Below are positions 1-64,000 of a DNA stretch of 64,000 bases, piece by piece. The DNA comes from Pirellulales bacterium. Lineage in GTDB: Bacteria > Planctomycetota > Planctomycetia > Pirellulales > PALSA-1355. The translations under genes were made by a program, and so were the position numbers. The notes beneath the pieces were generated by a model, which searched no databases, was not told the DNA's origin, and worked only from the letters and a program-made list of their open reading frames with translations. How positions within the stretch are numbered: position 1 is the stretch's first letter; the number at the start of each line of letters is the position of its first letter. The stretch covers positions 224,001 through 288,000 of the forward strand of contig CAVTBU010000006.1 of NCBI GenBank assembly GCA_963733035.1. The letters run 5' to 3'.

Positions 1-219
1 GATCGCCAGGCCGGTCTGCCGCGCCGCAGCAATGCCCGCCGCCATATCGGCTTCGGTGCCCACGCGGCCGGTCAACATGGTTTTGTCGGTTTTCAAGGGA
101 CCGTGGCCCGAGACATAGCACCACTTGCCGGTGATCACTAGCGGCTTATAGACTCCGGCCGGTTTGGGGGCGGGAGGAAGTTCGAGATTTAGTTCGGTAA
201 TGCGCGAGTCGGCGCTCAT
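1..219 (-). CDS. RidA/YjgF family protein (runs off window edge)
   Basis: Manual translation MSADSRITELNLELPPAPKPAGVYKPLVITGKWCYVSGHGP; P-x-x-x-Y and VSG motifs of RidA family. Confidence 0.85.
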   Translation of the reverse strand, partial: MSADSRITELNLELPPAPKPAGVYKPLVITGKWCYVSGHGPLKTDKTMLTGRVGTEADMAAGIAAARQTGLAI

Positions 220-242
220 GTTCGGGAGTCTCCAGTTCAGGG

Positions 243-932
243 TTAATTGCTCTTGGCCGGTGGCTTGACCGTGCGGCCGTGAAGTTCGATGTCGTCGAAA
301 TTACCCAGGTCGTCAAATGCACCAAGGCCAATGCGGCCCCAGACGAACGTCGTGTCGTCGGCCACCATCACCGGTTCGCTCATGTCGTCAAAATACACGT
401 CGATGCGGCCGGTACCCACGTCGCGAGTAATTCGCACGTGGTGCCAGTCGTTGTCCCAGTTTGTGCCGGGCGTGGTTTTGGCCGAAATCTTCACGCGCGG
501 CGCGTCGTTCACGATGAAGATCTGGTTGGCATGGTCGTCCGTCTTCTTGCCAAAGTGCACGTAGTAGAAGTGCGACGGATCCTGATAGCCGAACACCAAT
601 ACCAGGCTGCGATGTCCATAATCGGGCACCGTGCTTTGCAGCCTGGCGTCGAGCACGAAATCGCTGACGACGACGTCCTTCAGCAGCGAGATGTTCACCG
701 GGCTGCGATACGGCGGCTTGTAGTTGCTGTCTTTGACCAGGCTGTAGGCGTGGCCTTCGCGGGTTTCGATCACTTTCCACGAGAGGGGATCGGTCGGCTG
801 CCACCGGTCGGCGCCGTGTTCGAAGTCCTCGTGGAAAACCAGCGGCAACTCGGCCACCGCGGGCGCGCAGACGCCAAGAACAATCACCAGCGCGAGCACA
901 CAAACGACCTGCGCGGATTTGAACGGCTGCAT
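243..932 (-). CDS. Secreted concanavalin-A/DUF1080-like protein
   Basis: Signal peptide; EDFE...W start; WHHVRI and GRIGLGAFDD...FDDI motifs. Confidence 0.6.
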   Translation of the reverse strand: MQPFKSAQVVCVLALVIVLGVCAPAVAELPLVFHEDFEHGADRWQPTDPLSWKVIETREGHAYSLVKDSNYKPPYRSPVNISLLKDVVVSDFVLDARLQSTVPDYGHRSLVLVFGYQDPSHFYYVHFGKKTDDHANQIFIVNDAPRVKISAKTTPGTNWDNDWHHVRITRDVGTGRIDVYFDDMSEPVMVADDTTFVWGRIGLGAFDDLGNFDDIELHGRTVKPPAKSN

Positions 933-944
933 GTGGGGCTCCTC

Positions 945-1820
945 TCAGTCGATAATCTTGTTCAGCGGATACTCGACAATACCCCGCGCCCCGGCGGCCT
1001 TCAAGCGGGGGATGATGTGGCGCACGATCGACTCCTCGAGAATCGTATTCACGTCGACCCACTCCTCGTCGGACAGGCTCGATACGGTCGGTTGTTGCAG
1101 GGCCGGCAGCAGCGACAGCACCTGCTTGAGCTGCTCGCGGGGGACATTCATCATCAGCCCCACCTTGCCTTCGGCCGCCATCGCACCGTTGAGCATCAGC
1201 ACGATGTCATCGATCTTTTGCCGCTTCCAGGCGTCGGCATACGATTGGTGATTCGCAATGAAGCGTGGTGTGCTAGTGAGCACTTCGTCAAGAATCCGCA
1301 AGTTGTTGGCCCGTAACGAGCTGCCGGTTTCGGTCACTTCGACGATCGCGTCGGCCAACTTGGGCGGTTTGACCTCGGTGGCGCCCCAACTGAACTCGAC
1401 CTTGGCCTTGACGCCGTGATTTGCGAGGTAACGCTCGGTCAGTCCGACGGCTTCCGTGGCGATCCGCTTGCCGGCGAGTTCTTGCACCGTCTTGATTGGC
1501 GAGCTTTCCGGCACGCACAGCACCCAGCGGACGGGGCGGCGACTGACCTTGGAGAAAACCAACTCGGCAACTTCGTGCACGTCGGCCCCGTTTTCCACGA
1601 TCCAATCGTGACCGGTCAGGCCGGCGTCGAGCACGCCGTCTTCGACATAGCGGGCCATTTCCTGCGCACGAATGAGCATGCACTCGATGTCGTCGTCGTC
1701 GATCGACGGGAAGTAGCTCCGCGAGCTGAACGTGATCTTGTAGCCGGCGCGGCGAAACAGTTCGGCCGTGGCTTCCTGCAAGCTGCCGGCCGGAATTCCT
1801 AGCTTCAAACAATGCGACAT
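945..1820 (-). CDS. hisG: ATP phosphoribosyltransferase (long form)
   Basis: [39 protein letters not shown]-terminal regulatory domain. Confidence 0.97.
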
Positions 1821-1877
1821 GATGTCCGAACTTGGGGTTGAGTATGGATGCGGTTGCGAAGGAACGAAGGTCGCCGG

Positions 1878-2273
1878 CTACTTTTTTTTGTAGACTTCTG
1901 CTGGATCGAACACGCGCGTGCCGATGGTTTTCAGGCCTTCCGGCGTTACTTGGCGGAAGAAGCAACTCGAGTAGCCCTCGTGGCAGGCAGCTCCTCCAAT
2001 TTGATGAACTTTGAGCAGGATGGTATCGGCGTCGCAATCGAAGTAGATGCCTTTCACCTCCTGCACGTTGCCGCTTTCCTCGCCTTTGCGCCATAGCTTG
2101 TTGCGGCTGCGGCTAAAGTACACGGCGCGGCCCGTGGCCAGCGTCTCGGCGTAACTCTCGGGGTTCATATAGGCCAGCATCAGGACCTCCCCGGTTGCCT
2201 CATCCTGAGCAATCGCCGGCAACAGGCCGTCGCCCTTGGCAAAATCGGGGGCAGCGGATTCGGAATTCGACAC
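1878..2273 (-). CDS. hisI: Phosphoribosyl-AMP cyclohydrolase
   Basis: [32 protein letters not shown]. Confidence 0.97.
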
Positions 2274-2565
2274 GGGATAGGACTCCTCGCGGTTCGGCAG
2301 CCAGCGGTGCCCGCAGGGCGCCGCGGAAAAACGCTCAGTTTACCCGGCGATTGAGGTACATCCAAGGAGGCGACGTGAAGGGTGGTGCAGCGGCAGTGTC
2401 GTCACTTTCCACATTGCAGGCGTGGATGGGACTTGACCGGCGGCTGTTGGGCGCCCCCTCTTGTGGTTACAATCGGGGTCTGGGAGTGCTTCCCGCGCCG
2501 CGATTCGATCTGGCGCGAGCGCGTCCGATCTCTTCCCATGCTCGGCCATTGAGGAGCAACGACGG

Positions 2566-3861
2566 ATGCAAATGGCATTGGTTTCAGTGCGACAAATCGC
2601 ACGCGTCTTGGCTCTGTGTTTGCCGTTGGTTGCGAGCCTGGGCCATCTCCGCGCCGACGACCCGCAGCCGGCTTCCGAGGAATCCAAGTCCGCTTTCGAC
2701 AACGAAAAACTGATCAAAACACTGCAGGATTCCATTGGGTCGACGGTCAACGTCGAGTTGAAGAGCGGGACGTCGTTCGTCAGGGCCACATTGCTGCGCG
2801 TGGCCTTCGACCGCAAAAAGGGTCTGATTCGGAGCGTGGGATTGCGCGATGCCGACACGGGCAAGTCGCAAAATATTGGCTTTGCCGCGATCAACAAGAT
2901 CCGACTCGATCGCGAGACCATCTACACCGCGCCGGTCGGCCAACCGCGCACCGCGGCCGATCGACGCGCCAGCCTGCGAGCCGAGCGAGCCGCCGAAGCG
3001 CGATCCGAATGGGTTGAGCGGGCCAAGAAGAACGGCGTTGAACCGTGGCCGGAACTGACGCAGGAAGAACACGAAGCAGCCATTGAAGAATATCGCAAGC
3101 TGATGGAGGAGGTTTCGAAAGCGATGCCGGGGATGTCCCTCTATGAGACGCACGAGTTTCTGTTCTTCTCGAACATTCCGGCAAACCAGATCGCACCCTA
3201 CACCACTGCGCTCGATGCCATGCACGACATGATGTGTCAGATGTATGGGATTAAACGTGGAGAACCGGTGTGGAAGGGCAAGTGCCTGGTGATGGCATTT
3301 CTCAATCAGGCGGAGTTTTTGCGATTCGAACAAACCTTCCTGCAAAATAACGACGCCCGAGGTGCCTATGGCCTCTGTCATTCGTACAGCGACGGACGCG
3401 TGATCATTTCCTGCTACCGGGGCGATCGGCCCGAGGATTTTGCCAAGATGCTTGTCCACGAGACGAGCCACGGGTTCATTCATCGCTATCGAACGCCCGT
3501 GCATCCTCCGTCGTGGGTGAATGAGGGGATGGCCGATTGGATCGCGGCGAGGCTGATCGCGACGAGTCGCTCAGTGCCGGTGCGCGAATTGCGTGCGCTA
3601 CAAGTCATGCGTCAAACCGGCAGCATGGGGGGCGGGTTCTTCAAGCCTCGAGGCAACATCGAAGCCTGGCAATACGGGATTGCCTCCAGCATGACGGACT
3701 TCCTGATCCGTCAGAACTCGGCTGCCTATACGCGTTTCATCCAGGGCATCAAGGAGGGCCTGACCTGGGAGAAAAGCCTGCAAGAGTACTATCAGGCAAC
3801 ACCGGAGGAGTTGGTCGCGGCTTACGGCCGAGCGATTGGCGTGCCGAATCTACGGCAGTGA
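2566..3861 (+). CDS. Secreted protein with zincin/peptidase MA-like domain
   Basis: GAGGAG before ATG 2566; signal peptide; HETSH and WVNEGMADW motifs. Confidence 0.65.
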   Translation: MQMALVSVRQIARVLALCLPLVASLGHLRADDPQPASEESKSAFDNEKLIKTLQDSIGSTVNVELKSGTSFVRATLLRVAFDRKKGLIRSVGLRDADTGKSQNIGFAAINKIRLDRETIYTAPVGQPRTAADRRASLRAERAAEARSEWVERAKKNGVEPWPELTQEEHEAAIEEYRKLMEEVSKAMPGMSLYETHEFLFFSNIPANQIAPYTTALDAMHDMMCQMYGIKRGEPVWKGKCLVMAFLNQAEFLRFEQTFLQNNDARGAYGLCHSYSDGRVIISCYRGDRPEDFAKMLVHETSHGFIHRYRTPVHPPSWVNEGMADWIAARLIATSRSVPVRELRALQVMRQTGSMGGGFFKPRGNIEAWQYGIASSMTDFLIRQNSAAYTRFIQGIKEGLTWEKSLQEYYQATPEELVAAYGRAIGVPNLRQ

Positions 3862-4010
3862 ACGATCGAGGGCTTCGTTTTTGCCCACCCCATTAGGTGT
3901 TTCAAGGTCGTAGACTTGACCGGCGCGCTTGCGGCTGGGCAGAATTGCATGATTCGAGTGGCGGCTCGGAGTTTCGACTCAGTACTCCCCGGGAGCCGAG
4001 CGGTTCGCAC

Positions 4011-4971
4011 ATGATTGAATACGATCGCAAAGATTGGATCGGCAATTTGTTCTCCTATCGCGGCACCGCGCTGCGAAGGGCCGGCAAACGCGTGCTGGTG
4101 ATGACGATCTATGCGGTCATCGTGCAGGCCGTCTATGAACTTGGCGTCCATTATGAAATCGGCGCTGGCGGAAACGACACGGCTCTGAAAGGCTTCTTTG
4201 GGCTGAACCCCGCACAGCACGCGGTGCTCGGGTCGCTACTCGGCTTTTTGATCGTGTTTCGGATGAACGCCTCCAATAACCGCTATTGGGAAGGGCGTTC
4301 GGCCTGGGGGAGCATCATTAATGCCAGCCGCAACCTGGTCCGCGTTGGTGTGGCCCATACGCACGCTGGTGCCGAACTAGCCGACCTGGTGGCCGGTTAT
4401 GTCATCAGCCTGCGGCGATCGCTCCAGGGCAATATCGACATGGAGGAGACCGACGTCTTCCTGCCGGACGAGTTGCGCGCAGGCCGAGCGTTTCGGCAAT
4501 CCGCCTACCTGCGTGGCGTTTGCCATCTCGGCTTGGATTGAACGGGAGTATCGAGCCGGGCAACTCGAATCGCAGTTGGTCCGGCACATGGAAGATCAGC
4601 TGTCGAAGCTGGTCGACTCGCAAGGTGCCTGCGAAAAGATTCGCAAGACGCCGATGCCGTTTGTCTACGTGGTAATGATCAAGCAGCTGATCCTGGTCTA
4701 TCTGCTCACGTTGCCGTTTGCCGTGGGGAAGGAATGCGGCTGGTGGTCGCCGGTCGTGATGGCGATCGTCGCGCTTGGGCTATTCGGCATGGAAGAAGCC
4801 GGCGTCGAAACCGAAGACCCCTTTGGCACGGACGACAACTGCCTGGACATGGTGACCTATACATTGACCATCGCCCGCGACACGGGGCAAATGGCCGCCG
4901 GAAAGCCGGTGCCGCAGAATCGCGAAGTACTAATCGAATCGATCAGCAACGGCGACAGCGAAACCGGCTAG
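4011..4971 (+). CDS. Bestrophin-family anion channel (frameshift near 4480)
   Basis: FRMNASNNRYWEGRSAWG in frame 1; CEKIRKTPMPFVY and EDPFG in frame 2. Confidence 0.85.
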
Positions 4972-5443
4972 CGTCTCAATCGTGAACGGAACACGCGGAC
5001 TTCCGTCGAATTGGGGTGGCTCCAACACCACGCGCTCGTCAAGGCATCCTGCCGTGGCAACCGCGAAAGCAGCTAACGAACACGTTAGCTATCGGACGCA
5101 AACCACTTGAATGCGCAAATACGAACGGATCGTCTGCGCGCGGTGAAGCGGTGGGATAAAGCGTTACAAATGAGTAAGCCGCGTCTGGGGTACCGCGTTT
5201 GCTTCCCTGCCAGCGCACGAAAGCGATTGCTGTTTTCAGGTGCAATCTGCCTTGACAGGTTGCGGCGCGTGCCTAGTTGCACGGCACTCTACGCTGGCGG
5301 CGTCGCTCTTGTCAGCAAGTTTCGTCCCTGGTAATCAGACTCTCGGCAGAGCCCGGAGACATTTTCGATTTCCACCTGGGAATCAACGGACCTGAGCCTG
5401 ACTCGAACGTGTTGAACGACGTGAATTAAGCGAGACAACGAAT

Positions 5444-8400
5444 ATGATCGCACGGTACCGACCTGATGAATCCAACCAATCCAAACCGGGCGCCAACCAG
5501 CAGTCGGCTCAACTAGAACGCCTTTGCGCGGCGATCAGCAAGGCCGCCGAACTGTTGCCGACGTCCGGGCCGATCACGTCGTTCGCATTCTTAAACACCT
5601 TGCAGGCTCTCGAGAATTTGAGTTTTGAAGAGGGCATTGAGCGCGGAGCGACACTCTTTGGTTGCCAGCCGTGGCTGCCGGAAGAATCCTATCGGTTGTT
5701 CATGGCCAATCGTCGCATCGATGCCGAAGATCTGGCCACCGTGCTCTATGAAAGTCTTCGCGAAGAGGGAGCCGTGCCTGTGGGTGGGCTCTGTTCGCGA
5801 TATGATTTCCGCCTCGCGATGCTTAAGTATTCACTCCCCGCGGGTTCGCCGGAGGAACTGCGCTGGTACCTGGACGATAGCCAGGCACTCACCCGGTTCC
5901 GCCAGGATACTTCCGCAGAGACGAAGCGCCAGTTGCGTGACGAGACACGGCAGTGGTTGATGACCGAAGTGGCAACTGCAACGGAGAAAGTTGACCCGTC
6001 GGCCGACCCCTACGCGATGATGCTGGCCGATCTGGCACGCGAACTCAAGGCATCCGAGCTTGGCTATTGGACCAAGTCGGATGCCGAGTTGGACGCGATC
6101 TGCTTGCAGTCTTTGTGGCGCATCTGTACCGACCAAAGTGAACAGCTCGAACTTTCTCCAGTCCCCAAGCGGGCACCCCTCCGCGTGCGCGATCTGCTGT
6201 TCGACGCAACGGGCGAAGACAGCGATCTGTTGGTCCACGAGACGTTGATTCGTTTTTGTGCGGCGTTCACGGACCAGGGATTGGCCGATTGGCCCTTACC
6301 CGGCAAGGAGGAGGGCTTCTACCAGGCATTCTTGCAGCTCTATCGCGATCAGGCTGGATTACCCAACCATTGGATGCAAAGTCTCGCCGGCGAGATCGAC
6401 AGGTTAACGAGCTGTCAAATCGATCCCCTCGAATCGATACGCGAATCGTTGAGCATGTTGGGCTACTCCGAGGAGGAGTGGCCAGAAGTCATGCAAGCCA
6501 CGCTCTTGGCTTTGCCGGGTTGGGCCGGACTCATCCGGCACATGGAAGTGCGAGCGGACCGCTTTGCATTCCCCGCTCCGTCTGGCACGCTGTTGGGCTA
6601 CTTGGCCATTCGGCTGATTTTGGAGCGACAGGCACTCGCACACCTCAGCCGGAATACGCCGTTTGAAGTGTCGCAGTTAAACCAGCTGCGCGGCAAGCTG
6701 CTGCGGTCTCGGGTCAGCCCTGTGGATTCGCTCGGCTTCGGACGTGCGTTCGCAGTCTTTCAACTGGCGCAACTCTTGCGATGGTCGCCCCCCCGGCTGT
6801 CAAGATTGTCCGCCGATGATTGGAAATCGTTGGTCGAGGAGGTCGAGGCTTTTGGAAACGTCCAGCGCCGCCAACTCTTGCATCGGGCTTACGAACGACA
6901 TTTCGAATGCCAGGTGCTCGACGCGCTGTGGTCTTATGGTCAGCGTGCGACGACGCGATTGGCCGCGCCCGGTTTTCAGGCGGCGTTTTGTATCGACGCG
7001 CGCGAAGAATCGTTTCGGCGGCATATCGAGGAGGTAGGACAAAACGTCGAGACCTTTGGCGTGGCCGGCTTTTTTGGCGTGCCGATGTATTACCGGGGAG
7101 TGGCCGATGCCCATTTCGTGCCCCTGTGCCCCATCGTGATCAAGCCCGGCCATTGGGTTACAGAAGAAGTTGTTTACCCGCTGGGCGACGCGCATCGTCG
7201 TCGGAGTAACGTCCGGCGCCTGCTGGGAACCGCCGCCCACCGATTGCACATGAGTAGCCGCGGAGTTGCCCACGGCGCGGTGGTAACTGCCGGGCTGGGC
7301 GTGCTGGCGTCGGTCCCCTTGATTGCACGCGTGTTGTTTCCGCGAGCGACTGGCCGCGTTCGCAGCGTGGCCGGACGCATTGCACGGGCACCTTCGATGA
7401 CGCGATTGCGATTGCACCGTAGCGAAGCGGAGCCAGGACCCGAAAACGGTCACATCGGTTTTACGACCGACGAAATGGCGAATCTGGCCGAGCGCACTTT
7501 GCGCGAAATCGGTTTGACGTACGGCTTCGCGCGGTTGGTCGTGTTTTTTGGACACGGGTCCACATCGGTCAACAATCCGCACAAGTCGGTCTACGATTGC
7601 GGCGCTTGCACGGGAAATCCTGGCGGGCCGAACGCGCGCGCCTTGGCCGCCATGCTGAACGACGGCCACGTGCGAAACGTTTTGGCCCGACGAGGCGTGG
7701 AAATTCCTCGAGACACTTATTTCCTGGGTGGCATGCACAACACGAGTGACGACTCGGTGGCGTTCTTCGATCTGCAGGCCCTGCCTGCCTCTCACATTGG
7801 TGACTTTGAGGAATTGAAACATGTGCTCGCAGAAGCCTGCAACCGCAACGCGCACGAACGCTGCCGACGTTTCGACTCGGCTCCCTTGAGTCTGTCATTT
7901 TCGGCCGCGAAGCGACACGTTGAAGAGCGGTCGATGGATTTAGTGCAAGCCCGACCAGAATTTGGCAACGCATCCAACGCGATGTGCATCGTGGGCAGGC
8001 GACAACGCTCGCATGGACTTTTTCTCGACCGAAGGTCGTTCCTGATGTCTTATGACCCCGCCCAAGACGATGCCGAGTTCAATATACTAGAGAGAATTCT
8101 GAACGCCGTCGTACCAGTTTGCGAAGGCATCAACATGCAGTATTTTCTGTCCAGCATCGATTCGAGCGGCTGGGGATGCGGTTCAAAATTGCCGCACAAT
8201 ATCACCTCGCTATTGGGCATCATGGACGGGGCAGCCAGCGATTTGCGTTCCGGATTGCCGTGGCAGGGGGTTGAGATTCACGAACCCATGCGGCTGCTTT
8301 TCGTTGTCGAAACCACACCTGAGGCGATGCGTAAAATTATGCAGCGCAATCAGGCGATCGGGCGGATCCTGCGCAACGGATGGGCGCGGTTGGCGGTTCT

Positions 8401-8610
8401 TTCGCCCACGTCGAACAATATCGTTGTGTATACCGATGGAGAATTTCGGGCATACGAACCGTCGGCGGCGCAACTACGGAGGCCGAGTCGTCGACTGGCT
8501 GGTACCAGGGATGGCGTGACAACCTGGACATTGCCGTGATTGAGCGGCCCGCTGATCGGCAGGACGAGGCCAAGGCTTCGGAAGAATCGTCGGTGTCGAC
8601 GCAGTCCTGA
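5444..8610 (+). CDS. DUF2309 / DabA-like probable inorganic-carbon transporter subunit (C-terminal frameshift near 8480)
   Basis: FCIDAREESFRRH, GHGS, DCGAC, HEPMRL motifs. Confidence 0.88.
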
Positions 8611-8725
8611 CGCGCGGTCGAGCGACGCCAACGAGACAGGACGGGAACCATCCCGATTCGGGGCGCGGTTCCCGTCCTGCATTTTTTGCGATTGGCTCGA
8701 AAGCCATCTCAAGGTTACCAGGGGA

Positions 8726-9235
8726 TCATTCCACCGACTTCGTAAGCGATTGTTCCTGCAGGAACGGAAGCAGATCGGTGTGGTGTCCGATCATCTTCCA
8801 CTCGCCGTTCTCTTTGCGAAACACGTTGGTGGCTCGGATCGAAACTGCCTCTGGCTGACCCTGGCCATCCAGATTGTTGCCTTGTTCGTAGCACTGCACC
8901 ACGGCCAGGTCATCTCCAGCCGTGATATGCAGGTCGCGGGGTTCGACCCGACCGCCGAGTTTCAAGGCGGCCTGCGCTTCCCATTGCGCGCCCACTTGTT
9001 CCCAGCCGATCTGGAATCCACCGTCGGGGCCGAGGTAGGTAACGTCATCGGCGTGCGACCAGACCTCTTGCATAGGTGCGACGTCGCCCGTGAACATTGC
9101 GTTGAGACCCGTGTAGAATTTGGCCACCACTTGCTCGACCGCTTCTGTGTTTTCCGCATAGGAGTCGGCTGGCTCGGCATACGCCGCGCCTGCCATAAGA
9201 AATGCCGTCGAGAGAATCAGCGTCTTTGCGTGCAT
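8726..9235 (-). CDS. Secreted SnoaL/NTF2-like protein
   Basis: Signal peptide; RATNVFRKENGEWKMIGHH. Confidence 0.8.
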   Translation of the reverse strand: MHAKTLILSTAFLMAGAAYAEPADSYAENTEAVEQVVAKFYTGLNAMFTGDVAPMQEVWSHADDVTYLGPDGGFQIGWEQVGAQWEAQAALKLGGRVEPRDLHITAGDDLAVVQCYEQGNNLDGQGQPEAVSIRATNVFRKENGEWKMIGHHTDLLPFLQEQSLTKSVE

Positions 9236-9485
9236 AAAACTATCCTTCTTGAGATGTGACGAGAAAAATCGTTGTACCGCCGCACCATCGATGCCAGCGA
9301 GGCGAGCAACGCCGTACGAAGTTCGAGCCGGCATTTGGCCGTCGGCTCCGGCATCGACTTCTTCCATCTGAAGAGTAGCTTGCCGATTCTGAGCGGTCGT
9401 TTCCCTCGATTTTCGCCGTTTCAACGAGACGAAACCGCCGCCAACGGCCTGCGGGCACTAGGCAGACCGGTCGGCCGAGCGGGAC

Positions 9486-10133
9486 TCAATCGGCTTGGTC
9501 TTCGAGGCCGCGCAAACTTGCCAATTCGTTGTCGACGGCTTGCCTGGTCATGGCCTCAAAGGCCGGCAGCGTTCGCAGCGATCGGGCCGTGGGATAGATA
9601 ATTGATCTGGAATGCGGCGTGCCGTCTTTGGCAGGCGGATCGCACTCGAGATAGTCTTCCTCGATCAGTCGGCACAGGGCTGGCATGATTTGTTTGGGTG
9701 TTTTATCCAGATAGGCGGCGATCGCGTCGGCTTTTGGACGATAGTGCCTCTCCTCGCCGTCCAAATACATCACTGCCAGGTCCAGCACGTACGAGACGAT
9801 TTCCCGGCCAAGCCGCGTCAACGCGTGCTGGGCGTGATTGGCCGAGGTTTGCGATTCCTCCTGGTCGGGCTGACATTCCGCACAGGCAGTCAGTCGGCCA
9901 CCGGTCTGCTCCACGGCCCAGTCGGCAAGCTCCGTCGCATCCAGCGAGCACGCCTTGATATGCGCACCGGTAGTCAGGCGAGCGCGTTTGTGGGACTTGA
10001 TAATGGAACACGTCGCCCGGTGCAGAATCAGATGATTCTTCGTCGGCTTGCGTTTGCTGTCGACGACATATCCTTGGCGATGGCGCGACAGCCACGAAAC
10101 GTACGCGGCGTCGTCATTGATGATGATCAGCAT
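9486..10133 (-). CDS. Hypothetical protein
   Basis: 215-aa ORF; HRATC and CAEC motifs; possible C-terminal winged helix. Confidence 0.55.
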   Translation of the reverse strand: MLIIINDDAAYVSWLSRHRQGYVVDSKRKPTKNHLILHRATCSIIKSHKRARLTTGAHIKACSLDATELADWAVEQTGGRLTACAECQPDQEESQTSANHAQHALTRLGREIVSYVLDLAVMYLDGEERHYRPKADAIAAYLDKTPKQIMPALCRLIEEDYLECDPPAKDGTPHSRSIIYPTARSLRTLPAFEAMTRQAVDNELASLRGLEDQAD

Positions 10134-10459
10134 CGCAGTCGCGGGTCACGTGAATTCTGTTGGTTTTTGGGGCAGCCTCATTGTCTTATCTTATGCTAAA
10201 CGGGTTGGACTATGAGTAACATTTCAGAGCTCATTTGTGCGACAGATTCCAGAAATCTAGGTAGCGGCGCTCGCGGCTCTGTACCACGTGACCGAATGTC
10301 AACCGAAGCCGCACGTTTGTTTCGATCGGCGAACAAGTGGGATACAATCGGAGGCGCGCGGCTGTGGGTGACGTGCGATTTGGACCCCCGCTTCGTGTCG
10401 TATTATAGCGCGATGAGCCGACAACAATATCCTTGCCGTCGTTTTTGCGGAGCCCGGTC

Positions 10460-11883
10460 GTGGACAATTATTCGGACTATGATGGCCTGGGTTTGGCCGA
10501 ACTTGTCGCAAAAAAGCAAGTGTCGCCGACCGAGCTGGTCGAGGCCGCAATCGCTTGCATCGAACGGCACAACCCGATCTTGAACGCGGTTGTCTACCAG
10601 GGCTTTGATGACGCTCGCGCTCGCGCCAAAAGTGAACTACCGGACGGCCCGTTCAAGGGCGTGCCGTTCTTGATCAAGGACCTGGCCATGCCAGTCGCTG
10701 GCTGGCCGCGCACGTCAGGAAGCCGGTTCGCTGCCAGAATTGTGGACAACGAGGACGGCGGACTCACCGCGCGCTACCGCGCCGCCGGCGTCATCCCGAT
10801 TGGTAAGACCAATACACCGGAATTTGGCATCACGGGCACCACCGAGAGTGCTTATCTTGGACCATGTCGCAACCCCTGGAACTCGCGACATATTGCTGGC
10901 GGCTCGTCTGGCGGATCGGCTGCGGCGGTTGCAGCGGGCATGGTGCCCATGGCGCACGCGTCGGATGGACTGGGCTCAATCCGAATTCCAGCGGCGTGCT
11001 GCGGCCTCGTGGGCCTGAAGGTCACCCGCGACCGCAACCCGAATCTTCCCGATGGCTACGACTATGTGGTCGGGCAGGTGGTCGATCATGTGGTGACCCG
11101 GACCGTACGCGACTCGGCCGCCATGCTGGACGCCACCGGCTATCCCGAACCCGGCTCTCCATACGCGAACCCACCAAAGTCGGGACCGTATCTACGGGAG
11201 GTCGGCCGCAGTCCTGGCCGGTTGCGGATCGCCTGGTCTGCTAAGACTCCCAGCGGCCGCCCGATCAGCGATGAGGTGCAAGCGGCGCTGTGCGCACCGC
11301 TGAGCTCTTGAAACATCTCGGCCACGACGTGATCGAGCGTGGCCTCGGCATCGACTACCGAGCACTCTATGCCGCGCGCGCTCCGGTCGGCGCGGCCAAC
11401 TTTGCCGCCGGCATGGCTCGTCTTATCGAACAGATCGGTCGCGAACCCGAGCCCGACGACCTTGAGCCACTCACCTGGCAGGTACTAGAGGCCGGACGCA
11501 ATGTGACCGGCGTCGAAGCTCTTCGTGCCATGCATGAAATACGAATGCTCAATCGCAAGACGCTGTTGGCGTTCGAGGACATTGACGTTTATTTATCGCC
11601 TGTGATGGGAGAGCCGCCGCCGGAGATCGGCCACATCGATCCGGTTAACTTGGAGCCGCGCGAACTGTACCGTCGCCAGAACCGCGTTTTCCCATTTACC
11701 CCGACGTTCAATTTCTCCGGCCAGCCTTCGCTGTCGTTGCCGCTGCAGATGTCGGCCAGCAATTTGCCCATCGGAATGATGTTTACCGCCAAATATGCCG
11801 ACGAAGCCACCCTATTCCGGCTGGCCAGCCAGTTGGAAAAGGAAGCACCGTGGGCGGCCCGCCGTCCGCCCATTTGGGGCTAG
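10460..11883 (+). CDS. Amidase signature family protein (frameshift near 11295)
   Basis: GKTNTPEFG, GGSSGGSAAAVAAG, DGLGSIRIPA. Confidence 0.9.
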
Positions 11884-12312
11884 CTGAGGCTCGGCAAGCG
11901 CACTCGGGTGGGCGGAAGGGACCAGCACGCCTAACTCGCGACCAATGCAAAAGCCCGGGTTTGCCGAGTCCTGCGACTGCTCGCGACAAGTATGGGACAC
12001 ATTCCACGGGGAGCCGAACAACGAGCAATCTCGCGAGGCACCGATAGCGTTCTGGGCAGTTTTTGCAAGCGCCTTCGCTCCCGCGGCCGTCGCTTAATCC
12101 GGTGTCGCGGCCAGGAGTTTGACCTTCTAACTTAGCAGGGTCGCGTGCAAATCCGCCACACAACGAGGACCCTCATCCACAAGGCCCCTTGCTGGCAGGT
12201 CTTGAGTACCGACACGCATGACTGGTTCCATGTCTGTGGCCCGGGAAATCCAGTTTCGACCGAGATTTTTTTGAACCAACGTCGCTCGGCGCAACCTTAG
12301 AATACCAGTACG

Positions 12313-12879
12313 ATGCGCGACCATGCCCAACAGGCCGTGACCGAGCTCTTGGTCTTGCGAGCGCAAGCGGGCCATGCCGACGCGCTATCGTTGCTGGTGC
12401 GCGACTGGCACGATCGGTTGGTCCGCCACGCACAGCGACTAACTGGCCACGAGGAGGCGGGTCGTGACGTGGTGCAAGAAGCCTGGATCGACGTGTCACG
12501 CGGTTTATGGGCTCTCGACGATCCCGCTCGCTTTGGCGCATGGGTGTTTCGGATTGTCACCAGGCGATCGGCGTTGTGGATTCGTCAGGAGCAGCGTCGT
12601 CGTCGACGCGAAAAGTCGACCCACGCCGCCAGTCCGACCGCATCGTCGCCGGGCGATCATCGCGAGGCCGGGCGGCGAGCCGAGGCAATCGACGATATGC
12701 ACCACGCCTTGAAAAGACTATCTACCGAAGACCAAGCTCTTCTTGAACTCCGCTATTTGCACGAATTCTCAATTGATGAAGTCGCAATCGCACTTGACAT
12801 TCCATCGGGCACGGCCAAGTCACGACTGTTTCATGCCCGGCAACGCTTAAAAGAGGAACTCCAGAGGGTACCCAAATGA
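12313..12879 (+). CDS. ECF RNA polymerase sigma factor
   Basis: DVVQEAW region 2; EVAIALDIPSGTAKSRLFHARQRL region 4. Confidence 0.93.
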   Translation: MRDHAQQAVTELLVLRAQAGHADALSLLVRDWHDRLVRHAQRLTGHEEAGRDVVQEAWIDVSRGLWALDDPARFGAWVFRIVTRRSALWIRQEQRRRRREKSTHAASPTASSPGDHREAGRRAEAIDDMHHALKRLSTEDQALLELRYLHEFSIDEVAIALDIPSGTAKSRLFHARQRLKEELQRVPK

Positions 12880-13244
12880 CACACTCAGAAGACAAACTCG
12901 TTGAGGCGCTCAAGCGGCTCGATTTGGAAAGCGGCGATGATGTGGAGACCCTTTCGGGCGTGGTCGCTGACATGGTGCGCAATCAGTCGCGGTATCTTGT
13001 CGCACTGCCGTGGATCTTCACGTTCGTGTTCCTGGGAGTGGCTGTTTATTCGGCCGTGCGGTTTTTCGCCACCCAAGAGCCTAAAGAGTGGGTGCTTTAT
13101 GCCACGTTGTTTCTAACGGCCATGATCGTTGTGGCAATCTTTAAGTTGTGGTTCTATCTGGTGTGGGTCCGCAATTCGATACTCCGCGAGATCAAGCGTA
13201 GCGAACTTCGCCTGCTCGTCGCCCGATCGTCGAAGGCAGAGTAA
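12876..13244 (+). CDS. Two-TM membrane protein coupled to the sigma factor (candidate anti-sigma)
   Basis: ATGA overlap with sigma stop; two hydrophobic helices; KLWF...RNSILREIKR. Confidence 0.65.
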   Translation: MTHSEDKLVEALKRLDLESGDDVETLSGVVADMVRNQSRYLVALPWIFTFVFLGVAVYSAVRFFATQEPKEWVLYATLFLTAMIVVAIFKLWFYLVWVRNSILREIKRSELRLLVARSSKAE

Positions 13245-13255
13245 AGTGAATACCG

Positions 13256-13328
13256 TGTCCTTGCCAGGAATTGAACCTGGTCCTCGGCCTTCGCACGGTC
13301 GTATGGGAATCCGACAAACCCCAAGGAC
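13256..13328 (-). pseudogene. Degenerate tRNA-Arg(GCG)
   Basis: Reverse complement aligns with tRNAs at 27122 and 43642; mismatched D and anticodon stems. Confidence 0.7.
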
Positions 13329-13396
13329 GTTTGATGTCTCGCTCTGGAACCGGCCAGCAGGCGAGCACTCCGGGGTGATCCACGAGGACGAACGTC

Positions 13397-13657
13397 TTGT
13401 TTCAAGGTGTCTCAGGTGGGACTCGAACCCCTAGCGCAAACCCCGGGGAACACCGCCAAATCGCAACTCGCGATGCACAAAACGGCGCAGTTGCCGCACG
13501 GGGGCAGTTGGACGCGGAAAGGGATGCCCAGGTCAGCCCTTTGAGCCAGGCCAAAATCGACGTCGCCCTCGTGGTCGTCATTCAAGCCTGGCCGCACCTG
13601 CCCGAGGCGATTCGGAAGGGGATCCTGGCGCTGGTGCGGGTGGCGGACGGTCCGTGA
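13397..13657 (+). CDS. Small att-adjacent ORF (WPHLPEAIRKGILALV)
   Basis: Paralog at 29362-29610; start uncertain. Confidence 0.4.
   Translation: MFQGVSGGTRTPSANPGEHRQIATRDAQNGAVAARGQLDAERDAQVSPLSQAKIDVALVVVIQAWPHLPEAIRKGILALVRVADGP
13406..13431 (-). repeat. tRNA 3'-end fragment / att-like left junction of element 1
   Basis: GGGTTCGAGTCCCACCTGAGACACC (T arm plus acceptor strand); adjoining sequence homologous to that following the att at 29386. Confidence 0.6.
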
Positions 13658-13875
13658 TCTTTCTGCTTCGAATACGTCATTCATGTCGCGGATCCGTTCG
13701 TGCATGATCATCCTTGCGATGTATGTGTGACGCTGGACTGTGACCACATACTAAATAGCGAGTCGCAATTGCGTCGTGAAGCAAACCGACTGCTTTCAGC
13801 AAAGTAACTCACTTTCGGCGATTGAAAGCAGGCCAGGCGTCGTGCTACCTTTCTGTTACTCAACGATGCACTCGT

Positions 13876-14017
13876 TGGGCCGGTCATCCTGAGTGACCGG
13901 GGTATCCGAAGAGCTCGACAGCACGTCCTCGTCCAAGTAGGCACCTGACAACGAGTATCCAGAGAGCCCGTAATCGGCATGCGCTGCAACAGCGCGCCGA
14001 CTACGGGCTCTTTTTTT
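13876..14017 (+). promoter_or_regulatory. Structured leader ending in intrinsic terminator upstream of toxin-like gene
   Basis: Homologous copy at 25892-26034(-); hairpin AGAGCCCGTA...TACGGGCTCT followed by T-run. Confidence 0.65.
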
Positions 14018-14048
14018 GTGGGGTTGTCTATCAGGGAGATTCAACGCC

Positions 14049-15413
14049 ATGTATCGCGACCGTCAATACTTGGGAACTAATGAACTAAGGAACAGCACCG
14101 CGCAGAGTCGAGCCCACCTGTTTGCGCAAACGCTGCTCGGCAACCAGAGTCCTGCTCCAGTGGCCGGTTCCATGCAATCACATCACGCAAGCGACGCTCT
14201 CGAGTTTGTGGCGAGCATCTCAGGCCGAGCACTCGACAGGTTGCGCCAAGTTCGAGCCATCTCGGCACAGGCTCAACGAGATCGAGAGTTGCTCGAATGG
14301 CTGGCCTTGATTTCGGACGGGCACGACCGCAAGTTGCGGGAAATTCAGCTCCTGGAAGTGGAACGGCAACTAGTCGAGCAGCGCTCTGAGCACCGCAGCG
14401 ACTTGCTTGACCTGCAAGAGGCGGAATGGGACCCCGCCAAACATCCTCGTCGCGGCTCGGCGCCTAATCCAGGGTGGTTCGCGACAACAGGAGGGACGGG
14501 GACGGGTGCCGGTTCGTCAACCCCTGGTCGCGCAACCGGTGGCGAATCTAGCAGTGGAAGCGAGGCTTCTACCGTTTCTAAACCTTCGGCCACTGCGCCA
14601 AAGAGCACCAAGCTTGATACACCATCAGAGCCGACCAAGCCTTCTCGCGATGGGGTACCGGCGGTACAAGCCGTCTACTCAGGGCGGAGACAGATAGCAG
14701 CGCAACAAGCGGCGTGGCCGTCACCGGTCGGGCATCACTGGGTGCCGATCGGCGTGATTCAGCATCCCGACATCCGTCCATTCTTGTCAGATGAGGCCGC
14801 CCAATACGCAGCCGGAGCATACTCTGGCCCCACCAGTCCACACCACGGAAACAGGACATATGGCGACGTTGCCCATCCCAAGTACAGTGCGGAAGTACGG
14901 AAGGAACTGAGGGCGTTCATTGACGCGCGCGGCATCAAGAAAATGACGGCAAAGGATATGGCAGAGTTTACAGACTTGATTAAGGGCGGACGCGGCGCAA
15001 ACGGAAAGCCAAATAAGGTGATTGCTTCTTTTAACAAGGCCATCAAGGGAATCGTCCCCAAGGGCACGAAGCCTCTCTCATCAATGGACGAGATCATGGC
15101 TGCAGGAGCCAAGCATATGAGGCACTCCCGCTTCAAGCTGTTGGCCGCAGGCGCGGTCATCTCCGGTGTTCTTGGCGAGGTAATCAACCAGCAAGTGAAT
15201 GTCTTGGATGTGGCCGCGAACAGCGGTCATTATCGCCGCGCGCTAAAGGCCCTTGAAGAGGGCGACCTAAGTAAAGCGCATAGCCTACTCATCGGCGATG
15301 GCAATAGCTTGTATCACGAGATACTCGGCCAGGTCGGTGCTCACGCTGCCCTGAATTTCAAGAAGGCTATGGAACGCGTATTCGAGATGGCAAGAAATCA
15401 AGACTATAGGTGA
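14049..15413 (+). CDS. Polymorphic-toxin-like protein with AHH/HNH-like nuclease region
   Basis: N-terminus shared with ORF starting 25867(-); WDPAKHPR..GWF motif; G/S/T linker; GHHWVP...HPKYSAEV. Confidence 0.55.
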   Translation: MYRDRQYLGTNELRNSTAQSRAHLFAQTLLGNQSPAPVAGSMQSHHASDALEFVASISGRALDRLRQVRAISAQAQRDRELLEWLALISDGHDRKLREIQLLEVERQLVEQRSEHRSDLLDLQEAEWDPAKHPRRGSAPNPGWFATTGGTGTGAGSSTPGRATGGESSSGSEASTVSKPSATAPKSTKLDTPSEPTKPSRDGVPAVQAVYSGRRQIAAQQAAWPSPVGHHWVPIGVIQHPDIRPFLSDEAAQYAAGAYSGPTSPHHGNRTYGDVAHPKYSAEVRKELRAFIDARGIKKMTAKDMAEFTDLIKGGRGANGKPNKVIASFNKAIKGIVPKGTKPLSSMDEIMAAGAKHMRHSRFKLLAAGAVISGVLGEVINQQVNVLDVAANSGHYRRALKALEEGDLSKAHSLLIGDGNSLYHEILGQVGAHAALNFKKAMERVFEMARNQDYR

Positions 15414-15478
15414 AGACTTTGCACCGTTGCCATAGCGTCGCTCGAAGCACAACTCACGGCATAACTCAATCAGGCGCT

Positions 15479-17070
15479 CTAATGACTTTCGTCCAGACTC
15501 AGCAAGACTCGCCCGATATGAGTCGCCAGCAACGAGTGGCCCGAACTTTCATCGCATGAGTGGCCTGCGGTATGCCAGCGGCTGCGTGGCCCGTCCACAA
15601 CGAGCCAACCCGGCTTGCCTAGGCGCAATGCGCGCGCCAGTGCAATCAATCGCTGAGGATATCCCAGCTCCTGAGAAAACTCAGCCACTAGCGTAATGGT
15701 CACCGAATCACAGTCCTGAAACGAAGATGGAGGCATCAAATGATCAAACTCATTGGAATGCTCAGCAATCGACACTTCCGAGATCATTCCAAGATTTCTC
15801 ATCTCCCAATAGCAGTGGACTGCATAGACATCGTCGGGAGGTCGATCACAGAGATCGTTTGAAAAGAGGCACAACGTTACACTCCCCACCATTCCGACTC
15901 CGACATCGTAGCCATGATAAGCTGTCGAGTCGTTCATACGGTACCTGATCAGCCACACCTCTTTCGGCTCGCGTGTGGGCGGCCAAGCCACTGTTCGGTG
16001 ATCGACAATTTTCAGTTCGTCGGGCGCACGGCCGAGCTCGTTCGGATGGGCGAGCCAATCGGCGAAGGCCGCCATGGCTTGGAAGTTCGGCAATTGGCAC
16101 TCGGAAGGAATGTAACCGCCCTGTTCGAGATCTCTGAGGCACTGTTGTGCTCGGGCAGAATACCTCGCATCACGACAACATCGCGTCAGCCACGCGAATC
16201 CAGCTTGGCGACCTAGTTTGGCCGCTGCATGCGCGCAGCCATTTGCACATCAAGGTCCACATGGTCTAAGGCTAAGGCCATAAGCGCATCTCGCCCGGAG
16301 GTACGAAGATACGGCAACGCCACGGCTGCACTTTGTGCATAGCTGACGTGCTCGCTGTCGGTCAACCACTTCTCAAGTTGTTCAATCCCTTTTGGTGTAT
16401 CAAATGGATGTGCACTGCAAACTCCGTCGCGACACGCGCTATTAGAACAATCGAGGAGGGCCACGGCGAGAAAGCCTGTCGGCCGTAAGTTGCTCAATTT
16501 AACGAGCAGGCGTTTGCGTTCCGGATGATCGTTTTCATACCGTGCGAGTATGACGCTCCATAGGCTTGAATCTGGCGCAAAAGCCTTTCGTGCCGCTCGT
16601 ATCACCGCATCGGTACCCTCGCGCGTACAATACATCGCCAACACGTCCAGGGCGAACAATACGTCGTCGGCCGGGTGGTGGGCCGGTGTACGCAAGCCTT
16701 CGTCGACCACTTTCAGTAGAAGGTCGCCCCCCTGCTTCGCAAGGATTGCGAAGGCGGGACACTCGGCGCTCTCAACCAAATCAAACAAGTGAATTAGTGA
16801 ACTCAGTGCAGACCGGTTCACATCCATTGGAGGCAGATCCAAAATCCACTCCAGGACATGGCAAATAGCTTCCGCGTCAATACGCGACTTGATAGGTTGC
16901 TCGCCCAGCTTCCACAGTTCGTCACTGACGCTTGCACCATGCTCCATTCCGCGTCTCAGTGCTAAAATCAGAGGCGTGTGTGTTGAGAAGTCGTCGAATC
17001 TCATCATCGGTCGGTCACCAAATCCAAATCTTCTGCCCAACTTAATGCTAGCCGAATATGTCGGGTCCAT
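15479..17070 (-). CDS. Hypothetical helical-repeat protein (two frames, probable frameshift near 16230)
   Basis: Consecutive same-strand ORFs 16213-17070 and 15479-16093. Confidence 0.5.
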
Positions 17071-17138
17071 CAGCAGTCAGAGAGCTCAACGCATATCTCG
17101 ACCTGGCTCGAACCGGCAAGATTTTCAGATTTCCCCAT

Positions 17139-17166
17139 GAACCCACGAAACCCTTCCGGCGTCTAA
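17139..17166 (+). promoter_or_regulatory. Candidate ECF-sigma promoter GAACC-N16-CGTCTAA
   Basis: Both boxes and the 16-nt spacing are conserved at 37845-37872 while the spacer diverges. Confidence 0.55.
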
Positions 17167-17238
17167 GGTGTCGACAGGGTCGAGGCCGTGTTGGCGTCCG
17201 ACTGCAGTTGTGACAAGCTTTTACGGGTTGTTCCTTCC

Positions 17239-17319
17239 ATGATGTTCTTACGGCCAAGACTGTTCCAAGAACACGTAGCCGGGAGTTATTGCGCAGCACA
17301 AACGATTGCTGCAAGGTAA
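17239..17319 (+). CDS. Candidate leader peptide MMFLRPRLFQEHVAGSYCAAQTIAAR
   Basis: First 11 codons identical in copy at 37946; overlaps attenuator segment; no clear SD. Confidence 0.45.
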   Translation: MMFLRPRLFQEHVAGSYCAAQTIAAR

Positions 17320-17375
17320 TTCCCCCGCGCTACCGCTACGCTTGTGACGCTTGGCCTTTAGGTCTGCTGGCTGCC

Positions 17376-17409
17376 AAAGCCCGATGTCACAAGGACATCG
17401 GGCTTTTTT
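17376..17409 (+). terminator. Intrinsic terminator ahead of tRNA array 1 (attenuator)
   Basis: AAAGCCCGATGTC-ACAAG-GACATCGGGCTTTTTT. Confidence 0.85.
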
Positions 17410-17455
17410 GTTAGCCTCATGTCGCGCGACAGCGGGAACCAAACAACAAACGAAT

Positions 17456-17527
17456 GGGTCGGTAGCTGAGACGGTTTAGCGGTGGCCTGAAAAGCCGCAG
17501 ACGAGGATTCGAGCGCCTCCCGACCCA
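17456..17527 (+). tRNA. tRNA-Phe(GAA)
   Basis: Cloverleaf; anticodon arm GTGGC-CTGAAAA-GCCGC. Confidence 0.8.
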
Positions 17528-17563
17528 CTGCGCTCTGCGTGCGCGCTGACGGAGAACACTCAC

Positions 17564-17636
17564 GGCTCGTTCGTCTATCGGTTCAGGATACTGCCCTTTC
17601 AAGGCGGAGAGGTGGGTTCGATTCCCACACGAGCTA
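17564..17636 (+). tRNA. tRNA-Glu(TTC)
   Basis: CTGCC-CTTTCAA-GGCGG. Confidence 0.9.
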
Positions 17637-17654
17637 CTGAAGCAACAAAATCAT

Positions 17655-17726
17655 CGGGCTGAAGAGGGACGGCGCCTCGCGTGCCTTGGGAGCACGAGAC
17701 AGTCGGTTCGACTCCGACCTGCCCGA
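17655..17726 (+). tRNA. tRNA-Pro(TGG)
   Basis: CGTGC-CTTGGGA-GCACG. Confidence 0.8.
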
Positions 17727-17736
17727 CTTGCGTGAC

Positions 17737-17808
17737 GGTAGTTGAGGGCTGGTTGCCCAAACCCGGCTGATAACCAGGTGGCGCTGAGTTCGATTCTCAG
17801 AACTACCA
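17737..17808 (+). tRNA. tRNA-Ile(GAT)
   Basis: CCCGG-CTGATAA-CCAGG. Confidence 0.8.
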
Positions 17809-17887
17809 CTGAACGAGAGATCACAAGAAGGAGAAACGACGTTGGCAACTCGCATGCGACTCAAACGCATACGCCCACTCCACATTC

Positions 17888-17959
17888 GGGGTCGTGGCGT
17901 AACGGCAGCGCTTCCGCCTTTTAAGCGGGAAGGTAAGGGTTCGACTCCCTTCGGCCCCA
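17888..17959 (+). tRNA. tRNA-Lys(TTT)
   Basis: TCCGC-CTTTTAA-GCGGG. Confidence 0.9.
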
Positions 17960-17987
17960 CTGCGTTGGCTTCGGCCAGCGATCGCGG

Positions 17988-18060
17988 CGGCGCGTAGCTC
18001 AGTGGTGAGAGCAGGTCTCTTATAAGGACCAGGTCGAGGGTTCGATTCCCTCCGCGCCCA
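17988..18060 (+). tRNA. tRNA-Ile(TAT)
   Basis: GGTCT-CTTATAA-GGACC; C1:C72 mismatch. Confidence 0.85.
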
Positions 18061-18092
18061 CTGTGCGCGCAGAAACGAGGAACAACACGAAC

Positions 18093-18165
18093 GGGATCAA
18101 GGTGCTAGCGGCAGCATGCCTGGCTCTTAACCAGGTCGGTGAGGGTTCAAGTCCCTCTGATCCCA
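18093..18165 (+). tRNA. tRNA-Lys(CTT)
   Basis: CCTGG-CTCTTAA-CCAGG. Confidence 0.88.
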
Positions 18166-18171
18166 CTGGAA

Positions 18172-18262
18172 ACAGGCGAGAGGCACGAGGCCACAGGCTA
18201 GAGGGCGACCTTGAACCTCTACTGCTGACCTCTGGTCTCTCGCCTCAGGCCTCTGGCCTGTT
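18172..18262. repeat. Inverted heptamer tandem repeat forming a long imperfect hairpin
   Basis: AGGC every 7 nt, followed by complementary CCT every 7 nt. Confidence 0.65.
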
Positions 18263-18294
18263 TCGATCTTTGACAATTCGACCAGCGATTCGAC

Positions 18295-18361
18295 GCGCCC
18301 ATGATGTAGCGGTAGCCTGCTGCCTTGCCATGGCGTGCGGGTTCAACTCCCGCTGGGCGCT
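18295..18361 (+). tRNA. tRNA-Gly(GCC), short deletion after anticodon stem
   Basis: CTGCC-TTGCCAT-GGC; only 67 nt. Confidence 0.7.
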
Positions 18362-18368
18362 TCAATTT

Positions 18369-18442
18369 CAGGGTGTGGGATAGCCTGGTAGTCCGCCTGC
18401 GTCGGGAGCAGGAGAGCGTCGGTTCAATTCCGACCACCCTGA
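18369..18442 (+). tRNA. tRNA-Pro(CGG)
   Basis: CCTGC-GTCGGGA-GCAGG. Confidence 0.9.
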
Positions 18443-18480
18443 CTTTTTGAGAACGCTCTGACCGGTACAATGAGCGAATC

Positions 18481-18798
18481 ATGAATTGGCTTACGCCGTG
18501 GACTCCGATTGTCGAAAGCGATCGCGCGGAAATGCTGACTACCGAACTTCGTCGCGAAGTTGGAGTCGGCCACGTGCTGTTCGGCATTCCGGTAAAACCA
18601 ATTGCAATTCGCCAAGATTGCGACGACGTGCTCTTCGAGCTTCTTGATGGCTCGGGCCGATTCGCCGTCACTCACTTGACGTACGCTCAGCATCCCGAGC
18701 CAGATTCGCAATGGCCTGCAACTCGTCTCTGTGACGATTTGACTCAATTCGAGCGGAGCATCATGCACGTCGATCATTCGACCGCGACCGGCTTATAG
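18481..18798 (+). CDS. Hypothetical protein between tRNA genes
   Basis: 105-aa ORF filling the inter-tRNA gap; DCDDVLF, HLTY motifs. Confidence 0.7.
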   Translation: MNWLTPWTPIVESDRAEMLTTELRREVGVGHVLFGIPVKPIAIRQDCDDVLFELLDGSGRFAVTHLTYAQHPEPDSQWPATRLCDDLTQFERSIMHVDHSTATGL

Positions 18799-18815
18799 CG
18801 ATCGACTCCAGCTCG

Positions 18816-18889
18816 GAGGGTGTAGCGAAGCCTGGCATCGCGCAAGCTCGGGGAGCTTGAGATCGCAGGTTCAAATCCTGCCACCCTGA
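18816..18889 (+). tRNA. tRNA-Pro(GGG), C33
   Basis: CAAGC-TCGGGGA-GCTTG. Confidence 0.82.
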
Positions 18890-18908
18890 CTCGAACGTCG
18901 TCGATTGT

Positions 18909-19457
18909 TCAGCGCTTCCAAATCGTTACGTCGCTGCTGATCGCGATCAATAGCGTTCGGCCAGTGTACGAAAAGCCAAACCCGCGAAGCTCACGCTCAA
19001 TGGCTAGTTTCCAGAATCGTGAGGCAGGTGGATAGATGCTCTCGTACTTGCCAAGAAGCAAAAGACTTGTGTCCGGCCAATCGATGGACAAGGCTTCGAC
19101 GCCCCATCCGTCATCGGTCTGAGTCGGGAGGCCACCACCGACAAGTCCACAGACGCGAATCTCCCTTCCATCAAGTGGACCAAATCCGATGGCAGTCATG
19201 GCGTCTTTGCCGAACCACGATTCTTGATCTGATTCGTCACGATCTCGAGCGACTTTTTCGCCGGTGCGGCAATCGATGATTCCACGCCCTTGAGACGACA
19301 GTACCAGTAGCAGTTCAGAGTCGTCCGCAAAACCAATCTCAGTAAGTCCGCCAATTGCGACGGACGCGACGAACGACCATGGCTCTGGCGGAGCGGTGAC
19401 CGCAGCACGGCGAATTTTGTCTCGCACAGGTTCGAGGTGGTCCATAAGGTTTGCCAT
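18909..19457 (-). CDS. Hypothetical protein between tRNA genes (antisense)
   Basis: 182-aa ORF filling the gap; beta-propeller-like strands. Confidence 0.7.
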   Translation of the reverse strand: MANLMDHLEPVRDKIRRAAVTAPPEPWSFVASVAIGGLTEIGFADDSELLLVLSSQGRGIIDCRTGEKVARDRDESDQESWFGKDAMTAIGFGPLDGREIRVCGLVGGGLPTQTDDGWGVEALSIDWPDTSLLLLGKYESIYPPASRFWKLAIERELRGFGFSYTGRTLLIAISSDVTIWKR

Positions 19458-19500
19458 GGGTTCATAGGATGGCTCGCCAGTATACCGGATTGATCAATAT

Positions 19501-19575
19501 TGCGGTGGGGCCTGTGTTGGTACAGGCAGGCGCCTGTTAAGCGCCCCTTCGCAGGTTCGATTCCTGCCGCCGCAG
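19501..19575 (+). tRNA. tRNA-Asn(GTT)
   Basis: GGCGC-CTGTTAA-GCGCC; G73. Confidence 0.85.
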
Positions 19576-19587
19576 CTTTCTAGGGAC

Positions 19588-19671
19588 GGAAGGGCAAGCC
19601 AATGGGCGATGGCAGCTGTTTCGAAAACAGTCGAGCGATGAGCCTTGAGGGTTCGACTCCCTCTCCTTCCG
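19588..19671 (+). tRNA. tRNA-Ser(CGA)
   Basis: GCTGT-TTCGAAA-ACAGT; long variable arm; G73. Confidence 0.88.
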
Positions 19672-19675
19672 CTTC

Positions 19676-19747
19676 GTGCTCTTGGCCGATCGGCAGAGGC
19701 GTCAGCCTTCCAAGCTGAACAGGCGGGTTCGATTCCCGCAGAGCACT
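19676..19747 (+). tRNA. tRNA-Gly(TCC)
   Basis: TCAGC-CTTCCAA-GCTGA; U73. Confidence 0.88.
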
Positions 19748-19760
19748 TTCGATCAATCAT

Positions 19761-19831
19761 TCGGGGATCGGCTAATGGTCGGCCGCCTGGCTTTGAACCA
19801 GGCTATGGTAGTTCGAATCTACCTCCCCGAG
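19761..19831 (+). tRNA. tRNA-Gln(TTG)
   Basis: CCTGG-CTTTGAA-CCAGG. Confidence 0.9.
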
Positions 19832-19840
19832 CTTGGAAGA

Positions 19841-19909
19841 CTACCGCCCTGCGCTCGATTGCCGCCCGGCAATCGTGCTCGGTTGCTGGTTTGATTCCTT
19901 CTCCCCGAA
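19841..19909 (+). pseudogene. tRNA 3' remnant whose 5' part is replaced by a hairpin micro-element
   Basis: CTACCGCCCTGCGCTCG-hairpin-CGTGCTCGGTTGCT joined to GGTTTGATTCCTTCTCCCCGAA. Confidence 0.6.
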
Positions 19910-19925
19910 CTCGGTGACAAAACAT

Positions 19926-20000
19926 TCCGGGGTAGCTGCTGCTGGTAGTGGCGCCTGGCTCTGAACCAGGAGGTCGTTGGTTCGATTCCAACTCCCGGAG
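19926..20000 (+). tRNA. tRNA-Gln(CTG)
   Basis: CCTGG-CTCTGAA-CCAGG. Confidence 0.88.
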
Positions 20001-20020
20001 CTGTTTCGAACGACACGATC

Positions 20021-20106
20021 GGAAGTCATCCGGCCGGATGAGGAGCCTGTCTTGAAAACAGGTGGCGGCCTCGCGCCGCTTGTGGGTTCGAGTCCCACGG
20101 CTTCCG
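20021..20106 (+). tRNA. tRNA-Ser(TGA)
   Basis: CCTGT-CTTGAAA-ACAGG; long variable arm. Confidence 0.88.
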
Positions 20107-20134
20107 CTCAACAGGTCGATTCGTTCAGCAACAC

Positions 20135-20205
20135 AGTCCCGTGGTCCAACGGCAAGACTCCTGCGTCACATCCAGGAAACGATGGTTCAACTCCATCCGG
20201 GACTA
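20135..20205 (+). tRNA. tRNA-Val(CAC)
   Basis: CCTGC-GTCACAT-CCAGG (one mismatch). Confidence 0.8.
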
Positions 20206-20211
20206 CTCGAT

Positions 20212-20285
20212 GTCCAGGTACGCCAATTGGCAGAGCGGCACGGCTTAAACCCGCGCGGATGCCGGTTCGACTCCGGCCTTGGGCA
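20212..20285 (+). tRNA. tRNA-Leu(TAA), short variable loop
   Basis: CACGG-CTTAAAC-CCGCG. Confidence 0.8.
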
Positions 20286-20295
20286 CTGTCAACGC

Positions 20296-20368
20296 GGCTC
20301 GGTCGGCAACGGCAGACCACCTTGGCTTAGAACCAAGGATGCTGTGGGTTCGAATCCCACCTGAGCTA
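20296..20368 (+). tRNA. tRNA-Leu(TAG), short variable loop
   Basis: CTTGG-CTTAGAA-CCAAG. Confidence 0.85.
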
Positions 20369-20382
20369 TTTAGTAGAGACTC

Positions 20383-20457
20383 GTCCTCGTGGAGTAGTCT
20401 GGAGTGCTCGCCTGCCTGTCACGCAGGAGATCACGGGTTCAAATCCCGTCGGGGACG
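20383..20457 (+). tRNA. tRNA-Asp(GTC)
   Basis: CCTGC-CTGTCAC-GCAGG; G73. Confidence 0.92.
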
Positions 20458-20539
20458 CCTTTTGATTGTTGTACGCGAAATCGTCTGTGGCGCGGAGTGT
20501 TCCGCAACGCCTCGACGAACTGCAACGCAACGTAAATCT

Positions 20540-20613
20540 GGCACGGTACGCCAATCGGCTGAGCGGCGAAGCTCAAACCTTCGTGTCTGCGGGTTCGACT
20601 CCCGCCTGTGCCA
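20540..20613 (+). tRNA. tRNA-Leu(CAA), short variable loop
   Basis: CGAAG-CTCAAAC-CTTCG. Confidence 0.85.
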
Positions 20614-20619
20614 CTGTTC

Positions 20620-20706
20620 GGGTTGTGCTCCTCGTGGCGGCCTGTAAAGCCGTTGTCACAAAAGAAGCGAGGTGGGCGACGAATGGTTCGATTCCTTCAC
20701 AACCCA
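20620..20706 (+). tRNA. Atypical tRNA-Tyr(GTA) lacking a D hairpin
   Basis: Acceptor GGGTTGT/ACAACCC; GCGGC-CTGTAAA-GCCGT; T loop TTCGATT; only ~10 nt in D region. Confidence 0.7.
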
Positions 20707-20711
20707 ATTGA

Positions 20712-20784
20712 GGCCCGCTCGTCTATCGGTTGAGGACGCCAGCCTCTCAAGCTGGAAGGACGGGTTCGATTCCCGTGCGGGTCA
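20712..20784 (+). tRNA. tRNA-Glu(CTC)
   Basis: CCAGC-CTCTCAA-GCTGG. Confidence 0.9.
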
Positions 20785-20790
20785 CTGTAT

Positions 20791-20873
20791 GGCCAAGTGG
20801 TGTAACTGGTAAACACGCGACGCTCAGAACGTCGTGCCCTTGCGGCGTGGGAGTTCGAGTCTCCCCTTGGTCA
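20791..20873 (+). tRNA. tRNA-Leu(CAG)
   Basis: CGACG-CTCAGAA-CGTCG; long variable arm. Confidence 0.9.
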
Positions 20874-20890
20874 CTGAAATATTGAATTGA

Positions 20891-20959
20891 CGCAGGTGAG
20901 CCAGTGCTCAGCCGAGTTTCATAAGCTCAGCCCGTCGGGTGCGACACCCGAACCTGCAA
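20891..20959 (+). tRNA. Atypical initiator-like tRNA-Met(CAT)
   Basis: C1:A72 mismatch; loop TTCATAA; T loop TGCGACA. Confidence 0.7.
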
Positions 20960-20964
20960 CTTAC

Positions 20965-21040
20965 GGCCGGGTACGCAAACTGGCAAAGCGACGAGGTCGA
21001 GAGCCTCGTGATTTTGTGAGTTCGACTCTCACTCCGGTCA
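20965..21040 (+). tRNA. tRNA-Leu(GAG), C33, short variable loop
   Basis: CGAGG-TCGAGAG-CCTCG. Confidence 0.82.
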
Positions 21041-21069
21041 CTTGAATGAGATTGCGGCCAAAACTGATC

Positions 21070-21507
21070 CTACAGTGCGAGCACGCGGCACACCTCTCGA
21101 ATCCAGATCTCACCGATCCATTCCAGGTCGGCATACGGAGAGATGCGTGAAGCGGTCCAGCCGCTTTCGTCGAGTACTCGCATCATGCCGGGTGCCGCCA
21201 AGGCGTTCGTTGTGTGGATGATCACTGGGCATGTCGGCGGTTTCGTCGCGAGAAAGTCGGCCACATCGCGTCCGGTGCCGGGGTCACGCATGACACCGCC
21301 GATCAATCGGTTGGGTCCGAGATCGTGATCGAGGCAGATGAGAATCGGTTCGCCGCAGTGAACCTTCAGCCAGACGATCATATCTGGTGCATTGTCGAAC
21401 ACAATTGATTCATGGCCTGGGCAGCGACTTGCGAGGCACGGCAACATTGCGGCGATCCGTTCCGGCTCGTCGTCAAGAATTGCGACTACTTTTGATTCGC
21501 TTGCCAT
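21070..21507 (-). CDS. Cyclic-phosphate-processing receiver-like domain protein
   Basis: ILDD, LDHDLG, GTGRDV, IHTTN motifs. Confidence 0.7.
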   Translation of the reverse strand: MASESKVVAILDDEPERIAAMLPCLASRCPGHESIVFDNAPDMIVWLKVHCGEPILICLDHDLGPNRLIGGVMRDPGTGRDVADFLATKPPTCPVIIHTTNALAAPGMMRVLDESGWTASRISPYADLEWIGEIWIREVCRVLAL

Positions 21508-21533
21508 GTCAACAAGTCTAACAAATCACATTC

Positions 21534-21606
21534 GATCCCGTGGTCCAACGGCTACGACGCCTGGATGACACCCAGGAGGCAGATGGTTCAACTCCATCCG
21601 GGATCA
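21534..21606 (+). tRNA. tRNA-Val(GAC)
   Basis: CCTGG-ATGACAC-CCAGG. Confidence 0.88.
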
Positions 21607-21616
21607 TTTGCGAATC

Positions 21617-21688
21617 GGTCTGTAGGTGTGTTCGGCGGCACACCTCCTCGGTAAGGAGGAAGGCCGGGTTCGACTCCCGGACGGACCT
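21617..21688 (+). tRNA. tRNA-Thr(GGT), C33
   Basis: CCTCC-TCGGTAA-GGAGG. Confidence 0.82.
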
Positions 21689-21757
21689 TCAACCGAGCAC
21701 GCGACATAGGCGTGCCGCGAGCGCAGGGCGAAAGGAATCGAGATGGATAGAAGTGAG

Positions 21758-21790
21758 GGGCTGCTGGTCCAACGGCAAGACGCTTGGATT
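21758..21790 (+). pseudogene. 5' half of a tRNA-Ala-like gene; 3' half replaced by a hairpin
   Basis: GGGCTGCTGGTCCAACGGCAAGACGC nearly identical to 5' end of tRNA-Ala at 21838. Confidence 0.6.
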
Positions 21791-21837
21791 GAAGTCAGCG
21801 TCGATGGCAACGGCGGATCGACGCTCGTCAAATACAT

Positions 21838-21908
21838 GGGCTGCTCGTCCAACGGGAAGACGCCTGGCTTGCAACCAGGAAATCGGGGTTCGACTCCCCG
21901 GCGGTCCA
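21838..21908 (+). tRNA. tRNA-Ala(TGC)
   Basis: CCTGG-CTTGCAA-CCAGG; G3:U70. Confidence 0.9.
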
Positions 21909-21919
21909 CTGAATAAAAC

Positions 21920-21990
21920 GGGCTCATGGTCCAAAGGGAAGACATCAGGCTGGCAGTCTGAAGATCCGGGTTCAATTCCCGGTGAGTCCA
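21920..21990 (+). tRNA. tRNA-Ala(GGC)
   Basis: TCAGG-CTGGCAG-TCTGA; G3:U70. Confidence 0.88.
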
Positions 21991-22008
21991 CTGATACGGG
22001 AAACCTTT

Positions 22009-22311
22009 TTACATCGGAATACCGGCATCAATCGCAGCTTGTCGATTGTGGCCGGGTTCGAGAAGTGTCGTTCCTTGATAGACCTCGACGTTCGCGTCCA
22101 TGAGATCAGAAAGAGGCAGCTCAACATAGACCTGGGTATTACGGTCGGTCTCGACAACGTTGAACCACGGTTGTGCAACGAAACTGCGCACCTGGATTTC
22201 CAGTGACTCGCCGGGCAACAGCGTGAAGTCGTGAGGCCACGGCTCGACCCAAATGACGCGCAATTGCGCTTCGTCGTTGGTCACGCCGATCTTTGCGAAG
22301 AACTCACTCAT
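22009..22311 (-). CDS. Hypothetical protein between tRNA genes
   Basis: 100-aa ORF; WVEPW motif. Confidence 0.65.
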   Translation of the reverse strand: MSEFFAKIGVTNDEAQLRVIWVEPWPHDFTLLPGESLEIQVRSFVAQPWFNVVETDRNTQVYVELPLSDLMDANVEVYQGTTLLEPGHNRQAAIDAGIPM

Positions 22312-22443
22312 TACCCTAGCGTATTGCGGAAGCGTACGACAAACAAGTGATTCGGAAGGTAGATGCTATGGCAGCGGCGAGGGACTGCGTTAGGCTCCGA
22401 GTCACGAGGGATTGTTTTATCCGTTGTTTTGAGGAGCTCAATC

Positions 22444-23622
22444 ATGGCCACTCGACCGCAAGACTGCAGCACAACGAAGCCAGTACTGTTCCTGGGTCTC
22501 GAATTAGGGCAGCGAACCTGGAAGTTGGGGTTCACCGTGGGTTTGGGTCAGAAGCCGCGGCGACGTGAGATCGCTGCCGGTTGCATTCAGGCACTGAAAC
22601 GAGAGATCAATGAGAGTAAGCAACGTTTTGGTCTGCCTGCGGATGTGGAGGTGATTAGCTGTTACGAGGCAGGCCGTGATGGGTTTTGGCTGCATCGTTG
22701 GCTGGTGTCTGAGAACGTCACAAACTTGGTGGTTGACTCGTCTAGCATTCAAGTGCCGCGGCGGCAGCGACGGGCCAAGACCGATCGTCTGGATTTGGAA
22801 CAATTGTTGACCATGTTGGTGCGCTGGCATCAGGGCGAGTCGAAAGTCTGGAGCGTGGTGACGGTGCCGAGTGAAGCGGAAGAGGACGTTCGGCATTTGC
22901 ATCGCGAGTTGGAAACGCTGCGGGCGGAACAGACCAGCCACATCAATCGAATCAAGGGGCTGTTGATCGGTTGCGGCGTGGTGATTGATGTGAACCGCTG
23001 GCTACCGAAACGGCTCAAAGCAATACGGCTTTGGAATGGCTCGCCGTTGACCAGCGATTTGCGGCAACGGGTATTGCGGGAGTTCGAGCGGATGCAGGTG
23101 GTCAATCGACAGGTTCGCGAGCTGGAAAAGGAGCGTGCCGCCCGGATTCGCAGCAACGAAACTGACAAGAGCGTCGCCCAGGTGCGGACGTTGTTGGGCG
23201 TGAAGGGCATCGGCGTCAACAGCGCGTGGATGTACGTGCAGGAGGTGTTTGGCTGGCGAAAGATCAAGAATCGTCGTCAATTGGGTGCGCTCGTGGGGCT
23301 GACCGGCAGTCCGTATAGCAGCGGCAACTTGGAGCGCGATCAGGGAATTACAAAGGCTGGAAACCGCCGGATGCGAACAATGGCTGTCGAAATCGCCTGG
23401 GGATGGTTGGCATTCCAACCCGGCAGCGATCTGAGCCGTTGGTATCACGATCGATTCGCGGCCGGAAACAAGCGTCTTCGTCGCATTGGAATTGTGGCGC
23501 TGGCAAGAAAGCTGTTGGTGGAGTTGTGGAAATACCTGGAGACCGGCGTGCCGCCTTGCAACGCGGAGCTGACCGAGTGGGAGGACAAGATTCACTACAC
23601 CCCTTCCCTTACGCCGGCGTAG
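22444..23622 (+). CDS. IS110-family transposase/recombinase
   Basis: LGLELG, CYEAG, KTDRLD (DEDD fold); GVKGIG, PYSSG, ITKAGN; GAGGAG before ATG 22444. Confidence 0.95.
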   Translation: MATRPQDCSTTKPVLFLGLELGQRTWKLGFTVGLGQKPRRREIAAGCIQALKREINESKQRFGLPADVEVISCYEAGRDGFWLHRWLVSENVTNLVVDSSSIQVPRRQRRAKTDRLDLEQLLTMLVRWHQGESKVWSVVTVPSEAEEDVRHLHRELETLRAEQTSHINRIKGLLIGCGVVIDVNRWLPKRLKAIRLWNGSPLTSDLRQRVLREFERMQVVNRQVRELEKERAARIRSNETDKSVAQVRTLLGVKGIGVNSAWMYVQEVFGWRKIKNRRQLGALVGLTGSPYSSGNLERDQGITKAGNRRMRTMAVEIAWGWLAFQPGSDLSRWYHDRFAAGNKRLRRIGIVALARKLLVELWKYLETGVPPCNAELTEWEDKIHYTPSLTPA

Positions 23623-23669
23623 CGATTGGATCGGTGCGAGTATGGAGCGTCTGAACGACTGACGTCGAG

Positions 23670-23855
23670 ACTGGAAAGCGACCGAGTATCCGGCGGGTAC
23701 GAGTTAGGCTCACCGAAAGGTAGATGGGATCGCTTTCATTATGGCTTCCCGAGAGCGTCCAGGACGCATAGGGCATAGGGTGATCGGCGATGATGCCGGC
23801 ACGGATAGAAGCTAGTCGTTGGCCTCGGCCACAACGATCAGCGGAAGCCGCCAGT
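23670..23855 (+). ncRNA. Predicted bridge/seek RNA of the IS (also at about 40932-41117)
   Basis: Two stem-closed internal loops with segments matching target and donor junctions. Confidence 0.72.
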
Positions 23856-24218
23856 CATGACGTTGAACCGACAGAAGAAGTGTTTTGAGGAATGGCAGGA
23901 CAAATGAATGTGCATCCCAGCACGGCTCCAGCCGCGGCGTGCGGCCAGAGCCGTCACGGAATCATTCACCCGCCCTGACCTGGCTATCCCTTGTTGGGTT
24001 GCTCTTCAGCAGAGCTCAACTCCGTTTCACCAGGCAGGCGAAAGTATATCACGACTCAACGTTGGATGAGGAGCTTGACAGGTGCGCATCCATAGAAGCC
24101 GGATACGGTTGGCCGGGCCGCTCTGCTAAGGCGGTTCCCGCTCGTCGGGATGAGGGTTCGAATCGGGCACCGCGGCAAAGCCGTGGTCTACCTTCCGCTG
24201 GTGAAAAGGCTCCTCCAA

Positions 24219-24581
24219 TCACTTCGCCTGTTCCACGTCGATCGCGGCCCGCAGCTCCTCAACATTCGCGAATTGTTGAAGTGGAAGATCGAACGAGTAG
24301 TCGAGATCAATGATTCGAAGGGGGATGCCGAGATGCCTTTGAACGATCAGCGCGGCACTTAGGGCGGCGTCTGTCATCCCCGATATCGAGATCGCGTCGC
24401 GTTTCCGGCTGAGGTCGACCATCGTGAAGTCGTCGCCCTCAGAATAGTCCGCTTCAATTGGGATTCCGATGGACGTATTATATCGAATCTCACCGAATCC
24501 CCTGACCGACTTGAAAATGTCTTGCAACGCCTCGACGGTAAATAGCCGTTTGTCGTCGCTGAACAGCAGAAGACTTTGCAT
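24219..24581 (-). CDS. Hypothetical protein, candidate immunity protein
   Basis: Directly downstream of nuclease-toxin ORF; GGAG RBS. Confidence 0.6.
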   Translation of the reverse strand: MQSLLLFSDDKRLFTVEALQDIFKSVRGFGEIRYNTSIGIPIEADYSEGDDFTMVDLSRKRDAISISGMTDAALSAALIVQRHLGIPLRIIDLDYSFDLPLQQFANVEELRAAIDVEQAK

Positions 24582-24596
24582 AGCAATTACGTACTC

Positions 24597-25867
24597 CTAG
24601 GGCTCGAGTCGCACCTTGCCGGGCACGGATAGTTCCTTGAGCAGGGCTTCAAAAGCTGACTTCGCCTCGGGCGAGTTGGTGATGATTTCGATTGATTTAA
24701 AAGGCGTTTCGCCACTCTTGATAATTGTGCGAACTCTCGTCAAATCGTCACGCACTTTGTCCAGAATCACGGCCCGGATGTCCTCTCGGATAGATGAGCC
24801 GGGCACATAAGGACTCTTGCCGGCCTTCGCTACGTGCTTCGCTTCAAGAATTATCGTATCCCGGTATCCATCGATTGCAAAAGACTGGCCGCCGCCTGAT
24901 ATCGTGTAGTTGTAGGGGCCGGTCTGCTTGATTTCATATTGACTCGCTGCCGATTTCGTGGGTGTAGGCTTGCGAGGAAGCTTCGCGACGAAGTCATCAA
25001 GAGTGCCTCCCACTTTTCCAGGAACTTTGCGAAGCGCCCTGCCGAGCACAGCCTTCCCGAGTCGCAGGATTGCCGGTGCGGCCACGACGGCGGATGCAAT
25101 TTCAAACTCAATGCCGGTTGACTGCAAACCACTCGGTGTGCCGCCCCTGGCTACGGCATGCCCGACTTCCTCGATACCCTTGCCACCGACGATCGTCTCT
25201 GCCGGGGTGAACGCCGAATGCTGTTTCGCTGGGCGTGATAGCTCTTAATGCGTTTCGGCAATTCCTTGATTTGGCGACGGGTGTGATCCAATGCATTCTT
25301 TGTCTGCCACCAAGCGTGTGCCAGGTCCAGCATGTGTGAGTCGGAACCGTCGGACTCGTCGCTTCCGCCGCTACCGGGCCCCTTGCTGCGGGGTGAGCGA
25401 CTCTTGCCGGTGTTGATTCCGCCCCCACCGCCCCCCTTATTGATCCACTGCCCGCCGATCGGCGTTCCCTTGGGCGCCCGGGGATGATCGGCCTCGTTCC
25501 ATTCGACAACAAGTGAGTCTGATTCAGTGAATCGCTCGATCGCATGCCACGTCCTGCTGTCCCGTGCCTCGATCTGTTGAATCGCACGCAGTTTGTCTTC
25601 CGCCTCGGCCGAGATCTGAGCTGCCCATTCCAGAAGCTCACGATCGCGACGAGCGTTGGCTTCGGCGGATTGCAGCTCGCGCAGCTCCTTTGCCTGTCGA
25701 TACGAGAATCGTGCTAGCCGCCCCAACTCCTCGCGTTGAGCTTTCGCCTGTGCCTCGGGAGGCATCATTCGTGGAATCGGCCTACCGAGAATCGCTTGTG
25801 CAAATAGCCAACCTTCGCTGGGCTGCGAAACTCCGGCGACATCCCGTGTCTTTTTGTAACGGTCCAT
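24597..25867 (-). CDS. Polymorphic-toxin-like protein with C-terminal restriction-endonuclease-fold domain (frameshifted near 25130-25230)
   Basis: LFAQAILG, RDRELLEW shared with 14049; HPRAPKG..GGQW; IDGY...LEAK PD-(D/E)XK motif. Confidence 0.6.
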
Positions 25868-25891
25868 GACGCTCCTCTTCATGGGTGCGAG

Positions 25892-26034
25892 AAAAAGAGC
25901 CCGCACCCGGTGCGCGCTTCGCAAGCGCGCACCGATTACGGGCTCTTTGGATACTCGTTGTCAGGGGCCTACTGGCACGAGGACGTGCAGTCGAGCTCTT
26001 CGGATACCCCGGTCACTCATGGTGACCTTGCCCA
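25892..26034 (-). promoter_or_regulatory. Structured leader/terminator, second copy
   Basis: Homologous to 13876-14017 with covarying stems. Confidence 0.65.
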
Positions 26035-26179
26035 GCGATCAGCTCGCCGATTGATTCGGAACCTAGCACAAAGGGCGGCCTAGTTTCTAGTCGAAGATTT
26101 AATGGAGTGATTGGTCTGAGCAAATACGTCGCGCGAACCGTGCGGCGTGGATCTGTTTCCTTTTCTAATGTCTCAGCTC

Positions 26180-26269
26180 GCCTCGATGGTGAAACGGACG
26201 ATCACTCCTTGCTTCTAACAAGGCCCGGTATTTCTGGGAGACGCGGGGGTTCGAATCCTGGTCGGGGCA
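26180..26269 (+). pseudogene. tRNA-Arg(TCT) with hairpin insertion at variable loop/T stem
   Basis: CCTTG-CTTCTAA-CAAGG; 17 nt longer than intact copy at 41457. Confidence 0.75.
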
Positions 26270-26368
26270 TTTTGAAGAAGAGTGGTTGGTGGTCAGTGGC
26301 TAGTGGTCAGTGAAGCAAGGGGCGGCGAACACAAAGCGTGCTCGTCTGTCCTACCTGTGGCCTGTGGT

Positions 26369-26436
26369 CTACCGCCCTGCGCTCGGCAGATGCCCATCTG
26401 CCGTGCTCGGTTGCTGGTTCAATTCCTCGGCGAGGC
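26369..26436 (+). pseudogene. 3' remnant of tRNA-Arg(TCG) fused to hairpin micro-element
   Basis: GGTTCAATTCCTCGGCGAGGCA matches 3' end of tRNA at 42884-42956. Confidence 0.7.
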
Positions 26437-26616
26437 ACTGAGAAGGCGGCGAGTTGAATGATCATGTTGCGAGCGATCCTAACAGCGTTGAGACGATTCC
26501 TGTTTGGCCAGCCTGTGGCCAGCAGGGTGACCGCGAAGAAACCGTCGGCAGAAGCCGTCGCGTGTGCGGTCGTTCATTCGACGACGTCGGCGGATCGCAA
26601 CGAAGGGAGGCCTACC

Positions 26617-27108
26617 ATGAACGCAGCCTATGACAAACTATGCGAACACCTGACCAACCAGAACGTCGGCTTTTGGTCGCGCAGCGAGGACTTGTCGATC
26701 TGCACCGACTTTCGGGGCGAGGTCGGTACGTACCGGATCTTCGCTCGGATTGATGCTGATGACAGCTTGTTCCAGGTCTTCGGTCATTCGCCGGTTCGCG
26801 TTCCGCCAGGCTCGCGGCCGGCGATCGCCGAGGCCGTGGCGCGGATCAACTGCGGTCTGAAGGTCGGCAAGTTCGAGATGGATTGTGACGAGGGCGAGCT
26901 GCGGTTCCAGGCGGCCCAGATCCTGCCCGACGACGATCTCGACGAGCAGACGATTCGGCGACTGATTGGTACGACCATGTCGATGTTGAACATTTACCTT
27001 CCGGCCATCTTGTCGGTCATCTACGGCAACGAACTGCCGAAGGATGCCGTCAGACACGCAGAGCCCGGGCGGTATGTGTCCGACGAAAACGAGCGCGGTG
27101 AGGCCTGA
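26617..27108 (+). CDS. YbjN-domain protein, copy 1
   Basis: AEAVARINCGLKVGKFEMD..GELRF; GGAGG RBS. Confidence 0.8.
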   Translation: MNAAYDKLCEHLTNQNVGFWSRSEDLSICTDFRGEVGTYRIFARIDADDSLFQVFGHSPVRVPPGSRPAIAEAVARINCGLKVGKFEMDCDEGELRFQAAQILPDDDLDEQTIRRLIGTTMSMLNIYLPAILSVIYGNELPKDAVRHAEPGRYVSDENERGEA

Positions 27109-27121
27109 TCACCGCGCATTT

Positions 27122-27194
27122 GTCCTCGGAGTGTGCCGGATTCGCACGCGACCCTGCGAAGGTCGAGGACCAGGTTCAACTCCTGGCGAGGACA
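27122..27194 (+). tRNA. tRNA-Arg(GCG)
   Basis: CGACC-CTGCGAA-GGTCG. Confidence 0.85.
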
Positions 27195-27241
27195 TTTTGG
27201 AATGTCGCGGGATTGTGTACCGTAGTAGCGGGAGACACTCA

Positions 27242-27706
27242 ATGAACTTGCAGCATGAAAATCACGGTCCCTTGCCGACGCGCGAGGACATTAATGTCTT
27301 CGACTCGCTTGACGAACGTTGCGCTTGCGATCACTTTTTGGGCAAGAACATGGACGAGGCTCAGGCACTGTTCAGTGATAATTTCTTGCGTTACCAGGAG
27401 GATTTGGTGTTTATGGGGCCTCGTGCCTTCCGCTTCTACGTTCATGCTGCCATGCAATACCTCATGAGCCCCGATGCCTCAGGTGACGGCGATGCCGCCA
27501 ACAGTTTCGCAGGGCTACTTGAATTCAGACTTGAACATGAGAGGAACGAAGTGCAGCCAGTGGCAGGTGAGCTAGCGCGGATATGCAATTACCTCTTCGA
27601 AAATATTAGTCGATTCGAATGTGAGCCATCCATCTATGGCGATGTTGGCGCTCGTTATGCAGCTCTGAATAGCGCGCTCGAACAACTCGCCACGACACAG
27701 CCCTAA
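27242..27706 (+). CDS. Hypothetical protein between tRNA genes
   Basis: 154-aa ORF, GGGAG RBS; EDLVFMGPRAFRFY. Confidence 0.7.
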   Translation: MNLQHENHGPLPTREDINVFDSLDERCACDHFLGKNMDEAQALFSDNFLRYQEDLVFMGPRAFRFYVHAAMQYLMSPDASGDGDAANSFAGLLEFRLEHERNEVQPVAGELARICNYLFENISRFECEPSIYGDVGARYAALNSALEQLATTQP

Positions 27707-27750
27707 CCCAACATGGTCCGGCTCGTGCAGCAGCATCAATTCTCAAATCT

Positions 27751-27822
27751 GACGCTGAAGCCAGACGGCGTGGCAACTGCCTGCAAAGCAGTTCACAGCG
27801 GGTTCGACTCCCGCCGGCGTCT
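27751..27822 (+). tRNA. tRNA-Cys(GCA)
   Basis: ACTGC-CTGCAAA-GCAGT; U73. Confidence 0.88.
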
Positions 27823-27846
27823 TTCAACGAAGTCAGAAAGGAGATT

Positions 27847-28358
27847 GAAGCGAGGTTGATTCAGCCGGTTCCAGCGGCGCGCGGTGGCTCGTCCTTGATG
27901 AAAGGCGATTGCTACACGTGTGTTCCGTGAATGGGTTCTGCAGAAGGCTGCGTCTACCGCAACCAACAGATGGTTAGCTCAGTGGGTAGAGCACCAGACT
28001 TTGCATCTGGCTGTCACGGGTTCGACTCCCGTACCAAACGCGGCGAAAGCCGCCCGAGGGGCGCCGGTCAGCGCCGTCCAACCGCCCGCGGGGGCGGGCA
28101 AGCCTAGGTCTGCCGCTGGCATTGTGCTCGCATGGCGCGGTTTCGCGTCGTGACGTGTCACATGTCGGTGGCAACACAAGACGGTGCCTTGCAGTGCGCA
28201 GATTCCGCTTGTGCGAGTCCTTGGCAACGACGAACCGACGCCGTTGGCAATGCGAGAGCCATGCTCACGCAGCGCCTTCGGCTGAGCCAAACTGGCGCCT
28301 TGGATAGCACAAGCTCAAGCGCACTCCGCATACGGATGTGGGACCGACGTCTCGCTTC
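27847..28358 (+). ncRNA. Large structured ncRNA with embedded tRNA-like domain, copy 1
   Basis: Terminal stem GAAGCGAG/CTCGCTTC; covariation against 44509-45026; tRNA-like core 27971-28036. Confidence 0.7.
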
Positions 28359-28439
28359 GCCCCCAAGGGCATTTTTATGCGAACTAACTCGGTGGCTCGG
28401 ACGTCCAATACGTTCATGCACCGAGAGGAGGAATAAACA

Positions 28440-29354
28440 ATGAATATCTACATCATCAAGACCATCAAGATCCGCAGCTACGAAATGGGTCTGTACTTCC
28501 GCGACGGCGAGTTCCGTGGCTTGCTGCGCGAAGGTCGCCACTGGTTCGTAGATCCGCTGGGGAAGGCCAAGATCGAGGTCGTATCGCAGCGGCAGCCGTG
28601 GCTGGCGCACGAGAAGCTCGACGTGATCTCGCGCTCGGGTGCGCTCGAGGACCGCGCGGTGGTGCTGGACCTGAAGGACTACGAACGGGCTTTGGTCTGG
28701 ATCGATGGTCACTTCAGCCACATCCTGCCGCCGGGCCTGTACGCCTACTGGACGGCTCTGCGTGACGTGAAGGTCGAGGTGGTCGATGCCCGCAAGGCGC
28801 GGTTCGAGCACCCGGATCTGAAGGTCATCCTGCAGTCGCCGCTGGTGGACCGTGTGCTGTCGCTGGCGACGGTGCAGGCGCACCACATGGGCGTGTTGTT
28901 CATCGACGGCGACTTCGTCGAGACGTTGCCGCCGGGCCGCTACGCCTTCTGGAAGAACCTGGCTCAGGTCAAGTTCGTCGAGGAGGATATGCGCGAGGCG
29001 ATGTTCGACGTGGCCGGCCAGGACATCATGACGGCCGATAAGGTGACGCTGCGAATGACCGAGCTGATGGAGAAGTTCCCGGTCCACGTGGTGTGCGGCT
29101 GGACCGGCAACAGCGAGGCGATCGCGCTGAAGCACTACCTCCAGGTCACCGACGACCATTTCGAGCGGGCCGTGCGGGGCGAGGCCGAGATCGGGCCGGA
29201 AGTCACGCCGACTGTTACCAACACTCTCGCCAACACAACGGCGCAAAAGCGGCGCAGCATGCGCACGCAGGGGGTAGCGGCGAGCAGCAGGCGGCTCAGG
29301 GCACCAACGCAAAAGCCCCGGGATTGCCGGGGCCTGCGACTTCCCGCGATATAG
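28440..29354 (+). pseudogene. Truncated slipin (SPFH) fused by deletion to integrase C-terminus
   Basis: Matches slipin at 45109 up to KVTLRM (about 29057), then TELMEKFP.HVVCGW.GNS of the integrase at 53755 onward. Confidence 0.88.
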
Positions 29355-29370
29355 CGAACACTTGTTCACG

Positions 29371-29386
29371 CGGGGAGTCGAACCCC
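29371..29386. repeat. att core between the two elements
   Basis: CGGGGAGTCGAACCCC identical to 54074-54089 (tRNA-Glu T arm). Confidence 0.8.
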
Positions 29387-29649
29387 CAGCGCAACTCTCG
29401 GGAAACTCGGCCAATTCCCAACCCCGCGGCGCACAAAACGGCGCCGTCGCCGCACGGGGCAGTTTAGACGCCGAAATCAGCCCCCAGGGCGCCGCTTTGA
29501 GCGATGGCCAAATCGACGTCGGCCTCGTGGTCGTCATCCAGGCCTGGCCGCACCTGCCCCAGGCGATCGGGAAGGGGATCCTGGCACTGGTGCGGGCGGC
29601 TGAGAGCTGATTCGCGCCCCAAGTTCATCTCATGACTTGAAAGGCCTGA

Positions 29650-30360
29650 CTACTCTGAACCAAGCCGATACCCGATGCCTGGCTCGGTCAGTAGATACTG
29701 GGGGCGGGAGGGGTCGGACTCGATCTTGCGGCGCAGGTGGGCCATGTAGACGCGGAGGTAGTGCGTCTCGAACACGCTGTCGGGGCCCCAGACTTCCTTG
29801 AGGAGCTGCCGGTGGGTGACGAGCTTGCCGCCGTGGCGGATGAGGGTCGTCAGCAGCCGATGCTCGATGGGAGTGAGGTGCACCTCCTTTTCGCCGACGA
29901 AGACCTGGTGTCGGCCGAAGTCGACGCGCAGCTCGCCAAGGGTGAACACGGGGGCGTCTGCTTCGGAAACTTCTGGCAACCGCCGCAGCGCCACTCGGAC
30001 GCGGGCCAGTAGTTCGCCGACGCCGAACGGCTTCGTCAAGTAATCATCCGCGCCACTGTCGAGTGCCTTGATCTTGTCGGCCTCGTTTCCGCGCGCGGAC
30101 AGGACGATGATCGGGACATTCGACCACTGGCGCAGCTTGCGAATCACCGACAGCCCATCGATGTCCGGCAAGCCCAGGTCCAGCAGCAGCAAGGCGGGCT
30201 TCTCGTCCTTCGCTTTCTGCAGCCCATCCTCGCCTGTCGGCGATTCCAGCACACGATATCCACTGCCGAGCAACGTGGCTCGCAGGAATCTGCGAATCTC
30301 TGCCTCATCCTCGATGATGAGGATTCTTGGGAATTGAGCCGGGACTGGTTCCTTAACCAT
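29650..30360 (-). CDS. kdpE: Response regulator KdpE
   Basis: Receiver plus OmpR wHTH; HYLRVYMAHLRRKIE, TEPGIGYR. Confidence 0.93.
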   Translation of the reverse strand: MVKEPVPAQFPRILIIEDEAEIRRFLRATLLGSGYRVLESPTGEDGLQKAKDEKPALLLLDLGLPDIDGLSVIRKLRQWSNVPIIVLSARGNEADKIKALDSGADDYLTKPFGVGELLARVRVALRRLPEVSEADAPVFTLGELRVDFGRHQVFVGEKEVHLTPIEHRLLTTLIRHGGKLVTHRQLLKEVWGPDSVFETHYLRVYMAHLRRKIESDPSRPQYLLTEPGIGYRLGSE

Positions 30361-30366
30361 TTTGCA

Positions 30367-33127
30367 TCAGGACGTAAGGCTGCCTGGGCCGGCGGATTGC
30401 TGCGGCGTTGTTGCGTTCACTATCTCAACGTCCCGCGGCGGTGGGCCATCGGACACGAACTCCAGGCGAAACGCGGCACCACCCCCTTCGCGATTTCGGG
30501 CGCTGCGCGCCCGCCATGAGCATCCATGATGGCACGGCAGATTGCCAGTCCCAGCCCCGCCCCGCGCGAATCGGACTTGGCGTCCTCGCCACGCTGGAAC
30601 CGCTCGAAGATCCGCTCCTCGTCCCCTGGCTTCAATCCAGGGCCGTGATCGGCGATCTCCAAAATCGTCTTACGTCCGTCTTGCCAGGCACGGATCTCAA
30701 TGGCCGTTCCGGCCGGCGTGTACCGGCAAGCATTGTCCAACAAGTTCACGATGGCCTGCTCGACCAGGACGGCGTCTACGTGCGCGAGCAAAACTTCGGG
30801 CGGCAGATTGACGTTTACGGGCCGATTCGCGAGCGTCCGATCGAGCCGCCGCAGGGCCGAGGCGACGATCTCTTCGACCGGCTGCCATTCCTTGCTGATT
30901 GCCGGCTTTTCGGAGGACGAAAGCTGCGTCATTCGCAGGATGTTCTCCACCAGCCGCGACAGGCGATCGGATTCTTCGAAGACGGTCTCCAGCAGTTCGC
31001 GTCGCGTCGGTTCGTCCATCGATGTACCACCGTGCAGGAGGCTGCTGGAAGCCCCGACGATCACGGCCAGCGGAGTGCGCAAGTCATGCGAAATGGAGGA
31101 AAGCAGCGTGCTGCGAATCCTCTCCGTCTCCGCCTGTAGATGCGCCTGGTCCGACTCAAGCGTGAGCCGATCGCGCTCGATCGCCAAGGCAACCTGCGTC
31201 GAGTAGTTTTCCAGGATTTGCCGGTACTCGGGCAGGAGAAGTTTAGCGGCGTCGCTGTGGCGAACCGCCAAGACACCCATCGTTCCGCTGGGAGATTGGA
31301 GCGGAAGGTAGAGCGCCCGGGCGGAGGGCAAAGTATCGGTGCCGTGGCCAGCCGGCTGGCCGTGGTCAAATACCCACTGCGCGACGGCAATCTCGGACGG
31401 ATCGGCGGCGAATCGAGCGCGGTGGTCCAGGATCGGCTGTAACTTGCCGGCACGCGACAGGAATACGGCCGTGTCGCCGCCGAGGAACTCCGAGACGGCA
31501 CGTTCCGTTTCTGCCGCGATGAAATCTTCGCCCACGATGCCGGTAAGCTTGCGGCCCAAGCGATAGAGGGCCTCGATGCGTCGTTCGTTTCGCCGGGCGG
31601 ACTCGGCCTGGCGTCGGACCCGCGCCGTTAGAGCCGCAATACTAAGCCCTGCAACGAGCATCACCGCAAACGTGATCAGATACTGTGTGTCGTTGACAAC
31701 CACGGTGTAATACGGCTGGGTAAAGATCACATCGAACAGCGCGACCGACACGACCGACGCCACGATCGAGGGGCCTCGCCCATACCGGAACGCGACGAAC
31801 ATCACGCCCAGGAGGTAGGTCATCACCAGATTGGCTTCGGTCAGGCCTGCGCGATGCCAAAGTAACGAGACGGCAGTGCACGCTGCCAGAACGATTGCCG
31901 TTCCGATCCAAGCACGCCACCGAAAACCAATCGTAGACGGAGTGGACGGCGGCGCATGCGGCACCAGCTCGGCGGTTCCGTGGATCACGTACACGTCAAT
32001 GTCGCCGCTCTCGCGAATCAACCGGTCCGCAGGCGACTGCCGTGGCCGGAACCATCCGCGCGTCAACTCGGACTTGCCGACGACGATCTTGGTCACGTTG
32101 CGCTCTTGAGCGTACCCGATCGTCTCGGCGACAAGGTCCTCGCCGCTTACGGTGGCGGTTTCCGCTCCCAGGCGCTCGGCGAGTCGAAGATGCGCGAGCA
32201 GCCGCGCGCGATCCTTCGCGGACATCTCGCCCGATTGCGACGATTCAACGTTGATGGCAATCCACTCGGCTCCCAGGGACTCGGCCAAGCGCTTGGCCGC
32301 GCGCACCAGCCTGGCTGACGTGGGGCTGGGACCGACGCAAACCAGCAGTCGTTCGCGGGTGGCCCACACTTCGTGCCGGGCGCGAGCGAGCCGGGCGGTC
32401 TGCACGTCGGCGTGCACGCGTTCCGCCGTGCGGCGGAGAGCCAGTTCTCGCAGGGCGACGAGATTCTCCTTGCGGAAGAAGTTCTCAAGCGCCCTTGCAG
32501 CTTGCGCCGGGATGTAGACTTTTCCCTGCTCAAGACGCTCGAGCAGGTCCTCCGGCGGCAGGTCGATCAGCGTCAGCTCGTCGGCCCGATTGAAAACATC
32601 ATCGGGCACGGTTTCGCGCACGATGACGCCGCTGATCTGGGCAACGACATCGTTGAGCGATTCGACATGCTGCACATTGCAGGTCGTGTTGACGTTAATT
32701 CCGGCGTCCAACAGCTCTTCGACATCCTGCCATCGCTTCACGTGTCGCAGTGATGGCGCATTCGTGTGTGCCAGCTCGTCGACGAGAATCAGTTCCGGTT
32801 TTCGTGCCAAAGCCGCATCCAGGTCAAATTCTCTCAGCGTCGTTCCGCGATAGGGAGCCTCCAGGGCGCAAGCCGCTCCAGACCTTCGAGCAGCTTCTCG
32901 GTTTCGGGCCGCCCGTGCGGTTCGACGTAGCCCACGACGACGTCCGCGCCCGCGGCTTGCTCGCTGCGAGCATCAAGCAACATGGAATACGTCTTGCCGA
33001 CACCCGCGGAGTAGCCGAAGAATACTTTCAAGCGACCGCGCTTTGCCTGGTCGGATGACTCCGTGTCTCCCTCCGTCTTGAGACGAGCCAGCATCTGCTC
33101 GGGTGTGGGGCGATCACTGTCGGTCAT
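30367..33127 (-). CDS. kdpD: Sensor kinase KdpD (frameshifts near 32860 and 30500)
   Basis: GRLKVFFGYSAGVGKTY, VDELAHTN, SHDLRTPL. Confidence 0.92.
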
Positions 33128-33711
33128 GGCGCGGCATTCGCTGGCGGCTTAGCAAGTTGGTCAAGGGCCACGTTAAGCTCGAGAATATTGACGATCGGCT
33201 CTCCTCCCAGAGCGACGATCGTCGGAGAGTCAATGTGCTGGCGAACCAGCTCTTCTACCTGCTCCGGCCGAAGGTTTCGCGCATCAGCCACCCGTGGCAC
33301 CTGAAACATCGCAGCGGCCAGCGAAATGTGGGGGTCCATTCCCGAGCCGGATGTCGAGACGAGGTCGGCCGGAACGAGTTGCCCCGCATCGGGCTTTAGC
33401 TCGCCGATGATCTGCCGCGCTTTTTCCGTGAGCAAGGGATTCCTGGGCGACAAGTTGCTGCCTCCGGTGGCACTGGCATTGTAGTCGCATGCCGAGGGCC
33501 GCGGCCAGAAGTAGTCGTGTCGTGAGAAACCCTGCGCGAGCAGCCGCGAGCCGATGATCGTTCCGTCGGAACTCCTTACGAGGCTTCCCTGTCGCGACTG
33601 CGGCGCGGCGAGCACGGCGAAGCCCAGAATGACGGCCGGGTAAGCCACCGAGCAGACCAGAAGGCTCAATAAGAACAGTCGCAATGACGTGATGATGTCT
33701 CTCATGTTCAA
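33124..33711 (-). CDS. kdpC: K+-transporting ATPase subunit C
   Basis: YFWPRPSA, SGSGMDPHIS, NILELNVALD. Confidence 0.95.
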   Translation of the reverse strand: MNMRDIITSLRLFLLSLLVCSVAYPAVILGFAVLAAPQSRQGSLVRSSDGTIIGSRLLAQGFSRHDYFWPRPSACDYNASATGGSNLSPRNPLLTEKARQIIGELKPDAGQLVPADLVSTSGSGMDPHISLAAAMFQVPRVADARNLRPEQVEELVRQHIDSPTIVALGGEPIVNILELNVALDQLAKPPANAAP

Positions 33712-33736
33712 TTCTTTCTCACCCCGGGGCCAAAGG

Positions 33737-35823
33737 CTATGCCAATCCGAGGCCCGACAGGACCAAGTCGATCAACTTGATTCCCACAAACGGCACCACC
33801 AATCCGCCCAAGCCGTAGATGAGCAGGTTCCTCCGCAACAAAGCGTCGGCTCCCACGGCCCGGTAGCGCACGCCCCGGATCGCGATGGGAATGAGGCACG
33901 GGATCACGACGGCATTGAAGATCACGGCCGAAAGGATGGCACTCTGAGGCGTGGCGAGCCGCATGATGTTCAGCACTTCCAACTGAGGCAGTGCGACCAT
34001 GAAGATCGCCGGGATGATCGCGAAGTACTTGGCGACGTCGTTGGCCACGCTGAACGTGGTCAACGCGCCGCGCGTCATAAGCATCTGCTTCCCCACCGAT
34101 ACGACGTCAATGAGCTTGGTCGGATTCGAATCGAGGTCGACCATGTTGCCGGCTTCCTTGGCGGCCTGTGTCCCGGTGTTCATCGCCACGGCCACGTCGG
34201 CCTGAGCCAGGGCAGGGGCATCGTTGGTGCCGTCGCCGGTCATGGCCACGAGATGCCCGTCTTTTTGATACTCCCGGATGAGTTCCAGCTTGGCCTCGGG
34301 CGTGGCTTCCGCGAGAAAATCATCAACGCCTGCCTCTGCGGCGATCGCAGCGGCCGTCTTGGGGTTGTCGCCGGTAATCATTACCGTCTTGATGCCCATG
34401 CGGCGCAACTCGATGAAGCGTTCTTTGATCCCGCCCTTGACGATGTCTTTCAGGTAAACGGTTCCCAGTACACGGCTATTCTCGGCAACCACAAGCGGCG
34501 TCCCGCCGGCGCGGGCAATCACGTCCACATCGTGTGCGACTTGCTCAGGAAAATCGCCGGCCTGTTCGTCTATAAATCGCCGGATCACGTCGGCCGCGCC
34601 CTTGCGGATGCGCCGACTGTCGAGGTTGATCCCACTCATTCGCGTGCGGGCCGTGAAGTTGACAAACTCGGCCTGCTTTGCTTCCAGCTCCCGGCCGCGG
34701 ATGTTGAACCGCTCTTTGGCCAGGACGACGATGCTGCGCCCCTCGGGCGTTTCGTCAGCTAGTGAGGCCAGTTGGGCCGCATCTGCCAGTTGCCTCTCTT
34801 CGATTCCAGACGCGGGCCGGAATTCGGTGGCTTGGCGGTTCCCTAGCGTGATCGTGCCCGTTTTGTCCAACAGGAGCACATCCACGTCACCGGCAGCCTC
34901 GACGGCGCGGCCGGACATGGCCATTACATTCGCCTGGCTCAGACGCGCCATGCCGGCAATGCCAATCGCGGCCAACAGCGCGCCGATCGTAGTAGGTATC
35001 AGGCAAACCAGCAGGGCGACCAGCGTTGGCACGTCGATGGTCACATCGAAGTATTGCGCAATGGGATAAAGCGTCGTGCAGACCATCAGGAATATCAAGG
35101 TGAAGCCGGCCAGCACGATGGTCAGCGCGATCTCGTTGGGGGTTTTTTGACGCTCCGCTCCCTCGACCATCGCAATCATGCGATCCAAGAAGCTTTCGCC
35201 GGGTCGGGCCGTGACGCGAATCACTAGATGGTCCGATAGCACGCGTGTTCCGCCCGTGACGGCTGAGCGGTCGCCACCGCTTTCGCGAATCACCGGAGCA
35301 CTTTCGCCGGTGATCGCCGATTCATCGACCGAAGCGACGCCCTCGATGACTTCGCCATCGGCGGGAATCGTCTCGCCGGCTTCCACACGCACAAGGTCGC
35401 CGTTTTTCAACTCGGAGGCCGGCACGTCTTCGACAGTGGATTGGCTTTGATCGACGAACCGATGAGCGGTGACGTCTTGCCGCGCCTTGCGCAGGCTGGA
35501 CGCCTGGGCGCGCCCCGCGCCTCGGCCACGGCCTCGGCGAAGTTCGCGAACCAGTCCGTCAGCCACAGCCACACCGAGATGGCGAGGAAATAGCCGGTGC
35601 CTTCGCTTCTGGAGACGGCCGCCGAGAGCGTTGCCAATGTGGTCAACATGGCTCCAAGCTCCGTGACGAACATCACCGGGTTGCGGGCCATTGACCATGG
35701 GTTCAGCATTTTGATGGCCTGGCCGACCGATGGCAGCAGCATCCTGGCGGTGAAAAGCGACTTCTCCTTGCGAAAGGACGAGCCCCCGGAAGAGCCGCCG
35801 GCCGACATTGCTTCGACTTGCAT
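33737..35823 (-). CDS. kdpB: K+-transporting ATPase subunit B (frameshift near 35515)
   Basis: [30 protein letters not shown]. Confidence 0.95.
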
Positions 35824-35841
35824 GGAGTTTGGCCCTTCGAA

Positions 35842-37512
35842 TCAACGCGGATTGAGGTGTTCGGCGATCGGACCCAGCATCGCCAAGGGCAGGAACAACA
35901 AGGCTCCGACAATGAGGATCGTTCCCAGCAGGACGACGCCGAACAGCAGCGTGTCAGTGCGGAAAGTGCCGGCGGTCTCGGGAGCAGCCCGCTTGGCAGC
36001 CAATGAGCCAACGATGGCCAGCGGCGCGATGATGGGGATGAACCGACCCAATAACATGACGACTCCCGTGGCGATGTTCCACGGCACCGTGTTATCTCCC
36101 AGACCCTCAAAGCCAGACCCGTTGTTGGCGGCCGCGGAGCTGAACTCGTAGACGATTTCGCTCAAGCCGTGGCTGCCAGGATTGTGCAGCGTGTCCAGAC
36201 CCCACGACGTGTCTGCGAACAGCGCGGTCCCGCCCAGGATGAACAGCGGATGAGCCAATAGCGCGATCAGCGCCAGCTTCATCTCCTTGGTTTCCACCTT
36301 GCGAGTGAGATACTCCGGTGTGCGGCCGACCATCATGCCGGCCAGGAATACCGCAGTAATCACGAACAGGAACATATTGATAAGCCCCACCCCGACGCCC
36401 CCGAACACGACGTTCAGCCACATCCCGGCCATCGGCACGATGCTCGTCAGCGGGTTCAGGCTGTCATGCATCGCGTTCACGCTGCCGTTGCTGGTCGAAG
36501 TGGTCGACACGGCCCATGTCGCACCGGCAGTTGTGCCGAAGCGCAGCTCCTTGCCTTCGAGGTTCATCGAATGCGCGACCGGCAAATCCTCTAAGGCGGC
36601 TGTCGGCTGGCTTTCAAGCCAACAAGCAGAGACGACGAAGCTCAGGTAAAGCGCCAGCATCACGCCGAAGAGCACCGCCGCGTGCCTGACGCGAGCGGTG
36701 ATGCGGCCGAACATCCAGACGGTCGCCATCGGCACAAGCAGGATGGCAATGTTGGAAAGCACGTTCGACCAGAACGTCGGATTCTCGAAAGGATGCGTGC
36801 AATTCGGCCCGAACCAGCCTCCGCCGTTCGTGCCCAATTGCTTGATCGCGATGAAGGCCGCCACCGGGCCACGGGCGATCGTCTGCGTCGCGCCTTCGAG
36901 CGTTGTGGCGACCGCCGCACCTTCCAGCGTCATGGGCACCCCGCAAACGACCAGCAGACCGGCCCAGACGATCGACAGCGGTAGCAGGATCAGGGCCGCC
37001 GCTCGCCAGACGTCTTGATAGAAGTTGCCCAGGCGCGAGAACCCTGCGAGCCCTCGGGCGAGCGCCGTGACGACCCCGATGCCCGTCGCCGCACTGACGA
37101 ACTGCAGCCACATCAATGCCCCAAGCTGAGAGAAGTAGCTGAGCGATACTTCACCTGAATAGTGCTGTAAGTTTGTGTTGCTGGTAAAGCTGGCCGCGGT
37201 ATTGAAGGCCAGGCTTGGTTCGATCGGGCCCTTGTCATCGGGATTGAGCGGCAACCACGGCTGAGTCGTCAATACGAGATACGCGAACACGAACATCAGC
37301 AGATTGAAGGCCAACATCGAGACGCAGTACTGTTTCCAACTCTGCGGCCGGCATATCTCATATCCAAGCAGCGCCACGCACGCTTTGTCGTAGCGGACGC
37401 GAATTGGTCCGGCGTCGCTCGGATCCATCGCCCACTGCATGTATCGCGCCAGCGGCCAAGAGAGGACGAGCGCTACCACGACGACGATTGTTGGAATAGT
37501 CAAACCGAGCAT
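35842..37512 (-). CDS. kdpA: K+-transporting ATPase subunit A
   Basis: [30 protein letters not shown]. Confidence 0.97.
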
Positions 37513-37528
37513 CGTCTGGTTTCCACTG

Positions 37529-37621
37529 CTAGAACTGCTCCGGCCGGATGATCACGTAGCAGAGATAGCCGAATGCGAAGATCGTCGTCACGATCACGCA
37601 ACCATTGACAAGCACTTCCAC
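37529..37621 (-). CDS. kdpF: K+-transporting ATPase subunit F (not in ORF track)
   Basis: GTG start after GAGGAG; MEVLVNGCVIVTTIFAFGYLCYVIIRPEQF. Confidence 0.85.
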   Translation of the reverse strand: MEVLVNGCVIVTTIFAFGYLCYVIIRPEQF

Positions 37622-37631
37622 GGCATTCTCC

Positions 37632-37712
37632 TCACAGCCGCTCGCAGGCCCAAGTGAAACCAAGCATCGCCGTGAATTCGGCTATTCCAATGAGGAGCAT
37701 CAAGATCCACAT
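37632..37712 (-). CDS. Small hydrophobic Kdp-associated peptide
   Basis: MWILMLLIGIAEFTAMLGFTWACERL directly upstream of kdpF. Confidence 0.6.
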   Translation of the reverse strand: MWILMLLIGIAEFTAMLGFTWACERL

Positions 37713-37844
37713 TCTATCGCCACTCAGGAACCGGCCAGCAAGTCGTCGACGGATGGATTCTAGTGGGGGCCGCGCTAAAACGGCGTCAAAAAGCCGGCCG
37801 CCCAGAATCCCCCAGACGGCGCGAGAATTCTTAGATTTCCCCAT

Positions 37845-38143
37845 GAACCAACGAAACCCGAGCGGCGTCTAAGGTGTATAAGAGGGGTCGGGGCCAAGGG
37901 GCTGCTGACCGCTGTTGTGACAAGCTTTTACGGGTTGTTCCTTCCATGATGTTCTTACGGCCAAGACTGTTCCAAGAACGGATAGCCGGGAGTTATTGGC
38001 GCAGCGACAGTGTGCATTGATCGCGAAGCGATGCCGACCGCTGCAAGGTAATTCCTCCCCGCTACCACTCCGCTTGTGACGCTTGGCCTTTAGGTCGATC
38101 TGGCTGCCAAAGCCCGGTGTCGCAAGGACATCGGGCTTTTTTT
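37845..38143 (+). promoter_or_regulatory. Promoter, uORF (37946-38020) and attenuator terminator (38109-38143) of tRNA array 2
   Basis: Homologous to 17139-17409; stem changes keep pairing through G:U. Confidence 0.75.
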
Positions 38144-38189
38144 GTTGGCCTGACGTGGAGGTGGTGGCGGGGAACCAGGCAACACACAT

Positions 38190-38280
38190 GGGTCGGTAGC
38201 GGAGACGCGGGCACCATGCGCAGCATGGTCGGCGGTGGCCTGAAAAGCCGCAGACGAGGATTCGAGCGCCTCCCGACCCA
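38190..38280 (+). pseudogene. tRNA-Phe(GAA) with hairpin insertion in D arm
   Basis: Matches 17456-17527 except GGGCACCATGCGCAGCATGGTC insert. Confidence 0.75.
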
Positions 38281-38311
38281 CTGCGCCGGGCACCGACCGC
38301 AGGTTGGTCGG

Positions 38312-38368
38312 CGCGACACTCAGACTGTCGTGCCGTAAGGCGTGGGAGTTCGAGTCTCCCCTTGGTCA
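38312..38368 (+). pseudogene. 3' two-thirds of tRNA-Leu(CAG)
   Basis: CGACA-CTCAGAC-TGTCG; 3' end identical to 20791 copy; 5' part replaced by hairpin element. Confidence 0.75.
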
Positions 38369-38402
38369 CTGAACTGTTGGCGGGCAAGAACCCGTTGAAC
38401 GA

Positions 38403-38471
38403 CGCAGGCGAGCCAGTGCTCAGCTGGGCCTCATAAGCCCGGACCGTCGGGTGCGACACCCGAACCTGCTA
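38403..38471 (+). tRNA. Atypical initiator-like tRNA-Met(CAT)
   Basis: Homolog of 20891; C1:U72; loop CTCATAA. Confidence 0.7.
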
Positions 38472-38556
38472 CTAGCAACTGAGGCCGCCGAGCGATTAGC
38501 GAGGATGAAGACCGAAGGCGGTAGTCATCAGACAAGCCGCCGCGCAGCAGACATTT

Positions 38557-38630
38557 GGCCGGGTACGCAAACTGGCAAAGCGACGAGGTCGAGAGCCTCG
38601 TGTTTGTGAGTTCGACTCTCACTCCGGTCA
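38557..38630 (+). tRNA. tRNA-Leu(GAG), C33
   Basis: CGAGG-TCGAGAG-CCTCG. Confidence 0.82.
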
Positions 38631-38635
38631 CTGAC

Positions 38636-38708
38636 GATCCCGTGGTCCAACGGCTAAGACGCCTGGATGACACCCAGGAAACAGATGGTTCAACTCCATC
38701 CGGGATCA
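38636..38708 (+). tRNA. tRNA-Val(GAC)
   Basis: CCTGG-ATGACAC-CCAGG. Confidence 0.88.
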
Positions 38709-38733
38709 CTTTGCAACCGAGTTGCGCAGCGAA

Positions 38734-39115
38734 TCAGTCGGACATCGTTGACGAAAGTCGAGCGGCGAGCTTTCTGCCACACCAGGCTGCAACAGCCATC
38801 GGAATCGCTGCAGCAGCAAATTGAATCGGCATCACGATTGACAACGGTCCAAGGCCCGACGGATCCGGCTCAAAGAGCGTGAGCAGGTACACGACGATAA
38901 ACGCAGCCCCACAAACCATGCCAAGCAGGACTCCCTGAGAGGTGAGGAGTCCTACTAGATAATGCGATCGAACTTGCCGTTACGACAAGGTTCCATTCGC
39001 CATCGTCCGGTGAAATACGCCAGAATCCACCGACAAGGCAAATAGCCGTCACGGCAACGAACAGAGTTCGCAAGTTGAACTGTGACCGTGACTGTAGCTC
39101 GTTGTCTCCACCCAT
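38734..39115 (-). CDS. Small membrane protein between tRNAs (frameshifted)
   Basis: QFNLRTLFVAVTAICL start; hydrophobic continuation in a second frame. Confidence 0.5.
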
Positions 39116-39182
39116 GATCGCCATTATACGGTACGACTTCTGGTTCAGGGCACCACGACAGAACACCGTTTACGTCGCAATT

Positions 39183-39253
39183 GGGCTGCTCGTCCAACGG
39201 GAAGACGCCTGGCTTGCAACCAGGAAATCGGGGTTCGACTCCCCGGCGGTCCA
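39183..39253 (+). tRNA. tRNA-Ala(TGC)
   Basis: Identical to 21838-21908. Confidence 0.9.
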
Positions 39254-39264
39254 CTGAACAACAC

Positions 39265-39352
39265 GGGCTCATGGTCCAAAGGGAAGACATCAGGCTGGCA
39301 GTCTGACCAGTGTCTATTGGAAATGCGGCGGGTTCAATTCCAGGTGGGTCCA
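39265..39352 (+). pseudogene. tRNA-Ala(GGC) with hairpin insertion at variable loop
   Basis: 17 nt longer than 21920 copy; CCAGTGTCTATTGGAAATGCGG insert. Confidence 0.75.
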
Positions 39353-39375
39353 CTCATCAATCATGGAGACGTGAA

Positions 39376-39612
39376 ATGGCCGATTCTGTGTTGATCCGGT
39401 TCGTCGGCGAAAGAGGGAAAGCACATCACTTTTTGAAGCTTGGCCCGGTAGAGGTTTGGAACCCGCCGGAGCGTGAGTTTCAGGGTGGCGACGAAATCAG
39501 GGTGCAGATTCGCCCGAATGCCTTAAACCCAGATTGCGTGGACCTGACATTTGACGATGGACAATACGCGATTGAAGTTCCGAAGGATTTCTTCGTGATC
39601 GTTGAGGAATGA
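39376..39612 (+). CDS. Hypothetical protein between tRNA genes
   Basis: 78 aa, GGAG RBS, fills the gap. Confidence 0.6.
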   Translation: MADSVLIRFVGERGKAHHFLKLGPVEVWNPPEREFQGGDEIRVQIRPNALNPDCVDLTFDDGQYAIEVPKDFFVIVEE

Positions 39613-39624
39613 AATGGAAGGTAG

Positions 39625-41360
39625 ATGCTATGGCAGCGGCGAGGGACTGCGTTAGGCTCCGAGTCACGAGGGATTGTTTTATCCGTTGTTTTGAGGAGCT
39701 CAATCATGGCCACTCGACCGCAAGACTGCAGCACAACGAAGCCAGTACTGTTCCTGGGTCTCGAATTAGGGCAGCGAACCTGGAAGTTGGGGTTCACCGT
39801 GGGTTTGGGTCAGAAGCCGCGGCGACGTGAGATCGCTGCCGGTTGCATTCAGGCACTGAAACGAGAGATCAATGAGAGTAAGCAACGTTTTGGTCTGCCT
39901 GCGGATGTGGAGGTGATTAGCTGTTACGAGGCAGGCCGTGATGGGTTTTGGCTGCATCGTTGGCTGGTGTCTGAGAACGTCACAAACTTGGTGGTTGACT
40001 CGTCTAGCATTCAAGTGCCGCGGCGGCAGCGACGGGCCAAGACCGATCGTCTGGATTTGGAACAATTGTTGACCATGTTGGTGCGCTGGCATCAGGGCGA
40101 GTCGAAAGTCTGGAGCGTGGTGACGGTGCCGAGTGAAGCGGAAGAGGACGTTCGGCATTTGCATCGCGAGTTGGAAACGCTGCGGGCGGAACAGACCAGC
40201 CACATCAATCGAATCAAGAGGCTGTTGATCGGTTGCGGCGTGGTGATTGATGTGAACCGCTGGCTACCGAAACGGCTCAAAGCAATACGGCTTTGGAATG
40301 GCTCGCCGTTGACCAGCGATTTGCGGCAACGGGTATTGCGGGAGTTCGAGCGGATGCAGGTGGTCAATCGACAGGTTCGCGAGCTGGAAAAGGAGCGTGC
40401 CGCCCGGATTCGCAGCAACGAAACTGACAAGAGCGTCGCCCAGGTGCGGACGTTGTTGGGCGTGAAGGGCATCGGCGTCAACAGCGCGTGGATGTACGTG
40501 CAGGAGGTGTTTGGCTGGCGAAAGATCAAGAATCGTCGTCAATTGGGTGCGCTCGTGGGGCTGACCGGCAGTCCGTATAGCAGCGGCAACTTGGAGCGCG
40601 ATCAGGGAATTACAAAGGCTGGAAACCGCCGGATGCGAACAATGGCTGTCGAAATCGCCTGGGGATGGTTGGCATTCCAACCCGGCAGCGATCTGAGCCG
40701 TTGGTATCACGATCGATTCGCGGCCGGAAACAAGCGTCTTCGTCGCATTGGAATTGTGGCGCTGGCAAGAAAGCTGTTGGTGGAGTTGTGGAAATACCTG
40801 GAGACCGGCGTGCCGCCTTGCAACGCGGAGCTGACCGAGTGGGAGGACAAGATTCACTACACCCCTTCCCTTACGCCGGCGTAGCGATTGGATCGGTGCG
40901 AGTATGGAGCGTCTGAACGACTGACGTCGAGACTGGAAAGCGACCGAGTATCCGGCGGGTACGAGTTAGGCTCACCGAAAGGTAGATGGGATCGCTTTCA
41001 TTATGGCTTCCCGAGAGCGTCCAGGACGCATAGGGCATAGGGTGATCGGCGATGATGCCGGCACGGATAGAAGCTAGTCGTTGGCCTCGGCCACAACGAT
41101 CAGCGGAAGCCGCCAGTCATGACGTTGAACCGACAGAAGAAGTGTTTTGAGGAATGGCAGGACAAATGAATGTGCATCCCAGCACGGCTCCAGCCGCGGC
41201 GTGCGGCCAGAGCCGTCACGGAATCATTCACCCGCCCTGACCTGGCTATCCCTTGTTGGGTTGCTCTTCAGCAGAGCTCAACTCCGTTTCACCAGGCAGG
41301 CGAAAGTATATCACGACTCAACGTTGGATGAGGAGCTTGACAGGTGCGCATCCATAGAAG
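39625..41360 (+). mobile_element. IS110/IS1111-family insertion sequence, copy 2
   Basis: Same length and junctions as copy 1. Confidence 0.92.
39706..40884 (+). CDS. IS110-family transposase/recombinase
   Basis: One aa difference from copy 1 (IKGLL/IKRLL). Confidence 0.95.
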   Translation: MATRPQDCSTTKPVLFLGLELGQRTWKLGFTVGLGQKPRRREIAAGCIQALKREINESKQRFGLPADVEVISCYEAGRDGFWLHRWLVSENVTNLVVDSSSIQVPRRQRRAKTDRLDLEQLLTMLVRWHQGESKVWSVVTVPSEAEEDVRHLHRELETLRAEQTSHINRIKRLLIGCGVVIDVNRWLPKRLKAIRLWNGSPLTSDLRQRVLREFERMQVVNRQVRELEKERAARIRSNETDKSVAQVRTLLGVKGIGVNSAWMYVQEVFGWRKIKNRRQLGALVGLTGSPYSSGNLERDQGITKAGNRRMRTMAVEIAWGWLAFQPGSDLSRWYHDRFAAGNKRLRRIGIVALARKLLVELWKYLETGVPPCNAELTEWEDKIHYTPSLTPA

Positions 41361-41456
41361 CCGGATACGGTTGGCCGGGCCGCTCTGCTAAGGCGGTTCC
41401 CGCTCGTCGGGATGAGGGTTCGAATCCCTTGCCTTCCGCTCGTGAACGATACGTGA

Positions 41457-41529
41457 GCCTCGATGGTGAAACGGACGATCACTCCTTGCTTCTAACAAGG
41501 CATTCCGGGTTCGAATCCTGGTCGGGGCA
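41457..41529 (+). tRNA. tRNA-Arg(TCT)
   Basis: CCTTG-CTTCTAA-CAAGG. Confidence 0.9.
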
Positions 41530-41555
41530 TTTTTGAGGAATACGACAATATATAT

Positions 41556-41630
41556 GGCGTCCGTGGTGTAGCGGTTTCTGCACGTCTGGCTGTGAACCAG
41601 AAGGTGGCGGTTCAACTCCGCTCGGACACC
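41556..41630 (+). tRNA. tRNA-His(GTG)
   Basis: TCTGG-CTGTGAA-CCAGA; G-1:C73. Confidence 0.88.
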
Positions 41631-41647
41631 CTGAAAGGAAGTGAAGC

Positions 41648-42244
41648 ATGGTCGCAAAGGTACTTGAACATCCAACGCTGGTGCTCAACCGCAACTGGCA
41701 GCCGGTGAACGTGGCCACGGTGGCCCGGGCGCTGGTGCTGTTGTGGAACGACTCGGCTCGCGTGGTGGACCCGGCGGACTACCGGCTCTACACCTGGGCC
41801 GATTGGTCGGAGCTGCGCCCGGACGAAGGCGAGCGGTTCATCCAGGCCGTGCGGCTGCGGCTGCGCGTGCCCGAGGTGATCGTGCTGGCCGAGTACGACC
41901 GGCTGCCGACCGCCGCCGTGAGCTTCAGCCGCCGCAACGTATTCAAGCGGGACCATTGGGCCTGCCAGTACTGCGGCTGCCAGCCGGGCGGAGAGGAGTT
42001 GACGATCGATCACGTGATTCCGCGGTCGCACGGTGGCACCTCGACGTGGGAGAACTGCGTGCTCGCGTGCATCGGCTGCAACAAGCGAAAGGCCGACCGC
42101 ACGCCGCACCAGGCCGGTATGCGGCTCCACAAGGTGCCGGTCCGGCCGACGTGGAAGCCGATCTACGCCCGCGACAGCGTGCGGATCGAAAGCTGGTCGA
42201 AGTTTATCAGCGAGACGTACTGGAATGTTCCGCTGGAGAAGTAG
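41648..42244 (+). CDS. HNH endonuclease (McrA-like)
   Basis: RDHWACQYCG, TIDHVIPRSHGG, CIGCNKRK. Confidence 0.93.
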   Translation: MVAKVLEHPTLVLNRNWQPVNVATVARALVLLWNDSARVVDPADYRLYTWADWSELRPDEGERFIQAVRLRLRVPEVIVLAEYDRLPTAAVSFSRRNVFKRDHWACQYCGCQPGGEELTIDHVIPRSHGGTSTWENCVLACIGCNKRKADRTPHQAGMRLHKVPVRPTWKPIYARDSVRIESWSKFISETYWNVPLEK

Positions 42245-42280
42245 CCAGTTGCCCGCAGGGCTTGTTCCTGCGGGCCTTAC

Positions 42281-42350
42281 ACGAGTGTGCTCCTGGGAGA
42301 GCAGTCAGCCTCCAAAACTGACGGACGGGGTTCGACTCCTCGCGCTCGTG
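42281..42350 (+). tRNA. tRNA-Trp(CCA)
   Basis: TCAGC-CTCCAAA-ACTGA; G73; small D arm. Confidence 0.78.
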
Positions 42351-42353
42351 CTT

Positions 42354-42427
42354 GCCGACGTGGCTCGAAACAGAAAGGCACCTGTCTTGTAAACAGGTTG
42401 ATGCTGGTGCGAATCCAGTCGTCGGCT
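42354..42427 (+). tRNA. tRNA-Thr(TGT)
   Basis: CCTGT-CTTGTAA-ACAGG; T loop TGCGAAT. Confidence 0.8.
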
Positions 42428-42438
42428 CTTAAGAGTTT

Positions 42439-42744
42439 TCAGCTTGTCGCAGGCCCGCTACGGGCGTCGTCGAGCATAGTCACTAAAGATCTTCGCAGAT
42501 CAGAACCGGGCTCCTGCAACCACCGATTGTCGTAACGCGCCAAATCTGTGGCGATGTTTGCCTCGGTGAACCACTCGCCGTCGCCACGAATTAAAGCTGG
42601 GACATTGTGCAATGCGTCCAAATAGTCGTGAACCTCGTCAATTGCGATCTGCTCTCCGTAGCGTATCCGCATCCGCAAATGCGTGATCGCTCGTTCCAGA
42701 AATACCAGATAAACGTCGGCGTCGTCTTGCGGCAGGCGGAGCAT
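42439..42744 (-). CDS. Hypothetical protein between tRNA genes
   Basis: 101 aa; DALHNVP motif. Confidence 0.6.
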   Translation of the reverse strand: MLRLPQDDADVYLVFLERAITHLRMRIRYGEQIAIDEVHDYLDALHNVPALIRGDGEWFTEANIATDLARYDNRWLQEPGSDLRRSLVTMLDDARSGPATS

Positions 42745-42799
42745 GGCACATCGCAGTCACGGATTTCGTTTGGGAGAACTGCATTCATTGTAACGCTAT

Positions 42800-42871
42800 G
42801 GCCTGTGAGTGTGTGGGATCGCACGGCAGCCTCCGAAGCTGCAAGACCAGGTTCGATTCCTGGATGGGCTA
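42800..42871 (+). tRNA. tRNA-Arg(CCG)
   Basis: GCAGC-CTCCGAA-GCTGC. Confidence 0.85.
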
Positions 42872-42883
42872 CTTGAACAATGC

Positions 42884-42956
42884 GTCTCGCGGGTGTGCCG
42901 GATGAGCACGGCAGTGTTCGAAACTGCAAGACGAGGTTCGATTCCTCGGCGAGGCA
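42884..42956 (+). tRNA. tRNA-Arg(TCG)
   Basis: GCAGT-GTTCGAA-ACTGC. Confidence 0.85.
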
Positions 42957-43135
42957 CTGATAAGGCGACAGACTGAATGATCATGTTGCAAACAATCCTG
43001 ACAGCACTGAGACGAGCTCTGTTTAGCCAGCCTGTAGCCGGCGGGGTGACGGCGAAGCCACCGTCGGCAGAGGCCGTCGCGTGTGCGGTCGTTCATTCGA
43101 CGACTTCGGTGGATCGCAGCGAAGGGAGGCTTACC

Positions 43136-43621
43136 ATGAACGCAGCCTATGACAAACTATGCGAACACCTGACCAACCAGCACATCGGCTTTTGGTCGCG
43201 CAGCGAGGACCTGTCGATCTGCACGGACTTTCGGGGCGAGGTCGGCACGTACCGGATCTTCGCTCGGGTTGACGCTGATGACAGCTTGTTCCAGGTCTTC
43301 GGTCACTCGCCGGTTCGCGTTCCGCCAGGCTCGCGGCCGGCGATCGCCGAGGCCGTGGCGCGGATCAACTGCGGTCTGAAGGTCGGCAAGTTCGAGATGG
43401 ATTGTGACGAGGGCGAGCTGCGGTTTCAGGCGGCCCAGATTCTGCCCGACGACGATCTCGACGAGCAGACGATTCAGCGTCTGATTGGTACGACCATGTC
43501 GATGTTGAACATTTACCTCCCGGCCGTCCTGTCGGTCATCTACGGCAACGAACTGCCGAAGGATGCCGTCAGGCACGCAGAGCCCGGGCGGCAGCTGTCC
43601 GACGAAAACGAGCCGCGGTGA
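43136..43621 (+). CDS. YbjN-domain protein, copy 2
   Basis: Close paralog of 26617. Confidence 0.8.
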   Translation: MNAAYDKLCEHLTNQHIGFWSRSEDLSICTDFRGEVGTYRIFARVDADDSLFQVFGHSPVRVPPGSRPAIAEAVARINCGLKVGKFEMDCDEGELRFQAAQILPDDDLDEQTIQRLIGTTMSMLNIYLPAVLSVIYGNELPKDAVRHAEPGRQLSDENEPR

Positions 43622-43641
43622 GGCCTGATCACCGCGCATTT

Positions 43642-43714
43642 GTCCTCGGAGTGTGCCGGATTCGCATCCGACCCTGCGAAGGTCGAGGACCAGGTTCAAT
43701 TCCTGGCGGGGACA
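43642..43714 (+). tRNA. tRNA-Arg(GCG)
   Basis: CGACC-CTGCGAA-GGTCG. Confidence 0.85.
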
Positions 43715-43774
43715 TTGAGGAACATTTAGAACTAAGCGAAGTGGTCAGTGGCACGCACAATCGGAAGCATCACG

Positions 43775-44407
43775 ATGACTGAACTTGAACACCTTTCATT
43801 TGAGCAACTGTTGGACGGGTGCGAAAAGGGACTCAAAAACGCGCAGTCACTGGCCGCTGAGGCAGGGCTCCTCTACGAACATAAGTACTTTGCACGGACG
43901 TACGCTCTTAGTCACCTAGCAAGAGAAGAACTCGGCAAAGTCATGATGCTATATCACGCCGCCATCGACGTCCTCGTTGGTGCGACCGTTGACTGGAAGA
44001 AGCTGAGCCGACGGTTCCGAAATCACCAAGAGAAGATCATAAACGATCAAATGTTCCAATCGCACACGATGGATCTCTTGAAGGCAGCTGAATTGCTAAC
44101 GGAGCAAGAGCAGGGTCAATTGGCGGCAGCGCAGCATCTCCAATTCACGAAACAGGCGATCGCGTATCGTAATCGCAGAAAAAACGCGTCCCTCTACGTG
44201 TCCTGGGAGGATCTTGCCTTTCAGATGCCCTCTGAGGTATTCACCGAGCAACAAGCGTATCGAATCTGGATGATTGCCAAATTTGCATGCGACGACTTCA
44301 CTCGGATAGTTGAGTCACTTAGAAAATGGGGTGCCCTGGAGCGAGAGCAGTTACTCGGAGTCTGGAAGCCTGTCATCGAACAGATACAAAGCCTCCTGAA
44401 GGAATAA
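43775..44407 (+). CDS. AbiV-family (HEPN) abortive infection protein
   Basis: NAQSLAAEAGLL, LAREELGK, FRNHQEK, KNASLYV. Confidence 0.8.
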   Translation: MTELEHLSFEQLLDGCEKGLKNAQSLAAEAGLLYEHKYFARTYALSHLAREELGKVMMLYHAAIDVLVGATVDWKKLSRRFRNHQEKIINDQMFQSHTMDLLKAAELLTEQEQGQLAAAQHLQFTKQAIAYRNRRKNASLYVSWEDLAFQMPSEVFTEQQAYRIWMIAKFACDDFTRIVESLRKWGALEREQLLGVWKPVIEQIQSLLKE

Positions 44408-44411
44408 CAGC

Positions 44412-44483
44412 GACGCTGAAGCCAGACGGCATGGCGACTGCCTGCAAAGCAGTTTTTAGCGGGTTCGACTCCCGCCGGCGTCT
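44412..44483 (+). tRNA. tRNA-Cys(GCA)
   Basis: ACTGC-CTGCAAA-GCAGT. Confidence 0.88.
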
Positions 44484-44508
44484 TTGAAGCGAAATCAGAA
44501 AGGAGATT

Positions 44509-45026
44509 GAAGCGAGGTTGATTCGGCCAGTTCCAGCGGCGCACGGCGGCTCGTCCTTGATGAGAGGCGATTGCTGCACGTGTGTTCCGCGAATGGGTTC
44601 TGCAGAAAGCTGCGTCTACCGTAACCAACAGATGGTTAGCTCAGTGGGTAGAGCACCAGACTTTGCATCTGGCTGTCACGGGTTCGACTCCCGTACCAAA
44701 CGCGGCTAAAAACCGCTCCGGCGCGAAAGCGTTACCAAACGCCCGCGGGGGCGGGCAAGCGTAGGTCTGCCGCTGGCACAGCGTTGAAAGACGCGGGCCC
44801 GTGCGGCGCAAGCGTCGCAACGTGCCACGTGCCAGTGGCAAACACAAGACGGTGCCCTGCAGTGCGCAGATACCGCTTGTGCGAGTCCTTGGCAACGACA
44901 AACCGACGCCGATGGCAAAGCGCGAGCCATGCTCAAGCAACGCCCTCGGCAAAGCGAAATCAACGCCTTGGATAGCACAGGCTCAAGCGCACTCCGCATA
45001 CGGATGTGGGACCGACGTTTCGCTTC
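44509..45026 (+). ncRNA. Large structured ncRNA with embedded tRNA-like domain, copy 2
   Basis: Terminal stem GAAGCGAG/TTCGCTTC; tRNA-like core 44633-44698 identical to copy 1. Confidence 0.7.
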
Positions 45027-45108
45027 GCCCCCAACGGCATTTTATTTGTGAACTAACTCGGTGGCTCGAACGTCCTATCAGTTCATGTACCGAGAGGAGG
45101 CAATTCCA

Positions 45109-46221
45109 ATGAACATCTTCATCATCAAGACAATCAAGATCCGCAGCTACGAAATGGGTCTGTACTTCCGCGACCGCGAGTTCAAGGGCTTGCTCGGCGA
45201 AGGTCGCCACTGGTTCATAGACCCGCTGGGCAAGGTCAATGTTGAAGTCGTCTCGCGGCGTGCGCCGTGGCTCGCGCACGAGAAGCTCGACGTGATCTCG
45301 CGCTCGGGTGCGCTCAAGGACCGCGCGGTGGTGTTGGACCTGAAGGACTACGAACGGGCTCTGGTCTGGATCGAGGGTCGCTTCAGCCACATCCTGCCGC
45401 CGGGCCTGTACGCCTACTGGACGGCGCTGCGTGACGTAAAGGTCGAGGTGGTCGATGCGCGGCATGTGCGCTTCGAGCACCCGGACCTGAAAGTCATCGT
45501 GCAGTCGCCGCTGGTCGAGCGCGTGCTGGAGCTGGCCACCGTGCAGGCGCACCACGTGGGCGTGCTGTTCATCGACGGCGACTTCGTTGAGACGTTGCCG
45601 CCGGGCCGCTACGCCTTCTGGAAGAACATGGCCCAGGTCAAGTTCGTCGAGGAGGATATGCGGGAGGCGATGTTCGACGTGGCCGGCCAGGACATTATGA
45701 CGGCCGATAAGGTGACGCTGCGGATGAACGCGGTCGTCACGTATCGCGTCGCCGATGCCCGGACGGCTGTGAGCACGGTGGACGACGTGCGGCAGGCCTT
45801 GTACCGCGAGGCCCAATTGGCGCTGCGTGCCGTGGTGGGTGCCCGCGAGCTCGACACGTTCTTGATGGAGAAGGACGGCGTGGCGAGCGAGTTGGCCGAC
45901 ATGGTGCGTGCGCGTGCCAAGACCTTGGGCGTGGAGCTGATTGCCGTGGGTATCCGCGACATCATCCTGCCGGGCGAAATGAAGGATCTGATGAACCGCG
46001 TCACGGAGGCCAAGAAGGCCGCCGAGGCCAACCTCATCGCTCGCCGCGAGGAAACGGCCGCCATGCGCAGCCAAGTCAACACCGCCAAGCTGCTAGCCGA
46101 CAACCCGACCCTGATGCGCCTCCGCGAGCTGGAGGTCCTGGAAAAGGTTGCCGCCAACTCGAAGCTCAACATTGTGTTGGGCGAAAAGCGGTTGACCGAG
46201 CGGATCGTCAATGTGCTGTAG
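45109..46221 (+). CDS. Slipin / SPFH (band 7) family protein
   Basis: GQDIMTADKVTLRMN, GIRDIILPGEM, RREETAAMRS, NPTLMRLRELE; GGAGG RBS. Confidence 0.9.
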   Translation: MNIFIIKTIKIRSYEMGLYFRDREFKGLLGEGRHWFIDPLGKVNVEVVSRRAPWLAHEKLDVISRSGALKDRAVVLDLKDYERALVWIEGRFSHILPPGLYAYWTALRDVKVEVVDARHVRFEHPDLKVIVQSPLVERVLELATVQAHHVGVLFIDGDFVETLPPGRYAFWKNMAQVKFVEEDMREAMFDVAGQDIMTADKVTLRMNAVVTYRVADARTAVSTVDDVRQALYREAQLALRAVVGARELDTFLMEKDGVASELADMVRARAKTLGVELIAVGIRDIILPGEMKDLMNRVTEAKKAAEANLIARREETAAMRSQVNTAKLLADNPTLMRLRELEVLEKVAANSKLNIVLGEKRLTERIVNVL

Positions 46222-46295
46222 CAAGAAGCCCCGAGGGCTGGACGCGAGTCCCGCCCTCGGGATTATTCTATTGAGCAAGCGGATCCTCGGCAGCC

Positions 46296-47272
46296 TCAAA
46301 CACCGAAGATCGGCAATTGCAGCTTCTCTTGCAGCTCTGCCCGCACTTTCCCGCCTAGCAGGAACCGGACGAAATCGCCGGCTTCAAGCAACCGGATATC
46401 AGCCGCATCCGCTTCCCGCCGCGCCTCGTCGGTGAAGCCGAACACTGACACAAAGCAAAACCGGCCGATGCCCAGCCTTTCGAAATCGTGCTCAATCTCC
46501 GCCCAGCCGACCGGCTGGTTTTGGTACCGCTTTACTTGCACCCGCCACACCTCCTCGCCCAGCTCGCCGTGATCGAACCGCGCTTCGACATCGATGATGG
46601 GCTGATTCTTGCCCACCCGCCGTTCATCCACCACCGCGCCTTGCGCTTCAAGTAGTCGACGACGAGCCACTCCCAATCCTTGTCGTTGAGCGCCTCCGAG
46701 CGCCGGATGATGAGCGTTTGCAGCCGATGGTAGGCATCCTGCACGTCCTTGTCCGGCGCGGCGATAAGGTTCGGCGACTGGCCGCGCACGATTTGATCGA
46801 CAATGTCGAACGCCTCGGCGATTTCCCAGAACGACATCCTCGGCCCGAGCAAGCTGCCCTTGAGCCGCCCGTAGAAATCGAGAATCTTGATCGCAGGCAC
46901 CGGGTACTCGACGCGGCGGTAGTGCCAGATATCGGTCTGGTCCTCAAGCTCGAAATCACGATACAGCGAGTCAGACGCGACGCGGCAGATTTGCACGCAT
47001 TTCCCAATCGGGTTGTAGTAGAGAATGTAGTCGCCCGCCGCGCATTCGCGTCCGAAGCGGAATAGCTGTCCGGTGCCTACCCCTACCTCGCGGTCTTGCT
47101 TGTAGAACGCGCACACGCTTTTCACATGCGACCACAACTCGTCACGCGTTCCGCTCGCAAGCAGCTTCGGATCAACGTCCTGCCAGCCGACGCCGACGAT
47201 GCCGTGCCGCCGGCAGAACTCAACGCAAATCCCGCCCGAACCGAGCTTGATTCCCCACACCCGCTGGCCCAT
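46296..47272 (-). CDS. Mrr-like restriction endonuclease (frameshift near 46645)
   Basis: N-terminal VGVGW/GDYIL domain; WEWLVVDYL, IDVEA, VQVKRY, FVSVFGFT. Confidence 0.7.
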
Positions 47273-47431
47273 GTCTCATCCCCAAAAAAGCTTCCCGAAT
47301 ACCACATCACCCGCCTTTCCACAACCGCCTGGGTTTTCGCGATGTCCGCCCGCACTGTTTCGTTCAACGCCAGGCCGCGGGCGACTATACTTGTACCACA
47401 CTCGCGCCATCACGAATCGCTCGTTAGTGAC

Positions 47432-47923
47432 ATGACGAAAATCGAACTGTACCTCCTGAACCTTGCGGGCGAATATCGCGTTTGCAGCGAGCTCAATAAG
47501 CGCGGCGTGTTCGCCACCATCACGTATGGCAACCGCAAGGGCGTCGATATCTACGCCATCAGCGATGCAAAGAATCGCGCACTGAAGATCGAGGTTAAAA
47601 CAAGCCAGCACGGCCGCTTCGTCACCGGCATCTCCCAGAAATGCCTGGAGGACAGCCCGCACGCCCCGGATTTCTGGGTCTTGTGCGACATCAAGGCGGG
47701 CGACACTGACGCATTCACCGAGCGGTTCTTCATCCTATCCCACCGCACCATCTGCCGCATCCAGAAGGCGCGCAACCAGAAATACGCCGACAAGTACACT
47801 GCCAAGCACGGTAAGGCCCCCGACCTCGCCGGCGGCGTCGACAACGTAATGATCGCCGACGTGGAGAAGTTTGAGGACAAGTGGTCGAGCATTGTCAAGC
47901 GAGTCAGGAAGCCTATCACCTGA
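47432..47923 (+). CDS. PD-(D/E)XK nuclease-fold protein
   Basis: AGEYRVCSEL, VDIYA, IEVKT. Confidence 0.72.
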   Translation: MTKIELYLLNLAGEYRVCSELNKRGVFATITYGNRKGVDIYAISDAKNRALKIEVKTSQHGRFVTGISQKCLEDSPHAPDFWVLCDIKAGDTDAFTERFFILSHRTICRIQKARNQKYADKYTAKHGKAPDLAGGVDNVMIADVEKFEDKWSSIVKRVRKPIT

Positions 47924-47961
47924 CCGCGGCGAGCCAATCAAGATAGGTATCGCGAATTAGG

Positions 47962-48699
47962 TCACTCAGCCTCTTTGCCAAGGAGTTTTTTTACGAGTGC
48001 AACCGAACCATCGAGGAAAGCAAGTCGATCCTCGATGGCGATTCGTGCCAATGGGCCCGGCGAAGCGAGAATCTCGTCAATATAGAACAATCGCACTGGA
48101 CGCTCGAATATTTCGCTAAGCCTCACTTCAATTTGAGTATGTTCGTCAGAGCGACTCCACAGAACGAGATAACTCTCTGCCACAGGTTCCCCGCGAACTA
48201 CAGACAGTAGCAGGAATAGACCGTCGCGACCGCTAACAAAGTATCGGTCCACATCCTTCCAAGTAACCGGCCCACTGAAGCCGCCCCAACTCTTGCATTC
48301 ACCCGAAATCAAACCGTCCGGTGAGCGCAGCAACAAGTCGAGCTGTACACGGCCGCCCGTGGTTTGGCACTTTCGCGTCAACTCTTTAATGCCCCACGAA
48401 CGAAGCGGCTCAGGCAAGCAGGGAAAAGTGCCGCTTGTGGCCAGTCGTTCGCCCGATGGAATCAGTTCGTGTCCCTTGATGGAACGTTCGGCGACGGAGG
48501 AGAGTCCGTGATCTTCAAACCACGCTCGCACGACAGGCTCGTAAAACCCCTGGTATCCGAGTATCCAATACGCAAATGCCCGCGTCTTGGGGTTCGTTTC
48601 CATCAATGTTTGTGCGCTTGTAGCACCACCTGCAACGGGCGCTGTCGACAGCGGCTCGTTTCCAACCGATGCAGTTGCCTGCGCAACCTCAATCGGCAA
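47962..48699 (-). CDS. Probable PD-(D/E)XK nuclease
   Basis: QLDLLL...GECKSW; overlaps brxL stop. Confidence 0.55.
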   Translation of the reverse strand: MPIEVAQATASVGNEPLSTAPVAGGATSAQTLMETNPKTRAFAYWILGYQGFYEPVVRAWFEDHGLSSVAERSIKGHELIPSGERLATSGTFPCLPEPLRSWGIKELTRKCQTTGGRVQLDLLLRSPDGLISGECKSWGGFSGPVTWKDVDRYFVSGRDGLFLLLSVVRGEPVAESYLVLWSRSDEHTQIEVRLSEIFERPVRLFYIDEILASPGPLARIAIEDRLAFLDGSVALVKKLLGKEAE

Positions 48700-50236
48700 T
48701 TGCTTTAATTAAGGCTTCCCGTGCATCACCGTAAAACACAATCGTCACTTTCGTCGCCAAATCGTCAGACAGTTCAAAGAGCTGTTTTCGCGATGAAATT
48801 GGCATGAGGACAACGGACGCGCCTTTCTCGACCGCCAATTCGACGACATCAATCGCATTGTGCACCGGATCAATTGACCCACCGAGATTCAATCCCCCTA
48901 CAACAACCAAGCCGCCGCGTAGGCTGCGGTTTATCAGTGACGAACAGAGGCCCAAGAGGGCGGCCATGCCTAGCGACCTTCCGCCCTTGCTGGCGTCAAA
49001 CGCCCGCAGCTGAATTGAAAACTCGTGCTCCCGCGGGTTGCGGTCACCGACAAGTTGAGACGGCTGAGAATACAAATTGGCTTCCGCGTACTTCACTGAC
49101 TCAGAGAACGACGGAGGAGCCGGTCGATTGAGAATTCGCGTCCCATTGCCTGGACCTTCAGAAACTTCGATGCGATACAGCCCCGAACCTTCGTCCTGGC
49201 CGCCGGGGCTAATCGCCCATACTTGTCCAGGCGGCAATGGATCGCGGCCGATATGGTCCTCGCTCTGCAATTCCGGGGTGACGACGAACTGTTCGATGCC
49301 GTCGCGGCCAAGCGCGTAACTAAACTGCGTGTTTCGGAACTCGGCACTGCCGATTCGCTTCTGTTGCTCCTTGACGCGTCGGCGAGATTCCAATGCCAGA
49401 CGCACTGCCCATTCAAGGTCTTTGTCAGACACGTCTTCGTCCGGGCTAGGATGAATGAGCTTGAGTAGGCCATTGATTGTTTTGTTGGCTGCGTTTTGAT
49501 CCCGACCACTCAATGCACCTCCGAACGTTACTCTTCCCTGCAGGGTCGATAGCCGATTGTGGCTTCTTAGGCGGGTCCAACACTCGCTCAGGAAATCGGA
49601 TACCAGCCCAAAATGGTTCGTCTTTGTTTGTTCGGAGACTTTCGGCACGTCCCAGCCTGGAAGGTAACCGTGAATTCGGTCCATGAGTGCGGTGTCATCT
49701 CGCATTTCGGGCGGCATCGGACCGAATAGGTGCCCGACTCGTTGCTGATGTGCCACATCGACTTCAAAATTCCCGACCATTACGATACTGCCGTAAGCCC
49801 TAATGCTTTCCTTTCCGCGGCTGAATTCACCGGACTCCATGTACCCTTTCATGATGTTGACGCCGTCCTTTTGATCGAAGGACACGCCGGACACCTCGTC
49901 GAAACACACCACATCATACTGACACACCAAGCCGCGCTGCCCCGTGCTGTTATTCACAAACATGCGGGCCACCGTCGCTTTGCCGCCGGAAACCAGGTGA
50001 GCGTACGGCGATATTTGCTGATATAAATGGCTCTTGCCAGTTCCACGCGGACCGAGTTCAACCAGGTTGTAGTTATTCTCAACAAAGGGAACCATGCGCA
50101 GGAGGAGGGCATCCATATTCCGAGGGCTGAGCGACTGCGGCTCCAGCCCGATGCTCCGAATCAAGAACTGCTTCCATTCATCGGTGGTAAAACGTTGACG
50201 CCCTTCATAGAGGCTGTCCAGCACATCCCGTTTCGA
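48689..50236 (-). pseudogene. brxL: 5'-truncated BREX Lon-like protein BrxL
   Basis: LRMVPFVENNYNLVELGPRGTGKSH, FDEV, MESGEFSRG, DRIH, C-terminal Lon-like domain; N-terminus missing. Confidence 0.85.
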
Positions 50237-50237
50237 G

Positions 50238-52597
50238 GCAAGTCTGCCTGATGCCAAGAAGTCAGGCACGGGCTGGTCGGCCTGCTGTCCGGCCCACGAC
50301 GATCGGCAGCCCAGCCTGTCGATCGCCGAGGGGGAGGACGGCCGGGTCTTGCTCAAGTGTCACGCCGGTTGCCCAGTCGATGCAATCTGTGCGGCGCTCG
50401 GCCTCAAGCCGACAGACCTGTTTGCAGTGTCAACGTCAACGGTATTGCACCCAGCCCGGGAAAAACACCAATACCGTGGACAGGCAAACGGCAAAACGAT
50501 GGGCAACTCGTTCGCCACCGCTGACGAGGCAATCCACGAGCTCGAGCGGCGGCATGGCCCTTCCACGGCCCGATGGACCTACCGCGATGACAGCGGAGTT
50601 GTGGTCGGCGTGGTCGTTCGATGGGACTTGCCGGACGGCAGCAAGAAGATTCGGCCAGTCAGCCTGCATGGCGACCACTGGCGAATTGCGGGAATGTCCA
50701 CGCCTCGGCCGTTGTACCGCCCGGAAGACCTGCGTGACGCGAAGCGGGTCTACGTCTGCGAGGGCGAGAAGGCCGTGGAAGCGGCCCGATCGCTCGGACT
50801 GATCGCGACCACTTCGGCGCATGGATCGAAGTCGTCGGACAAGACCGATTGGAGTCCGCTCGCCGGGAGGGAGGTCGTGCTTCTGCCCGACAACGATCCG
50901 GCTGGACTTGAGTATGCAGACGCAGTCGTCGGTCTGTTGGAGCGACTCAAGCCTCCTCCGACGATCAAGGTGGTAGAGCTGCCTGACCTGCCGCAGAAGG
51001 GCGACATCGTGGAGTGGATCGAATCACATGGCGACGCAGCGGAGCCCGAGTCAATGCGAGACGAACTGGAGCAACTGGCCGACCAAGCAGATTTTGTTCA
51101 GCGCAATGTTCCGGCGAAATCAGGCGCCCGCGTCGTGAGCTTCACTCCGTTTCCGACGGAGGTGTTGCCCGAACCGATTCGAAGCTTTGTGCTTGTTGCA
51201 GCAAGGGCAATCTGCTGTGACGCGTCGTACATCGTTCTCCCGTTGTTGGCCGTGCTGGCGTCGGCGATTGGCAACACGCGCCGATTGACACTCAAGCCTG
51301 GGTGGAACGCGCCAGCAATCATCTGGACAGCCATCGTGGGCGAGAGCGGCACGGCCAAGACGCCGGCGTTTTCGCTCGTGATGCGGCCCATCAAGAATCG
51401 CCAGGCGAAGGCGCTCAAGCAATACGAAGCGGACATGCAGCAGTACCAGACTGACCTGGCGAACTATGACAAGGCGTTGACCGTCTGGAAACGGGATAAG
51501 AACACAACGGATCCGCCGCCGGACAAGCCGCATGAGCCACAGCCCAGACGGTGCATGGTCGGCGACACAACCGTCGAAGCACTCGCCCCGATTCTCAAGG
51601 CAAACTGGTGCGGCGTGCTGGTGGCCCGAGATGAGTTGGCCGGCTGGATTGGCTCGTTCGATCGATACGCCAGCGGCAAGGGCGGTGCAGACTCCCGCAT
51701 TGGTTGAGCATGTTCAATGGCGAGAACATCTCCGTGGATCGCAAGACGGGCATCCCCAAAACCATTTTCGTTCCGCTGGCCTCCGTTTGTGTGACCGGCG
51801 GCATTCAGCCGGCCATTCTGCATCGGGCCCTGGGAACTCAGCACAGAGAGTCTGGTCTGGCGGCGCGTCTGCTCGTGTGTTGCCCTCCGCGCAAGGCCAA
51901 GAAGTGGACCGATGCGGGCATCGACCCATCCATGGAAGCACAGCTTGCCATGCTGCTGGATCGTCTGTTTGAGCTCGAGCCCAGGTTCGACGAGGACGAC
52001 GAGCCGATGCCGGTCCTGGTTCGACTGTCGAAGGAAGCGCATGAGGAGTGGAAGGCCTACTACGATGCCCATGCGCATGAGCAGGTCGATTTGACCGGCG
52101 ATCTGTCCGCAGCGTGGTCAAAGCTCGAGGAATATGCCGCTCGGCTGGCGCTCGTGGTCCATTTGGTCCGCTGGGCCGCCGATGACCCAACGCTGGAGTC
52201 AGAACATGTCGTCGACGTCGACAGCGTTCGAGCGGGCGTCACGATGACCCAGTGGTTCAAGCACGAAGTTCGACGTGTCTATGCGCTGCTGTGCGAGACG
52301 GACGAGGAGCGAGACGAGCGCCGGCTCGTCGAGTGGATCGATCGCAAAGGCGGAGCGGTCACAGCTCGCGAGGCGCACATGGGCTGCCGCTGGCTTCGGG
52401 AGGCGGGCTTGGCCGAAGCTGCACTGAATGCGCTGGTGCAATCTGGGCAGGGCACCTGGGAACCATCGCCTCGCGGAGCTCGTGGCCAACCGACGCGCCG
52501 ATTCCGACTGACAACAGCGTCAACCGTCAACGGTAATTGTCCCGCACCCGACGAAAAGACGAATACCGTTGACGTTGACGACGCAGACGCAGCGTAG
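50238..52597 (+). CDS. Zn-finger/TOPRIM primase with DUF3987 helicase-like domain (start lost; frameshift near 51690)
   Basis: CPAHDDRQPSL..CHAGC, CEGEK, PDNDPAG, GESGTAKT, RDEL, VTGGIQP. Confidence 0.82.
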
Positions 52598-52767
52598 ATC
52601 GCACTCGCCAGGGGAACTTTTGGCAGTTCCCCGTCCACCGGGCCCGTTTGCTTTGCAAGATGCGAAACGTGCCGGTAGTGTCCGCGTGTGGCCCGTCGCG
52701 AACCGACGCGAGCCCGTGCAACTTTACAACGACCAAGTTCTAAATCTTGAAACGAAAGGAAATGAAG

Positions 52768-53973
52768 ATGGCAAGTATCGCAACGGATCAAAATGGCCGG
52801 CGGCGAATTCTGTTTATTGCGCCGGATGGACGGCGGCCAACGGTGCGGCTGGGCAAGGTGTCGCAGCGGGCGGCTGAGGGCGTGAAGCACCGCGTGGAAC
52901 AATTGCTCGAGTGCAAAATGCTTAACCGGCCGATGGAGGCGGACCTGGCAACGTGGGTCGCGAGGCTGCATCCTCGCATGGCCAAGAGGTTCGCGGCGGT
53001 GGGGCTGATTCCCAAGGCGGATGCGCTGGCGGGCCCAACGTTGCAGAACTTCATCAACGAATACACCACGGCACGCAGCGACATCAAACCACGGTCGGTC
53101 AATCGATTGGAAGCGGCCGGCAAGAAGCTCGTGGAGTGCTTTGGGCCGGATCGGCGGATGAAGGAGTTTACGATTGGAGACGCCGACAGCTTCCGTATTT
53201 GGCTGCTTGGACAAAGTTTTGCTGAAAACACCGTGCGGCGGCTTTGCGGACGTGCCAAGCAGTTCTTCAGGGCGGCTGTGCGGCGGAAGCTGATCCCGGA
53301 GAATCCGTTCGGCGATCTGGTGTCCGCGGTGCGAGGCAACCCCAGCCGCTTCTACTTCGTTACTCAAGAGGAGGCGACGAAAGTGCTCGATGCCTGCCCC
53401 GACGCCGAATGGCGGCTCTTGTTCGCGCTCAGCCGCTACGGCGGGCTGCGCTGCCCCAGCGAGCACCTCAGCATGCGGTGGGGCGATGTCGACTGGGCGA
53501 ACAATCGGGTGCGTGTGCCCAGCCCGAAGACGGAGCACATTGAGGGGAAGGAGTCGCGGATGATCCCCATGTTCCCCGAGTTGAAACCGTACCTCGAGGA
53601 GGCGTTCGAGCAAGCCGCGCCGGGCACCGAGTTTGTGATCAACCGCTACCGCAGTTGCAACGCCAACCTGCGAACCCAGCTCATGCGGATCATCAAACGG
53701 GCCGGACTGAAGCCGTGGCCCAAGCCGTTTCAGAACCTGCGGAGCACGCGGGAGACCGAGCTGATGGAGAAGTTTCCGGCCCACGTCGTGTGCGGTTGGA
53801 TTGGCAACAGCGAGGCGATCGCGCTCAAGCACTACCTGCAAGTCACCGACGACCATTTCGATCGGGCCGTGCGGGGCGAGGCGGAGATCGGGCCGGAAGT
53901 CGCGCCGACTGTTACCAACACTCCCGCCAACCCAGCGGCGCAAAGCGGCGCAGCATGCGCACGCAACGGGTAG
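52768..53973 (+). CDS. Tyrosine recombinase/integrase
   Basis: GGLRCPSE, SPKTEH, NLRSTRET, WIGNS..IALKHY. Confidence 0.92.
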   Translation: MASIATDQNGRRRILFIAPDGRRPTVRLGKVSQRAAEGVKHRVEQLLECKMLNRPMEADLATWVARLHPRMAKRFAAVGLIPKADALAGPTLQNFINEYTTARSDIKPRSVNRLEAAGKKLVECFGPDRRMKEFTIGDADSFRIWLLGQSFAENTVRRLCGRAKQFFRAAVRRKLIPENPFGDLVSAVRGNPSRFYFVTQEEATKVLDACPDAEWRLLFALSRYGGLRCPSEHLSMRWGDVDWANNRVRVPSPKTEHIEGKESRMIPMFPELKPYLEEAFEQAAPGTEFVINRYRSCNANLRTQLMRIIKRAGLKPWPKPFQNLRSTRETELMEKFPAHVVCGWIGNSEAIALKHYLQVTDDHFDRAVRGEAEIGPEVAPTVTNTPANPAAQSGAACARNG

Positions 53974-54065
53974 CAGCGAGCCGCAGGCGACTCAGACCAC
54001 CAACGCAAAAGCCCCGGGATTGCCGGGGCCTGCGACTTCCTGCGATATAGTGAACACTTGTTCAG

Positions 54066-54138
54066 TACCCCCACGGGGAGTCGAACCCCGGTTTTCGGAC
54101 TGAGAATCCGACGTCCTGGGCCACTAGACGATGGGGGC
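54066..54138 (-). tRNA. tRNA-Glu(CTC), chromosomal integration site
   Basis: GCCCCCA...TCGGA-TTCTCAG-TCCGA...TGGGGGTA. Confidence 0.93.
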
Positions 54139-54291
54139 GTGGCCTTGGGTTGGTCTGCGTTGTCGGAGGCGGACGACCTTCGACGGCGACCAGGCTATTC
54201 TAATCTATCGGCCCCGCCAAGGGCCAAACCCTAGTTGGTATAAAAACGTCGGGGGGCTGTCAACGGGTGCGGTGCGGCTCTTTACGTCGGC

Positions 54292-55884
54292 CTACCCGTC
54301 CGTCGCGCCTTCATTCGTTGTCGTGCCGCGTGGAGCGCGCTGCAGCCACTCGCGCCAGAGACGGAAGCTGCGGTAATCGCTTGGAGTCCGGCGCTCCGCG
54401 AGGACGACGCCGATGAGCACCCGCATTTCGCCGTCGAGTTCGTTGCGTTGGGGGTATAGGCGTGTGAGCTTGTCGGCGGCTTCGGTGAACTTGTTTTCGC
54501 GGATCAGCACCACGGCCTGCCCCGCCAAACCGAACGCACGCAGTTGCACCTCGGCATCATTATATGCCGCAAACTCGTCGAATATTTCCTTGGCCTGGGC
54601 GTAGTCGTAGTCGCGCAGGTAGAGCAATGCCAGGCCCTGTTTGGCCCGCTGGACGTCGAAAGTACTGTTGGGAAAGTAGTAGGGGACGCTCTTCCAGCCG
54701 GCTTCAGTATCGAGCAGTGTGGCGTAGATCAATTGCTCAGCCGACGTATCGTGCTTGGAAACCGCCGTGGGGTCTTCGGGGGTGGCCACGATCACCGGTG
54801 CTGAACGCAGAGCCCAGGCCGCTGCGGCCCCCAACCCCAGACACAACACGCTGGCAGCGATCCAGGGCAAGATGCCGCGCCGCCGCACAGCCGGCATCGA
54901 CGAGGTGCGCATCGCGACCGCCAACTGCTGTGTGGCCTGGCGGCGGGCTTCGACGGTGCTCAGCAGGTCGTCCTGCCAACCATCCACTTCCTCACCCGGA
55001 TCATCCTGATAGAGCTCGATCGACACGGTTCGTAGTTCGTGGAGGAGTTGCCGCGGCGTGGAATATCGCTCCTTGGGATCCTTGGCCAGCATCGTGTGCA
55101 CGATGCGGCAGACCTGCGCGGGGATGTCCGCCCGTAGATTCTCAATCCGCTGCGGCGGAGCGTTCAGGTGTTGCACGGCGATCGACAAGGCCGTTTCGCC
55201 GCGGAACGGGGGTTCTCCGGCCAGCATTTCGTAGGCGGTGACGCCCAGCGAGTAGATATCGCTGCGGCTGTCGAGCGGTTTACCTTCGACCTGCTCGGGG
55301 CTCATATAGAGCGGCGTGCCCATCGTGACGCCAATTTGCGTGAGGTTTTGAGCCTCGTCGGCGCGATACAGCCGCGCCAGGCCAAAGTCGGCTACCTTCA
55401 CTTCGCCGCTGGCCGAGAGCATGATATTTTCCGGCTTGATGTCGCGGTGGACGATGCCATGCTCGGCGGCCTTGTGTAGCGCGGCGGCCACCTGGCGAAC
55501 GATCGCCACGACGCGGGCAACTTCTGGCGGTCCTCGTCGGGTCATCAGTTCGGCCAGGTTAAGCCCCTGGACGTATTCCTGGGCGATGAAATGGGAGCCA
55601 TCGGCGTAGCCCACTTCGTATATCTGGACGATGTTGGCGTGGATGAGTTGGGCGGCGGCCCGGGCTTCTTGCTGAAAACGATCGACGTAGGTGGCGTCGG
55701 TAGCCAGGTTGCTGCGGAGGATCTTGATGGCAACTTGCCGGCCGAGCGAGAGCTGGTTGGCCAGATAGACTTCGGCCATGGCGCCTTTGCCGAGTCGCCG
55801 GAGCAATCGATAGCCGTTTAGAGTTCGTCCCGAGAAGTCGGTATCCGCGGCGGCATCGGTTGCGGTCGGTCGGACGTCCGACAT
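54292..55884 (-). CDS. Membrane Ser/Thr protein kinase
   Basis: LGKGAMAEVY, VAIK, HRDIKPEN, DFGLA, YMSPEQ; TM helix. Confidence 0.95.
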   Translation of the reverse strand: MSDVRPTATDAAADTDFSGRTLNGYRLLRRLGKGAMAEVYLANQLSLGRQVAIKILRSNLATDATYVDRFQQEARAAAQLIHANIVQIYEVGYADGSHFIAQEYVQGLNLAELMTRRGPPEVARVVAIVRQVAAALHKAAEHGIVHRDIKPENIMLSASGEVKVADFGLARLYRADEAQNLTQIGVTMGTPLYMSPEQVEGKPLDSRSDIYSLGVTAYEMLAGEPPFRGETALSIAVQHLNAPPQRIENLRADIPAQVCRIVHTMLAKDPKERYSTPRQLLHELRTVSIELYQDDPGEEVDGWQDDLLSTVEARRQATQQLAVAMRTSSMPAVRRRGILPWIAASVLCLGLGAAAAWALRSAPVIVATPEDPTAVSKHDTSAEQLIYATLLDTEAGWKSVPYYFPNSTFDVQRAKQGLALLYLRDYDYAQAKEIFDEFAAYNDAEVQLRAFGLAGQAVVLIRENKFTEAADKLTRLYPQRNELDGEMRVLIGVVLAERRTPSDYRSFRLWREWLQRAPRGTTTNEGATDG

Positions 55885-56096
55885 GGGAGTTCTCGGCGGT
55901 ACGTCGGTTGGCAGTCGCTGGGATGGTTGCCGTGCCGGTGGGATGCGGCAATCGCTGCAATTCAGTTCCAAAAGGGTCACGGGTCACAACCGTCCCATTC
56001 TATCAAACGGGGCCAGACCTTAATTTAGTATGAAGCGGCAACGCCCCACTGACAACCGTCGCATAAGTTACAAAAAAATGCACGTTCGGCCGGCCG

Positions 56097-58436
56097 CTAG
56101 CGGTTCAGCTGTTGGGGCCAGTTGAGATGTCTGTGCAGAAAATCGAAGGTGCCAACGCCGTGAATGGTGTGGGGACCGTCGAAGAATTCGATGGCCGTGC
56201 GATCGGGGATGCCGAGGTCAGCATAAAGGTGCCGAATTTTGGCATATTCATAAGCAACCCACGGGTCGGGCGCGACGCCGTCGTGATGGCCCCGTTCGAC
56301 CATGAACGGTCGCGGCGCGATCAGGGCTGCCATTTCGGCATAGTTGTAGGTGTTGCCCAGGTCGAACTCGAAGATCTCATATTCACCGGTGGCAACATAA
56401 CTATAGGGAGCGCGAGTCGAGGCATTCTTCCAAATCCACTCATTGAAGTCGGCCGAACAGATCGAAAGGCAATAGTTCTCGACAAGGGCGGGCACGCGCA
56501 TCGCGGTCTTGCCGCCGTACGAGAGGCCATAAAACGCGATCCGCTCCGGATCGACCATCGGCAGCGTGGCTAGCCAGTTCACGAGTTGCTGGTGTTGCGG
56601 CACGATGATCGAGAACAACGTCTTGCCAAGCGGATTGGCCTTGCGCTGCAGAGTGCGGAAACGGTCTTGAAAAATGTAGGGGTTTTGGGGCGCGTAGACG
56701 ATGAAGCCGCGCTCGGCGAGCCGGCAGGCGTATTGGTTGTAGGCGGGATTTACTTTCGCGGGATCGGCGACGTCGGTCGGGCGTCCTTCCAGACCATGCT
56801 GGCAAACCACCACCGGCCGCCGCTCGCCGGGCTGCAGATTCTTGGGCAGCAACAGGATGCCGTAGGCGAAGACGTCGGGAAAAACGTCGAGCACGACTTC
56901 GTGCCCCGTGTAAAGCGTTTCGTCGTAGATCTGTCGCGTGCGCGGATTTGCCGGCAAAAGCGGTTCGTCGAAGCGGCCGATGACTTCGTCGTAGAAATGT
57001 TGGCGGTACGATTGAGTTGATGCTTTCCATTTCTCCCGGTCGTGCGACGCGCGGTCGGCTTTGGACCAGAAGTCTTCTCGTACGTACTCGCCTTCGCGCA
57101 TCAGGTGCTGCGTGTCGGCGTTGATCTGGTCGAAGGCCCGTCGATGCCGATCGGTGGCGTCGGGCAGTTCTTGCTCGATCACAGGTGACTCGGTGAGGGG
57201 GACGAAGACCGCGTCGCGATAGAGTGTCGTAAGAAACGCGGTGACGGCTTTTTCGGTATAAGGAGCGCCACTGCCGTCATCACTGACAATGCATTGAGGC
57301 GGATGTTTTGTCTCGAGGCCCGCGATCAGCGATTTGCCACGATCGATTTCGGCTTGCACGGTGCTCGCCGCAGGCGTTATCAGCTGCCCAGGCGCAGCCG
57401 AGCTATTGCGACCCTCACCTGCCGCCGGCGGACCGGAGACGTCGGGTGCTCGGCAGGCCTCGACGACGAGTGTCCGCGGAGCGATCAGGCTGGCTAGCTC
57501 GGCGTCTCCGAACTGGTCCAACAGCCCGAAGACGTTGCGGTAAATGGGCTCCTGCCAGATTCCTTGCCTGCTGCCGAAGTACCCGCTGACAAGCGCCGCG
57601 TCGATCCGTTCGTCGAGTGCGGCCGCGTACAACGCTATCAATCCGCCTTCGCCGTAACCGGCCACGCCGATCGGTCGTACATCGGCGCCTTGTGCCTGGC
57701 GGAACCAGTCGACGGCGGCCAACACCTTTTGCACTTCGTAACCGATGATGTGTCGTCCCATTTCGAACGCCGGACGATAAAGGAATTCTCGATGCGGTTG
57801 GTTTGTGGCGCGGGGGCCAATGGCCGAGAGGTCGTCTTGGCGGTTGATTAGCGCGGGCACGACCACTTCGCAGCCGCGCTCGGCCATGCGTTGCGCGATC
57901 CGATCGCTCGGTTCGACTCCAGTGATCAGACCCGACAACTGCTCTGGCGTCTGATCTGCGTCGGGGATAATGACAATGCGGGCATGGACGTTTTCAGCAG
58001 ATCGAGGGCGCAGCAAAAGGCCCTCAGCGTGGACGCCGCGGACCACTGGCCAGCGAACCGCGATAATCTCGATCTCGGGGTGTCTCGCCGTCGCCAACAC
58101 GGCCGGATGCGAAGATGTCTGCAGGAATTCGATCTCGCGCACTTGGGCGCGGTCGTCGTGGGCGCCTACGATTTTCGCCAATCGTGCGCGGTTGGGAGCG
58201 ATCGATTGGCTGTGGGCCTCTGGGCTGGAGACGTCGCGTTTCCAATGCCGCGACCGCCGGGACACCGATTCGTCGATCTCGCGGAGCAGAAACCGATCGA
58301 TGCCGGCCACCATCTGGTCGGCCAAATCGCCGTGCATTTCGAGCGGCTTGGTGCCGGGCAGGGGCTCGCCTGCGGAAAGGTAAGGCAGCCAACTTAGCAA
58401 GAGAGCAATCAGGCAGGCAGCGCAACTCGACTTCAT
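56097..58436 (-). CDS. Secreted tandem alpha/beta hydrolase (dienelactone hydrolase-like)
   Basis: Signal peptide; GYGEGG and GLSYGG; LIAPRP twice. Confidence 0.82.
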   Translation of the reverse strand: MKSSCAACLIALLLSWLPYLSAGEPLPGTKPLEMHGDLADQMVAGIDRFLLREIDESVSRRSRHWKRDVSSPEAHSQSIAPNRARLAKIVGAHDDRAQVREIEFLQTSSHPAVLATARHPEIEIIAVRWPVVRGVHAEGLLLRPRSAENVHARIVIIPDADQTPEQLSGLITGVEPSDRIAQRMAERGCEVVVPALINRQDDLSAIGPRATNQPHREFLYRPAFEMGRHIIGYEVQKVLAAVDWFRQAQGADVRPIGVAGYGEGGLIALYAAALDERIDAALVSGYFGSRQGIWQEPIYRNVFGLLDQFGDAELASLIAPRTLVVEACRAPDVSGPPAAGEGRNSSAAPGQLITPAASTVQAEIDRGKSLIAGLETKHPPQCIVSDDGSGAPYTEKAVTAFLTTLYRDAVFVPLTESPVIEQELPDATDRHRRAFDQINADTQHLMREGEYVREDFWSKADRASHDREKWKASTQSYRQHFYDEVIGRFDEPLLPANPRTRQIYDETLYTGHEVVLDVFPDVFAYGILLLPKNLQPGERRPVVVCQHGLEGRPTDVADPAKVNPAYNQYACRLAERGFIVYAPQNPYIFQDRFRTLQRKANPLGKTLFSIIVPQHQQLVNWLATLPMVDPERIAFYGLSYGGKTAMRVPALVENYCLSICSADFNEWIWKNASTRAPYSYVATGEYEIFEFDLGNTYNYAEMAALIAPRPFMVERGHHDGVAPDPWVAYEYAKIRHLYADLGIPDRTAIEFFDGPHTIHGVGTFDFLHRHLNWPQQLNR

Positions 58437-58665
58437 GCGGGTACCAAAGCGGGGAGTTGATCGATTTCGGTAGGTCGTTCAGGGCGATTTCAAGCTTAGC
58501 AACGCCCTGGACACCATTCCACCAAAGCGGCAGCGCCAAATGGGTCGGACTGGCTGTAAGTTGGCAGCTCTTGGCTGGCCCAACTATAATTTGGGCTATT
58601 CCGGCGGCCGACAGCGGCGGACCGGTTTTTTCTCCGAAAATCGAGACGCCTCGAAAGTGATCCTC

Positions 58666-59559
58666 ATGAGCCAACTTTTTGTCACCAGTCGTCGCACTTT
58701 CCTGCGATCCACCTTGGCCGGCGCGGCACTCGGCACGTTTGTCTCGCGAGGTTTTGGCGACGACTCGAAGCCGCGGCTGAAAAAGGCGGTGAAGTACGGC
58801 ATGATCAAAGTGCCCGGGGCGTCAATCGAGGAGAAGTTCCAACTAATCAAGCGCTTGGGCTTCGAGGGCGTGGAAGTCGACAGCCCTAGTGACGTCGATC
58901 GCGAGGAAGCCAAGCGGGCCCAGGACGTCACCGGTATCCAGATTCACGGCGTCATCGATTCGGTGCATTGGCACAAGCGGCTTTCGGATCCCGATCCAAA
59001 GGTCCGTGCCGCGGGGTTGGCAGCGCTGCGGACGGCCATCGACGACGCCAAATTCTACGGTGCCAACACGGTGTTGCTTGTTCCTGGAAAAGTGACCGAC
59101 CCCAAAACGGAGAACTACGACCAGGTTTACGCTCGCTCGCAGGAAGAGATTCGCAAAGTGCTGCCGCAAGCCGACGATGCTGGCGTGAAGATCGCAATCG
59201 AAGTGGTTTGGAATGACTTTATCACGAAGCCCGAGCAATTGGTGCAGTACGTGGACGACTTTAAAACGCCAACCGTTGGTGCGTATTTCGACTGCAGCAA
59301 CATGGTCAAGTACGGCGTGCCTTCGGCGACTTGGATCCGCGAGCTCGGTCCGCGAATGCTCAAGTTCGACTTCAAGGGCTACAGTCACGAGCGGCAGTGG
59401 GTGCCGATTGGCGAGGGCGACGAAGATTGGCCCGAGATCCTCAAAGCCCTGGACGAAATCGGCTATCACGGTTGGGCCACCAGCGAAGTGTCTGGCGGCG
59501 GTCAGCAAGAGCTGGCGGAAATTGCCGAACGGATGAACCGCGTGTTGGGGCTGAGCTGA
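58666..59559 (+). CDS. Tat-exported sugar phosphate isomerase/epimerase (TIM barrel)
   Basis: SRRTFL; IAIEVVWN, YFDCSN. Confidence 0.85.
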   Translation: MSQLFVTSRRTFLRSTLAGAALGTFVSRGFGDDSKPRLKKAVKYGMIKVPGASIEEKFQLIKRLGFEGVEVDSPSDVDREEAKRAQDVTGIQIHGVIDSVHWHKRLSDPDPKVRAAGLAALRTAIDDAKFYGANTVLLVPGKVTDPKTENYDQVYARSQEEIRKVLPQADDAGVKIAIEVVWNDFITKPEQLVQYVDDFKTPTVGAYFDCSNMVKYGVPSATWIRELGPRMLKFDFKGYSHERQWVPIGEGDEDWPEILKALDEIGYHGWATSEVSGGGQQELAEIAERMNRVLGLS

Positions 59560-59582
59560 GCCCTTTTACATGCGATGTCAAC

Positions 59583-60362
59583 CTAGCTGCGTCTGGCAAT
59601 CCGCTCGGCCGGGTCCTGTCGATAGTAGTCCGCCAGGAGTTCGTATAGCCTTGGATGCCGGTGGCGCAGTTCCACGGGTGCGTCAAAGAAGCATTCGGTG
59701 GCCACGGCAAAGAACTCCGCTTCGCTTTCGGCACCGTACTTGTCGAGTAATGTGGCTCGTCCGTCGTGGGCGTCGCGCCGCAGCTGCTTGAATTCGGCGG
59801 TCATCACATCGTGCCACTGCTGGCGAGCTTCGCGAGTTTCCAGCGGCGGCGTGCCGTTGGTGCTCCGATCGAGCATGTCGATCTGGTGGGCGAATTCGTG
59901 CCAAATGAGGTTATTGCCCTGACCCGGATGCCGTGACTCGTCGGCGATCTCCGCCCAGGAAAGAATGACCGGACCGCGATACCAGGATTCGCCCAGCCGA
60001 GCCGATTCGCGTTGGATCGACCAGCCATGGTGCCACCGTTCCTCGGGCACCGCGTAGCCGGCCGGATAGATCAGGATCGACAGTACCGCGCGAAACGGGT
60101 CTCCCGGAAGTTCGAGCGCCATCAGCGAGGCCTGGGCGGCGACGGTGACTTTCATCTCATCCGTGAGGGTCAGCCCGCCGCAGCCTTCCCAATTTTTTTC
60201 GACCACGAAGATGCGCAGCTTGTCGCGCAGGCGGGCCTGGTCGGTGGGGGAGAGATGGCGGTAGTGAGCGACGTTGCGGTCGAGATAGACGAGCCACTCG
60301 CCGGGAAAAGGCAAGGACAAAATCTTCCGACGGCGGCGCTCGCGTAGCCAGGAGAATATCAT
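59583..60362 (-). CDS. M90/MtfA-family zinc peptidase
   Basis: HEFAHQID, EFFAVATECFF, YYRQDP. Confidence 0.9.
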   Translation of the reverse strand: MIFSWLRERRRRKILSLPFPGEWLVYLDRNVAHYRHLSPTDQARLRDKLRIFVVEKNWEGCGGLTLTDEMKVTVAAQASLMALELPGDPFRAVLSILIYPAGYAVPEERWHHGWSIQRESARLGESWYRGPVILSWAEIADESRHPGQGNNLIWHEFAHQIDMLDRSTNGTPPLETREARQQWHDVMTAEFKQLRRDAHDGRATLLDKYGAESEAEFFAVATECFFDAPVELRHRHPRLYELLADYYRQDPAERIARRS

Positions 60363-60398
60363 CGTGCGCAGTCCATCCGTGAACGCCCGGCCTTGCGA

Positions 60399-61694
60399 CT
60401 ACAGGGTCCAGCCTTTGCGATACTCGCGCTGCAAATACTGTTCGGCGGCGGCCGTGTCGGTCTTGAAGGCCTCGGCGTCCCAGGAAATCTTAGCTTGCCC
60501 GGCACGGTAGGCCACGTTGCCCAGCAGCACAGCTTCGGCCAGTCCACCGGAGTAGTCGAAATTGCAGGTCGTCGGGCCGCGCGACTTGATGGCATCGGTC
60601 CATTCTTTCCAATGGCCGACCGAATTGGGAATCGTTTGTGGCGGCGCGGCCGGCGGTTCCCCTTGGTTCATGAAGTACTTTAGCGTCCCGTAGTCGGCCA
60701 GCAGCCGGCCTTCGGTGCCTTCGAACAGAACGGCCGCGGTCTTGTCGTATTGCTCCGCTCCCTCGGGTCGCCAATCGCCGTGATACCAGGTCAGGTGCAC
60801 GGCCGGCCGGCCTCCCTTGGCGGGGAATTGATAATCGACCCGCATGTTGTCCGGCACCTGGTTGTCGCCACCGATCGTCTTTTCTCCCTTGGCTTCGATG
60901 CTCGTCGGAGCGCCGAGATCGAGTGCCCAAAACGGCAGATCCATGTAGTGGCAGCCAAAGTCGCCGAGCGTGCCGTTGCCAAAATCCCACCAATAGCGCC
61001 AGTTGAAATGGAAGTGCGACGGATGATACGGACGCATCGGCGCGGGGCCAATCCACAAATCGTAATCGACCGTTGCCGGCGGTGTGCCCTTGGCAACGCG
61101 AACGCCGGGGCGATTTGTATTCACCTGCCACACGTGCACGCGCTCGACGGGTCCAAGCTGACCGGACTGCACGATTTCGACAACGCGTCGATAGTTGTCA
61201 CCGGCATGAATTTGCGTGCCCATCTGGGTAACGGCTTTTTTCTCCGCGGCCAGGTTACGCATTTGGCGCACTTCGTAAACCGAGTGGGCCAGCGGCTTTT
61301 CACAGTATACGTCAAGACCTTGTCGCAGGGCCCGCATCACGGGCATGGCGTGCGTGTGGTCGGGAGTCGAGACGACGACCGCGTCCAGGTTTTTTTCTTT
61401 GTCAAACAACTGGCGAAAGTCGGTATATCGTGCCGCATCGGGGAAACGCTCGGCCATCGGTCCCAGGTGCTCGCTGTCGATGTCGCACAGCGCAACGATG
61501 TTCTCGTGCGTCAGTTGGTTGATGTTGTGCGCGCCCTTGTTGGCCACGCCCACGCAGGCCAGATTGAGCTTCTCGTTCGGACTTCGAGCCGCCAAGACCG
61601 GCTGGGTTCGACCAAAGACTCCCACGGTTGCCGTGGCCGTTCCGGCCAAGATTGCCTGCTTGATGAACTCGCGACGTTCGAGATGCTGCGACAT
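60399..61694 (-). CDS. Tat-exported Gfo/Idh/MocA oxidoreductase
   Basis: RREFI; STPDHTH, YCEKPL, QMGTQ. Confidence 0.92.
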   Translation of the reverse strand: MSQHLERREFIKQAILAGTATATVGVFGRTQPVLAARSPNEKLNLACVGVANKGAHNINQLTHENIVALCDIDSEHLGPMAERFPDAARYTDFRQLFDKEKNLDAVVVSTPDHTHAMPVMRALRQGLDVYCEKPLAHSVYEVRQMRNLAAEKKAVTQMGTQIHAGDNYRRVVEIVQSGQLGPVERVHVWQVNTNRPGVRVAKGTPPATVDYDLWIGPAPMRPYHPSHFHFNWRYWWDFGNGTLGDFGCHYMDLPFWALDLGAPTSIEAKGEKTIGGDNQVPDNMRVDYQFPAKGGRPAVHLTWYHGDWRPEGAEQYDKTAAVLFEGTEGRLLADYGTLKYFMNQGEPPAAPPQTIPNSVGHWKEWTDAIKSRGPTTCNFDYSGGLAEAVLLGNVAYRAGQAKISWDAEAFKTDTAAAEQYLQREYRKGWTL

Positions 61695-61849
61695 GATCGG
61701 GGGTCTCCGCGTGGTGTGTTGTATTCGGTTGGCTGGATTTGGTGGGTGGGTGGGTGTCGCGTCCGTACCGGCAACAAGTGCGACGGATCGACGGCAGCCC
61801 CAATTCTGAATCGAGCCGCGGGCCGCGTCAATCACGACGGGCCCTCCGT

Positions 61850-63958
61850 CTACGGCAGCGGTGGGGGGCTCGACGGCGCGGTGGGCCTTGAAACGGGACT
61901 AGCCAGCGGTAAGGAGTCCACGCCCGTCCGAGTTTGGGGAGAACTTGGAAAGGGTGCTCCAGCCGATCCGAGCGGGCCATTGGTCGACGAGGCCGTCCAC
62001 GGCAAATGCTCCAGTTTGCTGGGGGGCTGTCGGTCGACTTCGACCAGGTGCTCGAGCAGGACGCGGTGCACTTCGAGGACCGTGAGCGGATGGCGGTGGA
62101 CCGACGAATGATCCGAATCGACGGTGATTTCCGAGACCGCCGGTTCGAAGTGGGCGCTGGCGACGGATACCACGCCGTCACCGTCACCGGTGACGCGCCC
62201 GAGTAGCCCATGCTTGGAGACGCGGCCAACGATGTTGTGGTAGCGAATCCGAGGGGCGGCGGGCGCCTCAAGCATCACCGGCAGAATCGGAGAGTCGGGT
62301 GCCAGAGAGTCGATGCTCGTGTTGACTTCCAGCAGGTTATGGCTGCGGAAGTAGTCAGGATTGTCTTTATAGAGTTGTTGGCGGCCGCTGAGCATCATTT
62401 GCGGAAGCGTGATCAGCTTGCTGCCGATCCAACGCGTCGCGGCGTTGGAGAACTCGCTGCCGCGAAAAGGCGTGGCAATGGTGATCACACGGCGCACTTC
62501 GGGGACGGGGCGAAAGAAGAATTCGGCCGCCAATTCCCGCCGTGTGTCGGGGGGCGCGTGAATTGCTTCAAAGGGCTCGTTGCTGACGATTCTCCAGAAA
62601 TCGTTGCCGCTGTCGATCGTCTGCAGTCGCGACAGCAGGCCCCCCATGCTGTGCCCCACCAGCACCATCTGGTTGATGGCCGGTTGGCGGTGATACGGGT
62701 CGATAATCTGGCGGGCCTCGGCCAGGTCGCGGCGCAATTGGGCGGCACTGATCCAGAACGGCTGGCCGGTCGGATACAGATAGAACCAGAATTGGTAGCG
62801 GCTGCGAATTTCTGGTGAGCCACGCAAGTCGTTGAACATTTCCATCCAGGTGATGGGGCTTGACCATAGCCCGTGTACCATCAACACGGGGATTTTACCG
62901 GGCTGGTAGGGCTCGAGCATGTACAGCCCTTGCAGCTTGGCGGTTTGCGCAGGGTTGAGAAGTCCGATCGTCGACGAGTCGAGGTGCTGCAGTTCCTTCT
63001 GATTTAGCGCGTACGCCAACGGAGTGGTTAGATCGCTCTCGAGCGGCACGCGGCGGCCATCGACGCTGATCTCCGATGTATTAAGTGGGTCGTAGAGTTC
63101 CAGATGAACGACGTGATGGCCGTTTTCCGGATCGCTATTCGGCATGCAGCGCAGGAATGCGGTGACCGGGAAGCTCATGCCCGGCGGATAGAATTTCTCC
63201 TCGGGGCTTGCGTTTTCGTGGTGCTTGCGAACCGCAATTAGCGGAACGCCGAGTCCGTAGTTGTGGTATTGATTTCGCAGTCCGCGAATTTCGTAGTCGG
63301 AGACGAAACGGAATTCGGCGAAGTCCTCTGCGCCCAGGTATTGCTGCGAACCACGATTGTGGTTTCGACGACCTGGTTGGCGGTGCGGATGGTCTGCGTG
63401 GTGCCGGGGATCAATTTCCCTTGCTTCTTGATGATGCGAAGGGCGCTTTCCAGGGCGCCGTTGTAGAGGTCGCAGGCCCCGCGAAATTCCGGGTCGTAGG
63501 GATTGCGGTACCGCCCGAATCGCTCGTTAAACAAATACTGATAGGCATGGACGACCGCCAGCCCGTGGAACTCGAGCGCTTTGCGGCGGCTCATTGGTTC
63601 GGCCCGCTTGCCCGCCAGATACGACAGCTCCGCGAGCGAATACAGCTTGTCGGTCGACGGGTCTTCTTGATTCAACTCACTCAGCTTGATCAGGAGTTTG
63701 GCGTTGGCGTGTTCGAGGTCGTCCTCGAGGTCATACCGACGCGCGAGCAACTGCGTCCGTTCGGTCGGTTGGGGACCGTGCGGCGAAAGCAGTTGAAGCG
63801 GTCCAGCCAGGGGATTGGCGGGCACCTCGCGCACGCGCACCCACTTCTCCTGCGCAGCCACAGACAGCTGCCACGACGGCGAACAGAATAAGGATGACCG
63901 CCGGCCGGCCGTGCGCGATTGAGCGCGCACGGCCCGCGGACGCCGCGGAATCAGGCAT
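61850..63958 (-). CDS. Lipoprotein alpha/beta hydrolase (frameshifted near 63200-63330)
   Basis: AVCGC lipobox; VHGLWSS, GHSMGG, DGVV, HSSVH. Confidence 0.8.
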
Positions 63959-64000
63959 GGACTCGGCTTTGGAGACTCGCACGAAGATCAAAACAGGGCA

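Follow-up and report, generated by a model that had tools for sequence, protein, structure and literature searches.

We think it likely that the leader ahead of each of two tRNA arrays in a Pirellulales genome is a ribosome-mediated (leader-peptide) transcription attenuator sensing slow translation, and that the spare tRNAs behind it are probably made only when ribosomes translate slowly. Conserved across the leader family are an ECF-sigma-like promoter motif, a leader ORF, three mutually exclusive helices and an array that begins with tRNA-Phe. Translation of the ORF, the order and timing of the steps, the inducing signal and the sigma factor are inferred.

The stretch of DNA analyzed here (the window, 64,000 nt of a 6.6-Mb genome) carries both tRNA arrays on one strand, with the kdp operon between them. 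Together they hold 44 of the genome's 96 tRNA genes, and a complete set is encoded elsewhere in the genome; the window arrays are spares. According to the text available from PMC4758250, a tRNA array unit is defined as at least 20 tRNA genes at a density of at least 2 per kb. Array 1, with 30 tRNAs in 10.4 kb, falls within this definition, and array 2, with 14 tRNAs in 6.3 kb, lies under its number threshold. The order Phe-Glu-Pro-Ile-Lys behind the leader is common to array 1 and the arrays of relatives. Ahead of each array lies a homologous leader of about 290 nt (17120-17415 for copy 1, 37827-38143 for copy 2). At 80 to 81% identity, the two copies can be aligned from a point shortly 5′ of a conserved GAACC block (about 17127 and about 37833), and the alignment continues through the first tRNA. 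Each leader closes with a hairpin of 13 bp and a run of six or seven T. The features of the two loci are as follows.

17139..17166, + strand: copy 1 promoter-like motif of ECF-sigma type (GAAC at 17139-17142, 17-nt spacer, CGTCTAA at 17160-17166)
17239..17319, + strand: copy 1 leader ORF, 26 codons plus TAA at 17317-17319, a frameshifted form of the family ORF
17252..17258, + strand: copy 1 segment 1, GGCCAAG, codons 5-7 of the leader ORF, pairs with segment 2
17341..17356, + strand: copy 1 segment 2, CTTGTGACGCTTGGCC, an invariant family block with the family stop TGA at 17345-17347
17378..17393, + strand: copy 1 segment 3, the terminator 5′ arm and loop, antiterminator partner of segment 2
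17376..17409, + strand: copy 1 intrinsic terminator, 13-bp stem at 17376-17406, 5-nt loop and T6 tract
17456..27822, + strand: tRNA array 1, 30 tRNA genes, the first being tRNA-Phe(GAA) at 17456-17528
37845..37872, + strand: copy 2 promoter-like motif (GAAC at 37845-37848, 17-nt spacer, CGTCTAA at 37866-37872)
37946..38020, + strand: copy 2 leader ORF, 24 codons plus TGA at 38018-38020, frameshifted
37959..37965, + strand: copy 2 segment 1
38073..38088, + strand: copy 2 segment 2, with the consensus TGA at 38077-38079
38109..38143, + strand: copy 2 terminator and T-tract, stem at 38109-38139, segment 3 partner at 38111-38126
38190..44483, + strand: tRNA array 2, 14 tRNA genes, the first a Phe-type gene with a 19-nt insertion

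A sequence-only reading of this DNA had placed an intrinsic terminator between the promoter motif and the first tRNA of both copies, and 13-bp stems are indeed found there. The strings that it named are present too: segment 1 (GGCCAAG, 17252-17258), segment 2 (CTTGTGACGCTTGGC, 17341-17355), GCCAA (17373-17377) and GTCACAAG (17386-17393), and the changes that distinguish copy 2 (GTCGCAAG, CCCGGTGTC) retain pairing through G:U pairs.

A BLAST search with a single leader as DNA query turned up homologues in 28 of 61 relatives; of 401 genomes sampled across the order, 56 carried one. On sequence comparison, this spread places the features of the leader well beyond chance. From these genomes, 60 leader copies were collected and aligned. 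A DNA pattern built from segment 2 and the terminator arm recovered at least 120 further leader loci from metagenome contigs; the same pattern had no exact match in viral contigs, and a viral origin of the leader was rejected on that count. In planctomycetes the family is chromosomal. Among 400 other genomes of the phylum, sampled outside the order, the full module was found in one (G755), and the remaining matches were weak and lay within long ORFs. When a 17-base degenerate pattern was run against genome contigs, matches were mostly due to chance, with true leaders at 6 of 119 loci, and the true matches carried the labels Pirellulales, Planctomycetaceae or Thermoguttaceae. In the 1.5 kb on the 5′ side of 14 leaders, no protein was common to the loci. 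The conserved unit therefore starts at the leader, and a regulator encoded in cis was rejected on the same evidence.

At its 5′ end, the conserved unit has G(T/C)GAACC, often preceded by an A/T-rich stretch, then a spacer whose length is fixed and whose sequence is variable, and then CGGCGTCTAA. The arrangement GAAC-N16/17-CGTC occurs in 50 of 56 leaders (N17 in 36, N16 in 14), 67 to 98 nt 5′ of the ATG. The pattern of ECF-sigma promoters we take to be a −35 element with AAC and a −10 element with CGT, 16 to 17 nt apart. The motif thus suggests a promoter of ECF-sigma type, with its function, start site and sigma factor all deduced from the motif. A regulon search of the window's genome with a strict form of the pattern returned the two leaders and one likely chance site. 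A generic scan for sigma-70-like promoters gave no site within either leader, its sole match, at 16817-16845, lying upstream. In close relatives, a TTGACA-N19-TNCAAT promoter could also be read, but we discarded this candidate because its −10 element runs into the conserved ATG, no stretch is better conserved than its spacer, and distant homologues lack it. An ECF sigma gene lies at 12313-12879 in the window and is unlinked to copy 2.

The leader ORF looks real and, to judge from its pattern of substitution, translated. The ATG at 17239 is conserved, and in distant homologues it is there that similarity starts. From this ATG to an invariant TGA, which sits in the invariant block GCGCTTGTGAC within segment 2, 52 of 60 genome leaders have an uninterrupted frame whose length is divisible by three. 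These ORFs fall into nine length classes (93, 96, 99, 102, 108, 117, 120, 126 and 132 nt, i.e., 31 to 44 codons), and the two alternative frames of the 52 open leaders contain stops in 48 and 32 of them. As an independent test set, we used 94 non-redundant metagenome loci with at least 140 nt upstream, picked solely by the DNA pattern downstream of the ORF (segment 2 to terminator). An ATG-headed frame of 29 to 46 codons ran to the same TGA in 91 of the 94, and all 91 open ORFs encode the same peptide family, with the C-terminus kept. The uORF described earlier does begin at 17239 and read MMFLRPRLFQE, and its ATG and its overlap with segment 1 are family properties; its length is not, the family ORF running further, to the TGA of segment 2.

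Codon usage within the ORF behaves as in a coding sequence. Entropy is highest at third codon positions both in the N-terminal part (1.25 versus 1.04 and 0.94) and in the C-terminal part (1.10 versus 0.90 and 0.82). The peptide consensus is M-x-F-L-R-P-S-x-x-x-E-R ... A ... P-A-x-P-L-R-L, and its P-L-R-L-TGA-C end is conserved at the amino-acid level: Pro(−4) is encoded by all four codons (CCG 23, CCT 11, CCC 7, CCA 5), Leu(−3) in 48 of 52 ORFs by TTG (20), CTG (19), CTA (6) or CTC (3), and Arg(−2) in 52 of 52 by CGC (47), CGA (3) or CGT (2). Gene callers also predict the ORF, yielding 70 clusters at 50% identity in a library of 1.84 billion proteins, mostly anchored at the family C-terminus. 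No Pfam or NCBIfam family matches the peptide. A caveat raised earlier, the missing Shine-Dalgarno sequence, stands: a similar motif is present in 14 of 56 leaders and absent in 42, including both window copies. TTA and AGA, both used by the uORF at 17239, are rare codons here (0.02 and 0.03 of their codon families, with 10 window genes as reference); other rare codons in that ORF are GTA (0.07), AGT (0.09) and CCA (0.11), the ORF's GC3 is 0.44 versus 0.71 in window genes, and TTA is codon 4 in 28 of the 52 family ORFs.

These coding properties bear on the proposal that the leader switches as RNA alone, whether as a riboswitch, as a T-box-like tRNA sensor or by binding an antiterminator protein, with an incidental ORF and a terminated leader that might itself serve as an sRNA. 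The leader is certainly rich in structure. A covarying hairpin lies inside the ORF, a structured domain of about 70 to 100 nt separates segments 1 and 2, and these together with the other conserved helices would suit an RNA-only switch, as would the absence of a Shine-Dalgarno motif from most leaders. However, a frame kept across nine length classes, variable third positions and synonymous turnover would be unexpected in a non-coding RNA, and no Rfam family, T-box included, matches the leader. At gathering score, the Rfam matches were tRNAs alone; at E values up to 10, weak terminator-like matches appeared, the best of them a 28.7-bit sRNA model over the terminator, and the T-box model gave no match at either setting. 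We therefore regard an RNA-only switch as highly improbable.

The case for attenuation also draws on three helices that share strands. We ran paired-cell tests on the named structures across 57 genome leaders, with 500 shuffles. In helix 1:2, the partner of segment 1 is the 3′ half of segment 2; in register, 86.5% of cells were paired, against 4.5 to 59% in slid registers, and double-sided changes were found in 19 cells versus 7.4 in shuffles, a count that none of the 500 shuffles reached. The same helix was paired in 94.7% of cells across 92 independent metagenome leaders, a set in whose selection segment 1 had played no part. There, pair 24:150 of the helix was AT in 37 leaders and GC in 36, with 15 mismatches. 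Codons 5-7 of the ORF read R-P-S, R-L-S, R-S-S or W-S-S according to lineage and covary with segment 2. Because they change together with it, we consider these codons to be shaped mainly by RNA pairing. The terminator, helix 3:4, had 98.2% of cells paired and 21 double-sided changes, again reached by none of the 500 shuffles.

The antiterminator, helix 2:3, is supported in a different way. Along its whole length, segment 2 is matched to the complete 5′ arm and loop of the terminator in one continuous helix of 16 pairs with one conserved mismatch (150:193), and in register 85.3% of cells were paired versus 25 to 48% with the partner slid. Its strands are almost invariant, hence the sparse covariation, and the helix rests on conservation and register. 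Near-invariance of this kind is what is expected of strands that each serve two partners. The antiterminator proposed earlier had two parts, which fared differently: the outer helix (TTGTGAC/GTCACAA) is conserved, whereas the inner helix (TTGGC:GCCAA) is not, with a standard pair in 21 to 36 of 57 sequences at three of its five positions.

The structures were also compared by folding prediction. In the minimum free energy (MFE) fold of the full leader, the terminator formed in 54 of 57 sequences and helix 1:2 in 39, and in a nascent RNA ending at segment 2, helix 1:2 formed in 45 of 57. When segment 1 was masked and the terminator 3′ arm not yet made, the antiterminator appeared in the MFE fold of 53 of 57, and the median energy of the antiterminator region was −24.1 kcal/mol, with −21.4 kcal/mol for the terminator. 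Masking segment 1 did not tip the equilibrium fold in most sequences, the terminator remaining the winner in 47 of 57. Read-through would thus have to arise kinetically, as in classical attenuators. RNAalifold, run on the diverse alignment, recovered the terminator alone.

The conserved helices also weigh on the idea that the first gene of the operon simply encodes a working micro-protein, with the hairpin acting as a leaky or constitutive terminator, or as a processing or stability element, and no switching taking place. The conserved peptide and the 70 predicted clusters would fit such a gene, and orphan leaders without tRNAs directly downstream would be easy to accommodate. Nevertheless, it would leave unexplained why three exclusive helices are conserved with the stop codon embedded in the pivotal segment, and why codons 5-7 swap amino acids alongside compensating changes in segment 2. 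The peptide also belongs to no Pfam or NCBIfam family, and altogether we consider a micro-protein of this kind very unlikely.

The sequence-only reading had proposed a macrolide-type stall at L-R-P-R, an example of the R/K-x-R/K motif, within a uORF of 24 to 26 codons, with an antiterminator composed of CTTGTGAC:GTCACAAG plus TTGGC:GCCAA. Both window copies and close relatives do carry RPR, and the outer helix of the proposed antiterminator is conserved. Across the family, however, the motif dissolves: of 52 ORFs, 38 have Ser at codon 7, 7 have Arg and 1 has Lys, and many leaders carry W-S-S or R-L-S. In addition, the inner helix fails at three positions as described above, and the short ORFs are frameshifted derivatives of the family form. 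In this specific form, the proposal is scarcely tenable.

Frameshifts also account for the differing C-termini of the two uORFs, which had been listed as a caveat. In copy 1, two bases are missing from a GC run, which places the consensus TGA 106 nt from the ATG and out of frame with it, but the second half of the family peptide can still be read in a different frame (17288-17344). In copy 2, a single base is missing (131 nt from ATG to consensus TGA), and the same 1-nt deletion is found in a copy from another genome (L007). Frameshifted ORFs occur in 7 of 59 leaders, both window copies among them. In the window copies, a terminating ribosome would leave segment 2 uncovered; helix 1:2 might nevertheless set the OFF state, and induction by stalls at segment 1 might be preserved. 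These copies may also be in decay or function in another way.

Behind the leader, a tRNA on the same strand lies within 400 nt in 48 of 59 cases, and in 38 it is tRNA-Phe(GAA). The gap between T-tract and tRNA is 1 to 24 nt in 16 leaders, including 1 to 3 nt in 4, which leaves no room for a separate promoter. The remaining 11 leaders lack a tRNA at this distance; four of them are followed by a gene of the YbjN family, another by an ISL3 transposase, and one more stops at a contig end. A gene of the same YbjN kind sits inside both window arrays. In relatives, RNA-library contigs from two libraries (X15 record 2 and X19 record 23) span the terminator into tRNA-Phe, which is a weak hint of read-through there, DNA carry-over also being possible. 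Among sequencing runs searched by leader words, none contained half of the words.

Taken as an attenuator, the leader has an ORF, an intrinsic terminator, an antiterminator exclusive of it and a 1:2 helix whose 5′ strand lies within the ORF; a run of codons for a regulating amino acid is missing. Each array would then be the body of an operon with an attenuator leader of about 240 nt. Transcription would start at the putative ECF-sigma-type promoter, and the short ORF, 31 to 44 codons in its family form, would begin some 60 to 90 nt further on. Segment 2, which holds the stop of the ORF, could pair either with segment 1 (codons 5-7) or with segment 3. If no ribosome loaded, helix 1:2 would form, the terminator would follow, and the array would be OFF. 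A ribosome keeping abreast of RNA polymerase would reach the TGA, where, given the size of the ribosome footprint, it would cover segment 2, so that the terminator would again form and the array would stay OFF. A ribosome lagging or stalled in the ORF would instead hold segment 1 or the ORF body and leave segment 2 free. Free segment 2 would capture segment 3 as it emerged, no terminator would form, and the polymerase would enter the tRNA genes, turning the array ON. The earlier suggestion that stalling frees the antiterminator and switches on spare tRNAs thus has a logic that fits the comparative data, although the L-R-P-R site assigned to the stall does not.

Each peptide contains about 16 different amino acids and no run of any codon. 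The sensor would therefore report general slowness of decoding rather than shortage of one amino acid, and since a complete tRNA set is encoded elsewhere in the genome, we read the leader as a general slow-decoding sensor for a spare set. Possible triggers would include tRNA damage or depletion and inhibitors of elongation. A matching of leader codons to array content was considered and rejected, given that the arrays duplicate the complete housekeeping set and the leader is a generalist.

The conserved C-terminus invites another explanation, in which the sequence ..N-x-L-P-x-H-P-L-R-L followed by TGA-C stalls the ribosome at termination in response to a particular signal, in the manner of TnaC or SpeFL. 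A programmed stall, rather than general slowness, would then set the switch, with release-factor 2 activity, a small molecule and an antibiotic among the conceivable signals. Despite synonymous turnover, the final four amino acids are kept, the stop is always TGA followed by C within an invariant block, and the C-terminus is retained in 91 of 94 independent copies, all of which would suit an arrest peptide. Against this, a ribosome on the TGA would cover segment 2 and favor termination, so that the stall alone would repress; the same bases serve the antiterminator, so RNA pairing explains part of their conservation; and no result points to a ligand or factor. We judge peptide-specific arrest unlikely. 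For the attenuator that we prefer, the P-L-R-L-TGA-C end may instead hold the terminating ribosome on segment 2.

More tentatively, and at somewhat less than even chances, we speculate that the leader is a translation-speed meter within a horizontally moving back-up kit. An ECF stress promoter and a pan-codon ORF would here act as a logical AND, with P-L-R-L-TGA-C parking the terminating ribosome on segment 2, and the complete spare set would come on solely when ribosomes trail RNA polymerase, e.g., after tRNA cleavage by an anticodon nuclease or toxin. In this view, genes encoding YbjN, a cyclic-phosphate-processing receiver domain, HNH and HEPN/AbiV proteins would move along with the spare tRNAs.

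If slow translation does switch these arrays on, the leader would couple the supply of spare tRNAs directly and physically to how fast ribosomes move, extend textbook attenuation from amino-acid operons to tRNA genes and represent a small, naturally occurring sensor for decoding stress in general. It would also help to tell when such arrays come into use, defense against tRNA-cleaving toxins or phages being one example. Clean mutational tests are feasible with a family of this size (56 of 401 order genomes and at least 120 metagenome loci).

The attenuators of amino-acid operons (trpL, hisL, pheL, thrL, leuL and ilv) combine a leader ORF, 1:2, 2:3 and 3:4 pairings and an intrinsic terminator. 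Like these, the planctomycete leader has an ORF, exclusive pairings and a terminator ahead of the structural genes, with ribosome position predicted to decide the fold. Unlike them, it gates tRNA genes rather than biosynthetic enzymes and lacks a run of regulatory codons; its ORF is long, with the stop in segment 2, a structured domain of about 70 to 100 nt and a conserved C-terminus. In erm leaders and tylosin-induced yxjB, stalling on a leader ORF reportedly remodels the downstream RNA, and the genes are switched on under translation inhibition. The proposed mechanism here is alike in that stalling on the leader ORF would remodel the RNA and turn genes on, but the +x+ motif is not conserved and the output is tRNAs. 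TnaC and SpeFL respond to ligands and control Rho-dependent termination or translation of the next gene. The planctomycete leader shares with them conserved C-terminal residues directly 5′ of the stop codon, yet it has an intrinsic terminator, and a ribosome on its stop would favor termination. T-boxes are located ahead of genes for aminoacyl-tRNA synthetases and of amino-acid genes and are not known to precede tRNA genes; here, too, a tRNA-linked leader makes a choice between terminator and antiterminator, but the planctomycete leader has no Rfam T-box match and does have a coding signature.

Long tRNA arrays are widespread, mobile and largely unexplained, and to our knowledge Anabaena is the one case that has been studied. 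Clusters of tRNA genes in planctomycetes were already known, as the available portions of PMC4807772, PMC4758250 and PMC8421152 record, and the last of these lists Planctomycetes among the phyla with L-arrays. A full-text search of the published literature, covering main texts, returned no leader-peptide or terminator control for tRNA arrays in the passages retrieved. The trn L-array of Anabaena sp. PCC 7120 is described in the available text of PMC8421152 as a long supernumerary tRNA array, horizontally spread and normally silent, which is induced when translation is impaired, with control assigned to promoter repeats. The outcome that we propose for the planctomycete arrays agrees with the one described there, induction by translational stress (PMC8421152). 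The two differ in the apparatus, in that no leader ORF or terminator is described for the Anabaena L-array in the same portion of PMC8421152, whereas the planctomycete arrays carry an ECF-like motif together with a putative attenuator.

The two arrays lie within leader-array-tail units (17120-28660 and 37827-45330) that are direct repeats of one another, with blocks 83-100% identical, and that flank the kdp operon. Each array carries one IS110-family transposase gene, and 100% identity across 300 nt is reported for the two copies. The features of this region, and two genes that lie upstream of array 1, are as follows.

5444-8539, DabA inorganic-carbon transporter subunit, upstream of array 1
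12313-12879, ECF sigma factor gene, upstream of array 1
22363-23622, IS110-family transposase ORF, 419 aa, in array 1
39625-40884, IS110-family transposase ORF, 419 aa, in array 2
30420-37512 (-), kdpD, kdpB and kdpA, between the repeats
27971-28036 and 44633-44698, tRNA-like matches, truncated to positions 4-67 of the Rfam tRNA model
21070-21507 (-), 26458-27108, 41648-42244, 42977-43621, 43748-44407 and 45061-46221, protein genes embedded in the arrays or at their ends

The truncated tRNA-like matches sit in the repeated tail, just 3' of each array, and may be what is left of an integration site. The protein genes borne by the arrays encode a cREC_REC cyclic-phosphate-processing receiver domain, two YbjN-family proteins, an HNH endonuclease, a HEPN/AbiV protein and an SPFH protein; in four relatives, a YbjN gene is located directly 3' of the leader. 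Over the 1.5 kb upstream of 14 leaders, no linkage of the ECF sigma factor gene to array 2 or to the arrays of other genomes was found.

Within the leaders, the peptide ORF forms a sub-family in metagenome loci (L196, L199, L217, L224 and others), in which codons 4-7 read L-W-S-S and the C-terminus is R-H-W-R-L or R-H-L-R-L. Additional in-frame ATGs are frequent upstream of the ORF in this sub-family.

The first tRNA of array 2 (38190-38281) is a Phe-type gene whose D region is interrupted by a 19-nt insertion, and ARAGORN calls it a tRNA-Cys of odd length. Similar insertions occur at the same site in the first, leader-adjacent tRNAs of other genomes (L007, L152, L159 and L173). The insertion may represent an intervening sequence, or else a disruption that recurs.

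Across the whole genome, ARAGORN predicts 96 tRNA genes, of which 44 are in the two arrays. The remaining 52, among them genes for Ile(UAU) and Leu(UAA), make up a complete set, and Arg(GCG) is encoded in the arrays only.

Follow-up and report, generated by a model that had tools for sequence, protein, structure and literature searches.

How an insertion sequence comes to interrupt the same tRNA gene twice, and what directs it to that site, is the question raised by the stretch of Pirellulales DNA analysed here (64,000 nt, hereafter referred to as the window). The window harbours 45 tRNA genes, 44 of which are found in two paralogous arrays located at 17.4–27.8 kb and 38.2–44.5 kb, and in each array a copy of an IS110-family element lies within a tRNA-Ser(GCT) gene. 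Long tRNA arrays recur at 85–100% identity across several families of the order. The original prediction, made from the letters of the window, described a natural RNA-guided recombinase specialised on an array tRNA, with guide loops that can be read in the non-coding end of the element. Our analysis makes it highly probable that the element is an IS110-family insertion sequence of IS1111-type layout, in which a two-domain bridge/seekRNA guides insertion into tRNA-Ser.

Insertion site and ends of the element

The two copies, 22363..24098 and 39625..41360 (all features given with coordinates here are on the + strand), are each 1736 bp long when the right-hand core AG is included (24097–24098 in copy 1), and they differ at a single position. 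Both are embedded in a repeated block of 1811 nt (22354–24164 and 39616–41426) that is 99.945% identical, its sole mismatch being situated at 22957, within the coding region. No third copy was found in the whole 6.6-Mb assembly, and when the two copies were mapped together with their flanks both proved to occupy the same tRNA site. The left junction of both copies reads GGAAGGT-AG followed directly by ATGCTATGG (22354–22371 and 39616–39633) and the right junction CCATAGA-AG followed directly by CCGGATAC (24090–24106 and 41352–41368). Each copy has the dinucleotide core AG at either junction, that on the left of copy 1 being located at 22361–22362, and empty sites have a single AG. Checking the junctions on the sequence bore out the claim that both copies split their target at this core, at tRNA positions 8–9.

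At the left end of copy 1 (22363..22371) a terminal ATG is followed by the subterminal inverted repeat CTATGG (22366–22371), and the right end (24090..24098) consists of CCATAG, an A and the core AG. The perfect inverted repeat is 6 bp long, with 9 of 12 positions matching in an extended version, and in relatives the repeats are longer, e.g. CTATGtGGGAG against CTATGGGGAG. Across relatives the left end is AGAT[G/A]CTATG, and it was by the conserved termini AGAT[G/A]CTATG and TTGAC...CATAGAAG that the ends of the relatives were located. Of the non-coding DNA, 476 nt lie 3' of the stop codon as compared with 81 nt ahead of the start codon.

The 9 nt to the left of copy 1 (22354..22362) are the 5' fragment of the array tRNA-Ser(GCT), made up of the acceptor strand GGAAGGT together with A8 and G9. 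For copy 2 the 3' part of the tRNA (41361..41439) can be joined to 39616–39624 to give a tRNA of 88 nt, and when the element and one AG were removed in silico ARAGORN called an 88-nt tRNA-Ser(gct) with the acceptor stem GGAAGGT/GCCTTCC, A8, G9 and the D-stem CCGG/CCGG. From this order of acceptor stem, A8 G9 and D-stem it follows that the element sits at positions 8–9. In copy 1 the 3' part (24099..24198) is the same as in copy 2 up to 24164, after which about 25 unrelated nt replace the 3' strand of the T-stem, ahead of the acceptor strand ACCTTCC, and in-silico excision of this copy gave no tRNA call by ARAGORN. In copy 1 the damage to the tRNA is independent of the element. The suggested restoration of the tRNA by precise excision applies to copy 2 but fails for copy 1, where the 3' T-stem strand is lost.

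When 60 related genomes were searched with the 3' part of the tRNA (at least 85% identity over the full length), 12 full-length matches were obtained in 11 other genomes and 11 loci were examined. ARAGORN called an uninterrupted tRNA-Ser(gct) at ten of these loci, all within the same array order Ala-Ala-Ser-Arg-His, the tRNA-Ser call being absent at the remaining one (L097), and the element was found at none of the 11. The exact 17-mer target GGAAGGTAGCCGGATAC, with a single AG and in an intact tRNA-Ser(GCT), is present at 7/11 loci and variants of it at 3/11. These empty sites define an element of 1734 bp together with one AG, and the uninterrupted tRNA in related genomes supports the ends and the AG core as they had been read. 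Near-full-length DNA of the element was not found in the 60 related genomes, and a plasmid collection gave only distant matches to the transposase gene (66–74% identity over 7–17% of the query).

Among metagenomic sequences a soil contig of 1812 nt, from a different study, spans exactly the segment 22354–24164 with 152 differences and represents a diverged relative (~92% identical) bounded by the same tRNA parts. The proposed specialisation on an array tRNA stands as far as it is carried by the two insertions in the window and by this single relative, which occupies the same tRNA site. Loose ends in two sequencing runs correspond to uninterrupted sites, and no circle junction or excision joint for the locus was seen among the contigs compared. 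One joint, from 22965 to 23791 (metagenome run X5, side 21), was set aside for its low likeness.

The other tRNA-Ser(GCT) of the genome, on contig C5, has no target match within 3 mismatches and is intact, and loss of the array copies should therefore be tolerable. At position 549299 of contig C7, 15 of the 17 target positions match, taking in the whole left guide and 8/9 right-guide positions, and this site is unoccupied. The array segments beside the repeated block are 74–98% identical between the two arrays, as against 99.945% for the block, from which it follows that the element is younger than the duplication of the arrays.

The transposase

The gene at 22444..23622 encodes a transposase/recombinase of 392 aa, or of 419 aa if translation started at the in-frame ATG at 22363. 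The protein matches the NCBIfam model NF033542, "IS110 family RNA-guided transposase", nearly end to end (171.1 bits with a cut-off of 140, model positions 2–342 of 343), in line with the family membership that had been proposed. PF02371 gave 45.9 bits (cut-off 21.3), and PF01548, the DEDD domain model, gave 22.9 bits, which is under its cut-off of 29. The C-terminal domain aligns to the solved transposases of IS621 and ISCro4 (E 2.6e-4 and 1.2e-4, respectively), and for the N-terminal half no alignment to the IS621 structure was obtained.

No variation was seen at E75, D114, D117 or S293 in an alignment of 11 sequences, nine of which have E at position 20 and two D; the first acidic residue of the protein in the window is E and not D. 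As PF01548 falls below its cut-off and the N-terminal half is unaligned, we can only infer that this set of E/D residues and S293 is equivalent to D11, E60, D102, D105 and S241 of IS621. The IS1111 motif GL-P----S(t)G reads GLTGSPYSSG here, with G in place of P, and is found exactly as GL-P----SG in 7/11 aligned relatives.

Fold and covariation of the predicted guide RNA

Relatives were collected both from genomes (80, with 44–58% protein identity) and from metagenomes (80, with up to 68%), and have a common conserved scaffold 3' of the gene. RNAalifold on 65 distinct sequences gave 22 consensus pairs, 17 of them with compensatory changes, among which are the closing stem of the first domain and its inner hairpin. 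The segment 23668–23856 (189 nt) has a z-score of -2.54, with 3 of 200 shuffles folding as well, whereas the whole 476-nt 3' end folds no better than shuffles (z = -1.46), and it is only the 189-nt RNA part that stands out. Both of the stems named in the original prediction were recovered in the minimum-free-energy folds of the 3' non-coding end. A search of Rfam over 22200–24300, with E up to 10, gave one chance-level match (E 6.1) and no bridge RNA family.

Proposed recognition of the target

The target-binding domain of the bridge/seekRNA (23674..23737) consists of a closing stem around an internal loop and a small hairpin. In the closing stem GAAAGCGA (23674–23681) pairs with TCGCTTTC (23730–23737), the extended form being GAAAGCGA(CC)/(GG)aTCGCTTTC, and this stem, with the internal loop it was said to enclose, is found in the minimum-free-energy folds and covaries in the 65 sequences. 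The 5' guide (23685..23694) pairs with the right flank, and within it GTATCCGGC at 23686–23694 is the exact reverse complement of the core G plus CCGGATAC, as claimed beforehand. This 9-mer has four matches in the 64-kb window, only in the two loops and the two right junctions, compared with 0.37 expected, and 0 of 100 shuffles reach four. The 3' guide (23717..23726) is composed of AAGGT, identical to the left flank, AG, the core, and ATG, the first 3 nt of the element. For AAGGTAG (23717–23723) an identity with the left flank plus core had already been pointed out, and it was found that the identity with the left junction extends to 10 nt, AAGGTAGATG, running into the first 3 nt of the element; AAGGTAGATG has four matches in the 64-kb window with 0.04 expected. 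The sequence AG-ATG, i.e. the core and the first bases of the element, is always located 3' of the 3' guide, and AGATG is near-invariant in relatives.

When comparing guides and flanks among relatives, the 5' guide was defined by structure alone, as the 10 nt after the stem, and a register shift of 0–2 nt was allowed in own and cross comparisons alike. With the own right flank (core G plus flank) at least 8 of 10 Watson-Crick pairs were formed in 39/45 unique guide/flank pairs, as against 3/1652 in the cross-locus control. The guides fall into 13 clusters, 11 of which hold a locus with at least 8 pairs, and the low scorers (<8/10) are six of the 45 (L027, L041, L044, L046, L053 and L056). The 5' guide of the element in the window forms 9/10 pairs with its own right flank. 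An independent metagenome set gave a weaker replication, with at least 8 pairs in 10/25 and at least 6 in 22/25 own comparisons, the corresponding cross-locus values being 0/544 and 63/544. On the other side of the loop, among 64 loci the 3' guide agrees with the left flank in 88% at position -1 (cross-locus 35%) and in 66% at position -2 (cross-locus 23%), mainly next to the core, and the identity of this left guide runs over 0–5 nt in relatives, often 1–2, as compared with 5 nt plus core in the window. The loops originally named coincide with the positions at which relatives show covariation with their flanks and ends. The original observation is real and lies far beyond chance.

Proposed recognition of the joined ends

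The donor-binding domain (23743..23849) has a closing stem, in which GGCTTCC (23743–23749) pairs with GGAAGCC (23843–23849), a multi-branch loop and three hairpins. The stem occurs in the compensatory versions GGCTTC/GAAGCC, GGCCTGC/GCAGGCC, CAGGGTG/CACCCTG and CGGAGTG/CACTCCG, and it is these distinct versions that carry it, because the control at a stem length of at least 6 bp discriminates poorly (own 55/65 versus cross 1617/3496). Within the domain GGCAT (23772–23776) and ATAGAAG (23805–23811) are both present as described in the original prediction.

The donor 5' guide GCAT (23773..23776) is the complement of nt 1–4 of the left end (ATGC) and covaries in relatives, the complement of these nucleotides being present at a fixed place in 47/52 loci (33 with ATAC/GTAT and 14 with ATGC/GCAT). 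This guide is only 4–5 nt long and does not pair with the core. ATAGAAG repeats the right end, and the complete right-end match ATAGA-AG (23805..23812) comprises the right end and core followed by a C, the first nucleotide of the right flank. Across relatives a repeat of the right end, GGATAGAAG, lies in the second domain, and in one relative (L003) GG is found for AG in the right end, in the donor loop and in the target loop. When the nucleotide after the donor-loop core was compared with the first nucleotide of the right flank the two were identical in 29 loci and wobble-compatible in 28, in total 57/58 loci, as against a cross-locus rate of 46%.

Proposed mechanism and alternative explanations

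In this IS1111-type layout a short left end and the recombinase gene are followed by a long 3' non-coding end, which would encode a two-domain guide RNA (bridge RNA or seekRNA). The second domain would recognise the joined ends of the element in a two-strand manner through GCAT (23773–23776) and ATAGAAG (23805–23811), and the recombinase would exchange strands at AG, by which the element would be placed between A8/G9 and the D-stem of the tRNA. By analogy with the work on IS621, ISEc11, ISPa11 and ISKpn4 it is presumed that the RNA is produced and that the protein binds it; the donor would be a circular form with a promoter at its junction, and the serine/DEDD chemistry should apply. At the level of sequence comparison the anatomy of the element, its protein family, the covariation of the guides, two separate insertions into paralogous tRNA genes and empty sites elsewhere are established, and protein family, guide covariation, compensatory stems and empty sites all agree with the RNA-guided recombinase that had been suggested.

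An explanation in which site recognition needs only the protein, and the matches in the non-coding DNA are due to chance or to protein-binding sites that resemble the ends, retains hardly any probability. The donor-loop sequences are near-constant in the family and, taken alone, could be protein-binding sites copying the ends, but the variable strand of the target loop tracks the target (39/45 loci versus 3/1652 in the control), the motifs GTATCCGGC and AAGGTAGATG are found nowhere else in the window, the stems around the loops covary as RNA pairs and the RNA is required in published IS1111-type and IS110-type experiments. The two tRNA arrays are paralogous with a common gene order, and the block common to both copies runs exactly from the first base of the tRNA to the T loop, which would fit a copy 2 generated by duplication or gene conversion of an element-bearing segment and not by a second targeted insertion. 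This origin is nevertheless very unlikely when considering the lower identity of the neighbouring array segments (74–98% versus 99.945%), the homology between the arrays to the left of the element, which amounts to only 9 nt and is too short for homologous exchange, the spacer between tRNA-Ala(GGC) and tRNA-Ser, which gave no alignment between the arrays, and the fact that a diverged relative from another metagenome occupies this very site.

It could also be that the guides and the target are as described above and that the element is no longer mobile, its two copies being relics of a past burst. The presence of only two copies in 6.6 Mb, the near-perfect free site on C7 that is unoccupied and the altered GL-P----SG motif, with P changed to G, point in this direction. 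Against it, both copies have an uninterrupted 392-aa frame, S293 and every conserved acidic residue are retained, the guides match the target at 9/10 and 7/7 positions and the copies differ at 1/1736 nt, indicating recent copying, and we regard loss of mobility as unlikely though worth keeping in mind. The preferred reading is an element of IS1111-type layout that is guided into tRNA-Ser by its own RNA. A more far-reaching proposal, rather improbable at present, is that the element belongs to a distinct IS1111-like subfamily and to a lineage specialised on array tRNA, with reversible insertion that switches the tRNA off and on. Such a putative subfamily may be marked by a transposase of ~390 aa, E as the first acidic residue, built-in handshake nucleotides, a 9–10-nt top-strand guide and a 2–5-nt bottom-strand guide. 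Under this proposal insertion would be harmless since the array tRNA site is redundant, and if it is true the array site may also carry the element between genomes and reversible insertion could toggle an array tRNA off and on.

Comparison with known systems

For islands and phages with tyrosine integrases a conserved tRNA gene is a site-specific landing place; they insert in the 3' part of the tRNA, rebuild the tRNA with sequence of their own and have an att site that is read by protein. The element in the window, in contrast, splits the tRNA at positions 8–9 without rebuilding it, at a site that would be read by RNA. In the literature searched, no report linked IS1111 or IS110 elements to tRNA targets.

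According to Siddiquee et al. 2024 (PMC11187229), the top-strand match of IS1111-type seekRNAs is located 5' of the bottom-strand match. The same order is seen in the RNA of the element, with the top-strand match at 23686–23694 and the bottom-strand match at 23717–23723, which agrees with the bridge/seekRNA architecture assigned to it earlier. The element has in common with the IS1111-type seekRNA elements ISEc11, ISPa11, ISKpn4 and ISPst6 a non-coding region 3' of the transposase gene, and further IS1111-type likenesses are the subterminal inverted repeats with a short terminal extension, target matches that overlap at the insertion point and an own target for each element or clade. It differs in its transposase (392 aa, compared with 330–350 aa quoted for IS1111-family proteins), in its perfect subterminal inverted repeat (6 bp, compared with 7–17 bp quoted for IS1111) and in using the 5' part of a tRNA gene as target. 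Durrant et al. 2024 (PMC11208160) report that for 93% of IS1111 elements a bridge RNA is predicted at the right end, the donor-binding bases often lying in a multi-loop. Since its architecture is that published for IS1111-type elements, the element adds a new target to a known kind and leaves the known mechanism unchanged.

As described in the IS621 papers (Durrant et al. 2024, PMC11208160; Hiraizumi et al. 2024, PMC11208158; Hiraizumi et al. 2026, PMC13626964), the 5' side of the IS621 loop reads the bottom strand (8–9 nt) and the 3' side the top strand (4–7 nt), the core is CT, and, once strands have been exchanged, "handshake guides" pair with the other DNA partner. The element resembles IS621 in that its RNA has a domain for the target and another for the joined ends, both of which read one DNA half per strand including a dinucleotide core. 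In addition, the 5' side of the loop holds a long guide (9–10 nt) and the 3' side a short one, and there are extra "handshake" nucleotides matching the other DNA partner. The IS621 handshake guides are mirrored by the nucleotide after the donor-loop core, together with the ATG that always follows the core in the target loop. Unlike in IS621, the RNA gene is located in the right end, 3' of the recombinase gene, the two sides of the loop have exchanged their strand roles relative to the strand of the recombinase gene and the donor nucleotides are found in a multi-branch loop and not in a simple internal loop. The proteins also differ, that of IS621 being 326–328 aa compared with 392 aa here, with only the C-terminal domain aligning by sequence. 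When read on the complementary strand the element would have the same RNA-centred geometry as IS621, the CT core included.

The target is unusual in being the 5' portion of a tRNA gene that belongs to a redundant array. The element is a clean natural case of a bridge/seekRNA whose positions for target, donor and handshake are directly legible in the sequence. Its ~100 relatives have different targets and amount to a natural series of reprogrammed guides on the IS1111-type scaffold, on which less work has been done than on IS621.

Candidate junction promoter and right-end module

A candidate -35 box, TTGACA (24075..24080), would face GATGCT only across a circle junction. In a circle junction with one AG the two would be 17 nt apart when counted on the sequence, which is the spacing originally given, and in 10/10 short contigs of relatives TTGAC lies equally far from the right end. 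A promoter scan of the linear form gave 0 sites. The right non-coding end also contains an extra module (23944..24054) that is 75–84% identical to sequences in related genomes, where the relatives of the module adjoin ISL3- and IS21-type genes.

The core dinucleotide and the target site

Comparison with L003, a relative of the element (3677–3879 and the right end), revealed that the AG core is there replaced by GG, and that this GG is found jointly in the right end, the donor loop and the target loop. When analysing the target itself, position 8 of the array tRNA-Ser(GCT) (22354–22362 together with 24099 onward) was found to be an A, while the usual base at this position of a tRNA is U. The same A8 is present in the uninterrupted array tRNA-Ser(GCT) copies of related genomes (L092–L103), and the array tRNA-Ser shows 85–100% identity across genomes from several families of the order.

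Outside the tRNA genes, a site on contig C7 of the same genome (C7:549299–549315 in G000) matches 15 of the 17 target positions, with the left guide and core complete and eight out of nine positions of the right guide, and contains no inserted element.

An additional module in the right non-coding end

The right non-coding end of the element contains an extra module of ~110 nt, situated at 23944–24054 in copy 1 and 41206–41316 in copy 2, which shows 75–84% identity to sequences from five related genomes (loci L083, L084, L090, L091, L085, L086 and L087). At L083 and L084 the module-like sequences are located directly upstream of ISL3-type transposase genes, and at L085 and L087 they adjoin the start of a putative IstB-like (IS21 helper) gene, identified by eye only. 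Separate metagenome contigs cover the module alone, an Rfam search gave no match for it and in its own genome no copies were found beyond those of the element. Possible identities of the module are a passenger, a captured end and a small repeat.

The tRNA arrays and their surroundings

The two long, paralogous tRNA arrays (17456–27822 and 38190–44483) flank a kdpABC-kdpDE operon (28.1–37.5 kb). Small genes are scattered within the arrays, encoding cREC_REC, Tox-REase-2, two YbjN-like proteins, an HNH endonuclease and a HEPN AbiV protein, and are followed by BrxL-like and DUF3987 genes.

Additional or substituted stretches occur in several of the array tRNAs (24165–24189, 26180–26269, 39265–39353 and 38190–38281). 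The tRNA-Ser(GCT) split by copy 1 lacks the 3' T-stem strand (replaced at 24165–24189). tRNA-Arg(TCT) (26180–26269; 90 nt compared to 73 nt in its paralogue) and tRNA-Ala(GGC) (39265–39353; 89 nt compared to 72 nt) both contain a long insert in the variable region. A tRNA-Ala(GGC) of 89 nt is also found in a related genome (L098).

Follow-up and report, generated by a model that had tools for sequence, protein, structure and literature searches.

The 64-kb window (the whole stretch of Pirellulales DNA that was analyzed) carries two arrays of tRNA genes, each followed on the same strand by a copy of a large non-coding RNA and a slipin gene of the Band-7/SPFH type (Table 1). ARAGORN predicts 45 tRNAs in the window, of which array 1 (17456-27822) holds 30 and array 2 (38190-44483) holds 14, and RNA copy 1 begins ~25 nt past the tRNA-Cys gene that ends the first array. 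Based on Pfam, other genes within the arrays include HEPN/AbiV (HEPN_AbiV), Tox-REase-2, HNH and YbjN, with BrxL nearby and a cREC_REC gene inside array 1. The locus is an island with IS110 copies at 22363-23622 and 39625-40884. An IS110 bridge RNA was considered and rejected, since the RNA lies ~4-5 kb from the IS110 copies and its relatives link it to slipin, not to IS110. Elsewhere in the genome there is an internally deleted fragment of the RNA element.

The preliminary description of this DNA had recognized two RNA copies with no conserved ORF, and both points were borne out. Mean column identity between the copies is 92% over 721 alignment columns, and BLAST aligns them at 86% over 604 nt. 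Their ORF lists are unlike, with no ORF common to both, and the indels between them are 5, 11 and 1 nt long. A protein-coding reading was dropped, given the differing ORFs and indel lengths not divisible by three. A 66-nt core said to be identical in the two copies is indeed so (27971-28036 and 44633-44698), and each version scores 51.1 bits against the Rfam tRNA model. This core is referred to as the tRNA-like domain (TLD). Neither TLD is among the 45 ARAGORN calls in the window.

Table 1. Positions of the RNA copies, their structural elements, and adjoining genes in the window
Feature	Position	Strand	Description
tRNA-Cys(GCA), array 1	27751-27822	+	ARAGORN; Rfam 50.1 bits; last gene of array
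RNA copy 1	27847-28376	+	~530 nt
5' motif	27845-27856	+	Single-stranded; here UUGAAGCGAGGU, family consensus UUCAAGCAAGG; helix P2 includes the GGU end
5' domain	27855-27958	+	RNAalifold; helix P2 (27855-66 with 27946-58) encloses long irregular hairpin
P3a, P3b, P3c	27871-73/27932-34; 27875-77/27925-27; 27878-83/27917-22	+	5' domain; P3a is CCA/UGG
P4, P5	27884-88/27911-15; 27889-93/27904-08	+	5' domain
TLD	27971-28036	+	Rfam tRNA 51.1 bits (gathering score 29), model positions 4-67
TLD acceptor stub	27971-74/28033-36	+	
TLD D arm	27977-92	+	
TLD anticodon arm	27994-28010	+	
TLD T arm	28016-32	+	
TLD Levitt pair	G27982:C28015	+	Covaries
H1 hairpin	28040-53	+	GCGGC-GAAA-GCCGC; by eye on alignments; missing from some relatives
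H2 hairpin	28060-75	+	GGCGC/GCGCC
L1, 5' strand	28084-28098	+	GCCC..GGGGGCGGG; family consensus GCCCGAGGGAGGCGG; pairs with 28356-28370
3' domain core	28107-28345	+	P6 28107-11/28341-45; arm P7 28112-28172
P8, P8b, P9	28175-78/28337-40; 28182-87/28328-34; 28193-99/28319-25	+	3' domain arm P8
Variable distal part	28200-28318	+	3' domain; P10 and P11 weakly supported
L1, 3' strand and tail	28356-28376	+	UUCGCCCCC AA GGGC, then A and U5
GAAC-N17-CGTC motif	28381-28405	+	Between RNA and slipin
Slipin copy 1, truncated	28440-29060	+	Resembles copy 2 to ~residue 213, then unrelated sequence; ORF on to 29354
tRNA-Cys(GCA), array 2	44412-44483	+	ARAGORN, Rfam; last gene of array
RNA copy 2	44509-45043	+	TLD 44633-44698; L1 strands 44741-55 and 45024-38; U-run 45040-43
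Slipin copy 2, intact	45109-46221	+	370 aa; Pfam Band_7 E 8.7e-31

A Family of RNAs Linked to Slipin Genes

The RNA is a member of a widespread family of structured RNAs, ~500-600 nt long, that lie directly upstream of genes for SPFH/slipin proteins without a membrane anchor. Remote members were detected by BLAST or nhmmer combined with slipin anchoring. With nhmmer, the RNA was found upstream of slipin and on the same strand in 74 of 80 loci of slipin orthologues, and nearly the whole model was spanned in 50. Among order-level candidates, slipin is the next gene in 45 of 51, and in 42 of these it lies 341-611 nt past the start of the TLD. One locus was skipped because its RNA is far from slipin (L080), and another was left out of the slipin alignment on account of a stop codon (L140). 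Since the other neighboring genes are heterogeneous, the RNA and slipin constitute the conserved unit.

The family occurs in Planctomycetota and in metagenome-assembled genomes (MAGs) labeled as at least four other phyla, with Hydrogenedentota, Acidobacteriota/Thermoanaerobaculia, Calditrichia and Lentisphaerales among the labels. A cultured carrier also exists, namely, a Bremerella strain (L126). The position after tRNA-Cys that was described for the two copies here does not extend to the family as a rule. Of 74 slipin-anchored loci, 17 have tRNA-Cys within the 150 nt upstream, 29 have some tRNA there, and 45 have none.

ROOL and GOLLD RNAs often occur near tRNA genes, and the size, ornate structure and site beside tRNA arrays of the RNA described here are similar in kind. 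ROOL, GOLLD and OLE are among the RNAs stated to form homo-oligomers in PMC12286853, and a comparable RNA-only particle, with slipin merely a co-regulated neighbor, can be envisaged for this family. The linkage, however, is to slipin and not to tRNAs, and the RNA has no Rfam match to the ROOL or GOLLD families even at E<=10, which makes such a particle highly improbable.

Covariation and the tRNA-Like Domain

Covariation was assessed on 99 sequences, i.e., 116 minus 17 near-duplicates, aligned by hmmalign to an HMM of a 43-sequence alignment. As a result of this procedure, the variable hairpins (H1, the P7 tip, and P10-P11) are poorly aligned. Of 120,295 column pairs, 18 of the 20 and 32 of the 40 most strongly covarying fall inside a 105-pair structural model, and double changes occur at 84 of the 105 model pairs. 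The strong pairs found among homologs include the Levitt pair of the TLD and a 9-bp helix, L1b. Three parts make up the RNA. Helix P2 closes the 5' domain, a tRNA mimic derived from tRNA-His follows, and the 3' domain is closed by helix L1, behind which lies a U-run.

Such compensatory changes, seen across several phyla, effectively refute the reading of the RNA as a functionless, decayed tRNA-His pseudogene or integration scar with hitch-hiking flanks. The likeness of the core to tRNA-His, the island with its IS110 copies, and the deleted fragment elsewhere in the genome would be in keeping with an origin of this sort. The core, however, is 100% identical in two copies that differ by 8-14% elsewhere, and a pseudogene is extremely improbable.

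The D, anticodon and T arms and the 4-bp UGGU/ACCA acceptor reported earlier are all present in the core. TLD stems are 99-100% paired in the family, and the anticodon-stem, T-stem and Levitt pairs rank among the top covarying pairs, the last being GC in 35 and AU in 3 sequences by a pair count on alignment A2. In the three loci checked (L012, L026 and L028), 59-nt matches at ~80% identity are tRNA-His(GUG). While the TLD keeps the L-shape of a tRNA, it is not a working tRNA, given its short acceptor, drifting anticodon and loss of U33. Of 96 members, 84 have an acceptor stub of 3-5 consecutive pairs, and one has 7 pairs. An anticodon loop of 7 nt (CUUUGCA in copy 1) is found in 86 of 93 members, and these 86 loops contain 33 different triplets, many with A34, which is rare in bacterial tRNAs. 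U33 is present in 53 of the 86 and lost in 33. Intramolecular, T-box-like codon-anticodon pairing was rejected: a search through column triplets for partners of the TLD anticodon gave pairing in at most 16% of 37 sequences, and complementary codons show no enrichment (406 versus 379 +/- 18 in permutations).

These anticodon data bear on an idea raised in the preliminary description, that the RNA may act as a tRNA decoy. As a decoy or sentinel, the TLD would absorb, or be cut by, anticodon nucleases of phages or toxins, thereby sparing the real tRNAs or signaling attack. Conflict-type genes in the arrays (HEPN_AbiV, Tox-REase-2 and HNH) and BrxL nearby, the 30 and 14 tRNA genes themselves, and retention of the anticodon arm with its 7-nt loop would suit this role. 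The anticodon loop is what anticodon nucleases recognize, and the lack of conservation of the triplet weakens the idea. In addition, no codon-like partner covaries with the triplet, and 450 nt of conserved flanking structure and the obligatory slipin are left unexplained. On this evidence, a decoy is quite improbable.

Fold of the Flanking Domains

The 5' motif that opens the RNA is nearly invariant at several columns (A in 57/59, G in 61/61 and A in 59/65 letters), and no covarying partner for it was found in the family alignment. Within the 5' domain, the joining strands CCAGCGGCGC and GUUCCG..AUGGGUU are near-invariant as well. A TGGCTC/GAGCCA stem was suggested previously; its 5' strand (27885-90) is occupied by the covarying local helices P4 and P5. 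On alignment A2, 93.4% of cells are paired compared with 86.0% when shuffled and 31-43% when slid, and none of 500 shuffles reaches the observed value. P2 was also examined free of alignment: cognate duplexes have an energy of -17.1 kcal/mol versus -12.7 kcal/mol for non-cognate ones, and the cognate duplex lies below the median non-cognate value in 50 of 54 cases.

Two further stems from the preliminary description have family-wide support. These are GGCGC/GCGCC (28060-64/28071-75), i.e., H2, with 89% standard pairs and 15 extra pair types, and GCCGCUGGCA/UGUCGGUGGC (28112-21/28163-72), whose first six pairs form in 87%. On alignment A5, 78.2% of cells are paired versus 66.2% when shuffled and 35-45% when slid; 0 of 500 shuffles reach the observed figure and double changes occur at 48 of 55 pairs. 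P10-P11 and H1 are paired in only 49-70% of cells, and the value for H1 in the HMM alignment, where this hairpin aligns poorly, is 52%.

The 3' domain is closed by L1, a long-range helix with a span of 258 nt. Its L1b portion (28090-98/28356-64) is 9 bp long and 93% paired, with 23 extra pair types and double changes at 9 of 9 pairs; the corresponding pairing on alignment A5 is 92.7%. A different closing stem, joining the 5' and 3' ends of the RNA (GAAGCGAG/CUCGCUUC; 27847-54/28351-58), had been proposed. It can form here and is used by the minimum free energy (MFE) fold, but only 53% of cells pair among the 99 members, and its 3' strand overlaps the strongly covarying L1b helix, so it was rejected as a family feature. 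The single-sequence fold of the RNA has an energy of -255 kcal/mol (z = -5.2; equally stable shuffles, 0/100), and in this genome the MFE fold puts the L1 strands into local hairpins instead.

Transcript Signals and the Leader Alternative

Behind L1, 63 of 83 members carry a U-rich run, and L1 plus U5 (28356-28376) is the probable 3' end or terminator of the RNA; a scan for the hairpin-terminator consensus found none at 28352-28376. Between the RNA and slipin lies a GAAC-N17-CGTC motif, which we take to resemble ECF-sigma promoters. Of the 99 members, 41 have this motif within the 200 nt that precede slipin, compared with 3-14 for each of three control regions. No sigma-70 promoter was predicted in a scan of 27650-28520. 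Metatranscriptome contigs of relatives, from four runs in three studies, cover 27903-28375, with none on 27200-27775 and only patches on slipin. These runs were chosen for holding the RNA stretch, strand and transcript ends cannot be read from contigs, and DNA may have been carried over; therefore, they do not constitute evidence of a discrete transcript.

At locus L124, a full-length member of the family occurs in the arrangement rtcR (divergent), TGGCAC-N5-CTGC, RNA, slipin and rtcA. A sigma-54-type promoter precedes the RNA, and there is no U-run between the RNA and slipin-rtcA. Since it sits behind the operon promoter without a U-run, the RNA of L124 is formally a leader.

A cis-acting leader or attenuator of slipin, and of rtc genes where present, is the main rival to a role as a cognate subunit of the slipin protein. 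In such a leader, the fold, including L1 and the U-run, would decide read-through, perhaps by sensing binding or cleavage of the TLD. The position of the RNA directly upstream of slipin on the same strand (74/80 loci), the arrangement at L124, the terminator-like look of L1 with its U-run, and the ability of the L1 strands to form alternative local hairpins, which the MFE fold uses here, are all consistent with this. However, ~500 nt with >15 conserved helices and a full tRNA L-shape with a covarying Levitt pair go far beyond the needs of known attenuators. The promoter-like motif between RNA and slipin also argues against a leader, as does the intact RNA beside the truncated slipin of copy 1. 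Y RNAs, as summarized in 10.1101/312249, are likewise encoded within the rsr-rtcBA operon yet act in trans. Finally, a leader and a processed stable RNA are not mutually exclusive. A cis-acting leader role is a serious possibility, albeit an unlikely one.

The Slipin Partner

The intact slipin of copy 2 has no hydrophobic segment, as judged by eye, and a PDB profile search matches it to stomatin (7e-26). An AF2 model of the protein (pLDDT 84.5) contains three beta-repeat modules, an SPFH domain and a long helix. With Foldseek, the model matches stomatin at 7e-18, and the best structural matches are the ring- or cage-forming stomatin, HflK/C, prohibitin and QmcA. Matches to major vault protein (MVP) span 404-420 columns and cover the slipin almost full length. 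The slipin is thus predicted to have an SPFH domain and a C-terminal coiled-coil helix like ring- or cage-forming members. Copy 1 resembles this protein at 88.7% by tblastn over residues 1-213, and Pfam Band_7 matches it only at positions 2-62 of 176. That copy 1 keeps its RNA although its slipin is truncated is counted against the explanation favored below.

Conserved linkage and covariation lend strong support to the earlier proposal that a large structured RNA acts with slipin; their physical binding, and the scaffold role also suggested there, are inferred.

Possible Repair Context and Proposed Mechanism

RtcB, RtcA and RtcR genes were not found within the 64-kb window. A RtcB gene lies on another contig of the same genome, unlinked to the RNA, and neither RtcR nor a match to Ro60/TROVE (PF05731) was found in the assembly, which is 92% complete; these findings count against the explanation favored below. 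As reported in PMC10272220, a tRNA-array operon, RtcB, HNH and a slipin are co-induced in Anabaena. Together with the rtc neighbors at L124 and the cREC_REC, HNH, HEPN/AbiV and YbjN genes of the arrays here, this speaks for a link to repair.

The explanation we favor, at slightly better than even, is that slipin forms a vault-like SPFH scaffold, with the RNA as its cognate subunit, in a module for tRNA damage or translation stress. The RNA would serve slipin as Y RNA serves Ro60 or vault RNA the vault. Its two flanking domains may dock on, or organize, an oligomeric SPFH ring or cage, while the exposed tRNA elbow and anticodon arm would provide a handle for tRNA-recognizing repair or processing factors under tRNA damage or translational stress. 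Here, the tRNA-array transcript would have the RNA as its final unit; 3' processing of tRNA-Cys would release the 5' end of the RNA, L1 and U5 would define the 3' end, and slipin would be transcribed from its own ECF-type promoter.

A bolder version is rather unlikely and is offered as speculation. In it, the RNA and the membrane-free, vault-protein-like slipin would form a bacterial cage ribonucleoprotein, with a ring or cage organized by or enclosing the 530-nt RNA, and the exposed tRNA elbow would recruit damaged tRNAs or tRNA-repair enzymes. If true, this particle would be a prokaryotic counterpart, and possibly a forerunner, of vault and Ro/Y-RNA particles, as well as a two-gene module that moves between phyla and plugs into RtcR-controlled repair operons or spare-tRNA arrays.

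If the favored cognate-subunit reading holds, a new class of large structured RNA, with ~100 non-redundant examples in several phyla, would join the short list of bacterial RNAs >500 nt. Unlike most of the others, this class would come with a constant protein partner and with a pathway in which it could plausibly act (Rtc repair, spare-tRNA arrays, and translational stress or tRNA damage). A ten-year-old in silico prediction, the b7a-tRNA, would become a concrete object with defined domains and helices, and there would be a simple bacterial system for asking why SPFH/vault-type cages and Ro-type rings keep dedicated tRNA-like RNAs.

Comparison with Known Systems

The RNA family is absent from Rfam. 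Only the tRNA model passes; no other Rfam 15 family comes near its gathering score at E<=10, either at 27700-28500 or in the whole window, and GOLLD, ROOL, OLE, raiA and HEARO gave no match to the RNA at that cut-off. A description of the large RNA was not found in the openly searchable literature. By term search, "tRNA" does not occur in a survey of SPFH proteins of P. aeruginosa (PMC13086221), and Band-7, SPFH, tRNA-like and b7a do not occur in the RlaP preprint.

The preliminary description had called the RNA undescribed, and this stands in part. A tRNA-like module beside Band-7/SPFH was predicted in 2016, and the TLD is most probably this "band-7-associated" tRNA, or b7a-tRNA, predicted in silico by Burroughs and Aravind (2016). 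The ~450 nt of conserved structure flanking the TLD appear to be undescribed; the 2016 paper that defined the b7a-tRNA may already describe flanking RNA. As summarized in 10.1101/312249, the b7a-tRNA was predicted without experimental validation and "strongly resembles an authentic tRNA", which implies tRNA size. The two are alike in that a tRNA-like, non-decoding element adjoins a Band-7/SPFH gene (TLD, 51.1 bits; slipin, E 8.7e-31; 74/80 loci), and the full-length member between rtcR and rtcA at L124 recalls the RNA-repair setting of the b7a-tRNA. In contrast to that summary, the TLD makes up 66 of ~530 nt, with a conserved, covarying domain on either side, and in this genome the module adjoins tRNA arrays rather than rtc genes.

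YrlA and other bacterial Y RNAs (RF02553) sit with Ro60 (Rsr) in rsr-yrlBA-rtcBA operons, and conservation of the D and T arms of YrlA suggests recognition of the elbow, according to 10.1101/312249. Like YrlA as described there, the RNA of this family is non-coding, has a tRNA-mimicking module without a free CCA end, and occurs beside the gene for a scaffold protein predicted to be ring-shaped and, at L124, in an RNA-repair context. The two differ in topology. The anticodon-stem side of YrlA continues into the stem that binds Ro, and its acceptor is closed off as a loop. In the RNA described here, by contrast, it is the acceptor stub that continues into the remainder of the molecule, and the anticodon arm forms a free hairpin. 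The RNA scores 19.4 bits (E 0.27) with the RF02553 covariance model against a gathering score of 69, is 4-5 times longer than YrlA, and comes from a genome (92% complete) in which no TROVE gene was found.

With GOLLD, ROOL, OLE, raiA and HEARO, the RNA shares a length of several hundred nt, many conserved helices, a lack of coding capacity, and a frequent site beside tRNA genes or in mobile DNA. Unlike these, it includes a genuine cloverleaf module of the tRNA type, and a protein gene is its obligatory partner. Relative to canonical tRNA (RF00005), the TLD has the D, anticodon and T arms and the tertiary Levitt pair, but not the seven-bp acceptor stem giving free ends, a conserved U33, or a decodable anticodon. 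An intrinsic terminator would have a local, G+C-rich hairpin immediately before a U-run. The helix beside the U-run here is the long-range L1, which has such a run behind it in 63/83 members.

The vault ribonucleoprotein offers a further parallel, as it too has a protein scaffold genetically tied to a dedicated ncRNA. Vault RNAs are roughly 100-nt transcripts unrelated to the RNA described here, and MVP has nine repeats. The slipin is shorter (370 aa with three predicted repeats, versus ~800 aa in the matched MVP chains), and its cage and RNA binding are conjectural. In the slipin model, beta-repeat modules, an SPFH-like "shoulder" and a long helix recall MVP, whose chains align with it over 404-420 columns.

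Two Copies of the RNA and Their Island

Two RNA elements, copies 1 and 2, each lie between a tRNA array and a gene for slipin, a stomatin-like Band-7/SPFH protein (see table). Their alignment, interrupted by indels of 5, 11, and 1 nt, has a mean column identity of 92%, and comparison of ORF lists found no ORF common to both. A 66-nt core, the tRNA-like domain (TLD), is 100% identical in the copies and scores 51.1 bits against the Rfam tRNA model, confined to model positions 4–67. These results bear out the preliminary description of two elements following tRNA-Cys with an identical core and no shared ORF. ARAGORN does not call the core as a tRNA, and no Rfam family besides tRNA comes near threshold at E ≤ 10 (the YrlA model yields 19.4 bits versus a gathering score of 69). 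The single-sequence fold is much more stable than shuffles (z = −5.2). The feature is genuine, and its conservation is strong.

Coordinates of features in the window
Feature	Position	Size	Remarks
tRNA array 1	17456–27822	30 genes	ARAGORN; tRNA-Cys(GCA) last
tRNA array 2	38190–44483	14 genes	ARAGORN; tRNA-Cys(GCA) last
RNA copy 1	27847–28376	~530 nt	between array 1 and slipin gene
RNA copy 2	44509–45043	~530 nt	between array 2 and slipin gene
TLD, copy 1	27971–28036	66 nt	
Helix L1	28084–98 with 28356–70		closes 3′ domain
A plus U5	28371–76		copy 1, after L1
GAAC-N17-CGTC motif	28381–28405; 45051–45075 (approx.)		between RNA and slipin, both copies
Slipin gene, copy 1	28440–29354		
ECF sigma factor gene	12313–12879		
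cREC_REC gene	21070–21507 (−)		inside array 1, opposite strand
IS110-family transposase ORFs	22363–23622; 39625–40884	419 aa each	matching places in arrays 1 and 2
kdpABC-kdpDE	29650–37512		complete locus
Overlong tRNA-Arg(UCU)	26180–26269	90 nt	ARAGORN
Overlong tRNA-Cys(GCA)	38190–38281	92 nt	ARAGORN
Overlong tRNA-Ala(GGC)	39265–39353	89 nt	ARAGORN
Conflict-type genes	24597–25127 (−); 43748–44407 (+); 41648–42244 (+); 48689–50356 (−)		interleaved with arrays

Since the arrays flank the kdp locus and carry matching IS110 ORFs, the whole region resembles an island that was duplicated around kdp. Its conflict-type genes encode Tox-REase-2, HEPN/AbiV, an HNH nuclease that weakly resembles the HNH domains of IscB/Cas9, and a Lon ATPase similar to BrxL, the last adjoining a DUF3987/Toprim gene. 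In Rfam, the overlong tRNA-Arg(UCU) reaches only 31.8 bits and the overlong tRNA-Cys(GCA) and tRNA-Ala(GGC) have no match; all three may contain insertions or have decayed within the arrays.

A Conserved RNA–Slipin Unit

BLAST within the host's family and order recovered full-length relatives at 65–89% identity, plus many partial ones. A slipin gene lies downstream in 45 of 51 candidates, and in 42/51 it lies 341–611 nt past the TLD start. Conversely, among 80 loci with slipin orthologues (54–94% identity) from species-representative genomes, nhmmer placed the RNA immediately upstream, on the slipin strand, in 74, the match covering nearly the whole model in 50 of these; four of the six remaining loci have hardly any upstream DNA in the record. 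By record title, hosts are mainly Planctomycetota (Pirellulales, Gemmataceae, Isosphaeraceae, Gimesia, Bremerella, and Phycisphaerae), with further MAGs labelled, perhaps wrongly, Hydrogenedentota, Acidobacteriota/Thermoanaerobaculia, Calditrichia, and Lentisphaerales. The remaining neighbours are mixed housekeeping genes, and a tRNA occurs ≤150 nt upstream in only 29/74 loci (tRNA-Cys in 17 of these); therefore, RNA plus slipin is the conserved unit and tRNA-array attachment a lineage habit.

A third, internally deleted remnant occurs on contig C5 of the source genome (about 2678900–2679070, minus strand), where the 5′ start (..GGUUGAUUCAGCCGGUUCC) is fused straight to the mid 3′ domain (matching 28179–28243 at 85%) beside a tRNA-Leu(UAA) gene.

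Conserved Fold

In 99 non-redundant members aligned to a profile, covariation across 120,295 column pairs was scored with a G-test under APC correction. A 105-pair model holds 18 of the 20 strongest covarying pairs and 32 of the top 40, with double (compensatory) changes in 84 of its pairs. Pairing reaches 93.4% in the 5′ half (shuffles 86.0%, slid partners 31–43%) and 78.2% in the 3′ half (66.2% and 35–45%), levels attained by 0/500 shuffles in either half.

The 5′ domain consists of a long hairpin, P3a-c/P4/P5, inside helix P2, with near-invariant joining strands. In an alignment-free test of P2, cognate duplexes averaged −17.1 versus −12.7 kcal/mol for non-cognate ones, and fell below the non-cognate median in 50/54 cases. 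Next comes the TLD, with all four arms and a covarying tertiary Levitt pair, G15:C48 (GC 35, AU 3), followed by two variable hairpins. The 3′ domain is closed by long-range helix L1, whose 9-bp core shows 93% pairing and 23 extra pair types, and encloses P6, arm P7, and stacked arm P8/P8b/P9. Distal P10/P11 and H1 are weak in present alignments (49–70% paired). The 5′–3′ stem originally proposed to close the whole element pairs in only 53% of cells and overlaps L1, and can therefore be no more than a local alternative.

Downstream of L1, 63/83 members have a U-rich run. A scan of the copy 1 region turned up neither a sigma-70 promoter nor a simple hairpin terminator, and metatranscriptome contigs yielded nothing usable on expression. 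Between RNA and slipin, the GAAC-N17-CGTC motif occurs in 41/99 members versus 3–14/99 in control regions; it presumably resembles ECF-sigma promoters. An ECF sigma factor gene shares the window with it. The main rival to a subunit role is that the RNA acts purely in cis, as a leader or attenuator; the two are compatible.

The tRNA-Like Domain

The TLD, found in 96/99 members, is not a tRNA. Its body is tRNA-His-like, the ~80%-identity matches being tRNA-His(GUG) genes in three loci checked. The acceptor has 3–5 consecutive pairs in 84/96 members, and a single member has seven. In 86/93 members the anticodon loop is 7 nt, and these 86 loops carry 33 distinct triplets and retain U33 in only 53. 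The triplet has no covariation partner elsewhere in the RNA. The acceptor stub, drifting triplet, and partly lost U33 therefore indicate that selection keeps the L-shape and arm, not decoding. Of the decoy or scaffold first suggested, a nuclease decoy is weakened by this anticodon drift, while a scaffold role persists as an inferred reading.

Links to RNA Repair

According to bioRxiv 10.1101/312249, Burroughs and Aravind (2016) predicted a "band 7-associated tRNA" ncRNA, named b7a-tRNA, beside Band-7 genes in RtcB neighbourhoods, which that text describes as never validated. The TLD core most probably belongs to this predicted, still unvalidated, class. The surrounding large architecture with its covariation support, the multi-phylum spread, and the tRNA-array attachment appear undescribed in the searchable literature. 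The repair link is direct at one Phycisphaerae locus, which carries a divergent rtcR, a TGGCAC-N5-CTGC sigma-54-type promoter, full-length RNA, slipin, and rtcA. No rtc genes were found in the 64-kb window; RtcB is encoded elsewhere in the source genome, where RtcR and Ro60 were not found. The RtcB Pfam match (C5:873071–874377) is split into overlapping pieces in different frames (model 1–228 and 213–426), which may reflect a frameshift or assembly error.

tRNA arrays also hold cREC_REC, HNH, HEPN/AbiV, and YbjN genes. The cREC_REC ("cyclic-phosphate processing receiver") protein may be a regulator sensing RNA ends in this genome in which RtcR was not found. In Anabaena, PMC10272220 describes a slipin, RtcB, an HNH gene, and a tRNA-array operon as co-induced under translational stress.

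The Slipin Partner and a Proposed Role

Slipin has 370 aa and, by eye, lacks a hydrophobic anchor. The AF2 model of the protein (pLDDT 84.5) shows three beta modules of five strands each, together with an SPFH domain and a helix of 60 residues. Top structural matches are stomatin, HflK/C, prohibitin, and QmcA, all of which form rings or cages, and major vault protein chains align over 404–420 columns, almost full length. The slipins of the two copies are alike only as far as residue 213 or so; beyond it, the copy 1 ORF runs on in unrelated sequence whose end (..GWTGNSEAIALKHYLQVTDDHFERA) is reminiscent of the C-terminus of a tyrosine recombinase. Copy 1 slipin is thus probably a pseudogene, truncated or fused, at an island boundary.

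On the most likely reading, the RNA would serve an SPFH scaffold as its dedicated RNA subunit. The flanking domains of the RNA would bind or organise the slipin oligomer, and the tRNA elbow and anticodon arm, both exposed, would give repair or processing factors a tRNA-shaped handle when tRNAs are damaged or translation is under stress. The proposed pair would be analogous to Y RNA with Ro60 and vault RNA with the vault.
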